NCBI GenBank assembly: GCA_021513695.1
Contig: CP084166.1
Coordinates: 1,536,001-1,600,000, forward strand
Length of the DNA: 64,000 nt
Direction of reading: 5' to 3'
Origin: Candidatus Heimdallarchaeum aukensis
Lineage (GTDB): Archaea > Asgardarchaeota > Heimdallarchaeia > Heimdallarchaeales > Heimdallarchaeaceae
Below the pieces are notes generated by a model. It saw only the letters and a list, made by a program, of their open reading frames with translations. It had not been told where the DNA came from and made no database searches. The position numbers and the translations under genes are program-made. This document shows positions 1 through 64,000 of this stretch, in pieces. The stretch's first letter is position 1; each line of letters starts with the position of its first letter.

Positions 1-327
1 TTTGGTTGAACGGTTCGTTGTTAAAACTCCAGGTAGAATTCCCGTCTCACAGAGAATTTGAAAACCGTTACATATTCCTATAACAAAATTCCCTTGCTCT
101 ACAAATTTAGGCAATTCTTGCATTATTGCTGTTTTTGCTGCAATAACTCCTGGTCTTAGGTAATCCCCAAAAGAAAATCCTCCTGCAATGATTAGAGCAT
201 TTAAATCTTTCAATTTATCTGCATCCTTTTCGTAAATCAGTACACCTTCGACACCAAATGATGAGAGAGCTCTTAAAACATCTTGTTCATTGTTTGTTCC
301 TGGAAATTTTGTTACCCCTATTTTCAT
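1..327 (-). CDS. purQ: Phosphoribosylformylglycinamidine synthase subunit PurQ (glutaminase), N-terminal part; gene continues past the window edge
   Basis: Reverse-complement translation from ATG at 327 gives MKIGVTKFPGTNNEQDV...GICNGFQILCETGILPG, including the class-I glutamine amidotransferase GxCNGxQ motif. Not in the ORF track because it is truncated at the window edge. Confidence 0.7.
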   Translation of the reverse strand, partial: MKIGVTKFPGTNNEQDVLRALSSFGVEGVLIYEKDADKLKDLNALIIAGGFSFGDYLRPGVIAAKTAIMQELPKFVEQGNFVIGICNGFQILCETGILPGVLTTNRSTK

Positions 328-339
328 TATCATCATCCT

Positions 340-1329
340 TTATTCAAAAGAGAAGTCTATTGAGTAAGTTTCAATTAGAGGATTTGCCAGAATTTCATTA
401 CTTATTGTTTCTGTGACATCCCAAAGTTTTGACCCAGGAGCAGATGTAAAACTAATAACAACGCTTTTTCCGATATTTACTTTTGATACCTGCTTGTAAC
501 CAAGACGTAATAAAGAGCGAATGGTTATATCTCCAGCAGGATCTAGAACTGATTCTTTCAAATCGATTGTAACTCTAACTTTAGTCTTTAACTCTATTTT
601 TGGAAGCTCTTTAATTTGTTCTAATCTAAGAGCAATGTCATTATAATGGTCTACAACGTTACCTAGATCTTTTCTATATCTATCTTTGTCTTTTATTTCC
701 CCAGAACTCATTTCCCATAGACGCATCGTATCAGCAGATATCTCATCAGCTAAAATGAGTTTGCCATCTGTTGTTCTTCCAAATTCTAATTTAAAATCAA
801 CTAAAGTTAAACCAATTTTCTTGAACACTTCTCTTAAAATATAGTTTACTGCTAATGTTACAGCTTTTATAATTATTTTTTCTTTTTCATTAATCCAACC
901 TAATCTTATTGCTACTTCTTCAGTAACCAAAGGGTCATGAAGTTCATCATTTTTATAAAAGAGTTCAACGATAGGTTTCTCAAAGGAAATACCTTTCTCT
1001 ACACCATATCTTCTACAGAAGCTTCCTGCTGTAATATTCCTACAAACTGATTCAACAGGAATAATTTCCACTTTTTTACAAATGAGTTCATTTGATGATT
1101 CTTGTTTCAAATAATGTGTTTCAACCCCATAATGGTGAAGAACTTCAAACAATATCCGTGATATTTTACAATTAGCTTCTCCCTTTCCTTTTAGTTCATC
1201 AATTTTGACACCATCAAATGCCGATATCGAATTTCTAAATACAATCTTAACTTTTTCATCATCAAGAATTATAACATCTTTTGCTTTTCCAGAATATAAT
1301 TGTTCCAACACAAACCACCATTGCACCAT
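340..1329 (-). CDS. purC: SAICAR synthetase (PurC) with a C-terminal PurS-like domain; apparent PurC-PurS fusion
   Basis: The N-terminal 235 aa or so align by eye to PurC (LYSGKAKDV, FRNSISAFDG, LVDFKLEFG, RLWE). The last 85 aa or so (KVRVTIDLKESVLDPAG...LANPLIETYSIDF) match the PurS family, including the ANP(V/L)IE motif. The gene lies directly upstream of purQ. Confidence 0.75.
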   Translation of the reverse strand: MVQWWFVLEQLYSGKAKDVIILDDEKVKIVFRNSISAFDGVKIDELKGKGEANCKISRILFEVLHHYGVETHYLKQESSNELICKKVEIIPVESVCRNITAGSFCRRYGVEKGISFEKPIVELFYKNDELHDPLVTEEVAIRLGWINEKEKIIIKAVTLAVNYILREVFKKIGLTLVDFKLEFGRTTDGKLILADEISADTMRLWEMSSGEIKDKDRYRKDLGNVVDHYNDIALRLEQIKELPKIELKTKVRVTIDLKESVLDPAGDITIRSLLRLGYKQVSKVNIGKSVVISFTSAPGSKLWDVTETISNEILANPLIETYSIDFSFE

Positions 1330-1549
1330 ATTGCAAATTTATTTGATGTTTAATTTGATACGAAAATTTTATTAGATTAATAAATGTTGCGGAATACAAC
1401 GAAAAAATAGCATAAAATGGTTAATAGCGAGAATAGAGCGTTAAAAAAACAGCCATCTAATGAGGAAGTGTTTTGCACCATTATGCAACACCCAATGTTG
1501 TTGCTTAAAAAAATTTAACAATGAGTATATTTTTATTGTTCTGAGTGCA

Positions 1550-2329
1550 ATGAGTTCATTAGATAGTTACTTTGATGCTAAAGAAAAGCTTATGGTTCTC
1601 AATCTACTAAGAATGGTTTTTAAAAAATTTACAACTCTTGAAGATCTTAAAACATATCTCGATAATAAAGGAGTGGAAATTTCAATAGCAAATTTATCTA
1701 GATATATTAATGGAAAAGCTCTTCCAAAATCAAAGTTAAAAGATAAATTATTAGAAGTGCTTGTTGGGAATAGAGAACTTGGTTTGGACATCGACTTACT
1801 TACACACAAGCATATTGAGATTTGGCCTAGCGAGTATGGGATAGCTGTCAACAATGGTCATTTGTTGAATGACTCAAAAGCTCTTAATGCGATATTGTTT
1901 ATGGCAATTTATAAACAGTTTATCCCAACTGATGTTGATAAAGTTATTACAGCAGAAGTTGATGGTATTGTAATTGCTAGTACTTTAGCTCATTTGCTAA
2001 ACATTGATTGTGTATATGCTAGAAAGAAAAAGCCTACAGGTTCATTTCGCTGTTTATCAGAGGATATTCAATCTGCAACAGCAAGTAGAATCGAAACTCT
2101 TTATTTTCCTGAGAAATATATAAGAAAAAATGAAAGGGTTATCATTATTGATGATATAATCCGTTCAGGTTCTACACAAAAAGCTTTAGTAAATCTTGTA
2201 AGAAAGGCAGGAGGAATCCCAGTTAAAGTAATTATTCTTATTGGTATTGGCTCTCATTGGGAGAAGATTACAAAATTAAGTAATATACCTTTTAAAGCCT
2301 TGACAGTTGTACCTCGGTCTGAAACCTAA
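1550..2329 (+). CDS. HTH plus phosphoribosyltransferase-domain protein, PurR/GfcR-like putative regulator; the ORF track starts at 1460, but the internal ATG at 1550 is the more likely start
   Basis: The C-terminal PRTase fold carries the PRPP-binding motif VIIIDDIIRSGST, and there is an N-terminal helical DNA-binding-like region. It is transcribed divergently from the purC-purS-purQ operon, as Bacillus PurR is from its pur targets. Confidence 0.55.
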   Translation: MSSLDSYFDAKEKLMVLNLLRMVFKKFTTLEDLKTYLDNKGVEISIANLSRYINGKALPKSKLKDKLLEVLVGNRELGLDIDLLTHKHIEIWPSEYGIAVNNGHLLNDSKALNAILFMAIYKQFIPTDVDKVITAEVDGIVIASTLAHLLNIDCVYARKKKPTGSFRCLSEDIQSATASRIETLYFPEKYIRKNERVIIIDDIIRSGSTQKALVNLVRKAGGIPVKVIILIGIGSHWEKITKLSNIPFKALTVVPRSET

Positions 2330-2454
2330 AATTTAGAAAAATTTTTTGTAACTAATTACACATTTTTCGAAACATAAACGAGTTTTAGAAAATTAAAATA
2401 TCCAATTTCCTATACCAAATGTTTTTTTAGAAGAATAGTATTATTCTAATTGTC

Positions 2455-3450
2455 ATGTCTACGACTGATGTTTATTCAAAACTGACAAGTAATTTAAGCC
2501 AATCAATTTTTTCTATCCTAATGGGGGCATTATTTAGTGCAGTTATTTTATTGTTGTTTCCTGAGACATCGACGCTTATCCTTTTTATATTTGAGATACC
2601 TTTAGGTTTCTTAATTGCTTTAATTATTACAACAGAGTGTTTGTATGAATACAGAGATGAAATATCGCTCGATACAACAGTTAAAATGATTGGTCCATTA
2701 TTTAAATCTATTTTAATTTCAATCCCTGTTATTTTCCTTTATAGCGCAATCATTATCATATTACAGGCAGTTATTCCATCTTTTCAAGAAGTTCTAGAAG
2801 AATTTTTAGCTAAAAACGTTCAAGCAATAAGAGAAACAATAATTGCGATTCCTATTTTATTTTTTATCCCAAACATTATCATGGCGGCTTGTATGCCCAT
2901 TTTTCTTTACTCATACGCAAAAATACATGTCTTACTCTTTGGAAAACCAAAAGAGAGAGCAAAAGCTAAAAAATCATTTGAACAAGAAAGAGCTGAGCTC
3001 GAATTTAAAGAAAAGAAAGAAGATGTTCTTAAACAAATTTATGATGAAAATATCCGAATGCAGCAATACCTTCTTGAGTTACAAGTTCTTCCTAAAGAAA
3101 TTGAAAAAATAAACAGTCATGAAAGCTATAAAGCATTACTTTCACGATTAGAAATGATGAGCTCATATGTAGAATCAGTAGGGGGTTTTTCAGATAAAAG
3201 TTATAAAAATATATTAGAGGAGGAAGATGTAAAAGAAAGTCTTTCAACTCTTAATATTCAAAGGAATGCTGTTGCAGAAAAAGTGAAAGAGTACATCAAA
3301 GATCTTAAGAAATCGAAGAAACAATATGAAAAGCCTATAGACGAAGAAGAATTTGAAGAGGAAGATGTAGAAGAAAAAGAAACCCATGAAGAGATCACGG
3401 AAGAAGAAAAAGAAACTGAAGAAAGAACAAATGAAAAAAAGACAGAATAA
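2455..3450 (+). CDS. Hypothetical membrane protein with a coiled-coil region and a very acidic Glu-rich C-terminal tail
   Basis: Several hydrophobic helices in the N-terminal half, a K/E-rich coiled-coil-like segment, and a poly-E tail. No motif recognised. Confidence 0.4.
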   Translation: MSTTDVYSKLTSNLSQSIFSILMGALFSAVILLLFPETSTLILFIFEIPLGFLIALIITTECLYEYRDEISLDTTVKMIGPLFKSILISIPVIFLYSAIIIILQAVIPSFQEVLEEFLAKNVQAIRETIIAIPILFFIPNIIMAACMPIFLYSYAKIHVLLFGKPKERAKAKKSFEQERAELEFKEKKEDVLKQIYDENIRMQQYLLELQVLPKEIEKINSHESYKALLSRLEMMSSYVESVGGFSDKSYKNILEEEDVKESLSTLNIQRNAVAEKVKEYIKDLKKSKKQYEKPIDEEEFEEEDVEEKETHEEITEEEKETEERTNEKKTE

Positions 3451-3480
3451 AAAATTAAAATATTGAAAATAAGGAAAAAA

Positions 3481-4161
3481 CTATTTTGCTTTTTTATAAG
3501 CATCTAGTAACTTAGAGATATATCCATCTTCAGGATATGCTCCTTCAAATTCGACTAACAACTTGTTTCCTTGCAGAATGACTGTTTTTGGTACTCCCAT
3601 AACATAATACTTCTGTGATAATTCTGGAAACTCTGTTGCTTCAACCATTTCTCCAGTTATATTAGGATTAGCCATAGCAGATTTGTGAGCTAATCTTACT
3701 GCTTGAGGGCAGTAGGGACATGTGGGAGTTATAAAAACTTGTATATGAAGAGCCTTATCAATTTTTTCGAGTTTCTTAAGTGTCTCTTCTTTTAATGTAA
3801 CTTTTCCTAAAGAGATGTCAAGAATATCTTCAATAATTGTTCCAAATTCGTATCCAGAGGGGATACCTGTAAGAAGAACTTTTCCTTTAACAATTGGTCC
3901 TTCGAGAATTATGGCAGGAAAATTTACTATACCATATTTTTCGATCTCATCATCATTTTCTCCAGTTTTATATTCTTCAAGTTTAATTTTTCCTTCTGGA
4001 GCAAGTTCTGCAATTATTTTAATAATTTCTTTTGTTTCGTTGCAAGTTAAACATCTGTCATCTGAAAGGAAAAGCTTCGCTATGACTGTATTTTCCATAT
4101 GCAAAAGCATTTCTCTTACTTGGTGTTTAATATCATCACTTATATTGATACTCATAATCAT
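3481..4161 (-). CDS. Protein disulfide oxidoreductase (PDO, glutaredoxin-like), two thioredoxin-fold units
   Basis: Two CxxC motifs (CLTC and CPYC) in a 226-aa protein, the same length and layout as archaeal PDO. Confidence 0.7.
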   Translation of the reverse strand: MIMSINISDDIKHQVREMLLHMENTVIAKLFLSDDRCLTCNETKEIIKIIAELAPEGKIKLEEYKTGENDDEIEKYGIVNFPAIILEGPIVKGKVLLTGIPSGYEFGTIIEDILDISLGKVTLKEETLKKLEKIDKALHIQVFITPTCPYCPQAVRLAHKSAMANPNITGEMVEATEFPELSQKYYVMGVPKTVILQGNKLLVEFEGAYPEDGYISKLLDAYKKAK

Positions 4162-4310
4162 TACCTTTTTGTTTTATATATATTTCTTCAAAATTATTTT
4201 TTTAAATATTAGCTTCTAACAAAAAAACATTACTCTAAATAAGAAACAAGAAAAATTACAATTTTTTATACAAGAAATATTAGTCAAATAAACTATCTAT
4301 TCCCCAAAAC

Positions 4311-4583
4311 TTAACCAGTTCTTTTAATGATATGAAATCCGAACTCAGTTTTAACAATATCAGATAATTCGCCCTTCTTCAAGGAGAAGGCAGCTTTTTC
4401 AAATTCTTTAACCATTTGACCATGGGTGAAAAAACCTAGGTTTCCTCCTCTTTTCTTACTTGGGCATGTTGAGTATTTTCTAGCTAATTCCGCAAAATCA
4501 GCTCCATCTTGTAATTCTTTCAATATTCTTTCAGCCTCAGATCTCTTTTTTACTAAAATATGACTTGCCTTAACTTTAACCAT
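4311..4583 (-). CDS. Parvulin-type (PpiC) peptidyl-prolyl cis-trans isomerase
   Basis: A 90-aa single parvulin domain with the ASHILVK...GG(N/K)LG(F)F...GFHIIKR pattern. Confidence 0.7.
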
Positions 4584-4652
4584 TTTATCACCATTTTATT
4601 AAGTTACATATTATTTTAAAACTATTCGTATAAAAGCAATAACTTATTTCTG

Positions 4653-4937
4653 TTATTCTTCTCTTTTTATGATGTGATAGCCTATTTTTGTTTTAACAAC
4701 ACCAGATATTTCACCTTTGTTGAGTTTAAAGGCCACATCCTCAAATTCCTTAATCATTCTTCCTTTTGAAAATTCAGGAAGTTTTCCACCATTTTTTCTT
4801 GTAGTACAAAGAGAATGGGTTTTTGCAAGGTTATTAAAATCAGCCCCATGTTTTAATTTCTCTAAAATTTGCTCAGCCTCGGAATATTTTTTTACAAAGA
4901 TATGGGATACCTTTACTTTATCTGTCACTTTTACCAT
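4653..4937 (-). CDS. Parvulin-type PPIase, tandem paralog
   Basis: A 94-aa paralog of the adjacent gene (VSHIFVKK...GYHIIKR). Confidence 0.65.
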   Translation of the reverse strand: MVKVTDKVKVSHIFVKKYSEAEQILEKLKHGADFNNLAKTHSLCTTRKNGGKLPEFSKGRMIKEFEDVAFKLNKGEISGVVKTKIGYHIIKREE

Positions 4938-5060
4938 CCTATTTTTTTTAGAGAATAGCCTATAATATAGAGAATACTAACAGCATATTTATAAAGGATA
5001 AATCCTATTTAACACTTTTGAATAAGGAAAGAATCTTTTTCCATTTTAAAAAAAAGAAAA

Positions 5061-5753
5061 TTATTCAAGTATTATTCTTGCATCTATTGCTTTTAAGCCC
5101 TCTTCAGTAACCATTACGGGATTTAAGTCCATTTCTTTAATTTCAGGATGGTCTTCAACAAGCTTTGAGATATTTAGAAGTAGAGACTTTAAATCATCCA
5201 TTTTCAAAGCAGGCATTCCTCTAAAACCTTCTAACATCTTTCTTCCTTTTATTTCACGGTACATTTCTTCTACATCATTTTCAGAGATTGGAATTAACCT
5301 AAAAGAAACATCCTTGTAAACTTCTACGAAAATTCCTCCAATGCCAAAAGCAATCATCTTTCCAAATTGAGGGTCGGTAGTTTGGCCTATCAACACTTCA
5401 ACACCCGAGACCATCTCTTCTATTGAGAAACCCTCTATTTTCGCTCCAGGATGGTAAGATGTTACCGATTCCATCATTTCTTCATATGCCTTCTTCAATT
5501 CTGAATCTGATTTTATACCTACCTTTACTCCTCCAGCTTCTGTTTTGTGAATAATATCCTCTGAAATTACTTTAAGGACTACAGGATAGCCGATTTCGTT
5601 TGCTTTTACTATGCACTCATCTAAATCTTTTGCTACTGCAATTTTGTTTAGAGGAACTCCAGCTAGTTCCATAACCTTTCTTGATTCTTCATAGGTTAGG
5701 ACATTACGTCCTTGACCCTTTACTTCTTCAAATATTTTATTAATTTCATTCAT
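5061..5753 (-). CDS. Acetyl-CoA synthetase (ADP-forming) beta subunit, ATP-grasp domain
   Basis: ATP-grasp-like sequence of about 230 aa directly downstream of the CoA-binding alpha subunit, with a start/stop junction at 5753/5754. Confidence 0.7.
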   Translation of the reverse strand: MNEINKIFEEVKGQGRNVLTYEESRKVMELAGVPLNKIAVAKDLDECIVKANEIGYPVVLKVISEDIIHKTEAGGVKVGIKSDSELKKAYEEMMESVTSYHPGAKIEGFSIEEMVSGVEVLIGQTTDPQFGKMIAFGIGGIFVEVYKDVSFRLIPISENDVEEMYREIKGRKMLEGFRGMPALKMDDLKSLLLNISKLVEDHPEIKEMDLNPVMVTEEGLKAIDARIILE

Positions 5754-7187
5754 TTATTTACACCCCTCATATCTTCTTGTTAAACTATCGACATTTTCTC
5801 TTCTGAGGAATTTTCCTCTATCAACTAATGCTTTCATCGCAATAACTGCTCTCTCAGCAGAAGGCAAGGTTGGTATACCTTTGTAGTTCAACCATTTGAA
5901 AGCTTCTAAATGGTCCATTCCAACAAAAGCACAAACTATAGGTTTTTTAGTTGTTGTGCTAACTTGATAAATTGCATCAGCAACTTTATCAGGAACAGCT
6001 CTTGACCCTGGATTAAATAAGGGACAAACACCATCAACTTCTGGAGCATCAACCAAAATTTGCAATACTTTTCTAAACCTAACATGATCTGCGTCACCGA
6101 TAATATCAACAGGGTTTTGTTTACTCCAAGTTGGAGGACAGACTTCATTTATTTTGGCAACTGTTTCTTTGCTTAATGTTGCTAGCTTCAACCCCACGTC
6201 TGCTGCCTTATCTGCTGAAATGACTATTATTCCTCCAGCATTACTCAAGATTGCGATATTTTCTCCATCAGGTGGAAGTTGAGTGCTAAATGCTTGAGCA
6301 ACATCAAATAATTCAAACCATTCTTTTGCTCGATATACCCCAGCTTGTTTAAAAGCAGCCTCATAACTTGCATCCTGTGTACTAATGGAACCAGTGTGAC
6401 TTGAAGCAGCAGCTGCTCCGTATGAAGTCCGCCCAGATTTTAAAACTACAATAGGTTGTCTCCAAGTAATTTTTTTAGCTTCTTCAAAGAATTTTCGTCC
6501 ATCTGGCATGCTTTCTACATAGAGTCCGATACATTTCGTTTTATAATCGTCAGCAAAATACTCCAGCAAATCAGCATCATCTACATCTGCTTTGTTTCCA
6601 ATACTAATGAAGTGAGAGTAACCTATTCCTACTTTATTGCTGTGCAGTATTGCTGAAATACAGAGAGCTCCTGATTGACTAATGAAAGCGAGAGTGCCTT
6701 TTTGTGGGGCTTCATCAGCGAATGTACCATTGAATTGAATATGCGGATTATAAATACCCAGACAATTTGGTCCTACAATTCGCATATTATAACTTCTAGC
6801 TATCTTTACTATTTCTTCTTCTGCATCTTTTTTACCAGTTTCTCCAAAACCCGCTGTAATAATAACTGCTGCTTTTACTCCTTTTTTTCCACATTCATGA
6901 AGAACAGAGATAACAAATTGGGGAGGAACAACAATAATTGCTTGATCTACCTCATCAGGCACATCTAAAATGGACTTATATGCTTTAAATCCCAGTATCT
7001 CGTCTGCTTTAGGATGAACTGGAAAGATTTTACCTTGAAATCCCTTTTTTCTATCAGTTTCACCCACTAAATAATGAACTATATTATCCATAATCCTGTT
7101 TCCTATTTTATCAGGAGTGGGAGTTGCACCTATAATAGCTACTGATTTTGGTTCAAAAAGAGCTTTTATTCCAGGATCGGTATTCAA
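5754..7187 (-). CDS. Acetyl-CoA synthetase (ADP-forming) alpha subunit, CoA-binding and succinyl-CoA-synthetase-like flavodoxin domains
   Basis: VAIIGATP...KIG N-terminal CoA-binding motif, and a GPNCLG motif typical of the NDP-forming acyl-CoA synthetase family. Confidence 0.75.
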   Translation of the reverse strand: MNTDPGIKALFEPKSVAIIGATPTPDKIGNRIMDNIVHYLVGETDRKKGFQGKIFPVHPKADEILGFKAYKSILDVPDEVDQAIIVVPPQFVISVLHECGKKGVKAAVIITAGFGETGKKDAEEEIVKIARSYNMRIVGPNCLGIYNPHIQFNGTFADEAPQKGTLAFISQSGALCISAILHSNKVGIGYSHFISIGNKADVDDADLLEYFADDYKTKCIGLYVESMPDGRKFFEEAKKITWRQPIVVLKSGRTSYGAAAASSHTGSISTQDASYEAAFKQAGVYRAKEWFELFDVAQAFSTQLPPDGENIAILSNAGGIIVISADKAADVGLKLATLSKETVAKINEVCPPTWSKQNPVDIIGDADHVRFRKVLQILVDAPEVDGVCPLFNPGSRAVPDKVADAIYQVSTTTKKPIVCAFVGMDHLEAFKWLNYKGIPTLPSAERAVIAMKALVDRGKFLRRENVDSLTRRYEGCK

Positions 7188-7349
7188 ATTTATCGACTCC
7201 AGTGTTTAGTTGAACAAAATTAAACTCATTTAAAACATTAATGTTAAGTAATTATAACAACAAAAGAAGATAAACCAATAGAATGGAGATATGTCTAAAT
7301 AGTAATATTCACCCATCATTTATATAAAAGAAAATGAGATTAACAAATA

Positions 7350-8993
7350 ATGAAAAAAAATCCCTTTTGGTTTCCAAAAATTTTGATAATTGTAATTTTT
7401 ATCCTTAATTTTTTTATTCTGCAAAATTCAACCCAATTTTTACTTAATGTTTCTGCTATAGAAAATGAAACAAATTATTATGGAATAAAGAGCCAACAAC
7501 CAATATTTATTGAAAGTGATGAAGATTTTGAAAAATATAATTTTAGAGGAGATGGAACTAGTTCCAATCCCTATTTAATTAAAAATTTAGTAATTATCGG
7601 AAAAACAATTGCAATTTCAGTAAAAAATACAACCAAGCATTTTACCATTGTTGATTGTAGAATCAGATTTTGCGATATTGGTATTTTTATTTTTAATGCA
7701 TCAAAAGGAACCGCTACCATAATAAATAATTCTCTTTCATACATCCAAGATCAAAATGCGTTGGGTTCAGTAGGTCAAGCAATTTTTGTATCAGAATCAG
7801 AAGGAGTAAGAATTGAAGGTAATAAAGTCATTGATTCTGATATCGCAATTTTTCTTTCCCAATCCTCGTATTCACAAGTACTTAACAACACTATAAAAGA
7901 AAAATATGGAATAACAGTTATTTCTTCCTCAAAAACTGTAATTGAGAATAATTCACTTACAAACTGTGGATTAAACATATATGGAAAATCAGAAATTGAA
8001 GAATATAATTCCTATATTATAAGAAACAACCTTGTAAATGGAAAAAAACTAGGATATTTTGTAGATCTTAATGATGTAATTATTGAAGAGGATATTTATG
8101 GTCAAATACTCCTAATCAATTGTACAAACTTTCTAATAGAAAATCAAGTTCTGGCTGATACGACAACAGGAATAACCATGTATTTTTCTAAGAATATTGA
8201 AATTTCTAATTCTTATTCTCGTTCTAATATTTTTGAAGGTATTGCAGTTTACGGTTCGTCAAACATTTACATTCATAATTCAATATTTGAAGAAAATGGA
8301 TTTGGGTTTACAGGTTGCGGAATTAGACTTAGAGAAACAGAAAATAGTATAATAGAGGACAATGTTATGAGGTATAACAAAGGAGATGGTGGAATATTAG
8401 CTTCACTTACTAATAATATAATAATAAGAAATAACGTTTTATCTTTCAATAAAGGAGAGGGTATTGCTCTAAAAACATGCAACAACACAGAAATTCAAGA
8501 AAACATTTGTTTTGGAAATGGGATTGATGGTTTGTCTCTTCTAGCTACAAATAACTCATTAATTACAGAAAACTATTTTGTTGAAAATGCTGAAACTGGG
8601 ATTTTTCTTTTCGACTCGAGTTACAATTCAATAATAAACAATACTATTATGAACAATTATAATTATGGTATAATGCTAATGGATGCAATTGCAGACAATA
8701 AAGTAAGATGCAGGGAGAATATTGTCTATCTCAATTTTTTTATCAACAATAATGCTAATGGAACATCTCAAGCATTTGATAACGGATACAATAACAAGTG
8801 GTATAATGAAACTATGGAAATTGGAAATTACTGGTCAGACAATTCTAAGAGAAAATATGCAATAAGTGGAACAGCAAATTCATTTGACAAATTTCCAATA
8901 GATCAAAATTTGAAGAGAGTCTCATTTATCAATTTTGGATTTGTTTTAATAGTGGTTTGCGTTGCCACGATAATAAAAAAAGTAAAGAATTAG
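7350..8993 (+). CDS. Secreted or cell-surface protein with right-handed parallel beta-helix repeats, N-terminal signal peptide and C-terminal TM anchor
   Basis: Hydrophobic N-terminus; many repeated N-x-I/V-x-x-N segments (NNSLT, NNTI, NNLV, ENNV) typical of pectate-lyase or NosD-like beta-helices; C-terminal hydrophobic stretch followed by KKVKN. Confidence 0.55.
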   Translation: MKKNPFWFPKILIIVIFILNFFILQNSTQFLLNVSAIENETNYYGIKSQQPIFIESDEDFEKYNFRGDGTSSNPYLIKNLVIIGKTIAISVKNTTKHFTIVDCRIRFCDIGIFIFNASKGTATIINNSLSYIQDQNALGSVGQAIFVSESEGVRIEGNKVIDSDIAIFLSQSSYSQVLNNTIKEKYGITVISSSKTVIENNSLTNCGLNIYGKSEIEEYNSYIIRNNLVNGKKLGYFVDLNDVIIEEDIYGQILLINCTNFLIENQVLADTTTGITMYFSKNIEISNSYSRSNIFEGIAVYGSSNIYIHNSIFEENGFGFTGCGIRLRETENSIIEDNVMRYNKGDGGILASLTNNIIIRNNVLSFNKGEGIALKTCNNTEIQENICFGNGIDGLSLLATNNSLITENYFVENAETGIFLFDSSYNSIINNTIMNNYNYGIMLMDAIADNKVRCRENIVYLNFFINNNANGTSQAFDNGYNNKWYNETMEIGNYWSDNSKRKYAISGTANSFDKFPIDQNLKRVSFINFGFVLIVVCVATIIKKVKN

Positions 8994-10879
8994 AGGAGTT
9001 TCATTGAATATTCTTTCATTGGTTCGAATAGTTTTACTCCAGTTCTTTCTTCCACCAAAGAAATGATTTTATCATATAATTTCTCATAATCAAACTCTTT
9101 AATATCATTCTTTCCTGGTAGTACTATTCCTTCTTTTTCTGCAATCTCTAAAGCTTCTTCATATCCTGCAGCAGCATGACGAAGAATTGCACTTAGAGGA
9201 TCCCAAGTTAATACTCTGAATAGTTTTTCTTGAGCTAGTCTTGTTCCATCTGCGACTATTACTTGTCCTGCATGTAAACTATATCCTACTCCTACTCCTC
9301 CACCACCATGATAGCTTACCCATGTTGCTCCCGTAAGTGCGTTTCCTAGTAGATTTAAAACAGGATAATCTCCAATTGCATCACTTCCATCTTTCATTCC
9401 TTCTGTTTCTCTATTTGGAGAGGCAACAGATCCTCCATCTAAATGGTCTCGCCCTATTATCACTGGTGCTTTTAGTTTGCCTTCAGCTACAAGTTTGTTC
9501 ATTAGCATTCCAAAAGCAGCTCTACCTATAAAACCAGCCCAAAATACTCTAGCAGGTAATCCTTTCTCAAATGGAATATATTTAGAAGCGAGATTTATCC
9601 AGTTTACAAGCTGTGGATCATCATAGAACAGTTTTTTGGCATACTCATCTGTTACTCTTATATCTTCAGGATCATTACTTAAAGCGGCCCATCTAAAAGG
9701 CCCTTTACCCACACAGAATAGGGGGCGAACATATGCAACAACAAATCCTGGAAAATTGAAAGCTTCTTCTACTCCAAGTTCATAAGCTTGTTGTCTAATG
9801 TTATTTCCATAATCAAAGGTTTCAGCCCCTCTTTTGTGTAGTTCAATCATAAGTTTTACATGTCTCTTAACTGTTTCTTTTGATCTTCTCAAATATTCAT
9901 CGGGGTCAGTTTTTCTTAATTGATCTGCTTCTTCACAAGTCATATTTTGAGGATAATAACCATTCAACAAATCATGAGCTGATGTTTGATCTGTCAAGAG
10001 ATGAGGAGTAATATTATGGTCAACCAGATATTGGAGAAGGTCAACAGCATTACAACAGACACCTATAGATACAGCTTCATTACGTTCTGCGTATTCTCTT
10101 GCAATATTTACAGCTTCTTCTATATCATCTGTCTTTATATCAAGGTATGGAGCTCCTTGATCTCTTCCTTCATTATACATTCTGTCTACTAATTTTGGAT
10201 TAATCTCAGCAATAATTGAGACCCTATTGCACATCTTTGCCGCTAAAGGTTGAGCCCCAGACATTAATCCAAGACCAGAGGAAATAAATAATTGTTTTTC
10301 AAAATCAGAGAGTTTTTCATAAGCTTCTTTACTTTGAGCAGATTTAATTGCTGCTGCGATAGTCTCATAAGTTCCTTGAATTATTCCTTGTAACCCTATA
10401 AAGATGAAAGATCCTGCAGTCATTTGTCCATATACTGTAAGTCCTGCATCCACCATTTCTTGAAAATAAGGAGTCCAATGAGGTACAATAACACTATTTG
10501 TTATTACTACTCTTGGAGCCCAGCGCGTTGTTTGCATTTTACCATAAGAAACTCCAGATTGTAAGAATAGTGTTTCATTAGGTTCTAGAGTTTTCAACAA
10601 CTCGATTGTTTCAAAAAAGGATTTCCAATCCCTTGCTACTTTACCTGAACCTCCATAAATATAAAGAGTTTTCCAATCTCTTCCGTTGTGAAGATTAGAA
10701 AGCATAGCTCGAATAACTGCCTCTGTTTCCCAACCCGCTTTGGTATGAGGTTTAAGAGCTTCTTCTCCCTTGGGTAAGGGAGGTATCTCTTTAGGCATGT
10801 GATCCATTCTTAATTTTTGCTCTTCAGAGAGCTTTTCTTCTCCCGCAATTATTTTTTCTAAACGGTTTCTATAACCCAT
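8990..10879 (-). CDS. hutU: Urocanate hydratase (urocanase)
   Basis: A 629-aa protein with the length and general sequence character of urocanase. Other Hut enzymes are present elsewhere in the window. Confidence 0.7.
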   Translation of the reverse strand: MGYRNRLEKIIAGEEKLSEEQKLRMDHMPKEIPPLPKGEEALKPHTKAGWETEAVIRAMLSNLHNGRDWKTLYIYGGSGKVARDWKSFFETIELLKTLEPNETLFLQSGVSYGKMQTTRWAPRVVITNSVIVPHWTPYFQEMVDAGLTVYGQMTAGSFIFIGLQGIIQGTYETIAAAIKSAQSKEAYEKLSDFEKQLFISSGLGLMSGAQPLAAKMCNRVSIIAEINPKLVDRMYNEGRDQGAPYLDIKTDDIEEAVNIAREYAERNEAVSIGVCCNAVDLLQYLVDHNITPHLLTDQTSAHDLLNGYYPQNMTCEEADQLRKTDPDEYLRRSKETVKRHVKLMIELHKRGAETFDYGNNIRQQAYELGVEEAFNFPGFVVAYVRPLFCVGKGPFRWAALSNDPEDIRVTDEYAKKLFYDDPQLVNWINLASKYIPFEKGLPARVFWAGFIGRAAFGMLMNKLVAEGKLKAPVIIGRDHLDGGSVASPNRETEGMKDGSDAIGDYPVLNLLGNALTGATWVSYHGGGGVGVGYSLHAGQVIVADGTRLAQEKLFRVLTWDPLSAILRHAAAGYEEALEIAEKEGIVLPGKNDIKEFDYEKLYDKIISLVEERTGVKLFEPMKEYSMKLL

Positions 10880-10978
10880 ATTGATGCCTTCTCTTTTTTT
10901 ATGTGAACATTTTCATCTATTAAAAAAAACTTTCCTTTTGTATTTTTGGTTTTAAATAGTATTATCTCACATAGTTAA

Positions 10979-11752
10979 ATGATAGATGTGACGACTTCTA
11001 GTGATAAGAGTAAACTAGAATTCAGCAATTTATTCTTTGCGACCATAGAACAAAGAATATCAGACTTATCTAGTTTTGACTCTTTGCAAAAAAAGAGAAG
11101 TGAAAGAATGATTATAGAACTTTCTCTCTTTTTCAATAAATTCTTCTCCAAAGAGATAGTACAAAAAACAGCTTTAGAACTTATCTTAAAATTAGAGAGG
11201 TTTTTCGAAAATGAAGTCAAATTACAGAGACTAACAAAAGTCCGAGTTGCACAATATTATTTAATATTGTTTGACACTAATCTTTCTCACCTAGGAGAAA
11301 AAATAACTCCAATACATCTTGAACTTTTAAAAAAGAATAAAATTATTCCAAAAAAAAGTAAAATATGTAGTTATCTAGAAATAAAGAAGAAACAAAAGGA
11401 GTTAGAAAGAAAAAAACTAATTCGGAAGGTTAATAATGTAAAATTTAGTGAATTGATTAAAAAACGTGTAAATAGTATCTTGCAAGAATGTGAAACAGAT
11501 GAGATTTTTAAAAATAAATTTGCCAACAAAATCAAAGAAAGAACCAATGTTCTTTTAAGTAAAGGAATAAAACCACATATCGATGCTAACCAAGCTGCAA
11601 TTGTTATCATTTTATCAATATGTAGAGATCTTAAAGTAGATAGAAAGATTTCAAAAAGAATAATGGAAAACTACTGTGAAAAGTATGATTTGGACAAAAA
11701 AAAGATTAGAAGGCAATATTATCAATTTAACAGACGAATTATAAGAGAGTGA
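10979..11752 (+). CDS. Hypothetical Lys-rich protein, possibly a cyclin-fold (TFIIB-like) protein without a Zn ribbon
   Basis: The C-terminal segment GIKPHIDANQAAIVIILSICRDLKVDRKISKRI...YDLDKKKIRRQYYQF resembles the second cyclin repeat of TFB/TFIIB. Weak, from memory. Confidence 0.3.
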   Translation: MIDVTTSSDKSKLEFSNLFFATIEQRISDLSSFDSLQKKRSERMIIELSLFFNKFFSKEIVQKTALELILKLERFFENEVKLQRLTKVRVAQYYLILFDTNLSHLGEKITPIHLELLKKNKIIPKKSKICSYLEIKKKQKELERKKLIRKVNNVKFSELIKKRVNSILQECETDEIFKNKFANKIKERTNVLLSKGIKPHIDANQAAIVIILSICRDLKVDRKISKRIMENYCEKYDLDKKKIRRQYYQFNRRIIRE

Positions 11753-11802
11753 TTTTCTAAATATAAAAGAGCGATTTTCTAAATATAAGAGAGTGATTTT
11801 CT
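11744..11802. repeat. Tandem direct repeat of about 22 nt, (A)GAG(A/C)GTGATTTTCTAAATATAA, 2.6 copies, at the end of the 10979-11752 gene and upstream of purP
   Basis: agagagtgattttctaaatataa / aagagcgattttctaaatataag / agagagtgattttct, read directly. Confidence 0.6.
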
Positions 11803-11882
11803 TGTTAACAAAATTTTTCATTAAGAAAAGTGCAATAACTTTCTATCAAAAATTTATTATAATTTTTATTTAAATGTAAATT

Positions 11883-13037
11883 ATGAATTCAAAAAAGAAT
11901 GATCCACTTGAAGAAAAAGATATAGTTGTTAAACAGACTCTTACAAGTGGACCTCTATTTAGTGAATTACTTGAACGATATAATAAAGAGAACATAACTA
12001 TTGGTGTTTTAGGTTCTCATTCTGCTTTAGATGTTTTAGATGGAGCAAAAAGAGAAGGATTTAGAACCTTAGTTGTCTGTGAAAAAGGGAGAGAAGAGCC
12101 ATATATCCGATTTAAAAGGATAATAGATGAGATTATTACTCTGGACCATTTTTCTGATATTTTTGATATTCAAGATGATTTAATCAATAAGAACACAATA
12201 TTTGTTCCAAACAGGAGTTTTACTGTTTACTGTGGAGCAAATAGAATAGAAAGAGGATTTAGAGTTCCAATTTTTGGAAGTAGAAATCTATTAGGAGTAG
12301 AAGAAAGACTAGGACCACACAATTATTACCAGATTTTGGATCAAGCAACTATAAAATATCCACGAGTTTATAATTCTCCTGATGAGATTGATGGCCCTGT
12401 AATAGTAAAAATGCCTCATGCAAAACAAAGAGTTGAAAGAGGATTTTTCATTGCCAAAAATAAAGAGGATTTCGAAAAAGAGTTTGAAAAAAGAGTCATA
12501 GAGGGAATAATAAAAATAGACGATTTAAAAGAAGCTTCTATAGAAGAGTTTGTATCGGGTGTTCCATTCAACTTCAACTTTTTCTATTCACCACTCTTTG
12601 ATAGAGTAGAATTAATGGGTATTGATAGGAGATTTGTAACTGACTTAGATGGAATTGTTCGAATCCCAGCAGAACAACAACTTAAGTTAGGATTAAAAGA
12701 AGAGATGAAAGAGATAGGTAATTTTGCTGTTACTCTTCGAGAATCAATGCTTAGATATGTTTTTCCAATGGGTGATTATTTTGTTGAAGCAACAAAAAAA
12801 CTCTATCCTCCAGGAATAATAGGGCCCTTTGCACTACAAACAATGGTAACAAAGGATTATGAATTCAAAGTTTTTGATGTAAGTATGAGAATGGGGGGAG
12901 GAACAAATTCATTCATGGGAATTGGTAGTAATTATTCCTCAATATACTGGGGAGAACCAGTTTCAGCTGGAAGGAGAGTGGCAATGGAAATTAAATTTGC
13001 TGTAAAACAACAAAGGTTAGCTTACATAGTCACTTAA
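11883..13037 (+). CDS. purP: 5-formaminoimidazole-4-carboxamide ribonucleotide (FAICAR) synthetase PurP, ATP-grasp
   Basis: N-terminal LGSHSALDVLDGAKREGF (PurP signature region), ATP-grasp C-terminal half, and purine-biosynthesis neighbourhood (guaA downstream). Confidence 0.65.
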   Translation: MNSKKNDPLEEKDIVVKQTLTSGPLFSELLERYNKENITIGVLGSHSALDVLDGAKREGFRTLVVCEKGREEPYIRFKRIIDEIITLDHFSDIFDIQDDLINKNTIFVPNRSFTVYCGANRIERGFRVPIFGSRNLLGVEERLGPHNYYQILDQATIKYPRVYNSPDEIDGPVIVKMPHAKQRVERGFFIAKNKEDFEKEFEKRVIEGIIKIDDLKEASIEEFVSGVPFNFNFFYSPLFDRVELMGIDRRFVTDLDGIVRIPAEQQLKLGLKEEMKEIGNFAVTLRESMLRYVFPMGDYFVEATKKLYPPGIIGPFALQTMVTKDYEFKVFDVSMRMGGGTNSFMGIGSNYSSIYWGEPVSAGRRVAMEIKFAVKQQRLAYIVT

Positions 13038-13299
13038 TTGCAGAAAAATGCAATAATTGTTTTTTACCATTTTAAAAAAACAAGAAAGATTTATACAATC
13101 ACCTATTTTTCTCATATTTTTGTCATCGTCAGACTCAGAGAAAAGTTTGTATTTGCAAAATGTTGTAAAGATGTTTTTATGGAAAATCTTTGAAAAAGGC
13201 TATAAAAAAAGCGAAAATGATAAGAATGAGCAAAATTGAGTTAGAAAAATAACTAAAAAAATATATACCATTCATTTTCGGTTGGTTTGAGGACCAATC

Positions 13300-14295
13300 A
13301 TGATAATTAGTACTGTTGGAAGCCATTCTGCTCTCCAAATTCTTTATGGAGCGAAAAAAGAGTCATTTTCAACAAAGGTTTACTGTTTGAAAGGCAAAGA
13401 ACAACTCTATAAAAGATATCCAGTTGCAGACCAAATAATTACATTAGATAGTTATAGTGATCTTTTAGATAGGAAATATGAGGGAGAAGAAATTTTTGTT
13501 CCTCATGGTTCTATTATTGCCACTTTAGGAAAAAGAGCACTTGACATTCCTATCCCAATGATAGGAAACAGAGAAGGAATGTATTGGGAGATGGTAAGAG
13601 AAAAAAATTTAGAATTACTAAACAAAGCAAAAATTAGAACACCTTATACATATAAACCAGAAGAAATTGACCGATTATGTATTGTTAAGTTTCCAGGAGC
13701 AAAAGGAGGAGATGGTTACTTTTTATGTTCAAGTTATCAAGAGTTTGAAGGAAAAATTGATACGATAATCAAAGAAAAAAAAGTCTCAGAGGAAGAAGCT
13801 TCGAATGCTCAAATTCAGGAATACATTGTGGGCGTAACAATGTATCCTCACTATTTTTACTCTCCAATCTTCGATAGAGTGGAGCTATTAGGAATCGATC
13901 GTAGATATGAAACCAATGTTGATGCATTAGGAAGACTCTCACAGTCATTCTCTAAAATTTATCCAACTTATACAGTAGTTGGGAATCAACCGTTAATCGC
14001 AAGAGAATCACTTCTACACAAAATATTAGATTACGGAGATTTGCTCCGAGAAGTGTCAGTAGACTCTTTTCATCCAGGTTTAATTGGTCCCTACTGTATA
14101 GAGATGGCATTAACTGATAAGGAAATTGTCGCTTTTGAATTTACCAGTAGAATTGTCGCTGGAACAAGCTTATACATCTCAGGTTCCTTATACTCAAAGA
14201 TATTATTTGATGAAGAAATGAGCATGGGAAGAAGAATTGCAAGAGAAATAAAACTCGCTAAGGAACAAAATAGATTAGATGATATTATTTCTTAA
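13300..14295 (+). CDS. PurP-family paralog (FAICAR synthetase-like)
   Basis: Shares [39 protein letters not shown] and other blocks with the upstream PurP (YSPLFDRVELMGIDRRF). Confidence 0.6.
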
Positions 14296-14310
14296 AAAGA
14301 GCTGAAAAAA

Positions 14311-15819
14311 ATGGATAAAATTGGCATATTTGATTTTGGTGGTCAGTATTGTCACTTAATAGCTAGAAGAATAAGAGAATTAGGTGTTTATTCCGAAATA
14401 ATCTATAAACCTAGTGAAGAATATGTAGCTTATATTTTGTCTGGTGGTCCTGGAACACTAACGGATTCAGAATCTCCTAAATTACATGAAAATTTCTTTG
14501 AAAAAATCAATGTTCCTATCTTAGGAATATGTTATGGACACCAAATGATAGCTCAATCTTTTGGGGGAGAAGTAGGAAAGGGAAAAGAGCGTGAATATGG
14601 GAAAAAAATCGCAACCTTAAAAACAGATTCTCCATTATTTAAGGGTCTAGTAAATAATGAACAAGTTTGGATGAGTCATTTTGACGAAATTAAAAAATTA
14701 CCAGATGGTTTTGAAGTAATTGCTCAAACAGACATATGCAAAATTGCTGCTTTTCAAAACTTGGAAAGAAAAATATTTGGTATCCAATTCCATCCTGAAG
14801 TTAAACATACAATTAACGGATTAAAAATCCTTGACAATTTTCTTGATATTGTAGGTTGTAGAAGAACCTATAACTTAGAAGATTGGGTAAACAAAAAGCT
14901 TACAGAACTTAAGAGAGAAATAGGTGACAATAAAGTAATAATGGCTTGTTCTGGAGGAGTAGATAGCACAGTAGCTGCGGTATTGTTAGCAAAAGCTGGA
15001 ATCAATGCACATTTTATTTACGTAGATACAGGATTAATGAGATTAAATGAAACAGAAGAAGTAAAAGAAATTTTTTCAGAACTAAATATTCCTAATCTTC
15101 ATGTAATCAATGCAGAAGAACGTTTTTTAACAGCGTTATCAGGAATTTCTGATCCAGAGAAAAAGAGAAAAATAATTGGTCATTTATTCATCGAAATATT
15201 TGAAGAAGAAGCTAAAAAATTGGGAGAATTCGATTATTTAGGACAAGGGACTATTTATCCTGATAGAATTGAAAGTGCTCAGCCTAGTAAACATGCTACT
15301 GTAATAAAATCCCATCATAATGTTGGAGGTCTTCCAGAAAAAATGAATTTAAAATTATGCGAACCTTTAGCAGATTTATATAAAGATGAGGTAAGAAAAG
15401 TAGGTAAAATGTTAGGTTTGCCAGAAAAATTCACTAGAAGACATCCTTTTCCAGGTCCTGCCTTAGCAATACGTATACTAGGTAAAATCGACAAAGAGAA
15501 AATAGAGATTCTAAAAAAAGCAGATGCAATAGTTACAGACATCATTAGAAATCACGGTCTGTATGACCAATTGTGGCAAGTTTTTCCTGCCTTAATTCCT
15601 GTTAAAAGTGTAGGGGTCATGGGAGATGAGAGGACTTATGAATGGATGATTGCCATTCGAGCCGTTGAATCAATTGATGCGATGACTGCAGATTGGGCAA
15701 AATTACCATATGATATTCTCGAGGAGATTTCTAACCAGATCATTAACAAAATTAAAGGAGTAAATAGAGTTTTGTTTGACATTACAAGTAAACCTCCTGG
15801 AACGATTGAATATGAATAA
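14311..15819 (+). CDS. guaA: GMP synthase (glutamine-hydrolysing)
   Basis: N-terminal class-I GATase (GICYGHQ catalytic Cys; H/E further on), a SGGVDS PP-loop, and a C-terminal dimerisation domain. Confidence 0.85.
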   Translation: MDKIGIFDFGGQYCHLIARRIRELGVYSEIIYKPSEEYVAYILSGGPGTLTDSESPKLHENFFEKINVPILGICYGHQMIAQSFGGEVGKGKEREYGKKIATLKTDSPLFKGLVNNEQVWMSHFDEIKKLPDGFEVIAQTDICKIAAFQNLERKIFGIQFHPEVKHTINGLKILDNFLDIVGCRRTYNLEDWVNKKLTELKREIGDNKVIMACSGGVDSTVAAVLLAKAGINAHFIYVDTGLMRLNETEEVKEIFSELNIPNLHVINAEERFLTALSGISDPEKKRKIIGHLFIEIFEEEAKKLGEFDYLGQGTIYPDRIESAQPSKHATVIKSHHNVGGLPEKMNLKLCEPLADLYKDEVRKVGKMLGLPEKFTRRHPFPGPALAIRILGKIDKEKIEILKKADAIVTDIIRNHGLYDQLWQVFPALIPVKSVGVMGDERTYEWMIAIRAVESIDAMTADWAKLPYDILEEISNQIINKIKGVNRVLFDITSKPPGTIEYE

Positions 15820-15934
15820 TTATATTTTGAGAAATGAGGAGTCCGATATACAACCAATATTTCACATTTAGGAGTTGTTTTCACACACATGTTTTTTGCA
15901 AAATCTATTTAAGCAGTCAGTTCACTTTATTTTT

Positions 15935-17296
15935 ATGAAGGTAGTAGTTATTGGTCATGGTTCGACTGGTTGGACAGCTGCAACCACCCTTCGTGCTTGG
16001 GATAGGAAATGTGAAATCACTGTTATTGACATGAAAAATTATGATGTTTATCATCCTTGTGCAATGCCCTATGTAATTGGTGGACTTTTTGAGGATGAAA
16101 CAGCAATCATTGAAAAACTGAATTATGAAAGAATGAAAATAAACTTTTTACGAAAGCACAAAGCAACAAAAATTGATAGAGAAAATAAAATTGTCAAAGC
16201 CATAAGTCTTGAAACAAACGAAGAAGTTGATTTAGAATATGATTATGTTATTATTGCTACAGGTTCAAAAGCAAAATTACCACCAATTGAAGGAATAAAA
16301 GAAGGTAAAAATGTCTATACATTAAAATGGATAGAGGACTCTGAAAAGATACGTAAAGCAGCCGAAAATGCCAAAAATGTAGTAGTTATTGGAGCTTCAG
16401 CAATTGGTTTAGAAGTTGCAACGGAACTTGCACACCGTGGAATTGATACTAAAGTATTAGTTCGTTCTCGTATTATGCGATTACTTGTTGATCCTGATTA
16501 CGGTGAGCTAATTGTAAATCTTCTAGAGGAGAAACTACCAAAACTGAAGTTTTTATTAGGCATTAATGCTCAAAGACTTGTCTTAAATGATGAGGGGTAT
16601 GTAACAAAAGTAATTACAACTGAAGGAGAAGAATTAGAAGCAGATCTGGTTATTGCTGCAGCAGGAGTTGCACCAGAGGCAACATTAGCTAAAGAAGCAG
16701 GATTAGAAATTGGTGAGACAGGTGCAATTGTGACTGACGAAGAACTAAGAACATCAGACAAAAATATTTTAGCTATAGGAGATTGTGCAGAAACCATTCA
16801 TCTAGTCTCAAAAAAACCAGTGAATTCTGCACTAGCAACATGTGGAGTAAGAATGTCAAGAGTTGCTGCAATGACTATTGCAAAACCAGGAACACTCAAA
16901 TTCCCAGGAACACTAAACAACTTTATAGTTCCATACATTGACATCCGAGTAGGTTCAGTAGGATTAACTGAAACTGCTGCTAAAGAATTAGGATTTGAAA
17001 CTGTCTCTGCAAAAATAAAAACATTTGATAAACCTCATTATATGCCTGATAAAACAGACTTTTACTTCAAGCTAATCGTAGACAAACAAACAGATAAAAT
17101 TCTAGGTGCACAAGCTATAGGTTCAGATTACACTATAACCAATCTCAATATTGTAGCTTTAGCTTTACAGAAAGAAATGACTTTTCAAGAATTACTAGAA
17201 GCAGACCTTAGCTATGCTCCTGCAGTCAACGAAACAATTTATCCTGTCACTCAAGCTTTAGAATTTATTGCAAGAAAAGTGTTAAGAAAAAGATGA
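15935..17296 (+). CDS. FAD-dependent pyridine nucleotide-disulfide oxidoreductase, CoA-disulfide reductase or NADH oxidase type
   Basis: VVVIGHGSTGW FAD-binding GxGxxG; single redox Cys in HPCAMPY (Nox/CoADR signature SFxxCxLPY); second Rossmann VVVIGASAIGLE; C-terminal dimerisation domain. The ORF track begins at 15875, but the likely start is the ATG at 15935. Confidence 0.7.
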   Translation: MKVVVIGHGSTGWTAATTLRAWDRKCEITVIDMKNYDVYHPCAMPYVIGGLFEDETAIIEKLNYERMKINFLRKHKATKIDRENKIVKAISLETNEEVDLEYDYVIIATGSKAKLPPIEGIKEGKNVYTLKWIEDSEKIRKAAENAKNVVVIGASAIGLEVATELAHRGIDTKVLVRSRIMRLLVDPDYGELIVNLLEEKLPKLKFLLGINAQRLVLNDEGYVTKVITTEGEELEADLVIAAAGVAPEATLAKEAGLEIGETGAIVTDEELRTSDKNILAIGDCAETIHLVSKKPVNSALATCGVRMSRVAAMTIAKPGTLKFPGTLNNFIVPYIDIRVGSVGLTETAAKELGFETVSAKIKTFDKPHYMPDKTDFYFKLIVDKQTDKILGAQAIGSDYTITNLNIVALALQKEMTFQELLEADLSYAPAVNETIYPVTQALEFIARKVLRKR

Positions 17297-17425
17297 GATA
17301 GAATTTTTCTTTTTTTAATTATCTTTTGTTAAAATAGTTTATTGACTTTTTTTCAAATTGTTGATATCCTTTATAGATTCTGAAAAACATTTATATCTAT
17401 AAAAAAAATCAATTAACTGATTACA

Positions 17426-18586
17426 ATGACAGAATTAAAAAAAACCCCCATGTGGAAAATCCATGAAGAAGCAGGAGCTCGAATGATTGATTTTTCAGGT
17501 TATTACCTTCCTGTTTCTTATACTGGAATAGATAAAGAAATTATGGCTACAAGAGAAAATGTCTCAATTGTAGAAGTCTCTGATATGGGACGTTATGAAA
17601 TCAAAGGAAAACATGCTTACAAGATTATGGAAATGGTTACTCCAAGAGACATTCAAGGAATGTCTGATATGAAATGTGGATATACTTACTATCTTAACGA
17701 AAGAGGAGGATACAGAGACGATACCATAATTGGAAAATTAAACAATGAACACTTCTTCAACGTATGTAACGCTGGGTCACAGACTAAGAAAGTCTTAGCA
17801 TGGGTGAAAAACTTTGTTAAAATTGTTGAAGATCTTACAGGAGAACCACATGAATTTATTGATTGGACAGAAAAAACAACAATGTTTGCTGTTCAAGGGC
17901 CAAATTATAAGGTTATTTTAGATAACTTGGGTGTTCCAGACACTGGACGGTGGAAAATAGTCGAAGCAGAAGTTGAAGGAGCTAAATGCTTATTCACTGG
18001 AACAGGGTACACTGGAGAGATGGGTTTTGAAGTAACAATATTTGATTCAACAGTAGAAAATCCAGAAAAAGGAATCAAAGTCTGGAATGCAATTCTAAAA
18101 GCTGGAGAAGAAGTAGGAATTGCCTTATGTGGTCTTGGAGCGAGAGATGCTTTACGTATTGAAGCAGGATTACCCCTATATGGAGAAGATATACATGAAG
18201 ATGTTAATCCCATTGAAGCGGGATATGATTTTCCAGTATTTATGAAAGTGGATAAGGAACCTTGGTTCTTTGGAAAAGAAGCCATCCTAAAAGCTAAAGA
18301 AGAAGGAGTAAAAATAAAGCATGTAGGTATTATTTTGTTAGAAAAAGGCATTTCTAGAGCTGGATACGACATTCTTAATCAAGATGGAGAAAAAATAGGT
18401 TATATGTGCAACGGAGTTAGATCACCTATCATGAATGCAGGTGTAGGAATGGGATACGTTGACATAGAATATTCAAAACCAGGAACAGAGCTTTTTGTAC
18501 AAATAAGAAAGAAACAAGTTCCAGCAAAAGTGTCAAAATTGCCATTTTATGATACTTCCAAATGGGGATGGAAGAGAAATAAATAG
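17426..18586 (+). CDS. gcvT: Glycine cleavage system T protein (aminomethyltransferase)
   Basis: A 386-aa protein upstream of gcvH and gcvP. Typical GcvT blocks (GYTGEMGFE). Confidence 0.8.
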   Translation: MTELKKTPMWKIHEEAGARMIDFSGYYLPVSYTGIDKEIMATRENVSIVEVSDMGRYEIKGKHAYKIMEMVTPRDIQGMSDMKCGYTYYLNERGGYRDDTIIGKLNNEHFFNVCNAGSQTKKVLAWVKNFVKIVEDLTGEPHEFIDWTEKTTMFAVQGPNYKVILDNLGVPDTGRWKIVEAEVEGAKCLFTGTGYTGEMGFEVTIFDSTVENPEKGIKVWNAILKAGEEVGIALCGLGARDALRIEAGLPLYGEDIHEDVNPIEAGYDFPVFMKVDKEPWFFGKEAILKAKEEGVKIKHVGIILLEKGISRAGYDILNQDGEKIGYMCNGVRSPIMNAGVGMGYVDIEYSKPGTELFVQIRKKQVPAKVSKLPFYDTSKWGWKRNK

Positions 18587-18703
18587 ATATTTTTTCTTTT
18601 TTTTTAATTATCTTCTTTTTTTAAACCTTTGTGGTCTCTGAACAAAATTTATAAACTTAGTTTCACTTTTCTTAACAATTAACATAATTTTGAGGTAATA
18701 GAA

Positions 18704-19126
18704 TTGACAGAAGAAATTGTGATAAAGGACAAATATGTTATAAAAAAAGAGCCATTCAAATACACAAAAACCCATGAGTGGTTACTTGAACAAGAAGATG
18801 GAACATGGCTCTATGGAATCACAGGATATGCAGCTACAGAACTTGGAGAACTCGCTTTTGTAGAGTTTCCAGAAGTAGGAGACACTTTTGAAGCTGAAGA
18901 ATCAATGGGTGTTATTGAGGCTTTGAAAACAGTATCAGATTATTACGCACCATTTGATTGTGAAGTAGTAGAAATTCACGAAGAACTTGAAGACGATGCA
19001 AATATCATCCATGAAGACTGTTATGGTGAAGGCTGGATGCTAAAAGTCAAACCAACAAATGGTACTGACACACTTATTACAGCTGAGGAATACGCTGAGA
19101 TTGTTAAAAAGGAAATTGAGCATTAA
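18704..19126 (+). CDS. gcvH: Glycine cleavage system H protein (lipoyl carrier)
   Basis: 140 aa, with the lipoyl-lysine motif region ESMGVIEALKTVSD. Confidence 0.85.
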   Translation: MTEEIVIKDKYVIKKEPFKYTKTHEWLLEQEDGTWLYGITGYAATELGELAFVEFPEVGDTFEAEESMGVIEALKTVSDYYAPFDCEVVEIHEELEDDANIIHEDCYGEGWMLKVKPTNGTDTLITAEEYAEIVKKEIEH

Positions 19127-19128
19127 AG

Positions 19129-20526
19129 GTGGGGGTGTTATTGTCTAATTTTTCTCACCCTTATATTGCCAATTCTGAGCAAGATAAAAAAGAAATGCTC
19201 GCTGAACTTGGTTTAAATAGCATCGATGAGCTATACTCTGATATTCCTGATAGTATTAGATTCAAAGGAAAACTAGAACTACCTCATTTTCAAAGCGAAT
19301 TTGAAGTAAAAGAGCACATCGAGAAACTTTTATCAAAAAATGTCTCAACAAGAGAATGTCGATCATTTTTAGGTGGAGGATTACTCGATGTTTACATTCC
19401 CGCAGCTCAAGATGAACTACTAAGAAGAACAGAATTTTATAGCGCTTACACACCATACCAGCCAGAAACAAGTCAAGGAACATTGCATACACTATTTGAG
19501 TATCAAAGTATGATTTGTGAATTGCTTGCTATGGATACAGCTAATTGCTCTATGTATGACTGGGCTACTGCATTAGGTGAAGCAGCTTTAATGACTGCAA
19601 GGATAAATAAGAAAGGGAACAAATTCTTGTATACAGCAGCTACTGCACCTAACAGAAAAGAAGTATTGAAAAATTACGTTTCTGGAGCCAAACTTGAAAT
19701 AATAGAGATCCCTTATGACAAAGAAACTGGTAAAATGGACAAGGAGAAAGCTATAGAATTAATGGGAGAAGGAGTTGTAGGAATATACTTTGAAAATCCC
19801 AATTACTTTGGAGTAATTGAAGATGAGATTGAAGAAGTAATTAAAGTTGCAAAAGAGAAAAAGATTGTCGTTGTTGCTGGTGTTGATACAAGTTCTCTTG
19901 GAATAATGGAAGCCCCTGGTAATTATGGAGCAGACATAGCTATTGGAGACGCTCAATCTATTGGAGCTGGTCCATTAAATTACGGTGGCCCTTTAGCAGG
20001 AGTTTTTGCAATGAAATTTGACAAGAAGTGGACTAGACAAATGCCAGGGAGGATAGTTGGAATCACACTCACTCCAAAGAAAGGCAAGTGGGCATTTACT
20101 AACACACTTCAAACAAGAGAACAACACATTAAGAGATTTAGAGCAACAAGTAATATTTGTACAAACGAAGCTCTAATGGCAATGAGTACAGCTTTTCATC
20201 TTGCATTACTAGGTCCTCAAGGACTAAAAGAAACTGGAGAGTCAATGTATTATAATGCACACTACTTGAAAGAAGAACTTGAAAAAATAGGCGTAAAAAC
20301 TGTCTTTAACTCTGAATTCTTCAATACGTTTTTGGTAGATCTTAAGATACCTAAAGATAAAAAAGAAGAATTTACTAAATTCATGTTAGAACGAAAGATA
20401 TTTGCGGGGATACCATTTTCTTTAGATGGAGAAACCTATGATTATCTAATCACTACGTCCTATTTGCTGAAGAAGAAAGACCTTGACGATTATGTTAAGG
20501 CAATAGAGGAATGGAGGAATGAGTAA
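19129..20526 (+). CDS. gcvPA: Glycine dehydrogenase (decarboxylating) subunit 1
   Basis: 465 aa. Operon position and sequence are typical of the P-protein N-terminal subunit. Confidence 0.8.
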   Translation: MGVLLSNFSHPYIANSEQDKKEMLAELGLNSIDELYSDIPDSIRFKGKLELPHFQSEFEVKEHIEKLLSKNVSTRECRSFLGGGLLDVYIPAAQDELLRRTEFYSAYTPYQPETSQGTLHTLFEYQSMICELLAMDTANCSMYDWATALGEAALMTARINKKGNKFLYTAATAPNRKEVLKNYVSGAKLEIIEIPYDKETGKMDKEKAIELMGEGVVGIYFENPNYFGVIEDEIEEVIKVAKEKKIVVVAGVDTSSLGIMEAPGNYGADIAIGDAQSIGAGPLNYGGPLAGVFAMKFDKKWTRQMPGRIVGITLTPKKGKWAFTNTLQTREQHIKRFRATSNICTNEALMAMSTAFHLALLGPQGLKETGESMYYNAHYLKEELEKIGVKTVFNSEFFNTFLVDLKIPKDKKEEFTKFMLERKIFAGIPFSLDGETYDYLITTSYLLKKKDLDDYVKAIEEWRNE

Positions 20527-22066
20527 AATGACTTACAAGCAAGCAACATATGATGAACCTTTAATTTTTGAGTTAGGAAAACCAGGAAGAAGAGGACATC
20601 TTCCACCAAAGACAGATGTTCCCCCTAGAGAAATTACTATACCTTCAAATATGAAAAGGAAAGAACCTCCACAATTGCCTGAGATACATGAAGGAGAGGT
20701 AGTACGACACTATCTACATCTTTCACAAATGAATTACTGTGTAGACACGGGTATCTATCCTCTTGGTTCTTGTACAATGAAATATAATCCTAAAATAAAC
20801 GAAGCTTTAGCTAGAAATGAAAAACTATGCTATATTCATCCATATCAACCTGAAGAAACAGTACAAGGAATATTAGAACTAATTTACAACCTTCAAAAGA
20901 TCTTATCAGAATTAGCAGGTCTTCCTTATTGTACGCTTCAACCAGCTGCAGGAGCAGCAGGAGAATACCTAGGGTTAAATCTTATTCGAGCATATCATCA
21001 TGATCGAGGAGACTATGACAGAATAGACATCATTACTCCAGACTCTAGCCACGGAACAAACCCAGCAAGTACAGTAATGAATGGGTTCAACATTATTGAA
21101 ATTGAATCAAATAAGGATGGACAAGTAGATCTAGAAGCACTAAAAGCAGTTGTTTCTGAGAAAACAGCAGGTTTCATGATTACGAATCCTAATACTCTTG
21201 GAATATTTGAATCACAAATTGAAGAAATATCCAAAATTATCCATGATGCAGGTGGCTTACTCTACTATGATGGAGCAAACTTTAATGCAATAGTAGGAAT
21301 GATACGCCCTGGAGAAATGGGTTTTGATGTTCTTCATTTCAATTTACACAAAACTTTCTCAACTCCACATGGTGGAGGAGGACCAGGTTCTGGAGCAGTT
21401 TGTTGTTCAGAAAGATTGTCACCATATTTACCTGTACCTATTGTAGAGTTCGATAAAGCAAATAATCGTTACTTCTTAAATTATGACATTCCTAAAACTG
21501 TAGGTAAAATCCATGGTTACTATGGTAATATAGCCATAGCTCTCAGAGGATATGCATATATCTGTGCTCTTGGAGCAGATGGATTAATCGAAACATCAAG
21601 ACAAGCTGTTCTTAATGCAAACTATGTTATGAGGAAACTAGAGGAAATTGATGGTCTAGTATTGAAATACAACAGAGAGCTACCTAGAAAACATGAATGT
21701 GTTCTTGATGCAACTCCATTGAAGCATGAAATTGGCGTTGGAGCTATGGATATTGCTAAAATGCTAATCAGTAGAGGGTATCATGCACCAACAGTGCTAT
21801 TTCCACTAATCGTACATGAGGCCTTAATGATAGAACCCACAGAAAATGAGAATAAAGAAAGTTTGGACAGATACATACAAGTATTCAAAGAAGAAATCGC
21901 AAAAGCAAAAGAGAATCCACAATATGCTCATGATGCACCATATAACACCGCTGTGGGAAGAGTAGATGACGCTTGGGCAACAAGAAACTTAATCCTATCA
22001 TGGAAAATGATTAAAGAATTAGAAAAGAAAGGTCAATGGCCTCCACAATGGCCAGAAGATCATTAA
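20519..22066 (+). CDS. gcvPB: Glycine dehydrogenase (decarboxylating) subunit 2, PLP-binding
   Basis: 515 aa. HFNLHKTFSTPHGGGGPG PLP-lysine region. Overlaps gcvPA by 8 nt. Confidence 0.85.
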   Translation: MSKMTYKQATYDEPLIFELGKPGRRGHLPPKTDVPPREITIPSNMKRKEPPQLPEIHEGEVVRHYLHLSQMNYCVDTGIYPLGSCTMKYNPKINEALARNEKLCYIHPYQPEETVQGILELIYNLQKILSELAGLPYCTLQPAAGAAGEYLGLNLIRAYHHDRGDYDRIDIITPDSSHGTNPASTVMNGFNIIEIESNKDGQVDLEALKAVVSEKTAGFMITNPNTLGIFESQIEEISKIIHDAGGLLYYDGANFNAIVGMIRPGEMGFDVLHFNLHKTFSTPHGGGGPGSGAVCCSERLSPYLPVPIVEFDKANNRYFLNYDIPKTVGKIHGYYGNIAIALRGYAYICALGADGLIETSRQAVLNANYVMRKLEEIDGLVLKYNRELPRKHECVLDATPLKHEIGVGAMDIAKMLISRGYHAPTVLFPLIVHEALMIEPTENENKESLDRYIQVFKEEIAKAKENPQYAHDAPYNTAVGRVDDAWATRNLILSWKMIKELEKKGQWPPQWPEDH

Positions 22067-22206
22067 ATCATTTTTTCTTCTTTTTTGTTTATTTTAGTTT
22101 TATTTTGTTTTAATAAAATCTGTATTCCTATTTACTATTAACCCGTATAAAATAGTTTAGAACAAGAACTTTATTATTAGTTAATTTACAATCCTATTGA
22201 AGAAAA

Positions 22207-25182
22207 ATGTCAATGGAAAATGTCCCAATGAAAAAAATTGATGAGGTAACATGGGAGATACCAACATCATATAAGAAAGGGATGAAAGTCCCAGCAAGAC
22301 TATTTTTAACACCAGAATTGAAAAAAGGAGTAGAACTTCGAGTAGTAGAACAAATAACTAATGTAGCGACATTGCCAGGAATAGTAAAATATGCAATAGC
22401 TTTACCAGACACTCATGCTGGATATGGATTCCCTATTGGAGGAGTAGCTGCAATGGATGTGAAGGAAGGAGTAATATCTCCAGGAGGGGTTGGATTTGAC
22501 ATAAATTGCTTACCAGGAGACACTTTAATTCTTCATAGCTTGGGTTATAGAAAAACTATTAAAGAATTTGAATCGGATTGGCGTAACACGGAATTATGTG
22601 TCTTCAATACATCAGAAAATTCTATGGAAACTGCGTCTATTGCCTATTTTCTTAAAAAAAGAGACACTGAAGTTTATACTATTCGCACTTATTGTGGTTA
22701 CACAATTAAGGCTACTCCTGATCATCCTTTACTTACTCCAGATGGCATGATTGAAACTCAGAATCTACATGTAGGTGACAAATTAGCCATTTATCCTTTT
22801 GAGGGTATAGATTATGAAGAACCAAAAAATGAAATTCTTCTAACTGAAGAAGATATCTTAAAGCTTGACCTAGGGTTTGATAATCAATCTATCGTTAAAG
22901 AGTTAAAGAAAAGAGATTTGCTCCCCCTTACTCTCAATAATCCTAAGCTACCATACCTGCTATCTATTATTGGTTTTATCCTTGGTGATGGAACAGTAAT
23001 AGTTTCATCAACAACAGAAGGAAAGAAAGGTTACATCACATTTTATGGAAAGCCTGAAGATTTAGATGAGATACGAGAGGATGTAAGAAAACTTGGATGG
23101 TCTCCCTCAAAAATTTACCATCGTACAAAAAAAGCACCTTTCTTCAAGAACGGATATGTAAAAGATATTATCTCTGAAGAATATTCATTTAAGCAAGTGT
23201 CACGTTCGTTTGTAAGTTTAATTGCTGCACTAGGCTTTCCTGTAGGAAGCCGAGTCTCTCAGGATTGGGTTTTACCAGAATGGTTGATGAAGGTTCCAAA
23301 ATGGATGAAACGATTATTTTTAGCTTCACTTCAAGGAGCAGATATGAGTACACCAACTACATTGACTTCTAACGAAGGTACATTTTACATGCCATATATC
23401 AAAATTCATAGAAAAGAATCATACGAACAATCAGGTCTTCAATATATTAAACAACTTCAACAACTTTACAATGAATTTAATATTAATACATCAATTTCAG
23501 AGCCAGTTTTACGATATACTAATGAAGAAGGAACAAAAAGCTATGCTATAACCATTTTCATAAAAGGTGATTCGCAAAACTTGATCAAACTTTTCTCTAC
23601 TATTAATTTTAAATATAACAAAAGAAAACAGTGGTTAGCTAATGCTGCTACAGTATACTTAAAACTTAAAGAAAAAGAAATTGAATCTCGTAACACAGCA
23701 AGAAAAGAAATAATAAAGTTGAAAGAAGAAAATAAAGGCATTACAGAAATTTCTAAATTAATGAACGATAAATACGGAGTAAACAGACGTTTTGTAGAAA
23801 GAACGATCTACGATGGTGTAGTTGATCATTCAAGGCCATCTAAAGCGTTTTTCTCATTTGAAGCATTTTTGGGTGCGTGTTGCGACAATTTGGAAGAAAG
23901 TGGCGTTGTCTGGGATAAAATAGTATCAATAGAAAAAGAAGATTTTGATGATTATGTCTATGATTTTACAATTAACCATGAATCACACAACTTTGTTGCA
24001 AATTCAATTATAGTTTCAAATTGCGGCGTCCGTATGTTATCTACACATCTTTCAGAATCAGAAGTTCGCCCTAAAATTTCAGAATTGATTAATAAGCTTT
24101 TTAGAGCAGTTCCTGCAGGTGTTGGAGTAAAAAGTACTCTTCGTCTTAATGATTCGCAGTTTAATGAAGTTCTTGAGACAGGAGCCACATGGTGTCTAGA
24201 AAATGGATATGCTTCTAAAGAAGATGTAGAGAGAATTGAAAGTGAAGGACACCTTCCTCATGCTGATGCGTCTAAAGTAAGTCAAAGGGCAAAACAACGT
24301 GGTCGTAGTCAATTAGGTACATTGGGTTCTGGAAACCATTATCTTGAGATTCAAGTTTTAGAAGAAGGAGATCTCTTCGATCCAGAGATAGGAAAAGAAC
24401 TTGGACTTACTCATGCTAAACAAATATCTGTTATGATACATTGCGGTTCTAGAGGTTTAGGTCATCAAGTAGCTTCAGATTACCTAAAAACTTGTGTTCA
24501 AGCTATGGACAAGTATAAGATACCAGTGTTGGATCAAGAGTTAGCTAGTGTACCCATTACTTCTAAAGAGGGTGAAGATTATTTTGCAGCAATGAATGCA
24601 GCAGCTAACATGGCTTTTGCTAATAGACAAATAATTACACATAAAGTTAGAGAAGTCTTTGAAGAGGTTTTCAAAAAAGACAGCGATGAACTAGGATTAA
24701 AGTTAATTTACGATGTTGCCCATAACATTGCTAAAATGGAAGAACATGAAGTTGATGGAAAGAAAAGAAAACTTGTTATTCATCGAAAAGGTGCAACGAG
24801 AGGTTTTCCACCTGGTCACCCAGAAATCCCTAAAGCCTATCAAAAAATCGGCCAGCCAGTAATTATTGGAGGTTCAATGGAAACAGGTTCTTATCTTCTT
24901 GTAGGAACACAAAAATCGATGGAGATTACTTTTGGTTCAACTGCTCATGGAGCAGGAAGAGTGATGAGTAGAGCACAAGCTAGAAGAGTCAAAAGAGGAG
25001 AAGAGGTACAAAGACAACTATCTAATAAAGGAATATATCTAAAAGGAGCATCATATAAGGGTATTGCAGAAGAAGGAGGGCATGCTTACAAAGATATAGA
25101 TGCTGTAATCCACGCATTAAAGGTAGCAGGAATATCCCATCCAGTAGCAAGATTAAGACCAATAGGCAACATTAAAGGTTAA
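22207..25182 (+). CDS. rtcB: RtcB 3-prime-phosphate RNA ligase (tRNA splicing ligase) interrupted by an in-frame intein
   Basis: Exteins: ...PGGVGFDIN | intein | CGVRM... reconstitutes the RtcB DINCGVR motif. C-terminal RtcB blocks GSGNHYLE, HRKGATRGF and GSMETGSY are present. Total 991 aa, of which about 486 aa is extein. Confidence 0.9.
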   Translation: MSMENVPMKKIDEVTWEIPTSYKKGMKVPARLFLTPELKKGVELRVVEQITNVATLPGIVKYAIALPDTHAGYGFPIGGVAAMDVKEGVISPGGVGFDINCLPGDTLILHSLGYRKTIKEFESDWRNTELCVFNTSENSMETASIAYFLKKRDTEVYTIRTYCGYTIKATPDHPLLTPDGMIETQNLHVGDKLAIYPFEGIDYEEPKNEILLTEEDILKLDLGFDNQSIVKELKKRDLLPLTLNNPKLPYLLSIIGFILGDGTVIVSSTTEGKKGYITFYGKPEDLDEIREDVRKLGWSPSKIYHRTKKAPFFKNGYVKDIISEEYSFKQVSRSFVSLIAALGFPVGSRVSQDWVLPEWLMKVPKWMKRLFLASLQGADMSTPTTLTSNEGTFYMPYIKIHRKESYEQSGLQYIKQLQQLYNEFNINTSISEPVLRYTNEEGTKSYAITIFIKGDSQNLIKLFSTINFKYNKRKQWLANAATVYLKLKEKEIESRNTARKEIIKLKEENKGITEISKLMNDKYGVNRRFVERTIYDGVVDHSRPSKAFFSFEAFLGACCDNLEESGVVWDKIVSIEKEDFDDYVYDFTINHESHNFVANSIIVSNCGVRMLSTHLSESEVRPKISELINKLFRAVPAGVGVKSTLRLNDSQFNEVLETGATWCLENGYASKEDVERIESEGHLPHADASKVSQRAKQRGRSQLGTLGSGNHYLEIQVLEEGDLFDPEIGKELGLTHAKQISVMIHCGSRGLGHQVASDYLKTCVQAMDKYKIPVLDQELASVPITSKEGEDYFAAMNAAANMAFANRQIITHKVREVFEEVFKKDSDELGLKLIYDVAHNIAKMEEHEVDGKKRKLVIHRKGATRGFPPGHPEIPKAYQKIGQPVIIGGSMETGSYLLVGTQKSMEITFGSTAHGAGRVMSRAQARRVKRGEEVQRQLSNKGIYLKGASYKGIAEEGGHAYKDIDAVIHALKVAGISHPVARLRPIGNIKG
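22507..24021 (+). mobile_element. Intein (505 aa) with a LAGLIDADG homing-endonuclease domain, inserted in rtcB
   Basis: Starts with Cys (CLPGDTLIL) and ends ...IVSN followed by the +1 Cys. Internal LLSIIGFILGDGTV is a LAGLIDADG-type motif. The insertion splits the conserved RtcB DINC|GVR site. Confidence 0.8.
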
Positions 25183-25213
25183 AAAACCTTTTTTCTGATT
25201 TTTTGATTTAATT

Positions 25214-26272
25214 TTAAGGTCTATTTCTTAGATCAACAATGTTTACGCTTAGCTTCATTTTTTTAGCCCAAGAAGAAATACGCTTTACAGCTTCATCTGT
25301 ACTTTCAAGTTGAGCTCCAGAAGCAGGTTTATGTCCTCCTCCATTCATTGTTTTAGCAAGTTTATCAACTCGTAAAAAGTCAATTTGTTCATCAGACAAC
25401 CTTTTACTCAACCTTAGACTTATTCTTGTAATATCAGGATACTCTGTTAAATATGCTGTCCCTTTCGCTCCCCTATACATCACTTCATGAGCAATGTAAG
25501 TAACATTATAATGTGAAGGTCTATCAATTAATATAACAAAATCTGCTATTTCAATTTCTTGGGAAACATCATGAGCCTTTTTTCTTCCGTATCTTAAATT
25601 ACTGATTTTTTTGTGAATAAACTCTACGTTAGGATTTTCTAGATCCCATAGACCTAGCCAACCTTTTTTTGAGAGAATATCGGTTAATATGGCATGATCC
25701 TCTAATGTAAAAGCTGTCTTACACGCATCCTCTAAGAACCATATTTTTGTATCTTCGTTAAAATCTTCTAGAGAGGATTCCAATTCAATTGGAGGTGGAA
25801 TCGAGTAACTTGCTGTATCAGTAATTTCTGTCATTTTGGCTAATTCAATAATATAATCGGGAAGAACAGAAGAATAATTTTTAGATAGTAGATAAGAGGT
25901 ACTTAATCCTCCTGCTTCAAAAAATATCTTTCGCGCATTAATTAATTTTCCAACTGCAGAAATGTGATGATCAACATATAGTTCCATCTCATTAAGATTA
26001 AACGGCTCTAAATCTACTATTGCAAACCAGTTAGCTTTCTCAAATTTTTTTCGAAGATTGGGATTATTAAGCAGTGAATAATCGATTGGCAAGTAAACTA
26101 GTTTTTGATTGTTCTCAAAGAGTTTCTTAACAATTGCTCCCGAAACTATTCCATCACAACAATTATAATGATAAGCTACCTTCATAGTTTTCCTTTTTTT
26201 AAGTTCAGAAAGGATTTTATTTCTGTATTCTTTCCTTTGCTTCTGTATATCAGATATTTCCATCTTAATCAA
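25214..26272 (-). CDS. DHH-superfamily phosphoesterase (NrnA/RecJ-like)
   Basis: HYNCCDG region and YVDHHIS (the DHH motif) in a 352-aa protein. Confidence 0.55.
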   Translation of the reverse strand: MIKMEISDIQKQRKEYRNKILSELKKRKTMKVAYHYNCCDGIVSGAIVKKLFENNQKLVYLPIDYSLLNNPNLRKKFEKANWFAIVDLEPFNLNEMELYVDHHISAVGKLINARKIFFEAGGLSTSYLLSKNYSSVLPDYIIELAKMTEITDTASYSIPPPIELESSLEDFNEDTKIWFLEDACKTAFTLEDHAILTDILSKKGWLGLWDLENPNVEFIHKKISNLRYGRKKAHDVSQEIEIADFVILIDRPSHYNVTYIAHEVMYRGAKGTAYLTEYPDITRISLRLSKRLSDEQIDFLRVDKLAKTMNGGGHKPASGAQLESTDEAVKRISSWAKKMKLSVNIVDLRNRP

Positions 26273-26278
26273 CTTCTA

Positions 26279-27067
26279 TCAACTAATATTTGCAAACTCT
26301 TTGAAGTTTCTTGATAATACTTCTGAAACTTCATCTATTGATAAGTTTTTTACTTCAGCTATTTTTTCAATAATTTGAGGGATAATAGCTGGAGAACCTA
26401 TTATTTTTTCTCCTTTTATCCAATATTTTACATTCCCGTCTGATTCAGTTAATAATTGCTCTAACCCCACCTCTTCTAGAACAAAACGATGTGTACTACC
26501 TCCTAAAATTGAAGGATTGATTGAAAAGAATACACCTTTATCTCTAAATTTGTAAAGCATTTTTTTCGGGCCTGAATACCAATGTATCAAAATGTTAGAA
26601 GGAGGAATCGAAAAAGAATCTAAGAGCTCATAAACTCTTTCTTCTGCCCCTTTTGAGTGAACGTTAATGGGAATTGAATTTTTCTCTGAGAGAGTAAGAA
26701 AGAAACTAAAAACTTCTTCTTGAAGAGGATAATACTGCTCTTTTTTAATAAAATGGTGATCTAATCCTATTTCCCCAAAAATCAGAGGAGAAACAGTTGC
26801 TACATAGTTAGAAATTTTGTTGATCTGTTCTTCAAGCATATTACGCTTTACTTTCCAAGGATGAATACCAAACCCAGGAATAATCTGCTTGTATTTTTTT
26901 TGAAGTTCAATTGCTTTTTCAATCTCTGTATATTTCATAGATACTCCTATAACATATTCCAAACCAAGATCTGACCATTGTTTCATAAAATTATCAATAT
27001 CTTTGTAAAAGTAATTAATAGGTAAATGGCAATGAGCATCGTGAAATTGCATGATAAAATTTATCAT
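26279..27067 (-). CDS. TatD-family metal-dependent hydrolase
   Basis: N-terminal HDAHCHL motif, GIHPW and GEIGLD blocks, about 260 aa. Confidence 0.7.
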   Translation of the reverse strand: MINFIMQFHDAHCHLPINYFYKDIDNFMKQWSDLGLEYVIGVSMKYTEIEKAIELQKKYKQIIPGFGIHPWKVKRNMLEEQINKISNYVATVSPLIFGEIGLDHHFIKKEQYYPLQEEVFSFFLTLSEKNSIPINVHSKGAEERVYELLDSFSIPPSNILIHWYSGPKKMLYKFRDKGVFFSINPSILGGSTHRFVLEEVGLEQLLTESDGNVKYWIKGEKIIGSPAIIPQIIEKIAEVKNLSIDEVSEVLSRNFKEFANIS

Positions 27068-27412
27068 AGAGTTTATTTATTTGTTTGGTAAAGTTTACAC
27101 TAAGAGGAATAAAATTATGTCAAGTTTAGAAGAAAGAGTTGAGAAACTAGAGAAAGAAGTAGAACGTTTACGTAATTTGCTCGAACAACATCTTCATCAA
27201 CATGGATGGCGCCCCCAACCAATAAAACCTAAACCTAACATCCCTCCAAAGCATCCTTTTAAACCAAATCATGATGATTTACACGAACCTTTTAAAATAG
27301 ATTAAAAGAAAATCCAGAGTAAGGATCACCAATTGGTTTTGTAAAAGCTTTGTTTTTCTATTAGAACAAACTCTTTATATTTAGATTTTTTAAAAGAATA
27401 TTGATGTAACTA

Positions 27413-28237
27413 ATGCCACAGAAGAAGAGAGATTTTGCAAAGATTGTTCGAAATATGATCAGACAAAGTGAAGTAGTTTGTGAAGTAATAGATGGACGTT
27501 TTCCATCACTATCCAGAGTTAGAAAATACGAAAATATGGTATTAAGAAATCCAAAAAAAAGTCTTGTAATAGCAATGAATAAAATTGACTTAGTTCCTGA
27601 CAAAGTAGTAAAAAAGTGGAAGAAAATTCTTGAAGAAGAAGGATTAAATGTTATTGCGGTAAGTGCAAGAGAAAGGTTAAGCACCTCTATATTAAGAAAA
27701 GAACTGCTTAAAGTTGCTCCACCAGAAACATACTTTGTAACTGCTTGTTTTATTGGTTTACCCAATACAGGCAAAAGTTCACTTATTAATATTCTAAAAG
27801 GAAGAGCTAGCGCTCCAGTTGCTCCGATCCCAGGTTACACAAGAGCAGAACAAGTATTAAGAATAACTACAAGATTAAGAATTTTTGATACACCTGGGGT
27901 ACTTACAAAAAATATTAACCCCAATGAGAGAATATTACTAGGTACTTATAGATGGGATCAGCTTGCAGACCATGTTAAAGCTTCTTGGGTGTTGGTTCAA
28001 GGAATAGAGAAGTATAACCCAGGAATTTTAACTGAAGTCTATGGAATAGAGTACCGTTCTCCTCCTGAATTTATTGAGAAATTCGCTGAAAAAAGGCATA
28101 GAAGAAAAAAAGGAGGAGTTTTAGATATTGAAGCAGCAGCTTCGATATTCATGAATGAGTATATTCAAGGAAAAATTCCGATATGGGAAGACCCTGAAAC
28201 GTATTTAAAAGAGAGAGAAGAACAAGAAGAGAGATAA
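27413..28237 (+). CDS. Circularly permuted GTPase (YlqF/RbgA or Lsg1/Nog2-like ribosome biogenesis GTPase)
   Basis: G4 (NKIDLV) precedes G1 (GLPNTGKSSLIN), followed by DTPG. This permuted motif order defines the YlqF/YawG family. Confidence 0.7.
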   Translation: MPQKKRDFAKIVRNMIRQSEVVCEVIDGRFPSLSRVRKYENMVLRNPKKSLVIAMNKIDLVPDKVVKKWKKILEEEGLNVIAVSARERLSTSILRKELLKVAPPETYFVTACFIGLPNTGKSSLINILKGRASAPVAPIPGYTRAEQVLRITTRLRIFDTPGVLTKNINPNERILLGTYRWDQLADHVKASWVLVQGIEKYNPGILTEVYGIEYRSPPEFIEKFAEKRHRRKKGGVLDIEAAASIFMNEYIQGKIPIWEDPETYLKEREEQEER

Positions 28238-28506
28238 AGATAATAAACATAGAGAATTAGTATATCAATTATAGATCAAACGCTTAACAATTCAGTTTTT
28301 GAAAAAATAGTTATTCGTTTTTTAATTTTACAAATTTACAACTAACAAATTTTTTTGTAGTTTTATAAATCGTTTAAATCCTTCTTTTAATTAGACAATA
28401 AATATTTACATAATACGATTGTTTTTTTTTATTAGGAGATAGTTCAATGAAAAAAAATATGTGTTCTTATTGTTAAAAGCATGTTCAAAAATTAATTTTT
28501 ATTAAT

Positions 28507-28983
28507 GTGGGGGTTTATGTCGGAAGTATGAGTTATTTCCAGATTTTAGACCCCCACAAAGTAAGAGAATTCATAGTCATTAATGAACCTTTCCTTAAGA
28601 AACTGGTGAAAGTGGAACCGAGAGAAAGTAAGAGAGGGAGAAAGAGAATAGCAGAAAGGTGGGTAATATTAGCAATAGCAATCATTGCTAGAATAGAAGG
28701 GATAGCTTGGAGGAAGTTAGAAGAAAAGTTGTCTCTATGCGCTTTTTTGATAGAAGAGGGGTGGATGAAGAAGATTCCTTCTAAATCCACTTTTCATGCT
28801 GTGTGGAGAGCGACAGAAAGTAAAATCTTAGAGCAGTGGATAATAGATTTAGGGGGAGAGATAGTGAGAAAAAAAGAGTTGAAAGCTATGGCGGTGGATA
28901 GTTCAGGGTTTAAAATTCGTCAAGCTTCTGTTTGGCGTTTTCTCAAGTGGTCAAGGGGAGCACTAAAGAAAATCTCCAACTAA
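28507..28983 (+). CDS. DDE transposase, N-terminal ORF of the IS element
   Basis: MAVDSSGFK (first Asp of DDE, as in AIDSTG), and the typical IS4/IS5 N-terminal region. Confidence 0.55.
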   Translation: MGVYVGSMSYFQILDPHKVREFIVINEPFLKKLVKVEPRESKRGRKRIAERWVILAIAIIARIEGIAWRKLEEKLSLCAFLIEEGWMKKIPSKSTFHAVWRATESKILEQWIIDLGGEIVRKKELKAMAVDSSGFKIRQASVWRFLKWSRGALKKISN

Positions 28984-29083
28984 ACTTTTCTGGAAGATAC
29001 ACCTTATAGTTGGTTTACCCTCCAGAGCTATAGTCTCTCTAGCACATTCTGCTAGTAACACTCACGATAGTAAAGTCTTCGGT

Positions 29084-29467
29084 TTGTTATGGCAGAAACT
29101 TCCTTCTGCACTCTTAAGACCTTTCTTGCGATTCTATGGTGACTGCGCCTATTGGACAGAAAATATCGTCGGTCTTCTTAGCCAACATTCTTTTTTCCCT
29201 GTTATTCCCCCAAAAAGTAATGCTCGTTATCCCTCTCCTCCTCCCATTGGACCAATAGTTCAAGCTCATCGTCTCTACCCTGGTCTCTATCGTCGTAATC
29301 ATCACCCCGAGTATCGTAGTAGTATTGAACACGTCTTTGGATTAGTCTTCTCAAACTCTCTCTTCCCCCAATCCTTGATCGTTTACCCTCCACCATCCTC
29401 TCTACCTTGTACAGTTCTCTCCTCTGTTACAACTACCTTTTACTCCTTCGGACCGTTTAGTAGGTGA
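29084..29467 (+). CDS. DDE transposase, C-terminal ORF of the IS element (separate frame or interrupted)
   Basis: YGDCAYWTENIV...FPVIPPKSNA resembles the C-terminal ADKGYDS...P.IP.K.N block of IS5-family transposases. It is separated from ORF1 by about 100 nt containing stops, so this is either a two-ORF (frameshift) arrangement or decay. Confidence 0.5.
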   Translation: MLWQKLPSALLRPFLRFYGDCAYWTENIVGLLSQHSFFPVIPPKSNARYPSPPPIGPIVQAHRLYPGLYRRNHHPEYRSSIEHVFGLVFSNSLFPQSLIVYPPPSSLPCTVLSSVTTTFYSFGPFSR

Positions 29468-29865
29468 AAAAGAATTTTTGGACATGCTTTGTTAATATTG
29501 TTGGGAAATTGAATAATTCTTCTTGGAGCACATTCTGGAACTAGCGAAACAACTACTCGTGCATTTTTAATAGAAAAAATAGAGATTACTGATAAGTTTG
29601 AAGGAACTACATCTACTCAATACAGAATACAAATTGGAATTCTTTTTGTAAGGATAGATGACTCTTCTGGTGCTACTTTCGATAATGACAAAAACTGTGG
29701 AGATTTAAGAACATTTCCAAAAGATTTTGATAACTATAATGGAGGTGGTGCCGATTTTTATGGTAATAAGTTATGTACCTTATATACTAAACATGTGATT
29801 TTTGTTCTTCTCTTTTCTTTTTCAAAGTAGAGGAAAAATAGAAGAAGAGAAGGTAGATTCTCTTC

Positions 29866-30108
29866 TTAACCTATGATTTTTAATTTTCCCTTGATAATAA
29901 GTATTGCACCACATCCAGAGATAATAATACTAAGGATTGCACCTGAAAACCAATACCAGTTAACATCTCCAGACTCTGTAAATGCCAAAAGAATAAATAT
30001 CAAAAAAAGAACGTTAAAAACAGTTGAAACTAGTAATATATTCAGAAATATGTTTTTAAATTTCGGCTTTTCAACGCTAGTTTGATAATTATTATCCTTT
30101 TCTTCCAT
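29866..30108 (-). CDS. Small membrane protein (80 aa, 2 TM), paralog of 32511-32759
   Basis: KPKFKNIFLNILLVS...IIKGKLKIIG versus KPSFSNIFLNMVLFD...IFKGKLKIVG. Clear paralogy, and both lie on the same strand as the SBP gene between them. Confidence 0.55.
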   Translation of the reverse strand: MEEKDNNYQTSVEKPKFKNIFLNILLVSTVFNVLFLIFILLAFTESGDVNWYWFSGAILSIIISGCGAILIIKGKLKIIG

Positions 30109-30333
30109 ACTAAATAAAATAGAAAAATGATTTTTATTTTTTGTTACTAAGAAGATGAAATTAGAAATATCAGGATAATTGGTTTATGTCTTTGAATTCA
30201 CTAACATAAAACAAACCATTTTCATGTTTAACTATGTAGATATCTGTTTTTAACACGACCAAGCGAGATGCTTTTACAAAGTTTTCTAATTGATTATTAC
30301 ATAAAGGTTTTAACCTTAAAAAAGAAAAAAAAA

Positions 30334-32280
30334 CTATTTTTTCCTTCTTCTAATTAACGGATAGGAAAAAATAGCAACTACAAAATATATTATTGTAAAC
30401 GGAACTGTAGTTGTATTTTCCTCGTAAACACCTGCTCTTTTTAACCATTCAATAGATGTATCAAGGTTATAGTCATACTTCATAATGTCGTTATAATACC
30501 AATATGATTGAATAGGATAAATGGGGCTTTGAGATATTAAATATTCTCCATCGTGGATCTCTCTGTTTATTTCCTCTCTATCTATTGCATATGATATTGC
30601 TTTTCTTATAGCAAGAGCCTTTGAATAGTTTTCATATCCTGTCTCATTTAAGAAGATAAAGTTATCATCACCTCCAATAAAGGGTCTTCTAAGGTTGAAT
30701 ATCATAAAATTCATGTAGTTTTTCAGTTTTGACTGAATTTCAAACTTAGGGTCATCTTGCATGCTTTTTCTCTCATCTATGAAAGTGTCCATTTCTCCTA
30801 ATAAATCAAGTCTTCCTGCTTTAAACTCTTCAAGTATTGTATTTAAATCTTGAATGAAACGCACATTGATAGTTTTAATATCTAGATCCTGTTCTGTCCC
30901 ATCAATAGCTCCAACACCAAACCAGAAGGGAGAAGCCCTCAAAACTGCAACTGTATCTTTTTCATGATAGTCTAGCATGTACTTACCACAACCAAATGCA
31001 GAATTTCCATATGTAGACCACTGAGGAGTGTTAAAAACACCATTATACAGTCCTTTCATTGGAACACCCCCAGTGGAGTAAGTGACTGTTTCATCTGTTG
31101 TGTTTAAGAAAAATTCTGGTAATAGTCTAACTGCTAGTGCTTCCAAGAATTGTGTGTATTTTTCTTTCTCTTCTGTCTCAGGATCACCATCTATTTCTAT
31201 CCAGAATGACAAAGGATCATTAGAATCAACCCATACATTGTGAATCCAGCAATAATCAGCTGCATCTCCATTAATAATAGGGTTAGCATAAGCAAGTAAA
31301 GTAAATACTGCATCTTTAGCAGTTACTTGTTGGTTACTTCCATCACTAAACTCACCATTATCACTTTTCATGAGTATTGATGGATCTACAATAGTTCCAT
31401 TATCATAAATTAAAGGGTCAGAACTGCTATCTCTTCCAGTAATGTTAAAAGATGGATTCCAGAAAACCTCATCACGCAGAGTGAATTTGTATAAGAGTTC
31501 ATTGTTTTCATCTTGTTGCCAATCAACAATTAAACCAGTTTTAATGGGTTCAAAACCAGGAGACATCTGGATTAGTGGTTCTGTAACTAGCGAAAAAATG
31601 TAGGAATTAGATGAATCATGTTGCACGAATGGGTTTAAATTTACCCATAAATCAGTATAATCATTTAATTCTTCAGTTGATTGTTGGCCTTCATGTAAGG
31701 AACTGAACTCCATGTATGGTAGGGATTCAACAACCCCCCACAGTGCATTATATCCGTCTAATGTAGCCCAATTAGCGACATATGAACGTGGACTGAAGAA
31801 TGGCAACATTGGCAAGATTTTGTCCATGATTAGTTGTTGCCATTTGTAATAGTGTTGTTGTCTTTCTTCAAGTCCCATGACAAGAGAGCCTTGTTCTAAC
31901 ATCTCTTCATTATCGTCACCATAAGGAATCTCTGAGTTTATACCAAAATAATTTAGAGAACCATTCTCACCAAATAATTCCATCTGATCATATATTGTTC
32001 CTCCACCAGTTAAACCTAAGAATGCAAGATCAAAATCATATGTAACAGTAAGAGTACCTATAAAGACTATCCATTCTTCATTCTTTATATTAACTTTAAT
32101 ACCTAATTTGTCCAAATATTGAGCAATGTAAAGACCATAATCAGGAAGATAACCACTACCACTAACTTTAAGGGTTAATACCGCAATTATATCAGCTTCA
32201 GCTTTTGTATTTAAAGCATAAAATGAACTAGTTATCAAAAGAGTAGAGAGCAGAATTAGATTGTACAATTTTTTTTTCAT
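30334..32280 (-). CDS. Extracellular solute-binding protein, family 5 (oligopeptide/dipeptide ABC transporter type), signal peptide plus C-terminal TM anchor
   Basis: 648 aa. N-terminal hydrophobic signal, general SBP_bac_5 character, C-terminal hydrophobic stretch followed by RRRKK (an archaeal-style anchor). Confidence 0.55.
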   Translation of the reverse strand: MKKKLYNLILLSTLLITSSFYALNTKAEADIIAVLTLKVSGSGYLPDYGLYIAQYLDKLGIKVNIKNEEWIVFIGTLTVTYDFDLAFLGLTGGGTIYDQMELFGENGSLNYFGINSEIPYGDDNEEMLEQGSLVMGLEERQQHYYKWQQLIMDKILPMLPFFSPRSYVANWATLDGYNALWGVVESLPYMEFSSLHEGQQSTEELNDYTDLWVNLNPFVQHDSSNSYIFSLVTEPLIQMSPGFEPIKTGLIVDWQQDENNELLYKFTLRDEVFWNPSFNITGRDSSSDPLIYDNGTIVDPSILMKSDNGEFSDGSNQQVTAKDAVFTLLAYANPIINGDAADYCWIHNVWVDSNDPLSFWIEIDGDPETEEKEKYTQFLEALAVRLLPEFFLNTTDETVTYSTGGVPMKGLYNGVFNTPQWSTYGNSAFGCGKYMLDYHEKDTVAVLRASPFWFGVGAIDGTEQDLDIKTINVRFIQDLNTILEEFKAGRLDLLGEMDTFIDERKSMQDDPKFEIQSKLKNYMNFMIFNLRRPFIGGDDNFIFLNETGYENYSKALAIRKAISYAIDREEINREIHDGEYLISQSPIYPIQSYWYYNDIMKYDYNLDTSIEWLKRAGVYEENTTTVPFTIIYFVVAIFSYPLIRRRKK

Positions 32281-32510
32281 TTTTATACCTCTATTTTATT
32301 TATCTATTGATGTAAGGTTAAAATTACTAATCAATAATTACAACCCTTCTTCTCTACAAAATATAGAATTTTAACCGATACATCGTCAACTTATATCCAA
32401 AGACACTTATAATAATATCGACAAATAGGTATTTTTTGAAAAGAATCATTTTTTATGTAGAAAAAAATTAAATAAATTTTAACAAAGATAAGCAAACAAA
32501 AATGATAGAA

Positions 32511-32759
32511 CTAACCAACAATTTTTAGTTTGCCTTTAAAAATAAAAATACTACCTATTCCAGAGATTACCAGCATAAATAAAGCTCCGATAAACCAATC
32601 AAAATTTGTTGTATCTTTTAGATATTGTAACAAGAAGATGACAAAAAGAGTACTAAATACTGCATCAAACAAGACCATATTCAAGAAGATGTTACTAAAA
32701 CTAGGTTTCTGGGAATCGTTTCCTAATGAATCTTTCTTTAACTCATTCATAGTTTTCAC
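32511..32759 (-). CDS. Small membrane protein (82 aa, 2 TM), paralog of 29866-30108
   Basis: See the paralog entry. Confidence 0.55.
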   Translation of the reverse strand: MKTMNELKKDSLGNDSQKPSFSNIFLNMVLFDAVFSTLFVIFLLQYLKDTTNFDWFIGALFMLVISGIGSIFIFKGKLKIVG

Positions 32760-32945
32760 TTCCTAAGGAAAGGTTTTTCGTCTCTTCTTCTATTGAAGCG
32801 TAAAACTATTAATTATTTTCTGTGAAAATATTAATGAAAAATTAAATTATTGCTTGGTTTCATTAATTTCATGTTTGAGCGAGAAAAGTAATGGTAGTGG
32901 TTTCTTCTTTATGTAAATTGTATCTCTAACAATAATTCTATGATT

Positions 32946-34148
32946 TCATTTTTTTAGTGTTTTAATAATTGTTACAGGAAGATGGTAGAGTACTTTTCTT
33001 AAAAACCTTCCATAGTCTAATATTCCCATTATCATCTTACCTACTAAGTCAGCTAATTTATCATCTTTAATAGCTAAATTGACAATTAGCTCCATTCTTC
33101 TCAAAGTTTTATATAGAAAGTTTTGGAGAAATAGCCCTGTTTTGCTTAAATCTTTACCAAAATCTTTCATCCACTTTTTCTGATAAGCTTTCAACGGTTT
33201 ACCATATTTTTTATTGTTGTATATAGCTTCTGCAGCAAATTTTCCTCCAGAAATACAATAATATAGTCCTTCACCTGTTACTGGACTAACAAATCCTGCA
33301 GCATCACCTACTAGCAAGAGTTTATGAAAAACGGATTTTTTTACAGGTTTCTTAAAAACTAGTGTATAGGACTTTGCTTTGGCTAATTTGATACCAGAGG
33401 GAATAAGATTCATTCCTTTTAACTGTTCAACAAATCGTTCATATACATTTTTTGGGCCAGTTTCTTTAATATCGACCCATGTAGCTCCAATACCGATGTT
33501 GATGTAACCTTTTTTGATGAAATACCACCCATACCCTCTGGGAACAACTCCAAAAAAGATTTGCAAGCTAGTCTTTTCTATACCTAAATCAGCTAATAAT
33601 TTCTGTTCGATTTCAGTTTCTGAATTAACACATATAGCGAGATAACCCTCTGGCCAGCGAGATCTAATACCCAGAGAACGAATTAACTTATTATTTTGAA
33701 CTCCTGTGGCAAGAATAACATAATTTGCAGTGATTATTCTTTTTGTGGTGACAATAGTGTATATATCATTATTGGAATCATGTTTTATTTCTAGAACTGC
33801 TTCACCATCAAAAATTATAACACCTTGTTCTTGAGCGTCACGAGCCATAGCTTCATCAAACTGTTCTCTAATAACAAAATAACCTTTGTTGCCCCTATTA
33901 ATGAAATGTTTAAGAGACGGTGAATAGATAGTAATATTGTCTATTGAACAATTAATAGACTGTTTGGCTTTTTCACCTAATAAGGATAAAGTTCTATAAG
34001 ATAAAGCTCCACCACAAGGTTTGTCTCTGGGATAAGCCTTTTTTTCAAATAAAATGGTTTTCAGGCCCATTTTTGCACAATAATAAGCTGATGAAGAACC
34101 AGCAGGCCCTCCTCCAATAATCGCAACATCATATAATTCGTTTGACAC
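32946..34148 (-). CDS. Geranylgeranyl reductase family flavoprotein (digeranylgeranylglycerophospholipid reductase-like)
   Basis: YDVAIIGGGPAGSSSAYYCAKMGLKTILFEKK FAD-binding N-terminus; about 400 aa; LLVGDAAGFVSPVTGEGL motif. Confidence 0.75.
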   Translation of the reverse strand: MSNELYDVAIIGGGPAGSSSAYYCAKMGLKTILFEKKAYPRDKPCGGALSYRTLSLLGEKAKQSINCSIDNITIYSPSLKHFINRGNKGYFVIREQFDEAMARDAQEQGVIIFDGEAVLEIKHDSNNDIYTIVTTKRIITANYVILATGVQNNKLIRSLGIRSRWPEGYLAICVNSETEIEQKLLADLGIEKTSLQIFFGVVPRGYGWYFIKKGYINIGIGATWVDIKETGPKNVYERFVEQLKGMNLIPSGIKLAKAKSYTLVFKKPVKKSVFHKLLLVGDAAGFVSPVTGEGLYYCISGGKFAAEAIYNNKKYGKPLKAYQKKWMKDFGKDLSKTGLFLQNFLYKTLRRMELIVNLAIKDDKLADLVGKMIMGILDYGRFLRKVLYHLPVTIIKTLKK

Positions 34149-34592
34149 ACACTCAAAAAAAGCTAATATTTAAAAAAATTTGCTGTAACCAAAAGTAATT
34201 TCTAATTGATTATTGTTTCATGTTTTGTACAATAGATTAATCACTGTTGGGCAGGGTATTACAAAAACATTTACTTATACAGTTAAAATTAAGGTAAATG
34301 ATTATCTTGAATTGAAAGTTAAGCTTTCCTCTATCAGGGATTAAAATGGAATGCAGTTGCAAAGTTACATACGGAATTGTTTACTCTTATACAACTAAAT
34401 TATATATCAAAGACACTACACAAGACCTCGAATTCTATATTGAATCTGATGATATGCTGACATCCTCGTTTATCAATGACCCAATCTTCTGGTTTAGTCC
34501 AATGGAATAAAACAGCAGAGGTGATATAAATTAAGAAGAGATTAGAGTTCTTCATTTTTTTCTTTCTTTTATTATTTGCTTATAGTAGTAGT

Positions 34593-36575
34593 ATGAACAT
34601 GAGCAGAATTAATAGTCTTTATAAAATTGAAGGCAACAATTATAATAAATTAAAACATGAAAAGTATTCATTTATTACAGATAACAATTTTAGGGATAGT
34701 AATTATAAAGAAAAAATGAAACAAAAATTAAATAATAACCAGCTGAATAAAAAAATAAAATCAGAAATAAGTTTTGATGTGGTTTTTGATAAAGATTGGG
34801 TAATTAATGAATCAATTACAGTTGTAGGAAAAACTATATTACTAAAAGGAAATCTAATTGTAAACTCAACAGGGAATATCACAATAGAGAATTCAATTTT
34901 AATATTTAACTCTTCGTGGATAGTTAATAATGGAAATCTTGTAGAAGAAGCTTTACAGATTAGAATTCTTGGAGGTAAAACTATTTTTATTAATACTACA
35001 ATATCAGTTTTAGTTCCATTTGTAGAATTAAGTTATAATCAAATACGTAATAATTACTTTACGATAAGCGCAGAAAAATCTTCCCAGTTGTACTTTATAA
35101 ACAGCGAATTGAAACATTTAGGAATTATAGATAACATAAATAGTGGGATAAATGTTAACCAAATAAGTGAGTTAAAACTAGAAAATTGTAATATTAATGC
35201 ATTATGGGGAATTCTTTATGCTAATAATACAGACAGAATCGTAATCAATAATTGCAAATTAAACTCAAGCTTGAGGGGAGATATGAGATTTGGAACAAAT
35301 TATACCATGGTAACTCTAAATGGTGGAATTGAACATATAATTACACACAACAATTTCTTTAGAAATGAGGAAACAAAGTCTATAGAATATTCAGAAGAAA
35401 AAATAGACAGGCTTGTTATCTTGAATTCAAAGAACAGTATTATTTCAGAAAACACATTTAAACAAGCAAGATCTTATGATAATTCCTTTGGTCTAAATGT
35501 TAGAAACTGCACTTCAACGATAATTAATAACAATAAGGGACCATCAATGCACATGCATTTAAAAGATTCTAGAAATATTACAATAACACAAAATCACTTT
35601 GGGCAACTAATGGTTCATAATACCTGCGAATTGTTACTTAAATTCAACATAGCTGAAAATCTGGAACTCGCTAACTGTTCTTATATAAACGTCAATTACA
35701 ATATTTTTAATGCTACAAAGGAAAGAATCTATGATATAGGATCTTGCGTTTTTCTAATGGGTTCAAATGAATATATTAATATTTCATGTAACATTAATGC
35801 AGTACCTATTTTGGAAAGTTCATTTTATACAATAACAGCAGAAATAAAGAACAGTTTCTTTTATATGAATAATCAAGTTGGCCCCATATATATAAATGAT
35901 TATCCAGATTTCTATGAGAAAGTGTTTAATTTCTCAATAGAAAATAAAAGAGAAATAGTAATAGAATACCCAAAACTATCAGTAAATCAATATTACAGTT
36001 ATAACAGTCAAGGTAATTTCTATTCAGCCGATATACAAGCAAGTTTAGAAAATATATTAGAAGATTTTAACAACGATGGTATAGGAGATGCATCCTTTCC
36101 AGTATCGTCCGTTCCTATAATAATGGATGAAAATCCATTAATGTTCCCCATTACGTTTAATAATAATTTCGATCAAAAAGCCCCAACTCTTAATCATAAA
36201 AATTATTTTCCAGGGGGCGATAATTCTATTTATGATACCATCTATGCTAGTGTAACTGACAATTTTATGTTGGCTACAATTGTAGTAGCTTATGATTTAG
36301 GTTCATCTGGTTCATGGACTTTTAAGACTATGATAAAGGATGAATTTACAGGAGAATTTATTGCAAAAATTCCTAAATTGACACAAGGGATAAATCAATA
36401 CTACTTTATTGTATGTGATATTTTTGGTAACGAAGCGAAAAGCGAAATTTATACTTATAAGGTTCCAATTATTACTTCACAGATTTCATGGCAAATCTTG
36501 AATTCCTTTCTAGGAGTATTACTTTTGATTTTTTATCTGAAAAAAACTAAACTCAAAAGGGTTCAAAAATGTTAA
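34593..36575 (+). CDS. Large secreted or surface protein with parallel beta-helix repeats and a C-terminal TM anchor
   Basis: Repeated N-rich beta-helix-type segments (NNCKLN, NNNKGP, TQNHF). C-terminal LGVLLLIFYLKKTKLKR anchor. Similar architecture to 7350-8993. Confidence 0.5.
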   Translation: MNMSRINSLYKIEGNNYNKLKHEKYSFITDNNFRDSNYKEKMKQKLNNNQLNKKIKSEISFDVVFDKDWVINESITVVGKTILLKGNLIVNSTGNITIENSILIFNSSWIVNNGNLVEEALQIRILGGKTIFINTTISVLVPFVELSYNQIRNNYFTISAEKSSQLYFINSELKHLGIIDNINSGINVNQISELKLENCNINALWGILYANNTDRIVINNCKLNSSLRGDMRFGTNYTMVTLNGGIEHIITHNNFFRNEETKSIEYSEEKIDRLVILNSKNSIISENTFKQARSYDNSFGLNVRNCTSTIINNNKGPSMHMHLKDSRNITITQNHFGQLMVHNTCELLLKFNIAENLELANCSYINVNYNIFNATKERIYDIGSCVFLMGSNEYINISCNINAVPILESSFYTITAEIKNSFFYMNNQVGPIYINDYPDFYEKVFNFSIENKREIVIEYPKLSVNQYYSYNSQGNFYSADIQASLENILEDFNNDGIGDASFPVSSVPIIMDENPLMFPITFNNNFDQKAPTLNHKNYFPGGDNSIYDTIYASVTDNFMLATIVVAYDLGSSGSWTFKTMIKDEFTGEFIAKIPKLTQGINQYYFIVCDIFGNEAKSEIYTYKVPIITSQISWQILNSFLGVLLLIFYLKKTKLKRVQKC

Positions 36576-36825
36576 ACATTTTATTTTTTTCTCTTAGACA
36601 GAACAATAAGAAAGAAAACTCAAACTCTTCAAGGTTAAGATGAATTGCGTAGTAAGCATACTAAAAGATTCATATAATATAATAAAGAAACAGCAGACTC
36701 TCCACCAATAATCCAACATCTAATTCATTTGTCATAAACCCAAAAAAAGTTATGGAAAAATTGTTATAAATAAAAATTACTAGTTAATCATTGTTTCACA
36801 ATTTTATGTTATAGATTTTGTTAGA

Positions 36826-37425
36826 TTAAGTTAAATGATCGGTATTATTGAATTGGCTAATATAAAAGAGACCATTCTCATAAACTATCTTTGAGATTGA
36901 ACTTGGTTTAGGGTAAACTCGCCAAAAGTTGGATGGGTGAGTTCTAGTAATATAAACAAATATTAAATTTATTACTGCTCCGTGAGTAACGAGAACAACA
37001 ACTTTTTCGTCTTGTTTTTCAAGTCGCTTAAACAATCTGTGAATTCGATCTAAAACTGTGTAAAATGTTTCTCCATTAGGAATAATAAAATCGTGTGGAT
37101 TAGAAAACCATTTTTCTTTCTCTTCTCCTACAAAAATTTCATCAAAGGTTTTTCCTTCCCAATCACCAAAAGACATGTCTAACAAATAAGGCTCTTCCTT
37201 AAAAATAGCTTTAGGATGATGGACTTTTATTTTCTCTGCTGACACTCTTGTTCTAGAAAGTTTACTATAATAAATAGCTTCTACAGGAACTTTAGCAAGA
37301 GCTTGTCCTGTTTCTTCTGCATGTTTAATTCCTAATTCAGATAGTGGGATGTCTTTTCTCCCTCTAAATCTAATAGCACCGACATTATAATCTGTTTCCC
37401 CGTGTCTTACTACGTATATTTCCAT
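36826..37425 (-). CDS. Histidine phosphatase superfamily (phosphoglycerate mutase-like) protein
   Basis: N-terminal IYVVRHGETDYN (RHG catalytic motif) and a THG motif later. Confidence 0.75.
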   Translation of the reverse strand: MEIYVVRHGETDYNVGAIRFRGRKDIPLSELGIKHAEETGQALAKVPVEAIYYSKLSRTRVSAEKIKVHHPKAIFKEEPYLLDMSFGDWEGKTFDEIFVGEEKEKWFSNPHDFIIPNGETFYTVLDRIHRLFKRLEKQDEKVVVLVTHGAVINLIFVYITRTHPSNFWRVYPKPSSISKIVYENGLFYISQFNNTDHLT

Positions 37426-37616
37426 TTTTAACGCAATTATTCAGAATATGCAATAGAAAAATGTTTCTCACCGAGTATTAACCAAATGGTTAAAGCTAAG
37501 AAAAACCATATACCTTCTTATATATAGACCCATCTAATAACTTACATTATTAGATGATAGGCGAACTTATGTCTACAACAATTAAGTTAAAATTATGAAG
37601 AGATAAAGAATTTCAC

Positions 37617-38045
37617 ATGGGAAAATATCGATTGCTTGAAGAGGAGACCACTGGTGATTTTGCATTTGAAGCATATGGTTCTTCTTTAGGAGAATTGTTT
37701 AAGTATGCAGGGTTAGCTACAATGAGTGCAATGGTCGACATTTCTCAACTTAAAGGAGACCAAGAATACTCATTCGAAATAGAATCGTCTAATCTTCAAA
37801 TGCTTCTTTATGAATTTCTCTCCGAAATAATCTTTGTTAAAGATGTGGAGATGGTATTTTTTACAGATTTTGAAATTGAGATAATAGAAAACAGTGGTTA
37901 TAAACTTCTTTGTAAAGCAAAAACAACGCCAATAGATAGTTTAAAACAAGACCACTTTACTGATGTAAAAGCTGCAACTATGCACCATTTAGTTGTAGAA
38001 AAACAGGGTACACAATGGTATTGTAAAGCAATTCTGGATCTCTAG
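37617..38045 (+). CDS. Archease (RtcB cofactor/chaperone family)
   Basis: 142 aa. N-terminal LEEETTGDFAFEAYGSSLGELF matches the archease pattern (LEHTADvg.eayG.sleE.F), and the length is right. Confidence 0.6.
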   Translation: MGKYRLLEEETTGDFAFEAYGSSLGELFKYAGLATMSAMVDISQLKGDQEYSFEIESSNLQMLLYEFLSEIIFVKDVEMVFFTDFEIEIIENSGYKLLCKAKTTPIDSLKQDHFTDVKAATMHHLVVEKQGTQWYCKAILDL

Positions 38046-38123
38046 TCTCAACTTTCTTATGAAATTTTATTATTTTTAAAAAATCTAGTTATTGGAACTA
38101 AAAAAGGGTAAAGAATAAGGATA

Positions 38124-38606
38124 TTACACTATCCTTTGTTTTCCTCCAGGAGGATTAATGAAAAATACTGTTAATAGTAATAGAAATATCCCTACAGATT
38201 CCTTAAATGTTACATTATTTACAATGTCTTGTGGTAATCCTTCTCTAAAGGCTGTAATTGCCTGGAAGCCAAAAAACACTATAAAGAGTTGTATAAAGAA
38301 ATATAGTATAACTGTGATAAATGCTCCTCTTATTAGATATCTCAAAAGTTTTCTATCTTCAGCTCTTCTTACTCTACTTAACAAATAATCTGTTACTAAT
38401 AATGATGAAGCTGTTAACACTATTGCACCAAATAGTGGAAAAGCAATTACTAAGCTAATATATCCTACCTGATTTAGTTGCACAATTTCACTGAGATAAT
38501 AATAGTGTGGTAATTGTGCAATCATGGATATTCCAAATAAGATTAAAATACTAGGTAAAGCTGCTTCTTTGTTCCAAAATCTTGATTGTTCACTCATAGC
38601 TTTCAT
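38124..38606 (-). CDS. Hypothetical integral membrane protein (4-5 TM)
   Basis: Hydrophobic throughout. No motif recognised. Confidence 0.4.
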   Translation of the reverse strand: MKAMSEQSRFWNKEAALPSILILFGISMIAQLPHYYYLSEIVQLNQVGYISLVIAFPLFGAIVLTASSLLVTDYLLSRVRRAEDRKLLRYLIRGAFITVILYFFIQLFIVFFGFQAITAFREGLPQDIVNNVTFKESVGIFLLLLTVFFINPPGGKQRIV

Positions 38607-38679
38607 TCCTTAACATTAGGGATGCTTTTGCTATAATCAACAGTGTTTTTTTTAACTTTTCTGTTCAAGTTTCTATTAG

Positions 38680-40311
38680 TTAATGCATATCTTCCTCAAA
38701 AGAATAACCTTTTTCTATTCTAAATTCGCAGTAATTGTATCCTGTTCCATGACATTTTGTTTCTGTAACAATTGGTGGGTCTTTCAGCAGTAATGCTAGT
38801 CTTCCTGCAATGTATCCTGAAGTGAAGTCACACAGCGTTTCACCTTTGCTTTCTCCATCTTCGGTAAGATTTATTCCAGAGGAATAGGCATTTTCATAGA
38901 TTCTAATGTACATTTCATCTTCGTCCTCCCCATCTATGACTTCAACAAAAGAATACTCTCTTTTTAGGATATTTGTAGGATGAGTGAGATAAAGTTTCAA
39001 GATTTCAACTGCTTTTTTTAGCGATTCGATAGGTAAACTTTCTTCTTCTAGTACATCGTAAATTATTGTTTTACCTGGTCCAATTACACCCAACTCTCTT
39101 CCTGCAGAGTATAGTAGAGCTCCACAGAATTTATCTCTGAACTTAAGTGACATTATCTGTTGTTGTAAGATGCTTATATGCACGTAATCCACGTCATTTG
39201 GTCGTAAAGCGTTAGTCATAAGTAAAGATTCAAATCCATTTTGACTTGTTTCATGAATTAGTTCAAAAAACATTTGCTTACGATATTCTGATTTCGGAAG
39301 ATCTCCTAAGTACTGAATGTTCTTTTTACTTTCATCAATTTCTTTTACTTTATATGGAGCTTTTCCTGGTTCTTTTCCTATATATACCTCAATCTCAAAT
39401 TCACAGTAAGGATCGCCAAGCCCTTTGCACTTTGTTTCCACAACAGATGTAGCAGAACCAGTCATTGCTTCAACCGTACCTGCAATTTTTCCTGCAGTAA
39501 AGTGACACAAAGGTTCTCCTACGTTAATTACTCCAGAAACAGTACAAAGATCATGAATTCTAAGTGTAGCCTTATAATTTTCAATACTTGCTATATCACA
39601 GTGAGTAGCTTGATAAATTGGAACATCGCTATTATGACTATACAATTTGGCTAATGCGATTAGAACTTCTTGAAAACGTTCTTCTGGATTTACAGCTTGA
39701 ACATTAGGATTAAGCACTGTTAGATAGTAAGGGTCTGCACCATAAATCCCTAATTCTCTTCCACTTTGATAAAGTAATTGAGGTACTAATGGGTCTAAAG
39801 CGAGTAATGATAAAACAACTTGCTGATATACGCTGATATGGCAATAATCCCCGATAGTTTTTCGAACAATATTCTGAGAAATGAGAGAAGAGATGGTATT
39901 TTTTGTAAGAACCATCATACTTTCTTTTCTCTGAGTTTTTTTATCAGAAGCTACCATCAAAGGAAGAATATGACTCCACAATTTGTCTTTGATATCGTCT
40001 TCAGTTATCATCCCTTGTGCAATTACGCTGTCATTCATCATAATAACAGGTACTGACATTACATTATATTGAGAAGCAATCTCAGGTTCCTCTGTTATGT
40101 CTACTTTTGTTACACTCACAAGATTTTTTAGAGAGGTCCCTGCTACTTGCTCTACAACATGTTCTACAGATGGGCACGCAAAACATGTAGGGCTTGTAAA
40201 TAGTAATAATCGAACCTTAGATTGCATTTCTTCTTCTGACATAGTAACCGCATTTACAAATTTCTTAATACTTATTATTCGTTTATATTGAAAAAGATTT
40301 CTTCGATGCAA
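38680..40311 (-). CDS. Thioredoxin/glutaredoxin-like domain fused to two V4R (Bet3/TRAPP-like) domains
   Basis: N-terminal CFACPS thioredoxin-type CxxC; two repeats ending CHFTAGKIAGTVEA...DPYCEFEIE and CDFTSGYIAGRLA...YNYCEFRIE, which match the V4R C.F..G...G pattern. Confidence 0.5.
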   Translation of the reverse strand: MHRRNLFQYKRIISIKKFVNAVTMSEEEMQSKVRLLLFTSPTCFACPSVEHVVEQVAGTSLKNLVSVTKVDITEEPEIASQYNVMSVPVIMMNDSVIAQGMITEDDIKDKLWSHILPLMVASDKKTQRKESMMVLTKNTISSLISQNIVRKTIGDYCHISVYQQVVLSLLALDPLVPQLLYQSGRELGIYGADPYYLTVLNPNVQAVNPEERFQEVLIALAKLYSHNSDVPIYQATHCDIASIENYKATLRIHDLCTVSGVINVGEPLCHFTAGKIAGTVEAMTGSATSVVETKCKGLGDPYCEFEIEVYIGKEPGKAPYKVKEIDESKKNIQYLGDLPKSEYRKQMFFELIHETSQNGFESLLMTNALRPNDVDYVHISILQQQIMSLKFRDKFCGALLYSAGRELGVIGPGKTIIYDVLEEESLPIESLKKAVEILKLYLTHPTNILKREYSFVEVIDGEDEDEMYIRIYENAYSSGINLTEDGESKGETLCDFTSGYIAGRLALLLKDPPIVTETKCHGTGYNYCEFRIEKGYSFEEDMH

Positions 40312-40488
40312 AAAAATCGAAAAGAAAAATAACAGACTAATCGGTCAATAAAACAATTTTTTATTATAAATAAAAAAAGACATATTTAAAATAAACATTT
40401 ATCCAATATTAATTTTAGAAATTTGAACTTTTCAGATAAAATTTTATTAATGACTAAAAAAAATGCACAAATGATTTGGTGAAAAAAC

Positions 40489-41694
40489 GTGACAGATATA
40501 ACCAAAATTGAACGAGTTGCAAAGTTGTTAAAAAGAGAAAGAAAACTGCGTCTAGCAAGATTAAATGATGTATATATGAGGCCTATTGAGGGTCCGACTG
40601 ATCGTCTTGTAACTAGCGAAAAAAAAGATTATATAATGTTAGGTAGCTATTCATATCTAGGTCTAATTAATCACCCAGAAATCAAAAAAGCAGCAAAAGA
40701 AGCTATTGATAAATATGGAACAGGGGCTGGAGGAGTAAGATTACTTACAGGAACACTGGATTTACACAAAAAACTTGAAAGAAAAATAGCTGAATTCAAG
40801 AATGCAGAGGATGCTGTAGTGTATTCAAGTGGTTATGTTACCAACGAAGCTATTTTATCTAGTATTTTTGGGAAAGGAGATCTTATTATTATTGACCGAT
40901 TTGCTCACGCAAGTATTTACAGTGGATGTACTCTTTCAAAAGCTGAATGGACAAGATTCCAACATAATGACATGGAAGATCTAGAAAGAGTTTTGAAAGA
41001 GAATAGAGAAAAATACGATAACATCGTTATTGCCGTCGATGGTGTTTACTCAATGGATGGAGATGTAGCTCATATGCCTGAAATTATCGAACTAGCAAAA
41101 GAATATGATGCTTTTACGATGGTTGATGAAGCACATGCCATTGGTGTTTTAGGTGAAACAGGAAGAGGAGTCGAAGAATATTTTGGATTGAAAAAAGATG
41201 ATATTGATATAAAAATGGGAACATTAAGTAAAGCCATTCCTTCTGTTGGCGGTTATATTACTGGAAAAAAAGAACTAATGACATTTTTAAGATACAGTTC
41301 TAATCCTTTTATTTTCTCCGCTGCTTTACCTCCACCTAGTGCTGCTGCAGCTTTAAAAGCTTTTGAAATCATAGAAAATGAACCAGAGCGAATAAAGCAG
41401 GTTCAGCATAATGCTAAAGAGTTCATAAAAGGTGTAAAAGAATTAGGCTTTGATACTCTAAAAAGCAAAGATACTGCCATTATTCCTGTTATTATAGGCC
41501 CAGAAGTAAAGACATTTCGCTTTGCACGAAAATTAGAAAAAGAAGGAATAATTGTTCCACCAGTCGTATATCCTGCTGTCCCTAGAGATGGGGGAAGATT
41601 AAGGTGCTGTGTAATGGCTACACATACAGAAGAAGACATGCAGAAAATACTAGAAAAATTTGAAAAAGTAGGAAAAGAATTAGAAGTAATATAA
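40489..41694 (+). CDS. Alpha-oxoamine synthase family PLP enzyme (glycine C-acetyltransferase Kbl / BioF / serine palmitoyltransferase-like)
   Basis: 401 aa. GTLSKAI PLP-lysine block, DEAHAIGVLG, and the class-II aminotransferase fold character. Confidence 0.7.
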   Translation: MTDITKIERVAKLLKRERKLRLARLNDVYMRPIEGPTDRLVTSEKKDYIMLGSYSYLGLINHPEIKKAAKEAIDKYGTGAGGVRLLTGTLDLHKKLERKIAEFKNAEDAVVYSSGYVTNEAILSSIFGKGDLIIIDRFAHASIYSGCTLSKAEWTRFQHNDMEDLERVLKENREKYDNIVIAVDGVYSMDGDVAHMPEIIELAKEYDAFTMVDEAHAIGVLGETGRGVEEYFGLKKDDIDIKMGTLSKAIPSVGGYITGKKELMTFLRYSSNPFIFSAALPPPSAAAALKAFEIIENEPERIKQVQHNAKEFIKGVKELGFDTLKSKDTAIIPVIIGPEVKTFRFARKLEKEGIIVPPVVYPAVPRDGGRLRCCVMATHTEEDMQKILEKFEKVGKELEVI

Positions 41695-42271
41695 ACTAAC
41701 TTTTTCTTTTCTTTAGTAATAAGTTCAGTCTACGTAAAGGAGAAGAAAAATTATTCCATTTTTTAAAGAATATACTACTTTCACCTTTTTAATTCAGATT
41801 GTAACTATCTGAATAAGCAAATAAAACAACTCCAATTGTGTTTCTAATAATTCTTCACATCTCTTTAGGTGCTTTAACACCAGTATGTCAGACATAAAAT
41901 AGGTAACAATTACAATGTCATCAATTATTAATACAGAATGGTATTTGTTATATTTCGAATTTTGCATATTAAAAAGGATTAAGTACGAAAAAATACATTT
42001 ACAAAAGACCTAATATTGACAAATGTTTTAATTGTGAAATACTGGATAACTAAAGAAAAAATCATAGAAAAACAAGAACATAATGAACTTAGTTACAAAT
42101 ATTTTTTTTATTGTAGATAACATTAGTAACGATCTAGTTACTACACAACTGGTATTTCAATGTGAGAAAAAAGTGAAAAGTATCTTTGTTTCTGTTATTT
42201 CAATTATTGAATTTGTTATCTTCATTAAACTAACTTGTAAAAAGCTCGAATATTAGAAAAAACAATTTAGT

Positions 42272-43138
42272 TTACACAAAAACTGATCGTAATTTGTAAA
42301 CTATACTAGAAAATGAAAGAACTTTTTTTCTACGAAGAATAGCTTCTCTTGTAAAAAGATCTACATAAGCAAAAAAACCATTTACTAAAGGACCAGGATT
42401 AATAAGCATAATATTTTTTTCAGTTTGAATAGCTTGTATTTCATGAATGTGCCCACAAAAAACAAAATCAAACAATAATGATTCAAAAATAAAAGAGGTG
42501 ATTTCTTGATTTCCTGCGTGATAGTTTCTTGAAGGAATTAGATCAATATGTGTATTCTTGGGGGGTTCATGGAAAAGACCAATAAATAGTTTATTTTCAT
42601 TCTTCTTTTTAAGAAGAAGAGCTTGTTCTTTTAGTTTAAGTAAATCTTTTCTTATAATGCTTATGTCTCTATTTGTAGGTGTTTGAACAGATGAGTATTC
42701 AGCTTTTTGGCAATACCCATACCCTAAAACAATAAATTTGTCATGCTCAACAATGCTTGATTCGATAAAAATTAAATTCGAATTTTGTTCTGTTTGTTTT
42801 TTAATATATGTAATTACTTCAGGAATATCTGTATTTCCGTGTGTAAAGAACACAGGTTTATTTAATCCACGCAGAAAATTCAGAATTTTCTTGGTTGTTT
42901 GTAATTGAAAATCAACAAATTCCTTATATTTTTCTCCAAATACAAGTTCCATGTATTTTTTTCTACTAATTCTTTTATATTTGATAATTGATTGAAAAAT
43001 AAGAGGTATACAAATAGTTCCTGCTATGTCTCCAGCAATAAAAATCACATCAACCTCTTCTAGTTCCTTTCTTAATCGTCTTAATAACTTTAATGACCCA
43101 TGAATATCCGCTATAACGATAGCTTTCAACTTACTCAC
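42272..43138 (-). CDS. Calcineurin-like metallophosphoesterase
   Basis: IADIHGS, AGDIAG, THGNTD and GHIHE motifs. Overlaps the end of hutH by 8 nt on the same strand. Confidence 0.7.
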   Translation of the reverse strand: MSKLKAIVIADIHGSLKLLRRLRKELEEVDVIFIAGDIAGTICIPLIFQSIIKYKRISRKKYMELVFGEKYKEFVDFQLQTTKKILNFLRGLNKPVFFTHGNTDIPEVITYIKKQTEQNSNLIFIESSIVEHDKFIVLGYGYCQKAEYSSVQTPTNRDISIIRKDLLKLKEQALLLKKKNENKLFIGLFHEPPKNTHIDLIPSRNYHAGNQEITSFIFESLLFDFVFCGHIHEIQAIQTEKNIMLINPGPLVNGFFAYVDLFTREAILRRKKVLSFSSIVYKLRSVFV

Positions 43139-44663
43139 CAGAAATTGAGAGTAATTCTTCTTCTGTAAATTTTAGTAGGCCCCCTGTCTTTACTTGTTCA
43201 ATAACCCAATATACATCCTCATCATATCGTCTATCATTAGCAATAGGCGGTATTTTTTTTCTGATGTGATTATAGATTTTCATGTTCACTGGTGAGAGTT
43301 TTCTCTCTCCTCGAAATTCCAAAGCTTGACATGCAGTAAAAATTTCTATCGCAATCATTTGTGAGACTATATCTCTTATTTTGTAAACTTTTTTACTAGA
43401 AGTTAACCCCATACTTACATGGTCTTCTTGATCAGCTGAAACAGGTGTATTATCTATCGATGCAGGAGTGCTTAAAATTTTATTTTCTGCTGATAAAGCA
43501 GCGTCAGCATATTGAAGAATCATCAATCCAGAATTTAATCCTGGTTTCCCTGTTAAAAAGGCTGGAAGACCAGAAAGCGCGGTATTTAATAATTGATTAA
43601 CTCTTCTTTCAGATATTGTTCCTAATTCGGTTAAAGCAATAGAAAGAAAATCCATGACTAAAGAAATTGGTTCTCCATGAAAATTTCCACCAGAGAAAGC
43701 ATGGTTATGGTTTACTGAAATTAAAGGATTGTCAGTAGCAGAATTCATTTCTACTTCTACTACACTCTTTACATATCTAATAGTATCGAGAACTGCCCCA
43801 TGAACTTGAGGAGAACAACGTATAGAATAGGGATCTTGTACTCTCGGAGCTTTAATGTGTTCAATATCACTTCCTTTTATAAGTTTTAACACTGTATCAG
43901 CAAAGTCAGATTGCCCCTTATGTTTTCTATTTTGCATGATGAAAGGAGAAAAAGCATCAGTATTTCCATGAAGTGCTTCTAAAACTAAAGCAACCGCTAT
44001 AGCTGAATGTTTCAAAATATTTAAAGAATCATAAATCGTATGAGCTGCAAAAGAAGTAAGAACATGAGTACCATTAACTAAGGAAAGACCTTCTTTTGAT
44101 ACAGGTGAGATAGGTTCTAGCCCCAACTTTGCTAGAATTTCTTTGCCTGTTAAAATTTGATCATTGTATTTTACTTTTCCTTCTCCTATTAACACACTAG
44201 CAATATAGGATAAAGGAGCGAGATCACCACTTGCGCCTAAAGAACCAATGCTAGGAACCAGAGGAATAACGTTATTATTTACTAAATCCACATAAAGCTC
44301 GACAGTGGATAAACGTATTCCACTGCTACCTTTACAATAAGAATTAATCGCAATAACCATAGCTCCTTTAACTATTTCATCAGGAAGAAACTCACCAAAA
44401 CTTATGCTATGAGAACGAATAATATTTTCTTGTAACTGTGATTGCTCATTAATTGAAATAAGTACATTTGCTAGTTTTCCAAAACCTGTTGAGACACCGT
44501 AGATGGGATCGTTTTCGGCGATTAAATTTTCAATTGCATTACGTGATTCTCTTATTCTTTCTTTACTGTCATCACTTAGTCGGATTTTATATCCTTGTCT
44601 TGTTATTTTGATTAAATCGTTTATATTTAGAGAGTTTCCATTAAGGACAATAAAATTGCTCAT
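43131..44663 (-). CDS. hutH: Histidine ammonia-lyase
   Basis: GSLGASGDLAPLS contains the ASG triad that forms the MIO cofactor; about 510 aa. Confidence 0.85.
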   Translation of the reverse strand: MSNFIVLNGNSLNINDLIKITRQGYKIRLSDDSKERIRESRNAIENLIAENDPIYGVSTGFGKLANVLISINEQSQLQENIIRSHSISFGEFLPDEIVKGAMVIAINSYCKGSSGIRLSTVELYVDLVNNNVIPLVPSIGSLGASGDLAPLSYIASVLIGEGKVKYNDQILTGKEILAKLGLEPISPVSKEGLSLVNGTHVLTSFAAHTIYDSLNILKHSAIAVALVLEALHGNTDAFSPFIMQNRKHKGQSDFADTVLKLIKGSDIEHIKAPRVQDPYSIRCSPQVHGAVLDTIRYVKSVVEVEMNSATDNPLISVNHNHAFSGGNFHGEPISLVMDFLSIALTELGTISERRVNQLLNTALSGLPAFLTGKPGLNSGLMILQYADAALSAENKILSTPASIDNTPVSADQEDHVSMGLTSSKKVYKIRDIVSQMIAIEIFTACQALEFRGERKLSPVNMKIYNHIRKKIPPIANDRRYDEDVYWVIEQVKTGGLLKFTEEELLSISGE

Positions 44664-45237
44664 GGTAATTACTTTATCAAAATAAATTTAAGAATTTGGA
44701 TAGACGGATGAAATTTAAGCAAAGAAAAATTGTACGATAATCGAAGGTTCTGTAAAAATAAAAAATAGGGTATTACACCCTACTTCTTTCTAACTGGTAG
44801 AGGAACTAATGAAGAAACTCTATGCTTATAATCTTTATATGCGCTGTATTTAGAAAGCAGTCTATTCTCCATAAGATACTTTTTTACGTAAAAAACTAAA
44901 TTTTTAGTTTGTGGAGTTATTAGACTAATAACAACCAGAAACACATTTGCATTAATAAAGAATATACAATATTATGGGTGTCACAACTTTTCCGCTGTCT
45001 TTATATATTCAATTATCATTTATCTAGTGTCTTGAGCTAGATGCTTAAAGACGTAGGTTTCATTCCTACGACACCCGGTCTTCCCTGTGGGAGTGATGAG
45101 TGCCCGGGATCAGGAGATGAACCCCTTAGAGAACTCACTTAAGACTGTGTCTTTCATGTTCTCTTAACCCAGTCTTCACAACTTTCGCTATGTTTGTTGA
45201 CTGGTTGGGTAGAGTCCTGAAGAAATTACGTAAAATT

Positions 45238-46049
45238 TCAACTCATAAGAGGGATGCTAATAAATATAAACAGCAGCGAAATAGAGATTGGCCCAATAAT
45301 CATCCACCAATTGCTTAAAGAAGAACCAAGTGCGAAGAAATATAATCCCCACCAGAAGGATATTTCTCCAAAATAGTTAGGATGGCGAGAATACTTCCAA
45401 AGTCCGATATAATTATTTCTCCTTCTCTTCTTCTTTTAGCAAAAACTCTTCGTTGTTCATCAGAGATTGCTTCAATCGCAATTGCAGCTATTGTGATAAC
45501 TATGCCTATGATATCTAGATAATTAAATTGTTCATTTTTAACGTTCACGGAAGGATAAATCGATAAACAACCTAGAAAAACTAGGACAGTGGGAAGCATC
45601 TGTAATCCTGAAAGATTAATCAATTCAAAAATAAACCTCGAGTGTTTTTTTCGATACAAAGTATATCTCCAATCTTCATCAGTTAAACCTTTCCATCCTC
45701 TTAACCAATTAACTGTTAATCTAATTCCCCAAATAGAAACAAGGATAGCAACAATTAACGGTTTTAAATAGATATCATTCGAGTTATTAATAAATAGCCA
45801 ATAAAAAGCGATAAATATAGGAATAACACTCCAGTAAGGGTCGTATACACTTGTATTTGCAAAGAGAACACTGAACAAGTAGACAATTATAGTAGCCAAT
45901 ACATCAGCAATAAAAGTTCTCCAAATAATGGAGATTGACCAATTAACATAATGAAGAAAACTCCAACCAGCAAAAATTGCTATGGCATAGACTAAAAAAA
46001 CACTCAATAATGAGGTCCAGTATTTAGTTTTAATAACCTTCAAACTCAT
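45238..46049 (-). CDS. DUF1295 / steroid 5-alpha-reductase-like (ICMT-type) membrane protein; the reading frame is broken by a 1-nt shift near 45410-45435
   Basis: The annotated frame (ends at 45315) loses the family signature. Shifting frame downstream of the AAAAGAAGAAGAGAAGGAGAAA run recovers GLWKYSRHPNYFGEISFWWGLYFFALGS... up to a TGA at 45238-45240. Confidence 0.55.
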
Positions 46050-46218
46050 AAATGGAAGAGATTTAAGGCAGTTTATAAAGATTTATTCAAAAATTTTGTA
46101 AATGGAAGTAAAAAAGAATAATGGTTAAAGTATTGGAAAATTCTATTTATCGGGATTAGAAATCAAAACAAGTTTTTTACAAAAAAAATAAATTAAAGTA
46201 CATAAAAGTTAAACTGAA

Positions 46219-47490
46219 ATGTTCCATGAAGAAAAAGAAGGAATTATTATTGCAAATATAGCTGAGCTTTTTTTAGGCGAAGTAAAAAAATATGAACCAT
46301 CTTATCCCAACGAGAAACCTGACGCTCTCGTTATAAAAAATGGAAAGATAGAAGCTATTGGTGAAACTGGGAGAATACTAGCTGACTACAATAGAACAGA
46401 TTATGAATATATTAATTGCAATAATGAACAGAGTGTTTGCCCAGGTTTTGTAGATTCCCACACACATCTTGTATTTGCTGGAAATAGATCCCATGAGCTA
46501 GAAATGAAAATTCAAGGAATAAGTTATAGTGAGATAGCTGCGAAAGGAGGAGGAATAAATTATACAGTTAGAGAGACTAGAAATGCATTAAAAAAAGAGT
46601 TGAAAGAAGCTGCATTAAAGGTATTAAATAAAATGTTATTACACGGAACAACAACTATTGAAGCAAAATCAGGATATGGATTAAACCACGAAAGTGAACT
46701 AAAAATATTGGAAGTAATTAATGAATTAAATGAAGAACATCCGATTGAGATAGTTCCAACATTTTTAGGCTGCCATATCAAACCTGAGGACTTCATGGGT
46801 AACACATATGAATACATCGAAACAATGATGTATTTGCTCCCTGAGATAAAGAGAAGAAATTTAGCTGAATATGTAGATATATGGACTGATTTAGGAGCAT
46901 TTACAGTAGAAGAATCAGAATTTTTCCTTAAAGAAGCAATAAAGCAGGGATTCAAAATAAGAGTTCATGCTGACGAAATGGACAATGTTGGAGCAGGAAT
47001 CATGGCTGCAAATCTGGGAGCAGTATCAGCAGATCATTTACTAAAATCGGAAGCTATAACTGCAGAAGCAATGGCAGAGAAAGAAGTTGTAGCAAATTTA
47101 TTACCAGGAACACCATTTGTTTTGATGAGTAAAAAATATGCTAATTATAGAATGTTTAGAGATGCAAATTGTACAGTTGCATTGAGCACCGATTTCAATC
47201 CCAATTGTTATATTCTAAACATGCAAACTATCCTAACACTGGGAACATATATGATGAAGATGACACCAAAAGAAGCTCTGAAAGCAGGAACATTTGGTGG
47301 AGCAAAAGCACTTAATAGAGAAAAAAGGATTGGATCTTTAGATCTAGGAATGCAAGCAGATGTCCTAATCTTAGACGTACCCTCAATAGACGATTTAGTT
47401 TATCAATTTGGAACAAATAATGTTTCAACAGTAATAAAGGAAGGAAAAATACTAGTAAAAGATAGAGAGATAGTTACAGAAACAAAATAA
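46219..47490 (+). CDS. hutI: Imidazolonepropionase (amidohydrolase)
   Basis: GFVDSHTHLVFAGNR metal-binding HxH motif; about 420 aa; the other Hut enzymes are present nearby. Confidence 0.8.
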   Translation: MFHEEKEGIIIANIAELFLGEVKKYEPSYPNEKPDALVIKNGKIEAIGETGRILADYNRTDYEYINCNNEQSVCPGFVDSHTHLVFAGNRSHELEMKIQGISYSEIAAKGGGINYTVRETRNALKKELKEAALKVLNKMLLHGTTTIEAKSGYGLNHESELKILEVINELNEEHPIEIVPTFLGCHIKPEDFMGNTYEYIETMMYLLPEIKRRNLAEYVDIWTDLGAFTVEESEFFLKEAIKQGFKIRVHADEMDNVGAGIMAANLGAVSADHLLKSEAITAEAMAEKEVVANLLPGTPFVLMSKKYANYRMFRDANCTVALSTDFNPNCYILNMQTILTLGTYMMKMTPKEALKAGTFGGAKALNREKRIGSLDLGMQADVLILDVPSIDDLVYQFGTNNVSTVIKEGKILVKDREIVTETK

Positions 47491-47520
47491 GAAAAAAAGT
47501 GCTGTAAACCTTAATTTGAT

Positions 47521-47542
47521 ATGTCGAGAAAAAACTCGACAT
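47521..47542 (+). terminator. Perfect 8-bp hairpin (atgtcgag-aaaaaa-ctcgacat) 30 nt downstream of the hutI stop
   Basis: Inverted repeat read directly from the sequence. Confidence 0.35.
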
Positions 47543-47833
47543 CAACTTTCAATTGTCGAAGTTTTATTAGACACTAACAAAAGTAGAATACACAAGAGTT
47601 CTTAAACGAATATATTACAGATAGCCATTTTTCTCCCAGAATTTTTACAAAATTAAGTAAAGTTGACTGACCGTTAATTTTATATATCAGTCTAAGTCGA
47701 ATTTTTACGGAAATTGTTTCTCGTGTAATAAAAAACAAAGAAAAAAATACAATTAAAGCAATTATCAAGTAAGAAATTCTAAAAAATAATAAATTATAAC
47801 ACAGAGAAATAAAAAACTAAAGGTGAAAAAAAA

Positions 47834-49498
47834 ATGTATGGGCAAGGCCAAGTACCAGTGATAGTCCTAAAAGAAGGAACAGAAAGGACAAAAGGAAAAG
47901 ATGCACAGAGAAATAACATAATGGCAGCACAAGTAGTAGCTGAAACAATTAAGACCACCCTAGGTCCAAAGGGTATGGATAAAATGCTCGTTGACGGGCT
48001 AGGAGATATTTTGATATCTAATGATGGTAAAACAATTCTTGACGAAATTGACGTCAAGCATCCTGCAGCAAAGATGATGGTTGAAGTAGCAAAAGCTCAA
48101 GACCAAGAAACAGGAGATGGTACCACTTCAAGTGTTACCCTTGCTGGAGAATTGCTAAAAAACGCTACTGATCTTTTAGACAAACAGATTCATCCTTCAA
48201 TAATTGTTGAAGGCTATAAAGCAGCTGCTGAAAAAGCTGAAGAGATCTTACAAGAATTAGCCAAGCAATTTGATCCTTTTGGCGATGAACAAATTCTGTT
48301 CAAGATTGCTAATACTTCATTAAACAGCAAATCTGTATCTGGCGCTAAAGAGCACATTGCTCAACTAGCAATTAACGCTGTAAAGAAGGTTGCAGATGAA
48401 GATAATGGCAATCATATCGTTGATCTTGATAACATTAAGATTTTACAAAAATCAGGTAAGAGTTTAGCCGAGTCTGAACTTATTGAAGGAGTAATTATTG
48501 ATAAAGAAGTTGTTCACCCTGGTATGCCAAAGCAAGTTAAAGAGGCAAAGATTCTTCTACTCAATCAAAACATTGAGATCGAAAAAGGAGAATTTGACAA
48601 AGAAATTAGAATTAGCGACCCTCTACAGATGCAAAGTTTCTTAGAAAATGAAGAAGCTATGTTAAGAGAGATGGTTGAGCAGATAGCTACTACAGGAGCC
48701 AATGTTTTAATCTGTCAGAAAGGAATCGATGACATGGCCCAATATTTCCTTGCAAAGAAGGGTATTATGGCTGTTCGTCGCGTTAAAAAATCTGACATGG
48801 AGAAACTTTCACGTGCTACAGGAGGAAAAGTAATTAGTAATTACAAAGACGCTAAAGCTGAGGATCTTGGCTATGCTGGACTAGTTGAAGAAGTCAAAAT
48901 TGGTGATGATGATCACGTTTTTGTTCGTGAATGTAAGAATCCTAAAAGCGTTTCTATTATTCTCCGTGGAGCTACAAAATACGTTACTGATGAAGCTGAA
49001 CGTGCTCTTCATGATGCTCTATGTGTAGCTCGTAATGCTGTTGAAGACAAAACCTATTTACCTGGTGGAGGAGCTACTTATCTTGAGCTTGCTAAACAGC
49101 TAAATGTTTTCGCTGAAGAGTTCAAAGACAAACGTCAAATGGCAGTTAAGGCTTTTGCTCAAGCTCTTGAGGTTATTCCTACCACTTTAATTGAAAATGC
49201 AGGTTTAGATCCTATTTCAATCATGAACGAATTAAAAGCTGCACATGCTTCTGAAAACGGTGTTTCTATGGGTCTAAATCTTTTTAAGAATGGTCAAGTT
49301 CTTGACATGTTTGCTGAAGGAATAATTGAACCTCTTCGAGTAGTTAGTCAAGCTGTTAAGTCAGCTTCTGAATCAGCTATAATGATTCTAAGAATCGATG
49401 ATGTAATTGTCGCTAAGGCTTCCTCTCCACAAGGTCCACCTGGCGGTGGTGGAATGGGCGGCATGGGCGGCATGGGCGGCATGCCTGGTATGATGTAA
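47834..49498 (+). CDS. ths: Thermosome subunit (group II chaperonin)
   Basis: [16 protein letters not shown] and VPGGGA motifs, and a C-terminal [16 protein letters not shown] tail. Confidence 0.9.
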
Positions 49499-49577
49499 TT
49501 TTTTTCTTATCAATTTTTTTTATTAACTTTGATTTTTCATTTTCTTACTTTGTTTATTCTTTGGGAAAATACTTTTA

Positions 49578-49904
49578 TTGTTCCTCTCTCACAATGTAGA
49601 TATGACCAAGCAAAATAAATCAAAATTTGATCGCATTACTTGGATTGTCACAGAGTTGATTATTGGCTTTGCTGCCGCAGGTTATGGAGTTTATGGTTTA
49701 TTTAAAGGTTTACCAGAACAAAAGATTGTCCACATAATTATTGCTTCTATTGGTGGGGTTCTATTATTACTTGCTTTTAGTCAGATTCTTATATTAAGAG
49801 GTAAAAAGAAAAGAACTAAAGAAATCAAGCATTGCCCCAAATGTGGAGCTGAAGTCCAAAAAGGAGATGAACACTGCAGAAAATGTGGAGAAAAATTAAA
49901 ATAA
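49578..49904 (+). CDS. Small membrane protein with a C-terminal zinc-ribbon (CPKCG...CRKCG)
   Basis: Two hydrophobic helices followed by a CxxC-x10-CxxC ribbon. Confidence 0.45.
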   Translation: MFLSHNVDMTKQNKSKFDRITWIVTELIIGFAAAGYGVYGLFKGLPEQKIVHIIIASIGGVLLLLAFSQILILRGKKKRTKEIKHCPKCGAEVQKGDEHCRKCGEKLK

Positions 49905-49922
49905 TAATTATTTGCTCTTTTC

Positions 49923-50309
49923 TTATTTCCAAACTTTTAGAAACTCTGGCATTTCTTCGAAGTTTACAATTGGTATTGATACGGGCCATCTAGCATCACT
50001 TACTTCATCAGCGAATTCGAACTCTTCCTTTGGACTTGTTCTATATCTTATAAATGATCCTGCAGGAGGTTCATCATTTTCTATCCAGACCACTATTGGA
50101 AGAGCTCTTAAGTTATAGTATCCTAAGCTAGTGTTGAACATGAAAAAAATATTCCTATTCGCTTCTTTTTCATAAAAATATCCAATATAACCAGTCACTC
50201 TATCTGATAAAGTTGAAGCAATGAGTTTTATTATATCTGATAATCCCTTAAGTTTTATTGACGCAGCTTTTTTTATATTATCTACTATTTCATCCATATT
50301 AACCACCAA
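49923..50309 (-). CDS. Hypothetical 128-aa protein of unknown family
   Basis: No motif recognised. It lies immediately downstream of the orphan ATPase c-subunit gene on the same strand. Confidence 0.35.
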   Translation of the reverse strand: MVVNMDEIVDNIKKAASIKLKGLSDIIKLIASTLSDRVTGYIGYFYEKEANRNIFFMFNTSLGYYNLRALPIVVWIENDEPPAGSFIRYRTSPKEEFEFADEVSDARWPVSIPIVNFEEMPEFLKVWK

Positions 50310-50328
50310 AAATAAAAAAATAAGAAGT

Positions 50329-50634
50329 TTAGAAGATTAATAGAATAGCTACAAGTAGACCATAAATTGCTACTGCTTCAATAAGCACGATGAACAAGAA
50401 GATTTTACCAAAAATCTCTGGTTTTTCAACTAATGCGCCTATACCAGCCGAACCAGCTGAACCCATTCCGAGTGCACTACCGATTCCTGCTAGACCTATT
50501 GCTAGAGCAGCGCCTATAGGTCTCATATCTCCTTCTTCACCTAGAGGAATTTCTGCAGCGAATGTACCTTTTGCGGTTATAATGATAAGCGCAACAATTG
50601 CTAGTAGTCCAATAATCAGATCATTTTTTTTCAT
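50329..50634 (-). CDS. A/V-type ATP synthase proteolipid (subunit c/K)-like protein, orphan copy
   Basis: GAALAIGLAGIGSALGMGSAGSAGIGALVEKPEIFGKIFLFIVLIEAVAIYGLLVAILLIF matches the A-type c-subunit hairpin with the carboxylate in IEAVAIYG. The likely start is the internal ATG at 50634; the ORF track starts at 50730. Confidence 0.6.
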   Translation of the reverse strand: MKKNDLIIGLLAIVALIIITAKGTFAAEIPLGEEGDMRPIGAALAIGLAGIGSALGMGSAGSAGIGALVEKPEIFGKIFLFIVLIEAVAIYGLLVAILLIF

Positions 50635-50834
50635 AATACGTCCCTTTTTCACGTGTTTAAAATTACAAATCATCGTTTCTTTATTAGTTTTTTGTATTGG
50701 ATACTTTTTAATATTGAATACTTTTTTCAATAAAAAAGTTTTAAGAATAACATATTTTATATTTCATGTATAAGTAAGAAAGCAAACCTATAATAAATGG
50801 GAAAACTTTATGATTATTAAGAAAAGATTCTATC

Positions 50835-51452
50835 GTGAGTAAAATGTTTGGAAACTTTATGAGATGGTTATTAGGAACTCAAAAATCAAGTAGAGACCAT
50901 ATAGTAAACCTTAAACTAACTATTCGCAGACTAGAAAGAGCTCAAAGGAAACTGGAGAGAGATGAATCAAGAATACAACTAAAAATGCGAACAGCTATTC
51001 AGCGTGGTGATTTAGAAGGTGCCCGTCTTTATGCTACAGATATTGTTCGTTCTCGTAAGTGGGTTTTAGGTTACCAGCGTTTAGTTTCTCGTATTAATGG
51101 TCTTATTTTTAAACTAGAACGAGCTGATTCTGCTGCTAACTTGGCAGCTGAAATGCATTCTATTGCAGGAGCTCTTCGACAAGCTAACGCTCAATTAAAT
51201 GTTCCTGATTTAGATCATGTTATTCAAGACATGGAACGTAGTATTGATGGAATTGAGGATTCAACTGAAACAATTGAAGATGGAATTGATGATCTTCTTA
51301 TTGCTGATACCGACCCAGCTGAAGTCGATAGGTTAATTGACCAAACAGCTACAGAGATGGGTGTTAGTGTAGGAGGAGAACTCCCTTCAGTAAGCGCTGT
51401 TGCAACAGACGATCTCGAGGAAGAGATTCAAAAATTAAGGAAAAAAGAGTAA
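50835..51452 (+). CDS. ESCRT-III (Snf7/CHMP family) protein
   Basis: 205 aa. N-terminal basic helices (LKLTIRRLERAQRKLERDE...), an acidic C-terminal half and a terminal LEEEIQKLRKK MIM-like helix. Confidence 0.75.
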   Translation: MSKMFGNFMRWLLGTQKSSRDHIVNLKLTIRRLERAQRKLERDESRIQLKMRTAIQRGDLEGARLYATDIVRSRKWVLGYQRLVSRINGLIFKLERADSAANLAAEMHSIAGALRQANAQLNVPDLDHVIQDMERSIDGIEDSTETIEDGIDDLLIADTDPAEVDRLIDQTATEMGVSVGGELPSVSAVATDDLEEEIQKLRKKE

Positions 51453-51467
51453 ATATGAGGTGTTTAT

Positions 51468-52127
51468 ATGGGTATGAAAAACTGGTTATTTGGAACCAAA
51501 CGCAAGGATGATGCTGAAGCTTTAGCTACACTCAAAGCTCAGATCAATCGATATGAGCACGAGTCCCGCAATTTAGAACGTCAAGCTGATGAACAAAAAT
51601 CTTTAGCTGCTAAGATGTTAAAGTCGGGTAATAAAGCTGGAGCTAAACAAGCTCTTAAGCGTCGAGCTATTTATATGAAACGTTTAAATCAGGTTCAAAA
51701 TATGCTAATGAACCTTCAGAGTCAGATTGATAGTATTCAAACTGCAACCTCTACTGTTGAAACAGTAAAGGCAATGGAGTTAGGTACGAAAGTTGTCAAG
51801 ACGAAGATGCAAGAAGTTGATGTAGAGAAAACTGAACGTGTAATGGATGAAGTTATGAGTCAACGTGATGAAATTGAAATGATGACAGAAGCTTTATCTG
51901 ATACTGCACTAAGTGAGAGCATTTTAGATTACGAAGATGATGTCGCAATTGATGATCAACTTGCTCAATTAGAAGCCGAGATGAATCTTGGTAAAACAGA
52001 AGAATTACCAGATCTTTCAGATCTTCCTTCAACTCCATCAGAAAAACCGACTGAAAAAGAAGAAGATACTTCTGACCTTGAAGCCGAATTAGCTTCTCTT
52101 AAGAAGAAGTTAAGTGATGACAAATAA
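51468..52127 (+). CDS. ESCRT-III (Snf7/CHMP family) protein, second paralog (Vps20/32/60-like; begins MG)
   Basis: 219 aa. Same basic-then-acidic helical hairpin organisation, ending ELASLKKKLSDDK. Lies directly upstream of Vps4. Confidence 0.75.
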   Translation: MGMKNWLFGTKRKDDAEALATLKAQINRYEHESRNLERQADEQKSLAAKMLKSGNKAGAKQALKRRAIYMKRLNQVQNMLMNLQSQIDSIQTATSTVETVKAMELGTKVVKTKMQEVDVEKTERVMDEVMSQRDEIEMMTEALSDTALSESILDYEDDVAIDDQLAQLEAEMNLGKTEELPDLSDLPSTPSEKPTEKEEDTSDLEAELASLKKKLSDDK

Positions 52128-52254
52128 TAATAATCAAATTCTTTTTTCAATTCTTTTTTTCATCATTTTAGAAACGAACAGTTTTTTAACGATAATGATG
52201 TTACTAGTTTAGTAATTCAATTAATAGGATTATTCAGTTAGAGAGGTTAAAGAA

Positions 52255-53400
52255 TTGAGCGCGCAAGGACTGATTGAACACGCACGTAAATTTGCAAAAA
52301 AAGCTTATGAACTTGATAAGGCAAAACAATACAATGAGGCAATACCACTTTATCTCGACGCTGCAGAAGCTCTAATGAAAGCAATAAAATTTGAAAGAAA
52401 TCCACAAGTGGGAAAGACATTAAAGAAAAAAGCAGAGATGTACATTGAACGAGCAAAAGATCTAAAAGAAATTATTGAGAAAAAAGCTGAAAAGGGGGCA
52501 GAAACAGGGTCAGACGAAGAATCTGATAAATTAGAAGGAGCAATTAGCGATATCATAGTTACAGAAAAGCCATCAGTTACTTTGGATGATATTGCAGGAC
52601 TAGAAGAAGCAAAACGGAATCTTCGAGAAGCAATAGTGTTACCTCTTGTAAGACCAGACTTATTTAGTGGTGCAAGAAGACCATGGAAAGGGATTTTACT
52701 TTTTGGCCCCCCAGGATGTGGAAAAACTCTTTTAGCAAAAGCAACAGCTGCAGAAGTAGAAGCTACGTTTTTTAATGTTAGTGCGTCCGCGGTTATATCC
52801 AAATGGTTAGGAGAATCTGAAAAATTAGTTAATACATTATTTAAAATTGCTCGTGAAAGGCAACCAAGTATAATTTTCATAGATGAAGTAGATGCTCTTA
52901 CCGGAGCACGTGGTGGCGAGCATGATGCTATGCGCAGAGTTAAAACTGAATTATTAACTTCTATGGATGGTTTATCTAGCTCTGCTCAAGATCGTCTTGT
53001 AGTTATTGGGGCTACTAACCTTCCTGAGTCTATTGATGGAGCTTTTCGCCGTCGTTTTGAGCGTCGTATTTACATTAAGCTTCCAGATTTTGAAGCGCGT
53101 AAAGCTATCTTTCAACTAAATGTCAAAGGAGTGGACTTAGCTCCCGATGTTGATTTTGAATCTTTAGCAGAGATTACAGAAGGTTATTCTGGAGCAGATA
53201 TTGCTATGGTTTGTCGCGATGCTATTATGACTCCTATTCGTGAACTTGATTTATCAGGAGACATTCATGACCCCAATATTAAAGCCAGACCAGTTACACA
53301 AAAAGATTTTCTTGAGTCTATTCAGTCAGTTAATCCTTCTGTAAGTGCAGAAGAAATCGAGAAATATGAGAAATGGAATGAAGAATTTGGTTCAGCGTAA
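52255..53400 (+). CDS. Vps4-like AAA+ ATPase with an N-terminal MIT domain
   Basis: MIT-like three-helix N-terminus (AKKAYELDKAKQYNEAIPLYLDAAEAL), Walker A GPPGCGKT, Walker B IIFIDEVD and a second region of homology; 381 aa. Confidence 0.85.
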   Translation: MSAQGLIEHARKFAKKAYELDKAKQYNEAIPLYLDAAEALMKAIKFERNPQVGKTLKKKAEMYIERAKDLKEIIEKKAEKGAETGSDEESDKLEGAISDIIVTEKPSVTLDDIAGLEEAKRNLREAIVLPLVRPDLFSGARRPWKGILLFGPPGCGKTLLAKATAAEVEATFFNVSASAVISKWLGESEKLVNTLFKIARERQPSIIFIDEVDALTGARGGEHDAMRRVKTELLTSMDGLSSSAQDRLVVIGATNLPESIDGAFRRRFERRIYIKLPDFEARKAIFQLNVKGVDLAPDVDFESLAEITEGYSGADIAMVCRDAIMTPIRELDLSGDIHDPNIKARPVTQKDFLESIQSVNPSVSAEEIEKYEKWNEEFGSA

Positions 53401-53707
53401 AAGGGTGTTTTTATGATTTACCTTTTTACGTAAGTTTTTCGCACTCGGTCTTTCAAGGGAGAAAACAGGAGTTTCATCACTTGATAACTCAACCACAACA
53501 TACAATGAAAGGAAACGTGGTTAAGACAGACGTCATACACGAATCGTGGGAATCATAAAGAAGGAAAAGAAAAAAGTAAGAAAGGAGAAAAGAAAGGAGG
53601 TTATCTCCTTCTTTATTCTACTTTCTTTTCTTTCCTTCACTCCACGAGAGACGAAAAAACAAACAAATAATCCTCTAACAAGAGAGAATGTAAGTTTATA
53701 TTTTCAT

Positions 53708-55161
53708 CTACTGGGGCTGCAACCAATGGCTGAGCCCTTGGCAAACAGTGAAATGAGTGAGACTAAATTTACGACCAGTGAGTAGATCAGTAATAGTTGT
53801 TGCACGGGGGCGGAAAAGAGAACTAAGGAGCAGACGAGCGATATTCATTGCTCCTGTTAGATCAGAGTGGAAGGTGTAATTGCAAGAGGGACAATAAACT
53901 AACCCTCTAACGGGGCGGGTAACTTTTTTTCCGCAACGGGCACAGTGAGATGATGTTCCTCTTTCCTCTATCGTCAGAATTCGGTGAGAGGGAAAACCTC
54001 TAAGTATTAGTGCACGACGGATAAAAGAAAGAACAAGAGCATAGTTCCACTGGTGAAGTTTTCTTCGTGACTTGCGATTAGTTACTCCCTTATTTTTTTC
54101 TCGTCGAATGTATTTAGGATAACCTATAACAACGAAAAGATTATAGATCCGAGCATAAACCTCTATTGTCCACACGATAGCACTTACAAATTGATTGATA
54201 TACGCTCGTCTGACGTTTCTATACCTCCGACGGAGACGTTTGAGAAAACGGTAAACTTGGTGTTTTTTACCCGATTGGTCGTTTAAAGCTGCTTTCCTCT
54301 GAAGACGGGAAAGTTTGAGTTTATATCGATGATTAACTTTATTCCACTGTTTGGTATACTAGAACTTTATTTCTTTACTTGTTACCTTCTTTTTCGGGGT
54401 CAGTAGCACTTCTACCGCAGGAATGTTTATCCCTAGATCTATTCCCAGCACAGCTGGGGGAAGAAAAGAAGAGTCAGAAGAAAGATTATCTCCCTGAAGG
54501 AAAGAAGAAGGAAGAACTTTTGAATGAAAATATATCCACCATTCACGTGTAGAACGTTTGTATCTTATTTCTAAACTTTTTACTCTTTCTTTAATTCTTT
54601 TTGATGAAACTCGCTCATCTCTAAAGGTAACCACAATCGCTGATGAAAACGTGTTTTTCTTTTCCACCTATCTAACGAGTCTCGTATTCCTACCCACCAA
54701 CGAGAAAGAGTGTTATTCTTATCTTTTGGTAGATGGACGAGGATGAACCTTTTTTTATTAATTAATTGTCTTCTTGCTCTCTTTCTTGGAGGACGAGTAT
54801 TGTTAGGTCTATATCCTTGCTCATATAGTTGCACAGCTATATCTCTACATTCTTGAAACTCATCGTGAGAACAATAGGGAAACATTTTCTTCATATCGTG
54901 AGGAACAGTCGTTCTTCTTTCTTCCTCTTTTTTTACTCTCGAGGTCGTTAATGTCAATTCGTCTAATTTTCCTTTATGTACTTTTATTTTCCCTTCTTTT
55001 GCTTTAATACCTATTTTTTTTCTGTTATGGTGTATAATTCTCACATACTTTTCTATTATTCTAGTATCTCTCCCCGTTATTCTCCTTAACTTTTCTTTTT
55101 TTCTCGTCGTCAATACTTCATTCTTCACTCTCACCTTTAACGTTTTGACGACGTCCTCCAT
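53708..55161 (-). pseudogene. Degenerate TnpB (IS200/IS605 OrfB; OMEGA-type RNA-guided nuclease family) split into at least three ORFs by frameshifts
   Basis: N-terminal part LKVRVKNEVLTT...; C-terminal zinc-finger block CARCGKKVTRPVRGLVYCPSCNYTFHSDLTGAMNIARL. Three overlapping minus-strand ORFs (54580-55161, 54359-54667, 53708-54175). GC content is well above the surroundings. Confidence 0.65.
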
Positions 55162-55329
55162 CCTTTTTTTCTCCTCTTATTTTACTCTCTCTTTTTTTCT
55201 ATTTTTTTCTCTTCTTTTACTTCTTCTCTTCCTCATTATACTTTTTTTCCCTATAAAAAGTCCTTTCTTTTCTTTTTTTCTCATTATTCTTCCTCAATTT
55301 TTATATAAAGTTATGTAAAATAGTAAATC

Positions 55330-56130
55330 ATGGCTACAATGGAAAAACAAAAAGATAATGAATTTGAGCAAATTGATCTTGAAAAATTGAAAGAAGAAAA
55401 GAAAATATCAGAAGATAAGCTTAAGCTTATTGAAGCCAGTATTAAGGGATTAAAAGTTTCAGAAGAAGAACTGAAGTCCACGAAACCTATTGTTAGAGAA
55501 GAAGCAAGATTAGAACTAACAGAAGACACAAAGACGAAGCTAATTAAAGAATTTGAGCAAAGTTTACCTGATTGGGTTAACAAGCCTTGGATGTATGTCA
55601 CCCCAAAAAAGGCAAATCAAGTTGAGTCTTGGTTAGACAGTTGGTCATCAGTCATGCTTGATTATACAAAGAAATTTGTTATTCATATTGTTAATGTCAA
55701 TTCTCTTAGAGAAACTTATCCTTTTTGTAATAAGAAAATAAGAAAAGAACTTACCATCGATCAAATTCGTGATATCATCGATTTTCTTGAAACAAAGGGT
55801 TTTGCTCTTTGGATAAATGATAGGACAAAATTCTTTGAGAAACTTTTTGCAAAGATACTTGGAAAACCTTTAACAAAAAAGATCCGTGCAAAGATAGAAT
55901 GGAAAACAAAAGAAGAATTTGCTGAAGATTTACTTAAATGGATGATTGAAACCGGTAGAGTAGTTGAAGTTCACTCTTTATATGATTTAACAAAATATGA
56001 ACAACCCTGGTCTTCTTTACCTTCAGATGATTTAATCCATGTATGCAATTTACTCGTAGAAAAAGGTTCTGCTAGATGGTTAAATAGAGAAAGAACTATA
56101 ATTTCCTTTGAAGCAACAAAGGTATTCTAA
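55330..56130 (+). CDS. ESCRT-II Vps25-like protein (tandem winged-helix) with an N-terminal charged coiled-coil extension
   Basis: About 170 aa C-terminal region with the PWMYVTPKKANQVESWLDSW...IRDIIDFLETKGFALWI pattern resembling Vps25 WH domains. Sits in the ESCRT locus. Confidence 0.5.
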   Translation: MATMEKQKDNEFEQIDLEKLKEEKKISEDKLKLIEASIKGLKVSEEELKSTKPIVREEARLELTEDTKTKLIKEFEQSLPDWVNKPWMYVTPKKANQVESWLDSWSSVMLDYTKKFVIHIVNVNSLRETYPFCNKKIRKELTIDQIRDIIDFLETKGFALWINDRTKFFEKLFAKILGKPLTKKIRAKIEWKTKEEFAEDLLKWMIETGRVVEVHSLYDLTKYEQPWSSLPSDDLIHVCNLLVEKGSARWLNRERTIISFEATKVF

Positions 56131-56183
56131 CTTTAATTTTTATTTTAATTTTATTTATTTACTATTTTTTGTGATGTAATGCT

Positions 56184-56621
56184 ATGTTTAAAAATTATAT
56201 ATTGAATAGACTTTTGAGATTTATGTCTTTAGACGATGAAGAATTACAAAGGATTCGAGAAAAAAAGGCACAACAACTTAGGCAAATTTTAGAACAGAGA
56301 AAATCAAAAATGGAACAACTTAAACAAGAGGAAACAGCGCCAAAAAGCATTACAAAAGAGGACAAGTATCGTTTAATGAATTATTTTCTAACTGATGACG
56401 CTTTTTCTTATTGGAAGAGTCTATATGAAAATCCACAAAAGCATAATACAGCAGAAACAATTTTCATTAATTTGCTCTATCTGATTAAGATTGGTTTTAT
56501 GGAAGGAAAACTTATCTCTCTTCTAGGAATTAAAAAATTAGAAAGAAAAATAGATAATATTCCTTCTAAAATCACAATAAAGAGAAAAGGAGAAAAAGAA
56601 AGATCCAAAGTTTTGGATTAA
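56184..56621 (+). CDS. PDCD5/TFAR19-like putative DNA-binding protein
   Basis: N-terminal LDDEELQRIREKKAQQLRQILEQRK matches the PDCD5 family opening motif, and the C-terminal LISLLGIKKLE...ITIKRKG is consistent with it; 145 aa. Confidence 0.4.
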   Translation: MFKNYILNRLLRFMSLDDEELQRIREKKAQQLRQILEQRKSKMEQLKQEETAPKSITKEDKYRLMNYFLTDDAFSYWKSLYENPQKHNTAETIFINLLYLIKIGFMEGKLISLLGIKKLERKIDNIPSKITIKRKGEKERSKVLD

Positions 56622-56697
56622 TAATTGACTTTTACTTATTAGGTTACATTTATTTAGGATAATGAAAATAAAGTATTAGAAAGGAGCTGATGGATAA

Positions 56698-56934
56698 ATG
56701 AAGTTGAGTATTGTTACCGCAATAGGAGGAGGTCTTTTAGAATTAGATGTTGATAGCCATCAAACAATTGCACAACTTAAAAGAGAAGTTTCAAGAATTA
56801 AAAAGATACCTGCAAATACAGTTATTTTGGTTCATCATGGTCAACAGTTAGATGATGGTGAAACAATTAAGAGTTGCGGATTACAAGAAGGAGATAAACT
56901 CTATCTAATTGCAAGAACAAAAGGTGGACTTTAG
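56698..56934 (+). CDS. Ubiquitin-like beta-grasp protein ending ...KGG-L
   Basis: HGQQLDDGETIKSCGLQEGDKLYLIARTKGG aligns with ubiquitin [30 protein letters not shown]. 78 aa, with a single residue after the di-Gly. Confidence 0.8.
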   Translation: MKLSIVTAIGGGLLELDVDSHQTIAQLKREVSRIKKIPANTVILVHHGQQLDDGETIKSCGLQEGDKLYLIARTKGGL

Positions 56935-57009
56935 CTTTTCTATTTCAAAATTTTTTTAGAAGAATAGAAACTGTTTTATTACTTCTAAAAGATATTTTTG
57001 TGAAAGTGG

Positions 57010-58014
57010 ATGTCTAAAGAAGGTAGATATGCGAGACAGACTCTCATACCTGGTTGGAATCAGAAGAAACTCAACAAATCAACAGTTATTATTGTTGGTG
57101 TGGGAGCAATTGGATCATATGTATCAACGATTTTAGCTTCTTCAGGAGTAAAAAATCTCATTCTAATTGATTTTGATACTATTGAAATCTCTAATCTTAA
57201 TCGTCAATTACTATTTCGGGATGGAGATATTGGAAAATCCAAATCTGAAATTGCAGCTATGCGATTATCGGAACTAAATCCAGATATTAACATTACCTTT
57301 CATCATAAGAAGATGCAAGATTTACCTATTTCTATTTACAAAAAAGCAGATGTCATTGTGGCTTGTCTTGATACCTTCATTGGAAGAAGATGGATAAATT
57401 CACTTGCTGTAAAAATAAACAAACCTTTAATTTTAGGTGGAATGTTTGCTTTTCTAGGAGATGTTCAAGTTGTTTTACCAAAAAAAACTGCTTGCTTTGA
57501 TTGTCAACCTTTAGTTGCAGAAAGAGAACTTGCGCAAGCTTGTACTCCATTCGGAGAAGAAAGGAAGAAAAACAGAGAAGAAAAAGAGGATGAAGCGAAA
57601 TTACCATCTGTAGCCACATTGTCTGCGATTATCGGAGGAATTATGGCACAAGAAGCCTTAAAACTTCTTTTAGACATAGGTGAACCAATCAAGAATTATC
57701 TTTTCTATGATGGATTACATAATGCAACAACAATAATTGAACTTGCAAGAAGAAAAAAAGATTGTCCAACTTGTGGAGAACTATATGAGTTGGAACAAGT
57801 CGAATTTGTGGTAAATAAAGATAATACCGTCAAAGAACTATTAATCCAATTAGGTTTACAATTCGGACTTGAGAGCCCAGACATTATGATTAAAGGGAGG
57901 ATACTCCCTCACGATTCAAAAATCCAAGAACTAGGTATAAAAAATAACATGAAGGTTTTTGTAATGGACAAAAATTTAGCTTCACCAATCAAGTTAAAGT
58001 TAAAGATTGAGTGA
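57010..58014 (+). CDS. E1-like ubiquitin-activating enzyme (ThiF/MoeB/UBA fold) with a C-terminal extension
   Basis: Rossmann GVGAIGSYV with IDFDTIEISNLNRQ; CFDC...CPTC zinc tetrad; about 70 extra C-terminal residues. Lies immediately downstream of the ubiquitin-like gene. Confidence 0.8.
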   Translation: MSKEGRYARQTLIPGWNQKKLNKSTVIIVGVGAIGSYVSTILASSGVKNLILIDFDTIEISNLNRQLLFRDGDIGKSKSEIAAMRLSELNPDINITFHHKKMQDLPISIYKKADVIVACLDTFIGRRWINSLAVKINKPLILGGMFAFLGDVQVVLPKKTACFDCQPLVAERELAQACTPFGEERKKNREEKEDEAKLPSVATLSAIIGGIMAQEALKLLLDIGEPIKNYLFYDGLHNATTIIELARRKKDCPTCGELYELEQVEFVVNKDNTVKELLIQLGLQFGLESPDIMIKGRILPHDSKIQELGIKNNMKVFVMDKNLASPIKLKLKIE

Positions 58015-58025
58015 AAAAAGAAAAT

Positions 58026-58751
58026 TTAGGTGTGTGACAGTCCAGGGAAATAATATTTAGTTCCTTCAGCATAGGAACTATCTACTCTTGCTATACCATT
58101 TTCTTCAAAAAATGATAAGCAACGATTAATTCTTTCCTCTGCCCACCCTGTTCTAAGTAATAGATCTTCTTTTGTTACAAATCCTGTTCTTGAAGCAATG
58201 TTTAATATTACATCATGGTCGGGACTGAATTCAACAGGAGCAAATTCTACTAGTTTCACTCCAGATTCTAAAACTTTGAAAGGTGGAATTAATTTTGAAT
58301 TTATGAGTTTCTCTAATGAACGATACAAGTCATCAATTGTAACTAGTTTTCCAGGTCTAGTTTTATTTAATTGGGTAAACAATTCACCTACAGACATTAT
58401 ACCTCCATTTTCTTCTATAAGTTTTTGACCCAAATCCATGATTTCGTTTGCTAAAACATCATAGAAACCTTTTCCTGTTAATCTATCTTTTAGAGTTGGA
58501 GCTTCTTTCCATTCATATCTCCCTATTTCTGTAGGTAAGCCTAGTTCTTCTCGCAGGCCAGCAAGTTTTTCATAATATTCTTTATTTTCAACTATTTTAT
58601 CACCATATTTCTTTTCAAATTTCTTTAGTTGCTTTTTAACTTGTTTAATATTTTCCAACATTTGTTCTAATTCTTTTATCATTAATTCGGCTTCTTTAAC
58701 TTGGAAAGCTGACTTCACTTTTAATTTCTTTTCAATATCTCTTAAGCCCAA
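58026..58751 (-). CDS. ESCRT-II Vps22/Vps36 (EAP30-domain)-like protein
   Basis: N-terminal coiled coil followed by a tandem winged-helix region (GGIMSVGELFTQLNKTRPG...IDDLYRSLEKL) resembling EAP30. Confidence 0.55.
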   Translation of the reverse strand: MGLRDIEKKLKVKSAFQVKEAELMIKELEQMLENIKQVKKQLKKFEKKYGDKIVENKEYYEKLAGLREELGLPTEIGRYEWKEAPTLKDRLTGKGFYDVLANEIMDLGQKLIEENGGIMSVGELFTQLNKTRPGKLVTIDDLYRSLEKLINSKLIPPFKVLESGVKLVEFAPVEFSPDHDVILNIASRTGFVTKEDLLLRTGWAEERINRCLSFFEENGIARVDSSYAEGTKYYFPGLSHT

Positions 58752-58823
58752 CTTTAATCACTATTTTTTATTTGTCAGTGAGATATAAAAAATATACTAT
58801 TTAATTTCGCAATTAGCTTAGAG

Positions 58824-59132
58824 TTAAAAAAGGAGAGGAAGTCTTCTAATCCACTCTTTAATTGAATTCATAAGCTTTTTAGATTCATTTGGAGGAAGAA
58901 AAGCTGCTAGTTTGTCTTTATAGTTTTTGTATAGTTTTTGATAAACGCTGTCCATTTCATCAACAATTGAATCATTTACCAAATTGATTTTTTTAACAAG
59001 ATGTTTTATCTCTTCCAACTCTTCTAAGATGTATGAACAGTCAATTTTTATTTCTAAGAGATCCATCAACTCGAATAAACTATCTTTTGCTTTATTATAG
59101 GTATTTTCTAAAGATTTTCTCCTAGAAATCAT
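58824..59132 (-). CDS. Small helical hypothetical protein in the ESCRT locus (possibly a Vps28-C/Vps37-like ESCRT-I accessory)
   Basis: 102 aa, predicted all-helical. Lies between the UEV/Vps23-like and EAP30-like genes on the same strand. No motif recognised. Confidence 0.3.
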   Translation of the reverse strand: MISRRKSLENTYNKAKDSLFELMDLLEIKIDCSYILEELEEIKHLVKKINLVNDSIVDEMDSVYQKLYKNYKDKLAAFLPPNESKKLMNSIKEWIRRLPLLF

Positions 59133-59168
59133 GTTTACTCCTCTAAAAAGGCTGGATAAAAGATAGGA

Positions 59169-60638
59169 CTACATATCTTTTAAAATTCGTCTAAATTCGT
59201 TTAACCATCTTGATGCTTGGAATTCTAGTTTTTCACAATCGTCTTCATTTATTATTTCACTTGGTTTATAATTTGAAAGAATGTCTTTCCAGTTTTTCAT
59301 ATCGCTGAGCATCCAATGATCTTGCGGAATAGATGGAAACGAGTGCAAAACATGAATTAGCTCTTCTACGTCAGCCAACAGCAAATCAGCTCGTGCGACT
59401 GATTTAAGCCTTGTTAGATCAATTAATTCAATTGCAGCTGAAACAAAATCAGCTGTTTTTACAGGCATTTTCTTTAAGGATTCAAATGGTATCATTTCAA
59501 CATCTTTAGTTCCAGTTCCTTCAGCCATTTGTAGCAATCTCATTCCTTTGTCAAATCTATTTAGCAGATTTTCTTGCTCTATAAACGAATCGAGATCAAA
59601 TCCACCTAATTGTTCCAGTTTCATTCTTGTTTTGAAAACTGTTCTTATTAGTGATCTTAACTGCTTTTTATATGCAACTTGCTCAATCTCACCATTTTCA
59701 TACCCTCTCGCTAAATTATCTAATGTCACTATTGCTGCATATAAATCAGCTTCAAAATCTAATCTTTTATCTAAATCACTAGGCATTACTTGTCCTCCAA
59801 CATTTTCTAAATAAGCTAATTTTTTATTTGTCTTATAACTTTCCACTGAATATTTTCTATAAAGTTTCAAGTAATCAACACTTGAAAGATCTCCATCATC
59901 AAATTTCTCATTTAATAGCTCTAATAAGTCATTAGATGCTCTTGAACTTGCTTTTAAATCATCGGTTACAGAAATTGTAAGTTCTTTTAATGAATGTGAA
60001 GGCTCAGCTTTCTTGATTAGAGCAGCTCTTTTTTCCTCAATTTGTTTATTTAGTTCGTTTATCTGCTGCTGATACGCTTCTATCTCTGCTTCAATAGTAC
60101 TTTTTTCTATCGATGTTTGACTCCGTTCATTAAAGGATGGTACACTTTGCTTACGTACAGTGTGACGTGAAACTGTTCTTGGTTTCATCGGTTGAACTAC
60201 AGATCTAGACACACTCCTAGCTGTAGACATATGCTTTGTTCTTAATGGTCTTGCAGGAACATTAGCAAATAATCGCCGAATATCATTTATAACTTGATAA
60301 ATATGATAGCGTGGTTTCCATTGAGCGAGTATTTGCAAACTAAGAAAGTCATTGTCGTCAACATTAGGATGATTTACTTTAGGAGTAATTTCAACTTGAG
60401 GAGGAATTCTTGGGAACTCTGGAGAGATATATATTGTAGCATAAACAGTTATCTTCGTTCCTTGAATTATCCCTACAGGGCCTTTCCACTTTCTTAAATT
60501 GCCTCCTACTGGCTCAAATCCTTCAACATTATTATAAATTAATTGCATCTCATTAGCAAGAATCTGATCTAGAGAAATTTGTCTCACCTTTACTCTTCTA
60601 TTATTGTTATAAACTTCAAAGTTTAAAAAATATTGCAT
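59169..60638 (-). CDS. UEV-domain (ubiquitin E2 variant) protein with a central coiled coil; ESCRT-I Vps23/Tsg101-like
   Basis: The N-terminal UBC fold has the HPNV motif, but the catalytic Cys position reads FLSLQIL rather than ICLDIL, so it is an inactive E2 (UEV). A long coiled-coil region and a C-terminal helical domain follow. Confidence 0.65.
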   Translation of the reverse strand: MQYFLNFEVYNNNRRVKVRQISLDQILANEMQLIYNNVEGFEPVGGNLRKWKGPVGIIQGTKITVYATIYISPEFPRIPPQVEITPKVNHPNVDDNDFLSLQILAQWKPRYHIYQVINDIRRLFANVPARPLRTKHMSTARSVSRSVVQPMKPRTVSRHTVRKQSVPSFNERSQTSIEKSTIEAEIEAYQQQINELNKQIEEKRAALIKKAEPSHSLKELTISVTDDLKASSRASNDLLELLNEKFDDGDLSSVDYLKLYRKYSVESYKTNKKLAYLENVGGQVMPSDLDKRLDFEADLYAAIVTLDNLARGYENGEIEQVAYKKQLRSLIRTVFKTRMKLEQLGGFDLDSFIEQENLLNRFDKGMRLLQMAEGTGTKDVEMIPFESLKKMPVKTADFVSAAIELIDLTRLKSVARADLLLADVEELIHVLHSFPSIPQDHWMLSDMKNWKDILSNYKPSEIINEDDCEKLEFQASRWLNEFRRILKDM

Positions 60639-60729
60639 TCAAAAAAAAGAGTCTTTTCTTGAGAAAAAAATATATGAAAAAAAATTGATTATAATTCTAA
60701 ATTACAATAGAACCTAGGAATAAACTCTT

Positions 60730-61272
60730 TTACTTTCTATTTTTGACTAAAAGTGTAGCTAGTTTCACAAATGCTTCTTGAACATGTTCTCCTGTAAGTG
60801 CACTTGTTTTTATGAAATCCAAACTATTGATTTTGTTTTGTAATGATTTACATTCATCATCTGATACAGCAATTTTATCTTCTAAATCATTTTTATTTCC
60901 AACTAAGATGGTAAGGGTGTTCTTTCCACAGTTTTTAACAAGTTCAGAGTTCCATTTCTCTAGATCAGTTAGTGTTGAATTCCTGGTTAAATCGAAAACC
61001 ATCAGTGCTGCTTTTGCTCCTTTAAAGAAAGTATGTCTTATAAACCTAAATCTATCTTGTCCTGCTAGATCCCAAATTGAAAGAGCTACAACTGTATTGT
61101 CCTCTAATGTAACAAATTTCTCACTCGGTTCCATACCTATTGTCATCAGATAACTTTGTTCAAAACGATTATGAACAAAACGTTGTACAAGAGATGTCTT
61201 TCCTACAGCGGCGGCACCTAATAGAAGTATTTTGAAATTGAAATCAGGACGAATTGAACGCATTATTCTCAA
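60730..61272 (-). CDS. Ras/Rab-like small GTPase
   Basis: G1 GAAAVGKTSL, G3 WDLAGQDRF, G4 GNKNDL, G5 SAL; 180 aa. Confidence 0.85.
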   Translation of the reverse strand: MRIMRSIRPDFNFKILLLGAAAVGKTSLVQRFVHNRFEQSYLMTIGMEPSEKFVTLEDNTVVALSIWDLAGQDRFRFIRHTFFKGAKAALMVFDLTRNSTLTDLEKWNSELVKNCGKNTLTILVGNKNDLEDKIAVSDDECKSLQNKINSLDFIKTSALTGEHVQEAFVKLATLLVKNRK

Positions 61273-61275
61273 CTT

Positions 61276-61572
61276 TTACATTTTTTTTGCTTTTACAAGC
61301 TCTTCTTTTAAACTTTTAAGATAGTATGTTTCAAAATTTTCTTCTGCGCGTTTAATAGTAGTAAGAGAAATACAGAGATCTAATATGAATTCATATTGTT
61401 CTTTTTTCTCTTTCTGTGGTTTGAATGCTTTAAATTTTTTTAATAAATACTCGGCTAACTTTGACGCTTCTTTTTTTGTTAATGTTCCTTGCTCATATAA
61501 ATTAATAATTAACTCCATTTTCTCTATAGTAATATCATTGTTAATCTCTTTTAACGACAAAATTTTACTCAT
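61276..61572 (-). CDS. Small helical hypothetical protein, apparently co-operonic with the small GTPase (4-nt spacing)
   Basis: 98 aa, K/E-rich. No motif recognised. Confidence 0.3.
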   Translation of the reverse strand: MSKILSLKEINNDITIEKMELIINLYEQGTLTKKEASKLAEYLLKKFKAFKPQKEKKEQYEFILDLCISLTTIKRAEENFETYYLKSLKEELVKAKKM

Positions 61573-61791
61573 ATGCTATCTATTCATTTTTTTCGGTTAA
61601 TATATGTTTTGCTGTTAAACTGGTTAGAAAATTGCTATCAGGGACTTATAATTAGATCAATAAATCAGATATTATATTTAAAATTGAGTAAGAAATTTCA
61701 ACAAGGATAACCTTTAGAAAAAGATAAAATAACCAAATAACTATTTTTGGGAGAAATATAAATTTAAAAATGGAAAAAAAAAATAATTTTA

Positions 61792-62499
61792 ATGACAAAA
61801 AAAACAATACTTGCTTGTTTTGCCCATCCTGATGATGAATTGGGTTGTGTTGGAACATTAGCAAACCATGCAAAAAATGGAGATAGAGTTGTAATTGCAT
61901 GGACTACTAGTGGTGAGATGGCTTCTTTTTTTGAAGGGATGAGTTTTGAAGAAGTAAAAGATATTAGAGAAAAACAAGGAAGAGAAATCGGTAAAATCAT
62001 AGGAAGTAATGTAGAAACTATTTTCTTAGGTTATGGTGACACAGAAGTCATTCCTACTAGGGAAAATGCTATTAAAATGGCAAAAATAATTGCTAAAATT
62101 AAGCCAGATGCCGTTATTAGTTGGGGATTTAATAATCGACACCCAGATCATAGAGGAACAGTACAATTATTGTATGATGCTATGACATATGCTAGAATCC
62201 CAAGAATAACAAGTCCTGACCCTCCTCACAGACCTCCATTTCATATACCCATGTTCTTATATTATGAGAAAATCAGCCCTTTACGAACAGTTTACGTAGA
62301 TATTAGTGAAACTTATCCTCAGGTAGAAAAAGCGTTTAGACTTTACGCTGATTTCTATGGATGGTCGGTAAGTGATTGGATTCATGTAAGAAGAAGAACA
62401 GATGGAATGGATTGCGGAGTAAAATTCGCAGAGAAATTTAATGTTTTTTCAAGATATGAGCCATATTCATCTTTATTACCAATAAATAATGATGCATAG
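61792..62499 (+). CDS. LmbE/PIG-L family N-acetylglucosaminyl deacetylase
   Basis: AHPDDE N-terminal motif and the HPDH metal-binding motif. Confidence 0.75.
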   Translation: MTKKTILACFAHPDDELGCVGTLANHAKNGDRVVIAWTTSGEMASFFEGMSFEEVKDIREKQGREIGKIIGSNVETIFLGYGDTEVIPTRENAIKMAKIIAKIKPDAVISWGFNNRHPDHRGTVQLLYDAMTYARIPRITSPDPPHRPPFHIPMFLYYEKISPLRTVYVDISETYPQVEKAFRLYADFYGWSVSDWIHVRRRTDGMDCGVKFAEKFNVFSRYEPYSSLLPINNDA

Positions 62500-62538
62500 A
62501 AAAATCTAGAAAAAATCCAGTGCTGATTTACTTTTTTA

Positions 62539-63162
62539 TTATTTTTCATCATCAGTTTGCTTCTCTTCTTTTTCTTCTTCATTTTCTTCTTCAAAGAAGT
62601 CATCATCAAACATTAATACACTGTCTAAAACAGAGTCAAGGGAAGGTCTTTCAGGAGGAGTTAATGGTATATCTGCTTTATCTGCAACAGAAATATCTAA
62701 AGATGAAAGATCTGCTCTCGCTCTTCTTCTCGTTGTTGGAGTCGTACTAACATATTGAATATTCTTTAACATTGATTTAACAGAACTGATTTCTTCTTTC
62801 AAATCTTTCAGAGAACTGAGTGCATTAATTTTTTCTAAAAGCTCATCTACTTTCTCTAACTCTCTTTTGGTTTTCTCTTCAAACTTTTTACTTGTTTCAG
62901 TTATCTTTGCAAACTGGCCTTCAGTTATGTTTATTCTTCTAGGAATTGAGGGTTCAGTGGGTGGAAAAAACAATGCAGGAGATGCTTTTAATTCTTCAAG
63001 AGAACCAAATTTTTCACTATGGTGTGCCTTGATTGACGCAAGAATTGCAGTTATAGGGTTTCCATATTCCGTCATTAAATCTTCAATCATATCCCATATT
63101 GCTATAGGAATTGGTACTTCTATTATTCTAGCTATCCTTTGCTTCTTTTTTTGAGAATACAT
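62539..63162 (-). CDS. Hypothetical protein with an acidic C-terminal tail
   Basis: No motif recognised. Poly-E/D C-terminus. Confidence 0.35.
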   Translation of the reverse strand: MYSQKKKQRIARIIEVPIPIAIWDMIEDLMTEYGNPITAILASIKAHHSEKFGSLEELKASPALFFPPTEPSIPRRINITEGQFAKITETSKKFEEKTKRELEKVDELLEKINALSSLKDLKEEISSVKSMLKNIQYVSTTPTTRRRARADLSSLDISVADKADIPLTPPERPSLDSVLDSVLMFDDDFFEEENEEEKEEKQTDDEK

Positions 63163-63397
63163 TATTTTCTACCAGATTAATTAGTAATTTGAGTATTTAA
63201 TTAAAGACCACTACTTTACACATCTCTGATAATACTTCTCTGTATATAAATATACTTTTTAATCTACTAAAATCAAAGAATGATAAATATTAGACAATAA
63301 TAGGAATTTTAACCTAATTAAAAAACAAACTGTTAAAATAAGAAGATAAGGTAGAAAGGAAAGATCCTTTCTCTCTCTCCCTTTTAATAGAATTTTC

Positions 63398-63670
63398 TTA
63401 TGCAGTGTCTGTTACTTTGCTTTCTTCTTGTAGGAACTCAAAAGTTTCACGTAACTCAGGAGCTAAGTAATAATAGACCGACCGCATATCTGATAGATTA
63501 GACATTTTCTTTAAAATGCCTTTTTCTAGAAGGCGTCTAATACCATAACGAACTGTTCGTTCTGGTTGTTCTACAGATGCTAAGATCTGTTTCTGTGTCA
63601 TTGGTCCTTTTTCGTCCAATACTTTTATTATATCTTCTCCGCCTCGGGGTAATTTTCGTCTTTTCATCAT
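63398..63670 (-). CDS. Small winged-helix transcriptional regulator
   Basis: 90 aa. MTQKQILASVEQPERTVRYGIRRLLEKGIL is a typical HTH recognition-helix region of the MarR/TrmB/ArsR type. Confidence 0.6.
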   Translation of the reverse strand: MMKRRKLPRGGEDIIKVLDEKGPMTQKQILASVEQPERTVRYGIRRLLEKGILKKMSNLSDMRSVYYYLAPELRETFEFLQEESKVTDTA

Positions 63671-63692
63671 GATTCACCTTTTTTTTGTTCAT

Positions 63693-63709
63693 CTAGTGTT
63701 TTACACTAG
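63693..63709. promoter_or_regulatory. Palindrome ctagtg-ttttaca-cactag in the promoter region of the winged-helix regulator gene; a second palindrome ttgag-cgtaa-ctcaa lies about 35 nt further on
   Basis: Inverted repeats read directly. Located 23 nt upstream of the regulator start codon, so a candidate operator. Confidence 0.3.
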
Positions 63710-64000
63710 CTTTAACACATGCATATTGAGCGTAACTCAATCAAACTACTGGGTTTATAAACTTTTGCCTAGTCCGAGAGCATCTCTGCTAATGCAATGA
63801 ATACGTATCATTGTTGCGTATGTTTATCCATACACACAACGCGGACTTAGGAATTCGCCCAAACCCCAAATTTATTGAAGTTACTGTTACTCAGTATTTA
63901 CTATTCTCATCTAAGTATATAATGATTTCTATGTAACAAAATAAAAAAATTATATATATTTAACCTATAAATTATTTAAAAAATCTCTTATTCTTTGAAG

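Follow-up and report, generated by a model that had tools for sequence, protein, structure and literature searches.

A TnpB-only element inserted between the Vps4 and Vps25-like ESCRT-II genes of Candidatus Heimdallarchaeum aukensis

In the genome of Candidatus Heimdallarchaeum aukensis, two ESCRT cell-division genes, for Vps4 and for a Vps25-like ESCRT-II protein, are separated by about 1.9 kb of DNA, which raises the question of what this DNA is, how it came to lie there and what it means for its two neighbors. Within the 64 kb analyzed here (the window), Vps4 (52255–53400, plus strand; Pfam MIT, AAA, AAA_lid_3, and Vps4_C) ends with its stop codon at 53398–53400, and the Vps25-like gene occupies 55330–56130 on the same strand. 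A sequence-only reading had placed a discrete foreign block directly after the Vps4 stop and had suggested a comparison with genomes free of the insertion. This comparison confirmed both the block and the separation of the two genes, and it delimited an element of 1917 bp (53413–55329, minus strand), with an uncertainty of up to 3 nt in its register owing to the ATG on either side. Three metagenome contigs (L077, L078, and L079), with flanks 97.2–99.5% identical to the window, read TAA-AAGGTGTTTTT-ATG at the Vps4/Vps25-like junction, and the junction is also empty in Ca. Heimdallarchaeum endolithica. In every empty allele, only 11–12 nt, which include a Shine-Dalgarno motif, separate the Vps4 stop from the Vps25-like ATG. 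In the BLAST alignment with L077, window position 53415 is joined directly to 55330, and positions 53413–53415 and 55330–55332 both align to L077 5001–5003.

These last two triplets are the left ATG copy (53413–53415, plus strand), which reads CAT in the sense of tnpB and represents either a 2–3-bp target duplication or the terminal CAT of the right end, and the right ATG copy (55330–55332, plus strand), which is the start codon of the Vps25-like gene. The site thus turns from C-CAT-A (empty) into CAT/element...CAT/A (filled), which fits either no duplication or one of 2–3 bp. Independently, the filled site was found in Logan contigs of two sequencing runs, which break within the element as expected of a repeat. 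As the insertion is polymorphic among strains with near-identical flanks, it must be recent. The Vps25-like protein is 100% identical to the product of the empty-site alleles. The description as GC-rich and compositionally foreign held only in part: with 36.6% GC, the element is mildly enriched compared with the window mean of 32.6% and falls at the 95th percentile of equal-sized windows, but Vps4 itself reaches 38.1%. Positions 53700–53999, at the 3' end of tnpB, form the most GC-rich 300-nt stretch of the window (46.3%).

The stretch 53413–55329 is very probably one copy of a multi-copy, TnpB-only family of the Heimdallarchaeaceae. The TnpB homologue that had been recognized on the minus strand was borne out by profile matches. 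The repaired protein matched NCBIfam guided_TnpB (NF040570; E = 1e-19, residues 123–443) with 70.9 bits, which is below the NCBI curated cut-off of 100 and therefore indicates a divergent lineage. Pfam Cas12f1-like_TNB (PF07282) was matched above its cut-off of 26.3 (37–40 bits, E = 3e-9) and PF01385 weakly (E = 0.003). Likewise, the N-terminus MEDVVKTLKVRVKN and the C-terminal zinc finger (CARC...CPSC) are recognizable in translation, as had been stated. Altogether 203 homologues were found, and the proposed search for intact copies yielded nine with 77–84% identity over 100% of the length, originating from Ca. Heimdallarchaeum endolithica and aukensis and from Heimdallarchaeaceae MAGs. H. 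endolithica harbors 12 copies, with a full open reading frame in eight and a disrupted one in four, while no relatives were found in viral contigs.

Intact members would encode an RNA-guided RuvC nuclease of about 484 amino acids, belonging to the TnpB superfamily and featuring a relocated RuvC-II glutamate. Among 80 homologues with 30–85% identity, D247, G352, E405, C412, C415, C429, and D439 are invariant, and C432 is nearly so in the family. The RuvC aspartates (GIDLG, HSDLTG) stand at their canonical positions, the canonical glutamate is replaced by an invariant glycine, and an alternative, invariant glutamate precedes the first CxxC by six residues (D...G...E-x6-CxxC...CxxC...D). The Ealt regular expression from the literature fits the repaired window protein as well as 106 of 111 homologues. 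Modeling with AlphaFold was applied to P0001, the closest intact homologue, and not to the window copy itself; with this model (pLDDT 88.5), Foldseek retrieved over the full length Cas12f (E = 1e-14), ISDra2 TnpB (1e-11), Fanzor2 (5e-11), and also ISFba1 TnpB. The relocated-glutamate arrangement has been documented as active (PMC10530073), and the same combination of glycine and relocated glutamate characterizes “TnpB2” (TvTnpB), the RIIr clades (Altae-Tran 2023), and “Ealt” (Yoon 2023). A further shared trait is an NADxN-like RuvC-III motif, which distant members display. Fanzor1 and Fanzor2 elements share the relocated glutamate, the bounding terminal inverted repeats (TIRs) and a short flanking repeat and, by analogy, a guide RNA that would have the TIR within its scaffold. 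They differ in that D-P-G defines Fanzors and pro-Fanzors whereas RuvC-I reads D-L-G here, and in that the host here is archaeal. Membership in the pro-Fanzors was ruled out, given DLG in the window and DPG in none of 111 homologues.

The ends of the element set it apart from the IS605 family to which it had been assigned. The right-end TIR (53413–53437, minus strand; ...AAACTTACGTAAAAAGGTAAATCAT in the sense of tnpB) and the left-end TIR (55307–55331, minus strand; ATGATTTACTATTTTACATAACTTT) form an inverted repeat (I4) of 25 nt with 84% complementarity. The TIR sequence is GATTTACYTTTTTRCG, besides subfamily variants, and conservation among 13 copies stops exactly at the right-end TIR. In four diverged subfamilies (A, B, C, and D), the TIRs are 25–31 bp long, end in CAT(G) and vary between subfamilies, yet they match within each element. 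Each TIR contains two direct sub-repeats with a spacing of about 10 bp. Stable hairpins are absent at the ends, and subfamilies B and D lack palindromes altogether. Close subfamilies invariably have CAT 5' of the left end, but the right end may be followed by G, A, C, or T. Such an asymmetry is more in keeping with insertion 3' of a motif, as in IS605, than with the symmetric target duplication of DDE transposases. Inside the left end, a purine-rich 5' leader (55162–55306, minus strand) is shared by all copies; read on the plus strand, this leader is the CT tract previously described at 55160–55300, which is indeed the most skewed 141-nt stretch of the window, with 86.5% pyrimidine and a single G.

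No transposase gene is contained in the element, in line with its earlier designations as lacking TnpA and being non-autonomous. A Y1 TnpA was detected neither in the 64-kb window nor within 3 kb of 46 related archaeal loci by a probe that recovered TnpA in two bacterial loci (L070, L071). When all open reading frames of at least 120 amino acids in 48 loci were clustered, no recurrent transposase gene appeared beside the 46 related loci; the recurrent neighbors were ABC ATPases (unrelated host genes) and, in a distant subgroup, a HerA/DUF87 ATPase. One metagenome scan with the TIR query ATGATTTACYTTTTTACGTAA gave seven matches, none of which revealed a transposase: TnpB was adjacent in three (L088, L090, and L092), one held two 3'-tail remnants (L086), two were without TnpB in the short stretch retrieved (L087, L089), and one GC-rich contig was judged a chance match (L091). 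An IS5-family element beside two loci (L010, L014) was rejected as a partner on account of its unrelated TIR (AAGCATGTCCAAAAATT) and its 6–7-bp duplication, which does not match. The serine-recombinase mechanism of IS607, with crossover at a matching dinucleotide that is non-palindromic, was considered unlikely by reasoning on the shared dinucleotide AT, which is palindromic; no recombinase gene adjoins the related loci in the neighbor search, and TIRs are present, unlike in IS607. As for a cut-and-paste DDE transposase, TIRs are present, while a cognate DDE gene with the same TIRs is absent from the flanks and from the TIR scan.

The question of class is thus between a TIR-bounded transposon and a true IS200/IS605 (IS1341-type) element, moved by an unlinked Y1 HUH TnpA through single-strand peel-and-paste and inserted 3' of CAT without target duplication, the right end itself terminating in CAT. 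For the latter speak the invariant CAT 5' of the left end in close subfamilies together with the variable base after the right end, and the empty and filled sites are equally compatible with the absence of a duplication. Moreover, archaea commonly harbor IS1341-type elements that are TnpB-only and have disrupted genes (PMC3119063), and the archaeal TvTnpB of Thermoplasma volcanium, which has the relocated glutamate, is associated with an IS605 TnpA (PMC10530073). Nevertheless, the ends are inverted repeats of each other that covary between subfamilies, and they bear tandem direct sub-repeats instead of stable hairpins. A Y1 TnpA is found neither in the window nor beside the archaeal loci although the probe recovers one in the two bacterial loci, and a survey found asymmetric ends in Y1- and serine-associated TnpBs and TIRs in DDE-associated ones (PMC10691335). 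The IS605 label is accordingly unsupported, and an IS200/IS605 origin appears unlikely. Instead, mobility may depend on an unlinked transposase that would bind the TIRs on double-stranded DNA.

Compared with known systems, the IS200/IS605 TnpBs (ISDra2, IS608, ISFba1) belong to the same superfamily and fold (WED/REC, RuvC, and zinc finger), likewise have a conserved structured RNA overlapping the gene's 3' end and terminating at the right boundary, and likewise follow a short motif 5' of the left end at the TAM position, which is CAT here. In contrast to them, the family features no Y1 TnpA, TIRs in place of asymmetric ends with subterminal hairpins, a relocated RuvC-II glutamate, and a protein that is about 80 amino acids longer with a conserved C-terminal extension. 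TvTnpB, too, sits in an IS605 element with TnpA, whereas the window element is without it. DDE-associated and solo TnpBs with symmetrical ends, e.g., the IS630-linked DDE-6 branch (PMC10691335), share the TIRs, a distance of no more than about 250–300 bp between the 3' end of tnpB and the element end, and solo copies presumed to be mobilized in trans; they differ from the family described here by their transposase with matching TIRs, which was not found in this case, and by the asymmetric target pattern seen here. The flanking repeat is AT/CAT rather than the TA of IS630/Tc1. Whether TIRs, CAT, relocated glutamate, and a distant transposase of neither Y1 nor serine type add up to an undescribed kind of TnpB transposon is doubtful. 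If this were the case, it would represent a prokaryotic counterpart, in architecture, of the Fanzor-bearing cut-and-paste elements or, alternatively, a TIR transposon on which the TAM requirement of TnpB imposes an asymmetric target pattern, hosted by the archaeal lineage closest to eukaryotes. Similar TnpB associations are already catalogued, and the family extends the known diversity without opening a new category.

Downstream of tnpB, a conserved non-coding 3' tail of about 295 nt (53413–53707, minus strand; alignment A2) resembles an omega-RNA scaffold. Its conservation ends at the element boundary (...GTAAATCAT), and another conserved helix is located within roughly the final 45 nt of the tnpB open reading frame, up to about 53750; the omega-RNA had therefore been anticipated almost correctly at 53450–53750. 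RNAalifold predicted 70 pairs on the tail alignment, 12 of them with compensatory changes. In total, 97% of the cells pair, compared with 38–48% when the partners are slid, and taken alone, the tail of the window copy has a folding z-score of -6.3. No Rfam family matches the tail. An AG/CU hairpin of variable length (53557–53638, minus strand) is 38–50 nt longer here than in other copies; sub-threshold miRNA-like Rfam matches on this long hairpin were rejected as chance. The tail is thus a covarying structured RNA as expected of an omega-RNA, and it would presumably be transcribed as a guide RNA. Intact members carry such a structured 3' RNA (omega/reRNA) of about 250–300 nt, the guide of which would be read from the adjacent host DNA, and are bounded by TIRs of 25–31 bp with sub-repeats and a terminal CAT(G). 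By analogy with TnpB systems, the guide segment is predicted in the flank just beyond the right end (53393–53412, minus strand; AAAAACACCCTTTTACGCTG), antisense to the stop codon and 3' end of Vps4. The predicted guide sequence matches the empty site beside CAT, and the Vps4/Vps25 junction without the insertion, adjoining a TAM that contains CAT, would be the target of such a guide.

While ends and RNA scaffold of the window copy look intact, its tnpB is interrupted. Where three overlapping frames had been counted, there are two frames with three fragments of the gene, resulting from one frameshift and one nonsense codon. Frame 0 spans 55161–54583, and the -1 frame spans 54667–53708 with one in-frame TAG. 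The N-terminal fragment (54586–55161, minus strand, frame 0) begins with ATG at 55161 and ends at a 4-nt deletion (54585–54586, minus strand), where homologues read AAAGAAA-GGGN-G... and the window reads AAAGAAA/GAGTA; the site was located by DNA alignment with L082, L002, and L005, and frame 0 meets a stop at 54580–54582. The middle fragment (54362–54585, minus strand, -1 frame) bears the RuvC-I motif AVLGIDLG. It is followed by the TAG codon (54359–54361, minus strand), which arose by a G-to-A change at 54360 and is TGG (Trp) in all close homologues. The C-terminal fragment (53708–54358, minus strand, stop 53708–53710) comprises G-Y-P at the site of the canonical RuvC-II glutamate, IEERGTSS with the relocated glutamate, CxxC...CxxC, and HSDLTGAMNIA as RuvC-III. 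Both lesions were judged by protein and DNA alignment with intact homologues of about 484 amino acids and 77–84% identity. Exact-product look-ups of the 193-aa and 155-aa fragments gave no match.

It is very unlikely that the gene is actually intact and that errors of sequencing or assembly account for the frameshift and the stop. The lesions rest on one assembly of an apparently metagenome- or enrichment-derived genome, the Logan contigs end at 53452 and 55030 with the lesions outside their reach, and every catalytic and zinc-finger residue is kept. However, the 4-nt deletion is bordered by further substitutions and is not a miscounted homopolymer, the stop codon arises from a tryptophan codon by a clean G-to-A transition, and in the sister genome one copy in three is disrupted as well, so that decay is normal for the family. 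To judge from its sequence, the tnpB of this copy is therefore dead. The view of a pseudogenized relic was right as to the pseudogene, but “relic” overstates the decay of a recent insertion with only two inactivating lesions. As a transposon copy in decay the element is ordinary, and it stands out chiefly by its landing place and its unusual ends.

As to the neighboring genes, the element inserted at ...C-CAT/A... (in the sense of tnpB) inside the 11-nt spacer of the Vps4/ESCRT-II operon, so that 1.9 kb of antisense DNA now parts two genes otherwise translationally linked. With ATG on both sides of the insertion, the downstream start codon was preserved, and ESCRT-II expression may now depend on a promoter within the element or at its border. 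A palindromic TATA-like box (TTTATATAAA, 55300–55309) precedes the Vps25-like ATG by 30 nt and might, speculatively, act as a bidirectional archaeal promoter specific to the window copy. Counted on both strands, the window contains the 8-mer TTTATATA 13 times; the 10-mer is found three times on each strand. From this box, from the unchanged Vps25-like protein and from a tail RNA that would extend antisense into the 3' end of Vps4, it could be argued that the element was co-opted, either with its left end as a new promoter for ESCRT-II/ubiquitin genes or with its RNA regulating Vps4 in antisense, so that the broken tnpB would be irrelevant to the persistence of the insertion. This is even less credible than an intact gene, as the insertion varies among strains and the sister species does not have it, with no sign of fixation, and the box is not conserved in other copies, such 8-mers occurring about once per 5 kb. 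Least credible of all is that full-length TnpB is still made by programmed -1 ribosomal frameshifting and stop-codon read-through: a -1 shift near 54585 could restore the frame, but intact homologues have a single frame here from which the window differs by a deletion, a canonical slippery heptamer is absent at the site, a conserved tryptophan is replaced by TAG, and no homologue shares the two-frame arrangement.

The significance of a decaying family copy at this site is modest: the insertion, which divides the Vps4/ESCRT-II operon of a Heimdallarchaeum, is recent, well-delimited and polymorphic among strains. In related samples, alleles with and without the element occur side by side and offer a natural experiment on how closely the archaeal ESCRT genes need to be co-expressed, and such a clean pair defines the target site and the ends of the element family. 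Additionally, TIRs, invariant CAT, and relocated glutamate could help to explain TnpB carriage beyond IS605/IS607. The haloarchaeal IS1341-type elements and PATEs (PMC3119063) are likewise TnpB-only and multi-copy, with many copies bearing frameshifts or stops, but those elements are without TIRs and have near-terminal palindromes. In the window, tblastn, blastn, and nhmmer found no further copy of the element; a possible terminal-only remnant was observed at 44870–44905, which may be a counterpart of the PATEs, themselves terminal-only derivatives.

The ESCRT/ubiquitin genes of the window, namely two Snf7 genes, Vps4, an ESCRT-II Vps25-like gene, ubiquitin, a ThiF-type E1, EAP30 and a Vps23/Vps28-like fusion, constitute the classic Asgard cluster. 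As the Vps25-like protein shares 96% identity with that of Candidatus Heimdallarchaeum endolithica, the source is a close relative of this species. Downstream of the Vps4 stop (53398-53400), the 1.9 kb up to the Vps25-like ATG (55330) are devoid of plus-strand genes, and the TnpB element that the sequence-only reading had placed there was confirmed by NCBIfam and Pfam matches as well as by comparison with empty sites. Three JGI metagenome contigs with the same Vps25-like protein and flanks of 97.2-99.5% DNA identity to the window lack the element and read TAA-AAGGTGTTTTT-ATG, with just 11 nt separating Vps4 from its downstream neighbor. Likewise, the site is empty in Ca. H. endolithica, with a 12-nt spacer, AGAGGTGATTAT, that features a GAGGTGA Shine-Dalgarno motif. 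BLAST of the empty allele joined window position 53415 to 55330, with ATG flanking both sides, and the boundary comparison proposed by that reading thus gave an insertion of 1917 bp (53413-55329) in a spacer of 11-12 nt. The filled allele was recovered independently in Logan contigs from two runs (SRR15988954 and SRR15988959). Since near-identical strains and Ca. H. endolithica carry empty alleles and two runs a filled one, the insertion is derived, recent and polymorphic. It splits Vps4 from the Vps25-like gene, which are almost certainly co-transcribed otherwise.

The displaced Shine-Dalgarno sequence AGGGTG (53402-53407) is now located 1.9 kb away from its former gene. In the left end of the window copy only, the palindromic TTTATATAAA (55300-55309) is located 30 nt ahead of the retained start codon of the Vps25-like gene and could serve as an archaeal TATA box, directed outward or inward. 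Compared to the empty-site contig L077, the region 48500-61100 showed 97.2-97.5% identity upstream (Snf7/Vps4 side) and 99.5% downstream (ESCRT-II/ubiquitin side), which hints at inter-strain recombination near the insertion point.

Three-frame translation revealed that the three minus-strand ORF fragments of the element represent one gene in two frames, not three overlapping frames as previously read. Frame 0 opens with the ATG at 55161 and closes with a stop at 54580-54582, and the -1 frame extends from approximately 54667 to a stop at 53708-53710, with a TAG at 54359-54361 as its single interruption. A Cas12f1-like TNB zinc-ribbon domain was found above threshold in the C-terminal fragment (Pfam), and the guided_TnpB model (NCBIfam) covers residues 123-443 of the joined fragments (E=1e-19) with 70.9 bits, below the curated naming cut-off of 100 bits. 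A database search with this repaired protein yielded 203 relatives, including nine intact homologues of 481-489 aa from Ca. H. endolithica, Ca. H. aukensis and Heimdallarchaeaceae MAGs with 77-84% identity across its full length. In the protein alignment the frameshift falls at FHQKELKK|G-RVKSLE, and the homologues feature Trp at the TAG. Alignment of the window DNA to the closest intact copy (L082, 85% nucleotide identity) and two Ca. H. endolithica copies mapped the frameshift to a single site, a 4-nt deletion between 54586 and 54585 (AAAGAAA-GGGN-G in the homologues, AAAGAAA|GAGTA in the window), and the stop to a TGG->TAG change (G->A at 54360). Judged from their sequence context, the lesions, read from one assembly, are not homopolymer-type errors, and the proposed pseudogenisation stands. 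All catalytic and zinc-finger residues are preserved, so the inactivation looks recent. Further differences of the window copy are an in-frame 3-nt insertion and one longer RNA hairpin.

The family is multi-copy, as indicated by two homologue clusters with 18 and 31 member sequences; of the 12 Ca. H. endolithica copies, eight have full ORFs and four are disrupted. Two independent Logan contigs from the same sequencing run break inside the element: L001 ends at 53452, 40 nt into the element from the right, and L080 starts at 55030, 300 nt in from the left. Other copies in the sample accordingly share 31-mers with the element interior, which implies several copies of the family in the source organism as well. 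The sequence-only reading was right in its observation and largely so in its interpretation: the window copy is an unremarkable example of an already known type of element, its insertion and inactivation both being recent, and of modest extra interest due to its landing site and family architecture.

With respect to composition, the reported CT-rich tract (55160-55300) was recovered (86.5% pyrimidine, one G), its strand skew exceeding that of any other 141-nt stretch in the window, and corresponds to a purine-rich leader belonging to the element in every copy. The description as a GC-rich block holds for the tnpB 3' end (53700-53999), where 46.3% GC exceeds all other 300-nt stretches in the window, and not for the whole element, which is only mildly raised (36.6%, compared to 32.6% in the window and 38.1% in Vps4).

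Regarding the protein type, the canonical RuvC-II glutamate site is an invariant glycine (VVVGYPK) in 80 homologues of 30-85% identity, all of which carry an invariant glutamate six residues before the first CxxC. This matches the published "alternative E" arrangement (PMC10711439); the rearranged RuvC-II was described for "TnpB2" and Fanzors and is active in Thermoplasma TvTnpB (PMC10530073), and the RIIr clades represent the same variant (PMC10691335). Both the repaired protein and 106 of 111 full-length homologues fit the published alternative-E regular expression, and the D-P-G motif defining pro-Fanzors occurs in no homologue (0/111). A confident AlphaFold model of the closest intact homologue gave whole-length matches to Cas12f, TnpB and Fanzor2 structures.

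In a 13-copy alignment, conservation starts on the left with CATG-ATTTAC... and stops on the right with ...GTAAATCAT. Both ends form terminal inverted repeats (TIRs) of 25 nt, 84% complementary in the window copy. Subfamily B (31 bp), subfamily C (52% protein identity) and group D from other MAGs (41%) are likewise bounded by TIRs, each of its own sequence, and every TIR comprises two short direct sub-repeats spaced by about one helical turn, e.g., TTTAC...TTTAC, TTTTGCG...TTTTGCG or TTTTCCCCAC...TTTTCCCAC. Stable hairpins were not found at the ends of the window copy and the subfamilies compared. The element contains no transposase gene, and none recurs adjoining 46 related loci. A Y1 consensus probe detected TnpA in two bacterial loci and neither in the window nor in the archaeal loci; the hits of a metagenome TIR scan were limited to TnpB copies, 3'-tail remnants and one match probably due to chance. 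According to a published survey, DDE-associated TnpBs feature TIRs, whereas Y1- and serine-associated ones have asymmetric ends, and solo TnpBs are mobilized in trans (PMC10691335). Taken together, these findings favor movement in trans by a transposase binding the TIRs on double-stranded DNA, and the IS605-family label needs correction. An IS605-like mechanism could account for one asymmetry, as the compared subfamilies invariably carry CAT directly 5' of the left end and a variable base behind the right end, but it appears unlikely given the TIRs, the missing hairpins and the negative Y1 probe.

A 1017-bp IS5-family element of Ca. H. endolithica (DUF4096 + DDE_Tnp_1; L014:346-1362 and L010:4867-5889) with TIR AAGCATGTCCAAAAATT and 6-7-bp target duplications adjoins two TnpB elements; it was rejected as their partner since its ends are unrelated. 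Members of a distant subgroup (37-39% identity) feature a gene for a HerA/DUF87 (FtsK-like) ATPase of ~780-840 aa, which has the same orientation as the TnpB element and terminates within its left end or directly at it (L025:67-2589, L046:248-2596, also L031, L035, L036 and L038; only the 3' end in L027). The arrangement occurs in several MAGs, three times in one of them, with the ATPase and tnpB parts equally diverged (~70% nucleotide identity). Both genes may constitute a conserved two-gene module, or the ATPase gene may be a preferred target. Within a 650-nt intergenic region of the window, CATAAGATACTTTTTTACGTAAAAAACTAAATTTTT (44870-44905) matches an idealized fusion of left and right TIR at 29 of 36 positions, a score reached by 0 of 200 simulated windows (maximum 27). 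This stretch may have been left by a related element, either as a remnant of the termini only or as an excision product, similar to haloarchaeal PATEs.

The tail, which extends over 245-295 nt from the tnpB stop to the right end, is better conserved than the coding sequence. RNAalifold of 15 copies predicted 70 pairs in 11 helices with compensatory changes at 12 pairs. Scored on the alignment from which the structure was derived, 97% of cells pair vs. 38-48% with partners slid by 1-3 columns, and covariation reaches 0.171 vs. 0.03-0.06. The window tail alone folds with z=-6.3, keeping the consensus helices, and an Rfam search returned no matching family. By analogy to characterized TnpB systems, the tail would be the omega/reRNA scaffold. 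The predicted guide would comprise the 16-20 nt beyond 53413 (AAAAACACCCTTTTACGCTG), i.e., the empty-site sequence adjoining CAT. A variable AG/CU hairpin of the window tail (53557-53638) is 38-50 nt longer than in any other copy examined, and its length explains spurious sub-threshold miRNA matches in Rfam. In addition, the metagenome contig L086 carries two isolated tails with right end and without tnpB (2090-2274 and 2868-2960), one of them cut exactly where the conserved GGAGTGAAG helix starts, which may represent copies truncated on the 5' side or stand-alone guide-RNA modules.

Follow-up and report, generated by a model that had tools for sequence, protein, structure and literature searches.

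A ubiquitin-E1 gene pair in the ESCRT cluster of Candidatus Heimdallarchaeum aukensis, probably part of a canonical cascade with dispersed genes

In Candidatus Heimdallarchaeum aukensis the genes for a ubiquitin homolog and for an E1-like ubiquitin-activating enzyme are adjacent on the same strand, with a gap of 75 nt. The ubiquitin homolog carries one residue behind its di-Gly, the E1 carries an extra C-terminal domain, and a preliminary description of this DNA saw no E2 next to them. This raises the question whether the two proteins belong to a canonical cascade from E1 to E2, and what the C-terminal domain of the E1 would serve for. The window that we analysed is a stretch of 64,000 nt, and all positions given below refer to it.

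The ubiquitin gene (56698–56934, + strand) encodes a precursor of 78 aa. Its product matched the Pfam family ubiquitin (PF00240) with E = 1.1e-13 and 51.2 bits (cut-off 25.4), and an alignment to human ubiquitin, with 30% identity, reaches the di-Gly. The protein ends with ARTKGGL, the di-Gly (residues 76–77) being encoded at 56923–56928 and the extra Leu at 56929–56931, directly before the stop codon. G76, G77 and R73, an Arg72-like residue before the di-Gly, are nearly invariant among ubiquitin orthologues, 12 of which were aligned together with the human protein. As already proposed in the preliminary description, the 78-aa protein thus appears to be a true member of the ubiquitin family, with a conjugation-type di-Gly C-terminus and one residue beyond it. 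Four independent assemblies (L001–L004) give the identical product, and the Leu tail is therefore no sequencing error.

Adenylation by an E1 needs a free Gly carboxylate. Because of this chemistry, the single residue behind the di-Gly would have to be trimmed before activation, as the preliminary description had assumed. The pro-ubiquitin of Caldiarchaeum subterraneum agrees with this, as it is not activated in its untrimmed form and is inert until its JAMM protease cuts (Hennell James et al. 2017, PMC5654768). The tails behind the di-Gly vary freely between close orthologues (none, L, F, Y, S, YC, TR or DL) and Heimdall loci have no linked JAMM gene, which would also fit a Leu without dedicated processing, either as a neutral tail that is cut by general carboxypeptidases or as part of a precursor that acts as a regulatory brake. 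We consider this rather unlikely: established E1 chemistry requires the free carboxylate, the Caldiarchaeum precursor depends on its protease, and another Asgard lineage has a JAB gene within its cluster.

The E1 gene (57010–58014, + strand) encodes a protein of 334 aa that is 100% identical to a "ThiF family adenylyltransferase" of Ca. Heimdallarchaeum aukensis. Pfam, AF2 modelling and fold matching suggest one adenylation domain and, behind it, a C-terminal ubiquitin-fold domain (UFD). The Pfam family ThiF (PF00899) covers residues 8–254 (57031–57771, + strand) with E = 1.3e-64 and 218 bits. In 118 E1 orthologues the motif G30xG32xxG35, both CxxC pairs of the Zn tetrad (C162xxC165, 57493–57504, and C252xxC255, 57763–57774, + strand) and C178 are invariant, and so are N62, R65, Q66, K78 and D121. 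The ThiF Rossmann and Zn-tetrad motifs noted at first sight are well supported by these data. Judged from its sequence, the protein possesses the ThiF-type adenylation domain of a canonical E1, with GxGxxG and the residues for ATP-Mg.

Position and invariance make Cys178 (57541–57543, + strand, motif AQACTP) the candidate for the thioester-forming catalytic cysteine. It is placed 13 residues past the first CxxC, within the short crossover/Cys segment that spans about residues 168–200. In the AF2 model of the full-length E1 (pLDDT 87.3) Cys178 is found in a flexible loop of low confidence (residues 176–181), and HMMER alignments of the E1 to Uba1 and UBA3 end before this segment.

The closest solved sequences are the active adenylation domain of Uba1 (5e-54) and UBA3 (4e-51), ahead of ThiF and MoeB. 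For the full-length model the best fold match in the PDB was human UBA3, the catalytic subunit of the NEDD8 E1 (2nvu, 3gzn, 1y8x, 3fn1), which aligned end to end with E = 8e-30 and TM 0.65–0.72. Both proteins have in common the adenylation domain, a Zn site and the succession of elements, with a Cys after the CxxC and a C-terminal UFD behind it. UBA3, however, has a catalytic-cysteine domain of ~70 residues and forms a heterodimer with APPBP1/NAE1. In the archaeal E1, at ~25% identity, the chain re-enters the Rossmann fold only ~30 residues behind the Cys motif, and its gene has none for a partner subunit in its vicinity. The pseudo-dimer of active and inactive adenylation domains and the large inserted catalytic-cysteine domain of canonical E1 enzymes are absent. 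The architecture, in which a short Cys loop and a UFD accompany one adenylation domain, is minimal, like that of other archaeal E1-like proteins. Since the single chain has only one ThiF domain, the enzyme probably acts as a homodimer, and the missing partner gene leads to the same presumption.

About 77–80 residues of the E1 extend past the ThiF match. The preliminary description, which counted about 70, had supposed that they form a beta-grasp like the E2-recruiting UFD of eukaryotic E1s, and had proposed a structure prediction. The domain-only AF2 model of residues 258–334 (57781–58011, + strand) gave a confident beta-grasp (pLDDT 86.9) and not a disordered tail, with the order strand-helix-strand-strand-short helix-strand-strand, fully in line with this supposition. 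The top Foldseek matches of the isolated domain in the PDB were UFDs whose structures were determined together with their E2s, those of UBA3 (3fn1_A, 1y8x_B, 2lq7) and of the SUMO E1 (SAE2/UBA2; 5fq2_B, 4w5v_B, 3ong_A), with the UFD of the A. thaliana E1 (6gum_B) at rank 13; TM values were 0.66–0.78 and identity to the eukaryotic UFDs was only 16–22%. In sequence comparisons the profile of the domain matched the UBL domains of RAD23, with E values as low as 4.6e-6, as well as tandem poly-ubiquitin chains, and weakly single ubiquitin (about 0.03); below the Pfam threshold it matched Ubiquitin_5, ubiquitin, E2_bind and UAE_UbL. The fold similarity argues for a UFD of the canonical E1 type, which is predicted to dock and recruit an E2.

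The gene pair is surrounded by genes for ESCRT proteins. Upstream on the + strand are two ESCRT-III genes (50835–51452 and 51468–52127; Pfam Snf7), Vps4 (52255–53400; Pfam MIT, AAA and Vps4_C), Vps25 of ESCRT-II (55330–56130; Pfam ESCRT-II, 6.6e-16) and, directly before ubiquitin, a conserved uncharacterised ORF of 145 aa without a Pfam family (56184–56621). A PDCD5-like identity of the latter was considered and dropped, as Pfam was silent even at E ≤ 5. Downstream on the − strand follow Vps22/EAP30 (58026–58751; Pfam EAP30, 1.4e-22) and a conserved ORF of 102 aa (58824–59132), both supported by synteny in two related loci, L061 and L062, and then a UEV-Vps23-Vps28 fusion of 489 aa, representing ESCRT-I (59169–60638; Pfam UQ_con 7e-12, VPS28 1e-11, Vps23_core and UEV). 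All genes of an Asgard ubiquitin-ESCRT cluster (ESCRT-III, Vps4, Vps25, Vps22, UEV/Vps23/Vps28 and ubiquitin) are found within 50.8–60.6 kb. The gene order around Vps25, the 145-aa ORF and ubiquitin is common to L001–L004, L061 and L062, and the order of the ESCRT cluster is shared with H. endolithica and one more distant relative.

The same set, namely two ESCRT-III genes, Vps4, Vps25, Vps22, UEV-Vps23-Vps28 (HeimAB125_14070) and ubiquitin, is known from the cluster of Heimdallarchaeota AB_125 (Hatano et al. 2022, PMC9192718). The AB_125 ubiquitin HeimAB125_14240, which was used in the experiments of that study, belongs to the orthologue family of the ubiquitin described here. AB_125 is a different species, and its ubiquitin stops at GG according to the supplementary file of the paper, while that of H. 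aukensis stops at GGL. The window further differs from the AB_125 cluster by an IS-like insertion that separates Vps4 and Vps25.

Pfam scans took in 62 ORFs of the window, among them 60 of the 69 that reach 90 aa, and UQ_con was found only in the 489-aa UEV-Vps23-Vps28 protein. This protein was also the sole match when all six frames were searched by tblastn with Asgard RING, JAB and E2 sequences and human UBE2D2. These two approaches thus revealed neither an E2 nor a RING or JAMM gene in the 64-kb window, the sole UBC fold being that of the UEV. The UEV part (roughly 60219–60563, − strand) keeps the HPN motif, but residues 1–140 of the fusion contain no Cys. It is therefore catalytically dead, as the preliminary description had stated, and likely a ubiquitin reader and not an E2.

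The preliminary description had also called for a search of the rest of the genome and allowed for an E2 immediately outside the window. No E2 was present in the ~6 kb past the right end, into which L001 extends, but a true E2 (UJG39738.1, 156 aa, HPNFFNRRIC) is annotated on the 3,081,793-bp chromosome of H. aukensis. Its N-terminal helix is conserved and includes an invariant Arg, and the protein was also found in a sequencing run containing the exact E1. Since a bona fide E2 is encoded on the same chromosome, the apparent lack of an E2, which had made the locus look odd, comes down to where its gene is located. The orthologous E2 is about 170–190 kb away from the Ub-E1 pair, as measured in two relatives: in the sister species H. 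endolithica ubiquitin is at ~1.707 Mb and E2 at ~1.876 Mb, and on one contig of CSMAG_1225 E1 is at ~331 kb and E2 at ~144 kb. This E2 is conserved across Heimdallarchaeaceae. Heimdall AB_125 likewise has two true E2s, both outside the cluster (PMC9192718), and its HeimAB125_07740 shares the HxN...RICVGVLGADWTPA motif with the H. aukensis E2. Elsewhere among the Asgard archaea, E1 orthologues with 43–47% identity and this same C-terminal domain are encoded directly beside an E2 in RING-Ub-E2-E1 operons, one of which has a JAB gene and ESCRT genes close by. Among 63 related loci, RING or JAB genes near E2 or Ub/E1 were seen only in two operons, L005 and L006, neither of them from Heimdall. We infer that the unlinked E2 is the partner of the E1.

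The undetected E2, RING and JAMM genes in the window would also be accounted for by a modifier that is independent of an E2, with an E1 that, unaided, activates the ubiquitin-like protein and passes it straight to targets or uses it as a sulfur carrier, as in SAMP/UbaA and Urm1/Uba4; moreover, the E1 of Caldiarchaeum auto-ubiquitylates without an E2 (PMC5654768). We regard such a system as very unlikely here, considering that SAMP/UbaA or Urm1/Uba4 would comprise a ThiS/MoaD modifier, an E1 without UFD, often with rhodanese, and a genome that lacks an E2. The score of the small protein is that of ubiquitin proper and not of ThiS/MoaD, the E1 has a UFD-like fold instead of a rhodanese domain, a true E2 conserved in Heimdallarchaeaceae is present on the same chromosome, and in other Asgard lineages an E2 is the operon partner of the orthologous E1.

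The data make it probable that ubiquitin and E1 belong to the ubiquitin-ESCRT system of Heimdallarchaeaceae and act in a canonical, eukaryote-like cascade with its other components elsewhere in the genome. In such a cascade the 78-aa precursor would shed its single residue behind the di-Gly, and the E1, probably as a homodimer, would adenylate Gly77 at its ATP/Mg site and then take over ubiquitin as a thioester on Cys178, both steps being suggested by invariant residues. The UFD would dock the unlinked E2 UJG39738.1 by its N-terminal helix, and ubiquitin would be handed to the catalytic Cys85. For this docking we rely on the predicted fold of the UFD, on eukaryotic UFD-E2 structures and on the E1-E2 complex of Caldiarchaeum. 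The cysteine-free UEV of the UEV-Vps23-Vps28 protein may read ubiquitylated targets and pass them to ESCRT-II, ESCRT-III and Vps4 of the same cluster. Yeast two-hybrid assays revealed binding of ubiquitin to UEV in every Asgard lineage examined, including Heimdallarchaeota (Hatano et al. 2022, PMC9192718).

The beta-grasp might serve not as an E2 dock but as a ubiquitin-like handle bound by the UEV encoded nearby or by some other ubiquitin receptor, which would tether the E1 to ESCRT-I and bring about activation at the sorting site; its profile matches UBL domains, the E1 gene is ~1.2 kb from the UEV-Vps28 gene (0.1–1.2 kb across Heimdallarchaeaceae, while the E2 is unlinked) and Asgard UEVs bind ubiquitin (PMC9192718), but we consider this extremely unlikely, as the best structural matches are to E1 UFDs specifically and not to free ubiquitin, and lineages with E1 beside E2 carry the same domain. 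The domain must therefore be older than the Heimdall gene arrangement. That only ubiquitin and E1 were retained in the ESCRT cluster, with E2 ~170–190 kb off and no linked RING or JAMM gene, would leave a very slim chance that the tail was co-opted as a ligand of the cysteine-free UEV, acting as a UBC-fold partner or mimicking ubiquitin. If this were true, charged E1 would be parked on ESCRT-I and ubiquitin activation would be coupled directly to the sorting machinery.

Related systems are known from other archaea. In 2017, a C-terminal ubiquitin-like domain of an archaeal E1-like enzyme, a complex of E1 with E2 and the trimming of pro-ubiquitin by a JAMM protease were described for Caldiarchaeum subterraneum, where the NEDD8 E1 was the template on which the domain was modelled (Hennell James et al. 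2017, PMC5654768). Both organisms have a pro-ubiquitin with residues behind the di-Gly, which must be removed in Caldiarchaeum. There, the genes for Ub, E1, E2, RING and Rpn11 are all adjacent and the propeptide has 9 residues, whereas in H. aukensis only Ub and E1 are adjacent, the E2 is not part of the operon, the tail has 1 residue, and ESCRT genes surround the pair. A Helarchaeial cascade of E1, E2 and RING E3 was reconstituted with trimmed pro-ubiquitin and ubiquitylates UEV-Vps23, and E1 and E2 of this system are active in vitro (Lu et al., bioRxiv 10.1101/2023.07.25.550441). Like in H. aukensis, the Helarchaeial ubiquitin is ESCRT-linked and has a tail past the di-Gly (SPKN), but E2 and RING are encoded beside E1 in one operon, while H. 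aukensis encodes its E2 at a distance and RING was not detected in the 64-kb window.

A literature search on ubiquitin in Heimdallarchaeum found nothing relevant. Publications already cover the gene family, the UFD-like domain, the pro-ubiquitin tail and, for Heimdall genomes, E2 genes that lie apart, and the locus therefore raises no new question: it is real but ordinary, most likely a canonical E1-to-E2 cascade of an already known kind with dispersed genes. Asgard ubiquitin-ESCRT clusters are central evidence for ubiquitin-directed membrane sorting before eukaryotes. The H. aukensis locus adds a further clean example from a closed genome and displays the minimal E1 layout. It is also of practical value, as ubiquitin, E1, the E2 UJG39738.1 and UEV-Vps28 constitute a compact and completely sequenced set for reconstitution.

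The modifier gene of the locus (56698-56934, + strand) is a 78-aa ORF whose product ends in ...LIARTKGGL, followed by a stop codon. It matched Pfam PF00240 with E = 1.1e-13 and 51 bits (threshold 25.4 bits), and its alignment with human ubiquitin (30% identity) reaches through the di-Gly and retains the Arg equivalent to ubiquitin Arg72. Four independent assemblies (L001-L004) carry the identical 78-aa product, and the terminal Leu is therefore considered real. This bears out the preliminary description of a ubiquitin homolog with one extra Leu. Across the orthologues the di-Gly is followed by no residue or by L, F, Y, S, YC, TR or DL, and the tail is short and unconstrained. Many eukaryotic ubiquitin precursors likewise have a short, unconstrained tail. 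The tail has to be removed, since it is the Gly carboxylate that becomes adenylated. In Caldiarchaeum, pro-ubiquitin with its 9-residue tail stays inert until its Rpn11/JAMM protease cuts it (Hennell James et al., 2017, PMC5654768), and to reconstitute a Helarchaeial system its pro-ubiquitin, which carries an SPKN tail, was trimmed (Lu et al., bioRxiv 10.1101/2023.07.25.550441). In H. aukensis a dedicated JAMM protease may serve this purpose, or general peptidases alone.

After a 75-nt spacer follows the gene for the 334-aa E1 (57010-58014, + strand), which is 100% identical to 'ThiF family adenylyltransferase [Candidatus Heimdallarchaeum aukensis]' on a 3,081,793-bp contig. Residues 8-254 match Pfam ThiF (E = 1.3e-64), leaving an extension of about 77-80 residues. 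The GxGxxG loop (G30, G32, G35), N62, R65, Q66, K78, D121 and both CxxC pairs (C162/C165, C252/C255) are invariant in 118 orthologues, and so is a fifth cysteine, C178 (motif AQACTP), whose loop is poorly modelled. The ThiF Rossmann and Zn-tetrad motifs and the extra C-terminal residues noticed from the sequence are confirmed. AlphaFold2, run without templates on the 118-sequence alignment (all alignments behind the structure models comprised Asgard orthologues only), gave a mean pLDDT of 87.3 for the whole protein. The top Foldseek match in the PDB was UBA3, the catalytic subunit of the NEDD8 E1 (E = 8e-30), aligned over the whole UBA3 chain with a query-normalised TM of 0.65-0.72. Both proteins have the same adenylation core, followed in like succession by Zn site, Cys motif and ubiquitin-fold domain (UFD; predicted in the archaeal protein), but the archaeal enzyme lacks the large catalytic-cysteine domain and the partner subunit. 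In its anatomy the E1 is a minimal UBA3.

The C-terminal extension had been proposed to form a beta-grasp UFD, and structure prediction supports this. In the whole-protein model residues 263-333 fold as strand-helix-strand-strand-short helix-strand-strand (pLDDT 80-92), and residues 258-334 modelled alone reached a pLDDT of 86.9. All five PDB matches of this domain with E < 1e-3 in Foldseek were UFDs of E1 enzymes, either as single domains or as part of complete E1 chains. Matches included the UFDs of UBA3 (3fn1_A; lower in the list 1y8x_B and 2lq7) and of the Ubc9-bound SUMO E1 (5fq2_B, 4w5v_B; 3ong_A lower in the list), and at rank 13 that of an Arabidopsis E1 with bound E2 (6gum_B, E = 4e-3); TM values for matches to these three E1s were 0.66-0.78. 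At the sequence level, a profile of the domain matched the UBL domains of RAD23, with E values as low as 4.6e-6, as well as tandem poly-ubiquitin chains, and single ubiquitin at an E of only about 0.03. The single sequence gave sub-threshold Pfam matches to Ubiquitin_5, ubiquitin, E2_bind and UAE_UbL. Such a UFD would probably dock an E2.

Within the window, a Pfam scan of 62 ORFs (among them 60 of the 69 that reach 90 aa or more) detected UQ_con exclusively in the 489-aa ESCRT-I fusion, whose UEV keeps the HPN motif and has no cysteine in its first 140 residues. The UEV was also the sole match in tblastn searches of the window with E2s (three from Asgard archaea, plus human UBE2D2) and with two RING proteins and one JAB protein from Asgard archaea. 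The catalytically dead UEV is thus the only UBC fold in the 64 kb, as first described, and the closely related contig L001 shows no E2 in about 6 kb beyond the right window end.

The genome is nevertheless not E2-less. An Asgard E2 profile search retrieved Heimdallarchaeaceae E2s, and one of these shares its 90%-identity cluster with UJG39738.1, 'ubiquitin-conjugating enzyme E2 [Candidatus Heimdallarchaeum aukensis]', a 156-aa protein on the same 3,081,793-bp contig as the E1. It shows the motif FHPNFFNRRIC85VGVLG, and its conserved N-terminal helix bears an invariant Arg; by sequence it is a bona fide, unlinked E2. The same gene lies on a 23-kb H. aukensis-type contig (L060, 10001-10471) from a sequencing run that also carries the exact E1. 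There it stands alone between queuosine/archaeosine-type biosynthesis genes and genes for RadA and a Zn-ribbon protein of 202 aa; none of its neighbours belongs to the ubiquitin system. On the closed H. endolithica chromosome about 168 kb separate ubiquitin (~1,707,416) from the E2 (~1,876,002), and a 701-kb contig of another relative carries the E1 at ~331 kb and the E2 at ~144 kb. Heimdallarchaeota AB_125 has two cysteine-bearing E2s whose locus tags are numbered far away from the cluster genes, and one of the two shares the active-site motif of the H. aukensis E2 (Hatano et al., 2022, PMC9192718). For H. aukensis the loci covered yielded no RING gene, no JAMM gene and no second type of E2.

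The neighbourhood of the pair is an Asgard ubiquitin-ESCRT cluster, in a window of 28-38% GC. On the + strand lie two Snf7/ESCRT-III genes (50835-51452, 51468-52127), Vps4 (52255-53400), Vps25 (55330-56130) and a conserved ORF (56184-56621); on the − strand follow Vps22/EAP30 (58026-58751), a conserved 102-aa ORF (58824-59132), the UEV-Vps23-Vps28 fusion (59169-60638) and a 180-aa Ras/Rab-like GTPase (60730-61272). H. endolithica, the sister species, and a Heimdallarchaeaceae genome at greater distance share this gene order (together loci L061 and L062). For AB_125 the same arrangement has been published, with the fusion and with a ubiquitin that belongs to the same orthologue family (PMC9192718).

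In all Heimdallarchaeaceae loci analysed (L001-L004, L061, L062), the gene directly before ubiquitin is the ORF at 56184-56621 (145 aa; 130-132 aa in relatives). It had no Pfam match even at E ≤ 5, leaving a PDCD5-like identity unsupported. The helical 102-aa product, also kept in L061 and L062, had a sub-threshold match to YtzH as its sole Pfam match and could be an unrecognised small ESCRT-I/II accessory subunit. About 1.9 kb (53416-55329) are missing from the near-identical L001, where 11 nt separate Vps4 and Vps25. This segment contains fragmented minus-strand TnpB/Cas12f-like ORFs (53708-54175 with a Cas12f1-like TNB domain, 54359-54667, 54580-55161); it looks like a decayed IS element and may interrupt the ESCRT operon of this strain. 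Directly before the ESCRT-III genes, 49578-50730 holds a Zn-ribbon ORF (49578-49904, +), an unassigned ORF and a lone ATP-synthase c-subunit-like proteolipid ORF (50329-50730, −); this trio may belong to the cluster, since it is conserved in L001, L002, L061 and L062. The GTPase and a 98-aa ORF (60730-61572, −), which flank the gene for ESCRT-I, are retained together with the cluster in H. endolithica; at L061 a similar Ras-like GTPase lies upstream of ubiquitin.

Elsewhere, 7350-47490 encodes housekeeping metabolism, including histidine utilisation (urocanase, 8990-10879; aromatic/histidine ammonia-lyase, 43131-44663; amidohydrolase, 46219-47490). A complete glycine-cleavage operon (17426-22066), GMP synthase, archease (37617-38045), two tandem parvulin PPIases (4311-4937) and a thermosome subunit (47834-49498) were also found. 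RtcB tRNA-splicing ligase (22207-25182, +) owes its 991 aa to an intein (Intein_splicing, residues 108-605, with a weak LAGLIDADG endonuclease match).

The E1 has 551 relatives at E ≤ 1e-10. The best 120 come from Heimdall-, Kari-, Hod-, Njord-, Freya- and Thorarchaeota. Nearly all of them have 320-365 residues, and their alignments cover 95-100% of the query, so that the C-terminal domain is retained. In two non-Heimdall lineages the orthologue ends a RING-Ub-E2-E1 operon, in one case also adjoined by a JAB gene and ESCRT genes, and a deeper Heimdall lineage has the order Ub-E1-Yip1-E2. The E2s at all three loci are of the HPN...C type.

An E2-dependent ubiquitin cascade that feeds ESCRT, with partly dispersed components, is probably the best explanation. 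Sequence and prediction provide a ubiquitin modifier with GG+1, an E1 with intact adenylation site, Zn tetrad, invariant Cys178 and predicted UFD, an E2, and a dead UEV in ESCRT-I. The Leu would be trimmed from GGL, a homodimeric E1 would form the ubiquitin thioester on Cys178, its UFD would dock helix 1 of the E2, and ubiquitin would pass to Cys85; the UEV would then recognise ubiquitylated cargo for ESCRT-II, ESCRT-III and Vps4. The Caldiarchaeum E1-like enzyme was modelled on the NEDD8 E1, the model including a C-terminal UBL domain, and it binds its E2 in a stable complex (PMC5654768). In vitro, UEV-Vps23 is a substrate of a Helarchaeial E1/E2/RING cascade (Lu et al.), and Asgard UEVs bind ubiquitin (PMC9192718). 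An E2-independent modifier system of the SAMP/Urm1 type is improbable, because the modifier is ubiquitin proper, the E1 carries a UFD rather than a rhodanese domain, and the genome has an E2. Disfavoured to a similar degree is a beta-grasp domain serving as a handle for the neighbouring UEV instead of an E2, as it matches E1 UFDs best and predates the Heimdall gene arrangement.

The locus is nothing new in kind. The E1 is a member of the archaeal E1-like family of Hennell James et al. (2017), and the locus is of the Asgard ubiquitin-ESCRT cluster type of Hatano et al. (2022) and Lu et al., a cluster which, according to papers citing them, Zaremba-Niedzwiedzka et al. described. In the Caldiarchaeum type all genes form one operon, and the H. 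aukensis locus departs from this layout, as regards the E2, only through gene position. Since orthologues elsewhere sit with HPN...C E2s, the UFD-bearing E1 is an ancestral E2 partner, and in Heimdallarchaeaceae the genes are simply dispersed.

Follow-up and report, generated by a model that had tools for sequence, protein, structure and literature searches.

The closest described counterpart of the locus studied here is the ubiquitin-ESCRT cluster of AB_125 (HeimAB125_14040-14070; Hatano et al. 2022, PMC9192718; Makarova et al. 2024, PMC10936438). Its ESCRT-I fusion protein, HeimAB125_14070, binds ubiquitin, dimerises and contacts Vps22 in yeast two-hybrid experiments, and the Vps22 protein HeimAB125_14050 forms a homodimer; Vps25 was characterised in the same study (PMC9192718). 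In AB_125 the fusion gene is followed by a small gene (cog.004115) and then by Vps22, Vps25, Vps4 and two ESCRT-III genes. As in most of the family, PDCD5-Ub-E1 lies just upstream of the fusion and a GTPase gene pair several kilobases farther away. According to the entries for AB_125 contig 92 in PMC10936438, orthologs of the Rab-like GTPase (cog.003850) and of p207 (cog.009137) occur in the same neighbourhood. Neither the account of the cluster in PMC9192718 nor the corresponding entries in PMC10936438 flag the GTPase as an ESCRT component.

We analysed a window of 64,000 nucleotides from the genome of Ca. Heimdallarchaeum aukensis (31% GC). The window carries the orthologous fusion (51% identical) and the same succession of small gene, Vps22, Vps25, Vps4 and two ESCRT-III genes. 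Unlike in AB_125, PDCD5-Ub-E1 is shifted across Vps22, the GTPase pair abuts the fusion, and a TnpB remnant lies between Vps4 and Vps25. The region is probably the ESCRT-I/II arm of the H. aukensis ubiquitin-ESCRT supercluster together with a separate GTPase module, which a genus-specific local rearrangement has placed beside it.

ESCRT genes of the window

Four co-directional minus-strand ORFs were recovered at exactly the coordinates given in the first-pass annotation: the 98-aa helical protein h98 (61276..61572), a Rab-like small GTPase (60730..61272), the ESCRT-I fusion (59169..60587; longest ORF to 60638) and the 102-aa helical protein h102 (58824..59132). All four are conserved protein-coding genes, with counterparts in 29 species-level genomes and on additional metagenome contigs. 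The run continues with a fifth minus-strand gene, the ESCRT-II component Vps22/EAP30 (58026-58751; Pfam EAP30 1.4e-22), 72 nt past the h102 gene. At 31% GC, short helical ORFs rich in K and E come about easily, and neither h98 nor h102 has a Pfam match above threshold, as expected if the small ORFs were spurious or non-functional spacers in a chance arrangement of an AT-rich genome. However, full-length orthologs with 35-63% amino acid identity exist for h98 in more than 15 species-level genomes and for h102 in more than 25, with invariant motifs, conserved positions and conserved start contexts. This conservation refutes a chance origin and leaves such a reading with a negligible probability.

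On the plus strand, a convergent block (55330..58014) assigned by Pfam and synteny contains Vps25 (55330-56130), a PDCD5-like gene (56184-56621; asCOG label and a weak dsDNA_bind match), ubiquitin (56698-56934) and E1/ThiF (57010-58014). A second plus-strand block (50835..53400) encodes two Snf7 proteins (50835-51452, Pfam Snf7 1.2e-19; 51468-52127, Pfam Snf7 1.2e-26) and Vps4 (52255-53400; Pfam AAA, MIT and Vps4_C). The minus strand further carries p207 (62539-63162), an uncharacterised member of cog.009137 with nothing significant in Pfam, and p90 (63398-63670), a small winged-helix protein (Pfam HTH_24 2.8e-5).

The gene initially described as UEV/Vps23-like, 489 aa as the longest ORF, is the already published Heimdallarchaeaceae UEV-Vps23(stalk/steadiness box)-Vps28 triple fusion and an ortholog of HeimAB125_14070. 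Its identification as an ESCRT-I protein thus holds, with a full Vps28 added and the start revised. The UEV domain spans ~60222-60500, the predicted Vps23 coiled-coil/steadiness box ~59835-59960 and the complete Vps28 ~59181-59750 (Pfam UQ_con 7.2e-12, VPS28 1.4e-11, Vps23_core 2.3e-5, UEV 1.7e-3). The VPS28 match (45 bits; cutoff 24.5) covers profile positions 2-188 of 188, comprising the N hairpin and the C four-helix bundle in the C-terminal 190 aa; this part also matches the Xenopus Vps28 CTD (2J9W; E 0.0025) and yeast Vps28-N (E 0.3). Vps23_core (residues 227-268) scores 24.7 bits, below its cutoff of 26.8; the steadiness box was accepted by Hatano et al. for the AB_125 ortholog (PMC9192718). 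In the UEV domain, a serine within HPNVDDNDFLSLQIL takes the place of the E2 catalytic cysteine, which no ortholog has at this position, and HPNV...FLSLQIL stands where E2s have the ICLDIL motif. All 48 homologs of the fusion belong to Heimdallarchaeaceae where a lineage is given, except for one record labelled Bathyarchaeota. Translation starts at the family-wide conserved GTG at 60587 (472 aa). We rejected the ATG at 60638, which sits within a conserved promoter motif and is accompanied by upstream stop codons in relatives. The spacer between the GTPase and the fusion is therefore 142 nt and not 91 nt.

Downstream of the fusion, h102 is preceded by a Shine-Dalgarno-like GAGGAG 5 nt upstream and is found between fusion and Vps22 in 33/33 first-set loci that reach past the fusion end, and in five metagenome loci. 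The gene is not new: Table S2 of PMC10936438 lists its AB_125 ortholog under cog.004115 as 'Vps28 protein, C-terminal region', while Hatano et al. do not mention it (PMC9192718). A relationship of the 102-aa protein to the Vps28 C-terminal domain, which the first pass had raised as a check, is carried by this published assignment; our own profile comparisons are negative or weak. In hhalign, h102 aligned to the fusion CTD with P 0.17, or 0.027 over just 16 columns once the Xenopus CTD was added. Its HMM scored 6.6 bits on the Xenopus CTD, equal to reversed-sequence controls, and no Vps28 match was obtained in PDB or Pfam. AlphaFold2 (AF2) predicts four helices at a pLDDT of only 63.5.

Going by the AB_125 orthologs (PMC9192718), the UEV domain would bind ubiquitin and the fusion would dimerise and contact a homodimeric Vps22. 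Vps25 would then recruit a Vps20-type ESCRT-III subunit and Vps4, and h102 may serve as an accessory helical subunit at the ESCRT-I/ESCRT-II interface.

Promoter-like elements and gene order in relatives

The TATA-like element AAAACATATATTAA (61597..61610, minus strand) precedes the ATG of h98 by 24 nt, a spacing typical of leaderless mRNA. Judging from the window sequence and cross-locus conservation, it is the predicted promoter of the h98-GTPase unit; every locus inspected has the motif AAAYWTATATTAA equally far upstream of h98. A second, BRE/TATA-like motif of 24 nt, AATGCAATATTTTTTAAACTTTGA (60616..60639, minus strand), is located 29-52 nt upstream of the GTG start of the fusion and occurs once in the window against 0 expected by chance. 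Of 34 loci, 30 contain a single copy of its 18-nt core, AATGCAAYRTTTTTTAAA, in each case immediately before the fusion gene, and a search with the full motif brought up 11 more fusion loci in metagenomes. This invariance marks it as the predicted promoter/operator dedicated to the ESCRT-I fusion. The motif was not found at h98 or at any other window gene, and there is thus no sign of a common regulon. Vps22 has its own conserved TATA-like element upstream.

The GTPase stop codon is followed by three oligo-T runs (T8, T7 and T8; 60641..60684, minus strand, read off the window sequence) that resemble archaeal terminator signals, with T6/T4/T6 at the same place in H. endolithica. T-runs and TATA-like strings are common at 31% GC, which makes the T-run evidence weak; the invariance of the motif across species is the real argument.

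Since the invariant 24-nt motif and the oligo-T runs fill the spacer between GTPase and fusion, the fusion appears to have its own promoter. The first pass had grouped the four genes into one operon. This is unsupported, because h98, the fusion and Vps22 each have a conserved promoter-like element and T-runs follow the GTPase; computationally, the four genes read as two separately promoted units. In the first, h98 and the Rab-like GTPase would be expressed from their TATA-like promoter, probably as a leaderless mRNA, with the GTPase ORF translationally coupled to h98. The second would comprise the fusion and h102 under the family-invariant promoter, followed by Vps22 with its own element.

Gene order across relatives points in the same direction. 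Only in the genus Heimdallarchaeum does the GTPase immediately precede the fusion, namely in H. aukensis, in H. endolithica and on one near-identical contig from a metagenome; a distance of 91-143 nt was found only in H. endolithica and in a Logan contig identical to the window. In 17 other loci the h98-GTPase pair is 2.9-9.6 kb from the fusion, so that adjacency is absent in 17/19 lineage-level loci. This includes the closest non-congeneric relatives: in L031 (fusion 71% identical) the pair is 4.8 kb away in the ancestral order, and in L033 (65% identical) it is 9.6 kb away and inverted, with ProRS and other genes between. GTPase-ESCRT-I adjacency is thus confined to one genus and not conserved in relatives, the outcome that the first-pass annotation had named as speaking against its proposal. 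In other family members, PDCD5-Ub-E1 occupies the site directly upstream of the fusion that the GTPase pair holds in the window, and the pair is usually flanked by p90 and p207 in the order p90, h98, GTPase and a convergent p207. Juxtaposition of pair and fusion arose a second time, independently, in a lineage of only 52% identity (L042), where the two are arranged head-to-head across a shared 136-nt spacer; in Heimdallarchaeum they are co-directional.

Some of these observations would also fit a true functional operon, with h98 and the GTPase on one transcript with ESCRT-I and their products part of a GTP-switched ESCRT-I complex. The window genes are co-directional with short gaps, the pair stays within 10 kb of the ESCRT/ubiquitin cluster wherever a locus includes 7 kb or more of upstream sequence, and the juxtaposition has two independent origins. 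The UEV-Vps23/ubiquitin cluster of Hodarchaeia is also reported to contain a Rab-like GTPase (bioRxiv 10.1101/2023.07.25.550441), and h98 bears a weak likeness to Vps28-N (see below). However, the rarity of adjacency, the invariant fusion promoter and T-runs in the spacer and the restriction of the promoter motif to the fusion argue against such an operon. Moreover, Asgard genomes are rich in small GTPases, which makes neighbourhood alone weak evidence, and local inversions in a rearrangement-prone region keep genes close without selection. We consider a functional operon distinctly unlikely, and describe the GTPase-ESCRT relationship as a conserved neighbourhood rather than a conserved operon. 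The locus is a known ESCRT cluster whose gene arrangement is peculiar to the genus; as two separately promoted units that stand side by side only there, we regard the 'operon' as largely ordinary, with a single modest new lead.

The h98 protein and its Rab-like GTPase

The assignment of the second gene to the Ras/Rab-type GTPases is borne out. Its longest ORF (180 aa, TTG start) matches Pfam Ras/Roc/Arf (Ras 3.6e-45), and among solved structures the best match is a Thorarchaeota Rab (7EZB; 3.9e-37), followed by Rab4 (Rab4B) and Rab11. The AB_125 ortholog is listed as cog.003850, 'Rab-like GTPase', in Table S2 of PMC10936438. The more likely start is the ATG at 61263, which yields 177 aa in agreement with the public gene call, and the gap to the h98 gene is then 12 nt instead of 3. 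All GTPase motifs are intact (G1 GAAAVGKT, switch I YLMTIGMEP, G3 WDLAGQ, G4 NKND, G5 SAL); the G motifs, switch I including its threonine and the catalytic glutamine are invariant across 16 orthologs, none of which has a C-terminal cysteine (prenylation motif) in its tail.

The h98 and GTPase genes abut start to stop in 19/19 first-set loci and in all four later loci with h98 before the GTPase (L039, L042, L045 and, by its gene call, L033), with gaps of -17 to +21 nt. Because the two are adjacent at every locus where either was seen, h98 is very probably the cognate partner of the GTPase, and may act as an obligate 1:1 adaptor or effector-type helical protein. Members of the h98 family were found in Heimdallarchaeaceae and nowhere else; a search of 1.84 billion proteins returned seven representatives, including P0057, an unrelated bacterial repeat protein. 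The ortholog does not appear among the AB_125 locus rows compared from Table S2 (PMC10936438).

AF2 predicts four helices and no strands for h98 (pLDDT 75); both small proteins are predicted to be all-helical, as first proposed. Because h98 is all-helical and not of the alpha/beta fold, we rejected a roadblock/LC7/MglB or longin regulator, an option named in the first pass; none of 12 h98 members matched Robl_LC7 or longin in Pfam. RILP matches to two members were at noise level (E 0.057).

The first-pass annotation proposed a cognate effector, GAP or GEF. The cognate pairing stands, and no known GAP, GEF or GDI family matched h98 by sequence or fold. A related explanation casts h98 as a minimal helical GTPase regulator, either a GAP with Arg75 as a finger or a GDI/chaperone-like holder, physically unconnected to ESCRT and positioned by inherited synteny. 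Bacterial ExoS/YopE/SptP, four-helix-bundle GAP domains that supply an arginine finger, provide a precedent. Strict pairing and start/stop overlap with a GTPase that retains its catalytic glutamine and invariant switch I would also suit a regulator. The strongest conservation of h98 is in the helix 3-4 turn (DLCISLSTIxRAEGxFE), where D65, S69, T72 and R75 are invariant alongside L66, C67, I73, F80 and E81; K34, S87 and L88 are invariant elsewhere in the alignment, and the N-terminal, Vps28-like half is less conserved. However, the arginine-finger idea is based on conservation alone, and the sole register-consistent match across independent comparisons is Vps28-N. Taken with the lack of a matching regulator family, this makes a pure GTPase regulator unlikely in our assessment.

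The likeness to Vps28 emerged as follows. In PDB, the yeast Vps28 N-terminal core accounts for all four top matches of the h98 profile (E 0.09-0.17), and the h98 HMM scores 17.2 bits on the yeast Vps28-N fragment, a value reached by 0/6000 shuffles. The true Heimdall Vps28 profile obtains only E 0.3 on the same yeast chain, in the same register as h98. Among 15 neighbouring domains compared by hhalign, Vps28-N was the best target for h98 (P 0.012, probability <4%), and the family has no match to Pfam VPS28. The resemblance of h98 to the Vps28 N-terminal hairpin is therefore weak, register-consistent and below family thresholds.

Comparison with known Rab, ESCRT and GTPase-partner systems

The cluster of Hodarchaeia, another lineage of Heimdallarchaeia, resembles the window in that a Rab-like GTPase is encoded next to ubiquitin and an ESCRT-I UEV protein. 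By asCOG label, the one Rab-like GTPase among the rows compared for Hodarchaeon LC_3 is cog.000674, in contrast to cog.003850 here, and the reported partner in Hodarchaeia is Yip1 rather than an h98-like protein.

In the eukaryotic ESCRT-I headpiece, hairpins of Vps23, Vps28 and Vps37 come together (PDB 2F66, 2P22, 6VME). The fusion likewise contains the Vps23-core and Vps28 hairpins, and the weak alignment of h98 with the Vps28 N-terminal hairpin keeps a consistent register. Asgard archaea have no recognised Vps37 (PMC9192718), and a free hairpin protein could therefore fill the third headpiece position. The likeliest mechanism in our view, though still less likely than not, is that h98 docks its GTPase, through the Vps28-N-like hairpin, on ESCRT-I or Vps22 at a steadiness-box surface. 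A more specific version, which we regard as doubtful, has h98 as a free-standing Vps28-N/steadiness-box hairpin that takes the place of Vps37 and docks the prenylation-less GTPase on the fusion (or on the steadiness box that Asgard Vps22 is reported to carry at its N-terminus). In that case a GTP switch would gate the ubiquitin-dependent assembly of ESCRT-I in Heimdallarchaeaceae, and the repeated juxtaposition of pair and fusion in Heimdallarchaeum and L042 would reflect selection. We know of no eukaryotic ESCRT-I subunit that is paired with a small GTPase, and to our knowledge direct Rab-ESCRT-I coupling has no eukaryotic example.

Gene pairs of a small GTPase and a roadblock/longin protein (MglA/MglB-like) exist in Asgard archaea. 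The h98-GTPase pair shares their layout, a small GTPase gene beside a partner of ~100-130 aa, but h98 differs from MglB-like partners in being all-helical and in matching none of the roadblock/longin families. In animals, the helical Rab effector RILP bridges the Rab7 GTPase to Vps22/Vps36 of ESCRT-II. Although it shares no homology with h98, the Rab7-RILP-ESCRT-II system offers a precedent for a small helical adaptor that couples a Rab to ESCRT.

Gene layout and start codon of the fusion gene

The four closely spaced minus-strand genes proposed in the first-pass annotation of this Ca. Heimdallarchaeum aukensis window are present, with corrections that include a fifth co-directional gene and a different start codon for the ESCRT-I gene. 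The run comprises h98, a 98-aa helical protein (61276-61572); a 180-aa Rab-like GTPase (60730-61272; Pfam Ras/Roc/Arf, 3.6e-45), with which h98 forms a pair; the UEV-Vps23-Vps28 gene, here called the fusion (longest ORF 59169-60638, 489 aa; UQ_con 7.2e-12, VPS28 1.4e-11 with the full profile, Vps23_core 2.3e-5, UEV 1.7e-3); h102, a 102-aa protein (58824-59132); and, as the fifth gene, Vps22 (58026-58751; EAP30, 1.4e-22). Neither h98 nor h102 has a Pfam match above threshold. Vps25, a PDCD5-like gene, ubiquitin and E1 are encoded on the plus strand, convergent on this run, with two Snf7/ESCRT-III genes and Vps4 further upstream on the same strand. The PDCD5/TFAR19-like gene (56184-56621, plus strand; dsDNA_bind, E 0.014 with the family consensus only) sits in a block with ubiquitin and E1 that is conserved in all loci.

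A frameshifted TnpB/Cas12f-like (IS200/605 OrfB) remnant in three ORF fragments (53708-55161, minus strand; Cas12f1-like_TNB, 4.1e-10) splits Vps4 from Vps25 in the window; the gap between these genes is 27 nt in L031, one of the homologous loci. Locus L011 has a second TnpB-like remnant (11941-13176), here separating h102 from Vps22, and the spacers of the ESCRT cluster appear to be recurrent insertion sites. An Rfam scan of the window returned a marginal SNORD36 (C/D box) match at 51239-51313 on the plus strand (31.9 bits, gathering threshold 30; E 0.38), which falls inside a Snf7 coding sequence and is probably spurious.

The 489-aa ORF encodes the triple fusion characteristic of Heimdallarchaeaceae, UEV-Vps23 (stalk/steadiness box)-Vps28. 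We found 48 homologs at ≥48% identity, including HeimAB125_14070 from Heimdallarchaeota AB_125, a genome with a published ubiquitin-ESCRT cluster; wherever the source gives a lineage it is Heimdallarchaeaceae or Heimdallarchaeota, except for one Bathyarchaeota-labelled record. Every member carries Ser in place of the E2 catalytic Cys, and the C-terminal part matches the Xenopus Vps28 C-terminal domain (CTD; 2J9W) with E 0.0025. Ubiquitin binding, dimerisation and Vps22 interaction have been described for the AB_125 ortholog (Hatano et al., PMC9192718), and the protein was named 'UEV-Vps28' in a 2023 preprint (10.1101/2023.07.25.550441).

The start assigned by the longest ORF, at 60638, is incorrect. 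All loci share a GTG with codons for [RNISV][QKR]I[ST] after it, and in most relatives this GTG is closely preceded by stop codons. The true start is therefore the GTG at 60587, giving a protein of 472 aa, and the annotation should be amended to this codon. The ATG chosen by the ORF finder is part of a 24-nt promoter motif.

Gene order and transcription signals across homologous loci

Gene order was compared across 29 loci from one scan of species-representative genomes, 4 from look-ups of the two closest homologs outside the genus, and 13 from a scan of metagenomes, with gene families assigned by profile searches of the locus ORFs. The loci other than those of the metagenome scan are referred to as the first set. 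Two blocks are constant. h98 lies directly upstream of the GTPase wherever either is seen (19/19 first-set loci and the metagenomic L039, L042 and L045), with gaps of -17 to +21 nt, often as TAAaATG or overlapping ATGAGTAA. Likewise, all 33 first-set loci reaching past the fusion end keep the fusion, h102 and Vps22 next to one another, with h102 strictly conserved in the middle (gaps of 31-70 nt to the fusion and 32-100 nt to Vps22, except for a truncated ORF in L026 and the TnpB-like insertion in L011).

The relative placement of these blocks varies. The first-pass annotation had treated the GTPase and the ESCRT-I gene as members of one operon, a reading that fails the gene-order test: only three loci have the GTPase immediately ahead of the fusion, namely L001 (a contig identical to the window), H. 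endolithica (L002) and the metagenome contig L045, which has the same local gene order. Elsewhere the order is p90, h98, GTPase, p207 (opposite strand), PIG-L, variable genes, PDCD5, ubiquitin, E1, fusion, h102, Vps22 and Vps25 (opposite strand), p90 and p207 being the usual flanking genes of the pair. In loci with the p90-h98-GTPase-p207 order the GTPase and the fusion are 2.9-8.1 kb apart; L031 is one of these, with a fusion sharing 71% identity with that of the window and a GTPase still kilobases away. Because the adjacency is absent from the order of the other loci, we regard it as a derived, genus-level state. One or two inversions do not suffice to reconstruct the Heimdallarchaeum rearrangement, which requires four events or more, and we claim no simple history.

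Two further arrangements were found. In L033 (fusion 65% identical) the pair is inverted and lies 9.6 kb from the fusion, with ProRS and metabolic genes between them. In L042 (metagenome contig Ga0164318_10097629), a deeply branching lineage with a fusion that shares only ~52% identity with all the rest, the pair stands head-to-head with the fusion across a 136-nt spacer (1607-1742) that holds both promoters. A single inversion of the ancestral order could give this arrangement, which is a second, independent juxtaposition of pair and fusion, making two in total. Throughout the family, the pair remains in the neighbourhood of the ESCRT cluster.

Several neighbouring genes deserve mention. p207 (62539-63162, minus strand; asCOG cog.009137, uncharacterised) matches no family and travels with the pair, in most cases facing the GTPase convergently; its middle is predicted to form a coiled coil, and a conserved C-terminal SPPERPxLDSVLDSVL motif precedes an acidic tail. 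p90 (63398-63670, minus strand) encodes a 90-aa winged-helix protein with HTH_24/MarR-like matches below or near cutoffs; it is directly upstream of h98 in most genomes and might either regulate the pair or act as a winged-helix module in its own right. Between the pair and the ubiquitin block, the PIG-L/LmbE deacetylase gene is tandemly duplicated in L031 (6058-7543) and split into two ORFs in L011 and L017. L033 (6720-7100) and L034 (1020-1400), the lineage with the pair 9.6 kb off, have a Robl_LC7 (roadblock) gene beside p207 and PDCD5-ubiquitin.

Transcription signals divide the run as well. The 24-nt motif AATGCAAYRTTTTTTAAASTTTGA occupies 60616-60639 on the minus strand, 29-52 nt upstream of the fusion GTG, with TTTTTTAAA at the same coordinates. 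In a comparison of the 100 nt upstream of the GTG, AATGCAAYRTTTTTTAAASTTTGA was invariant between genomes with proteins only ~50% identical. The motif occurs once in the window, where none is expected by chance, and its 18-nt core is found a single time in each of 30 of the 34 first-set loci, always at this position upstream of the fusion. It is absent before any other gene in the window, and a whole-window search for further copies, as expected of a shared regulon, found none within 3 mismatches. Since its conservation goes far beyond the needs of a plain BRE/TATA element, the motif may also be an operator for some regulator. A metagenome search with the motif recovered another 11 fusion loci and two contigs without cluster gene families; these matches, L035 and L046, are both probably due to chance (the ORFs of L046 encode unrelated proteins, and L035 was judged from the family search alone). 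The element offers a handle for regulation studies and a specific metagenome probe for fusion loci.

Runs of T8, T7 and T8 lie between the GTPase stop and the fusion motif. h98 carries a conserved AAAYWTATATTAA element of its own, placed 24-25 nt before the ATG with leaderless-type spacing; Vps22 is preceded by another conserved TATA-like element, and h102 by only GAGGAG. Based on these conserved signals, we infer that the run comprises two or more units, [h98-GTPase] and [fusion-h102], and that Vps22 may form another. In L013, L014, L015, L017, L022 and L026, a GC-rich inverted repeat with a T-run after it (e.g. gggagtgtgagagggtttttccctcttttttttt) was observed between p90 and the h98 promoter; it has the shape of a bacterial-style hairpin terminator in an archaeal genome.

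The GTPase and its partner h98

The best solved relatives of the GTPase are a Thorarchaeota Rab (7EZB, 3.9e-37), followed by Rab4B and Rab11. The P-loop, switch I SYLMTIGMEPSEK, WDLAGQ, NKxD and SAL are invariant in 16 orthologs, none of which has a C-terminal cysteine. Family-wide identity is ~75% for the GTPase, ~52% for the fusion and ~45% for h98. The AB_125 ortholog is asCOG cog.003850 'Rab-like GTPase' and appears in the locus table of Makarova et al., where it is not flagged as an ESCRT component. The earlier suggestion that the 98-aa protein is a cognate partner of the GTPase is supported by its position directly before the GTPase wherever either gene is seen.

An exhaustive HMMER search of 1.84 billion representatives yielded seven h98 matches, six of them from the same family (77-138 aa); the seventh and only out-of-family match (P0057, 196 aa) is an unrelated bacterial repeat protein. 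No fused (Rosetta-stone) forms were found among these representatives. Pfam searches with members and family consensus sequences gave no ESCRT or GTPase-regulator family, and Pfam VPS28 matched no h98 member or consensus. Matches to YtzH, UPF0175, RILP, Clathrin, RHG29_45_N and eIF3a (PDB) were at noise level, inconsistent across members or below cutoffs, and were rejected.

A 12-ortholog h98 profile searched against all PDB sequences placed the yeast Vps28 N-terminal core in the top four positions (2CAZ, 2F6M, 2P22 and 2F66; E 0.09-0.17). As a calibrator, the genuine Heimdall fusion Vps28 profile reached only E 0.3 against the same yeast chain, in identical register (h98 'aYeeG', yeast 'AYLKD', fusion 'gYenG'). 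The h98 HMM scored 17.2 bits on the yeast Vps28-N fragment, a value reached by 0/3000 random (maximum 13.8 bits) and 0/3000 heptad-preserving shuffles (maximum 15.5 bits); the HMMs built for four further families of the neighbourhood scored ≤3 bits. With hhalign, Vps28-N ranked first among 15 neighbourhood domain alignments (P 0.012), with all probabilities <4%, and several unrelated trafficking families also appeared at noise level. We consider the case for a Vps28-N-type hairpin in h98 to be evenly balanced, and docking of h98 on ESCRT-I or ESCRT-II to be rather doubtful. The most conserved segment of the protein, DLCISLSTIxRAEGxFE at the turn between helices 3 and 4, contains the invariant R75 and might just as well contact the GTPase or provide an arginine-finger surface. 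The predicted structure of h98 was built from 3 sequences and that of h102 from 1.

h102 and comparison with known ESCRT systems

The AB_125 ortholog of h102 (78 aa from a later start) is assigned to asCOG cog.004115, 'Vps28 protein, C-terminal region' (PMC10936438), and is not mentioned by Hatano et al. (PMC9192718). We found no Vps28 match for h102 in PDB or Pfam. Aligned by hhalign to the fusion Vps28-C, h102 gave P 0.17, and 0.027 with the Xenopus CTD added, over 16 columns around a conserved Trp; neither local nor global mode, with or without this domain, produced a convincing alignment. The h102 HMM scores the Xenopus CTD the same as reversed-sequence controls, and a by-eye match between 'ELMDLLEIK' and 'ELIDLTRLK' was recovered by no program and discarded. 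h102 is probably a conserved helical accessory protein of ESCRT-I/II; the published Vps28-C homology is neither confirmed nor refuted here, and the label should be treated with caution.

Our literature searches found no description of h98 and the GTPase as an invariant pair, of a possible Vps28-N-like character of h98, of the fusion promoter motif shared across the family or of the two independent pair-fusion juxtapositions. A Rab-like GTPase always co-encoded with the family-restricted helical h98, which may carry an ESCRT-I-type hairpin, stays near the ubiquitin-ESCRT cluster throughout an entire archaeal family; coupling of the pair to ESCRT is a possibility. The module bears on the question of whether ESCRT sorting and small-GTPase switching were already connected in the close relatives of eukaryotes.

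The ESCRT-I/II genes of the window are orthologs of proteins characterised from Heimdallarchaeota AB_125, and the ESCRT-I/II/III-Vps4-ubiquitin cluster is a well-described feature of Heimdallarchaeaceae, to which the core finding adds little. In Asgard archaea, proteins joining Vps28-C to longin domains have been proposed as small-GTPase activators, and a Rab-like GTPase has been noted in the UEV-Vps23/ubiquitin cluster of Hodarchaeia (10.1101/2023.07.25.550441).
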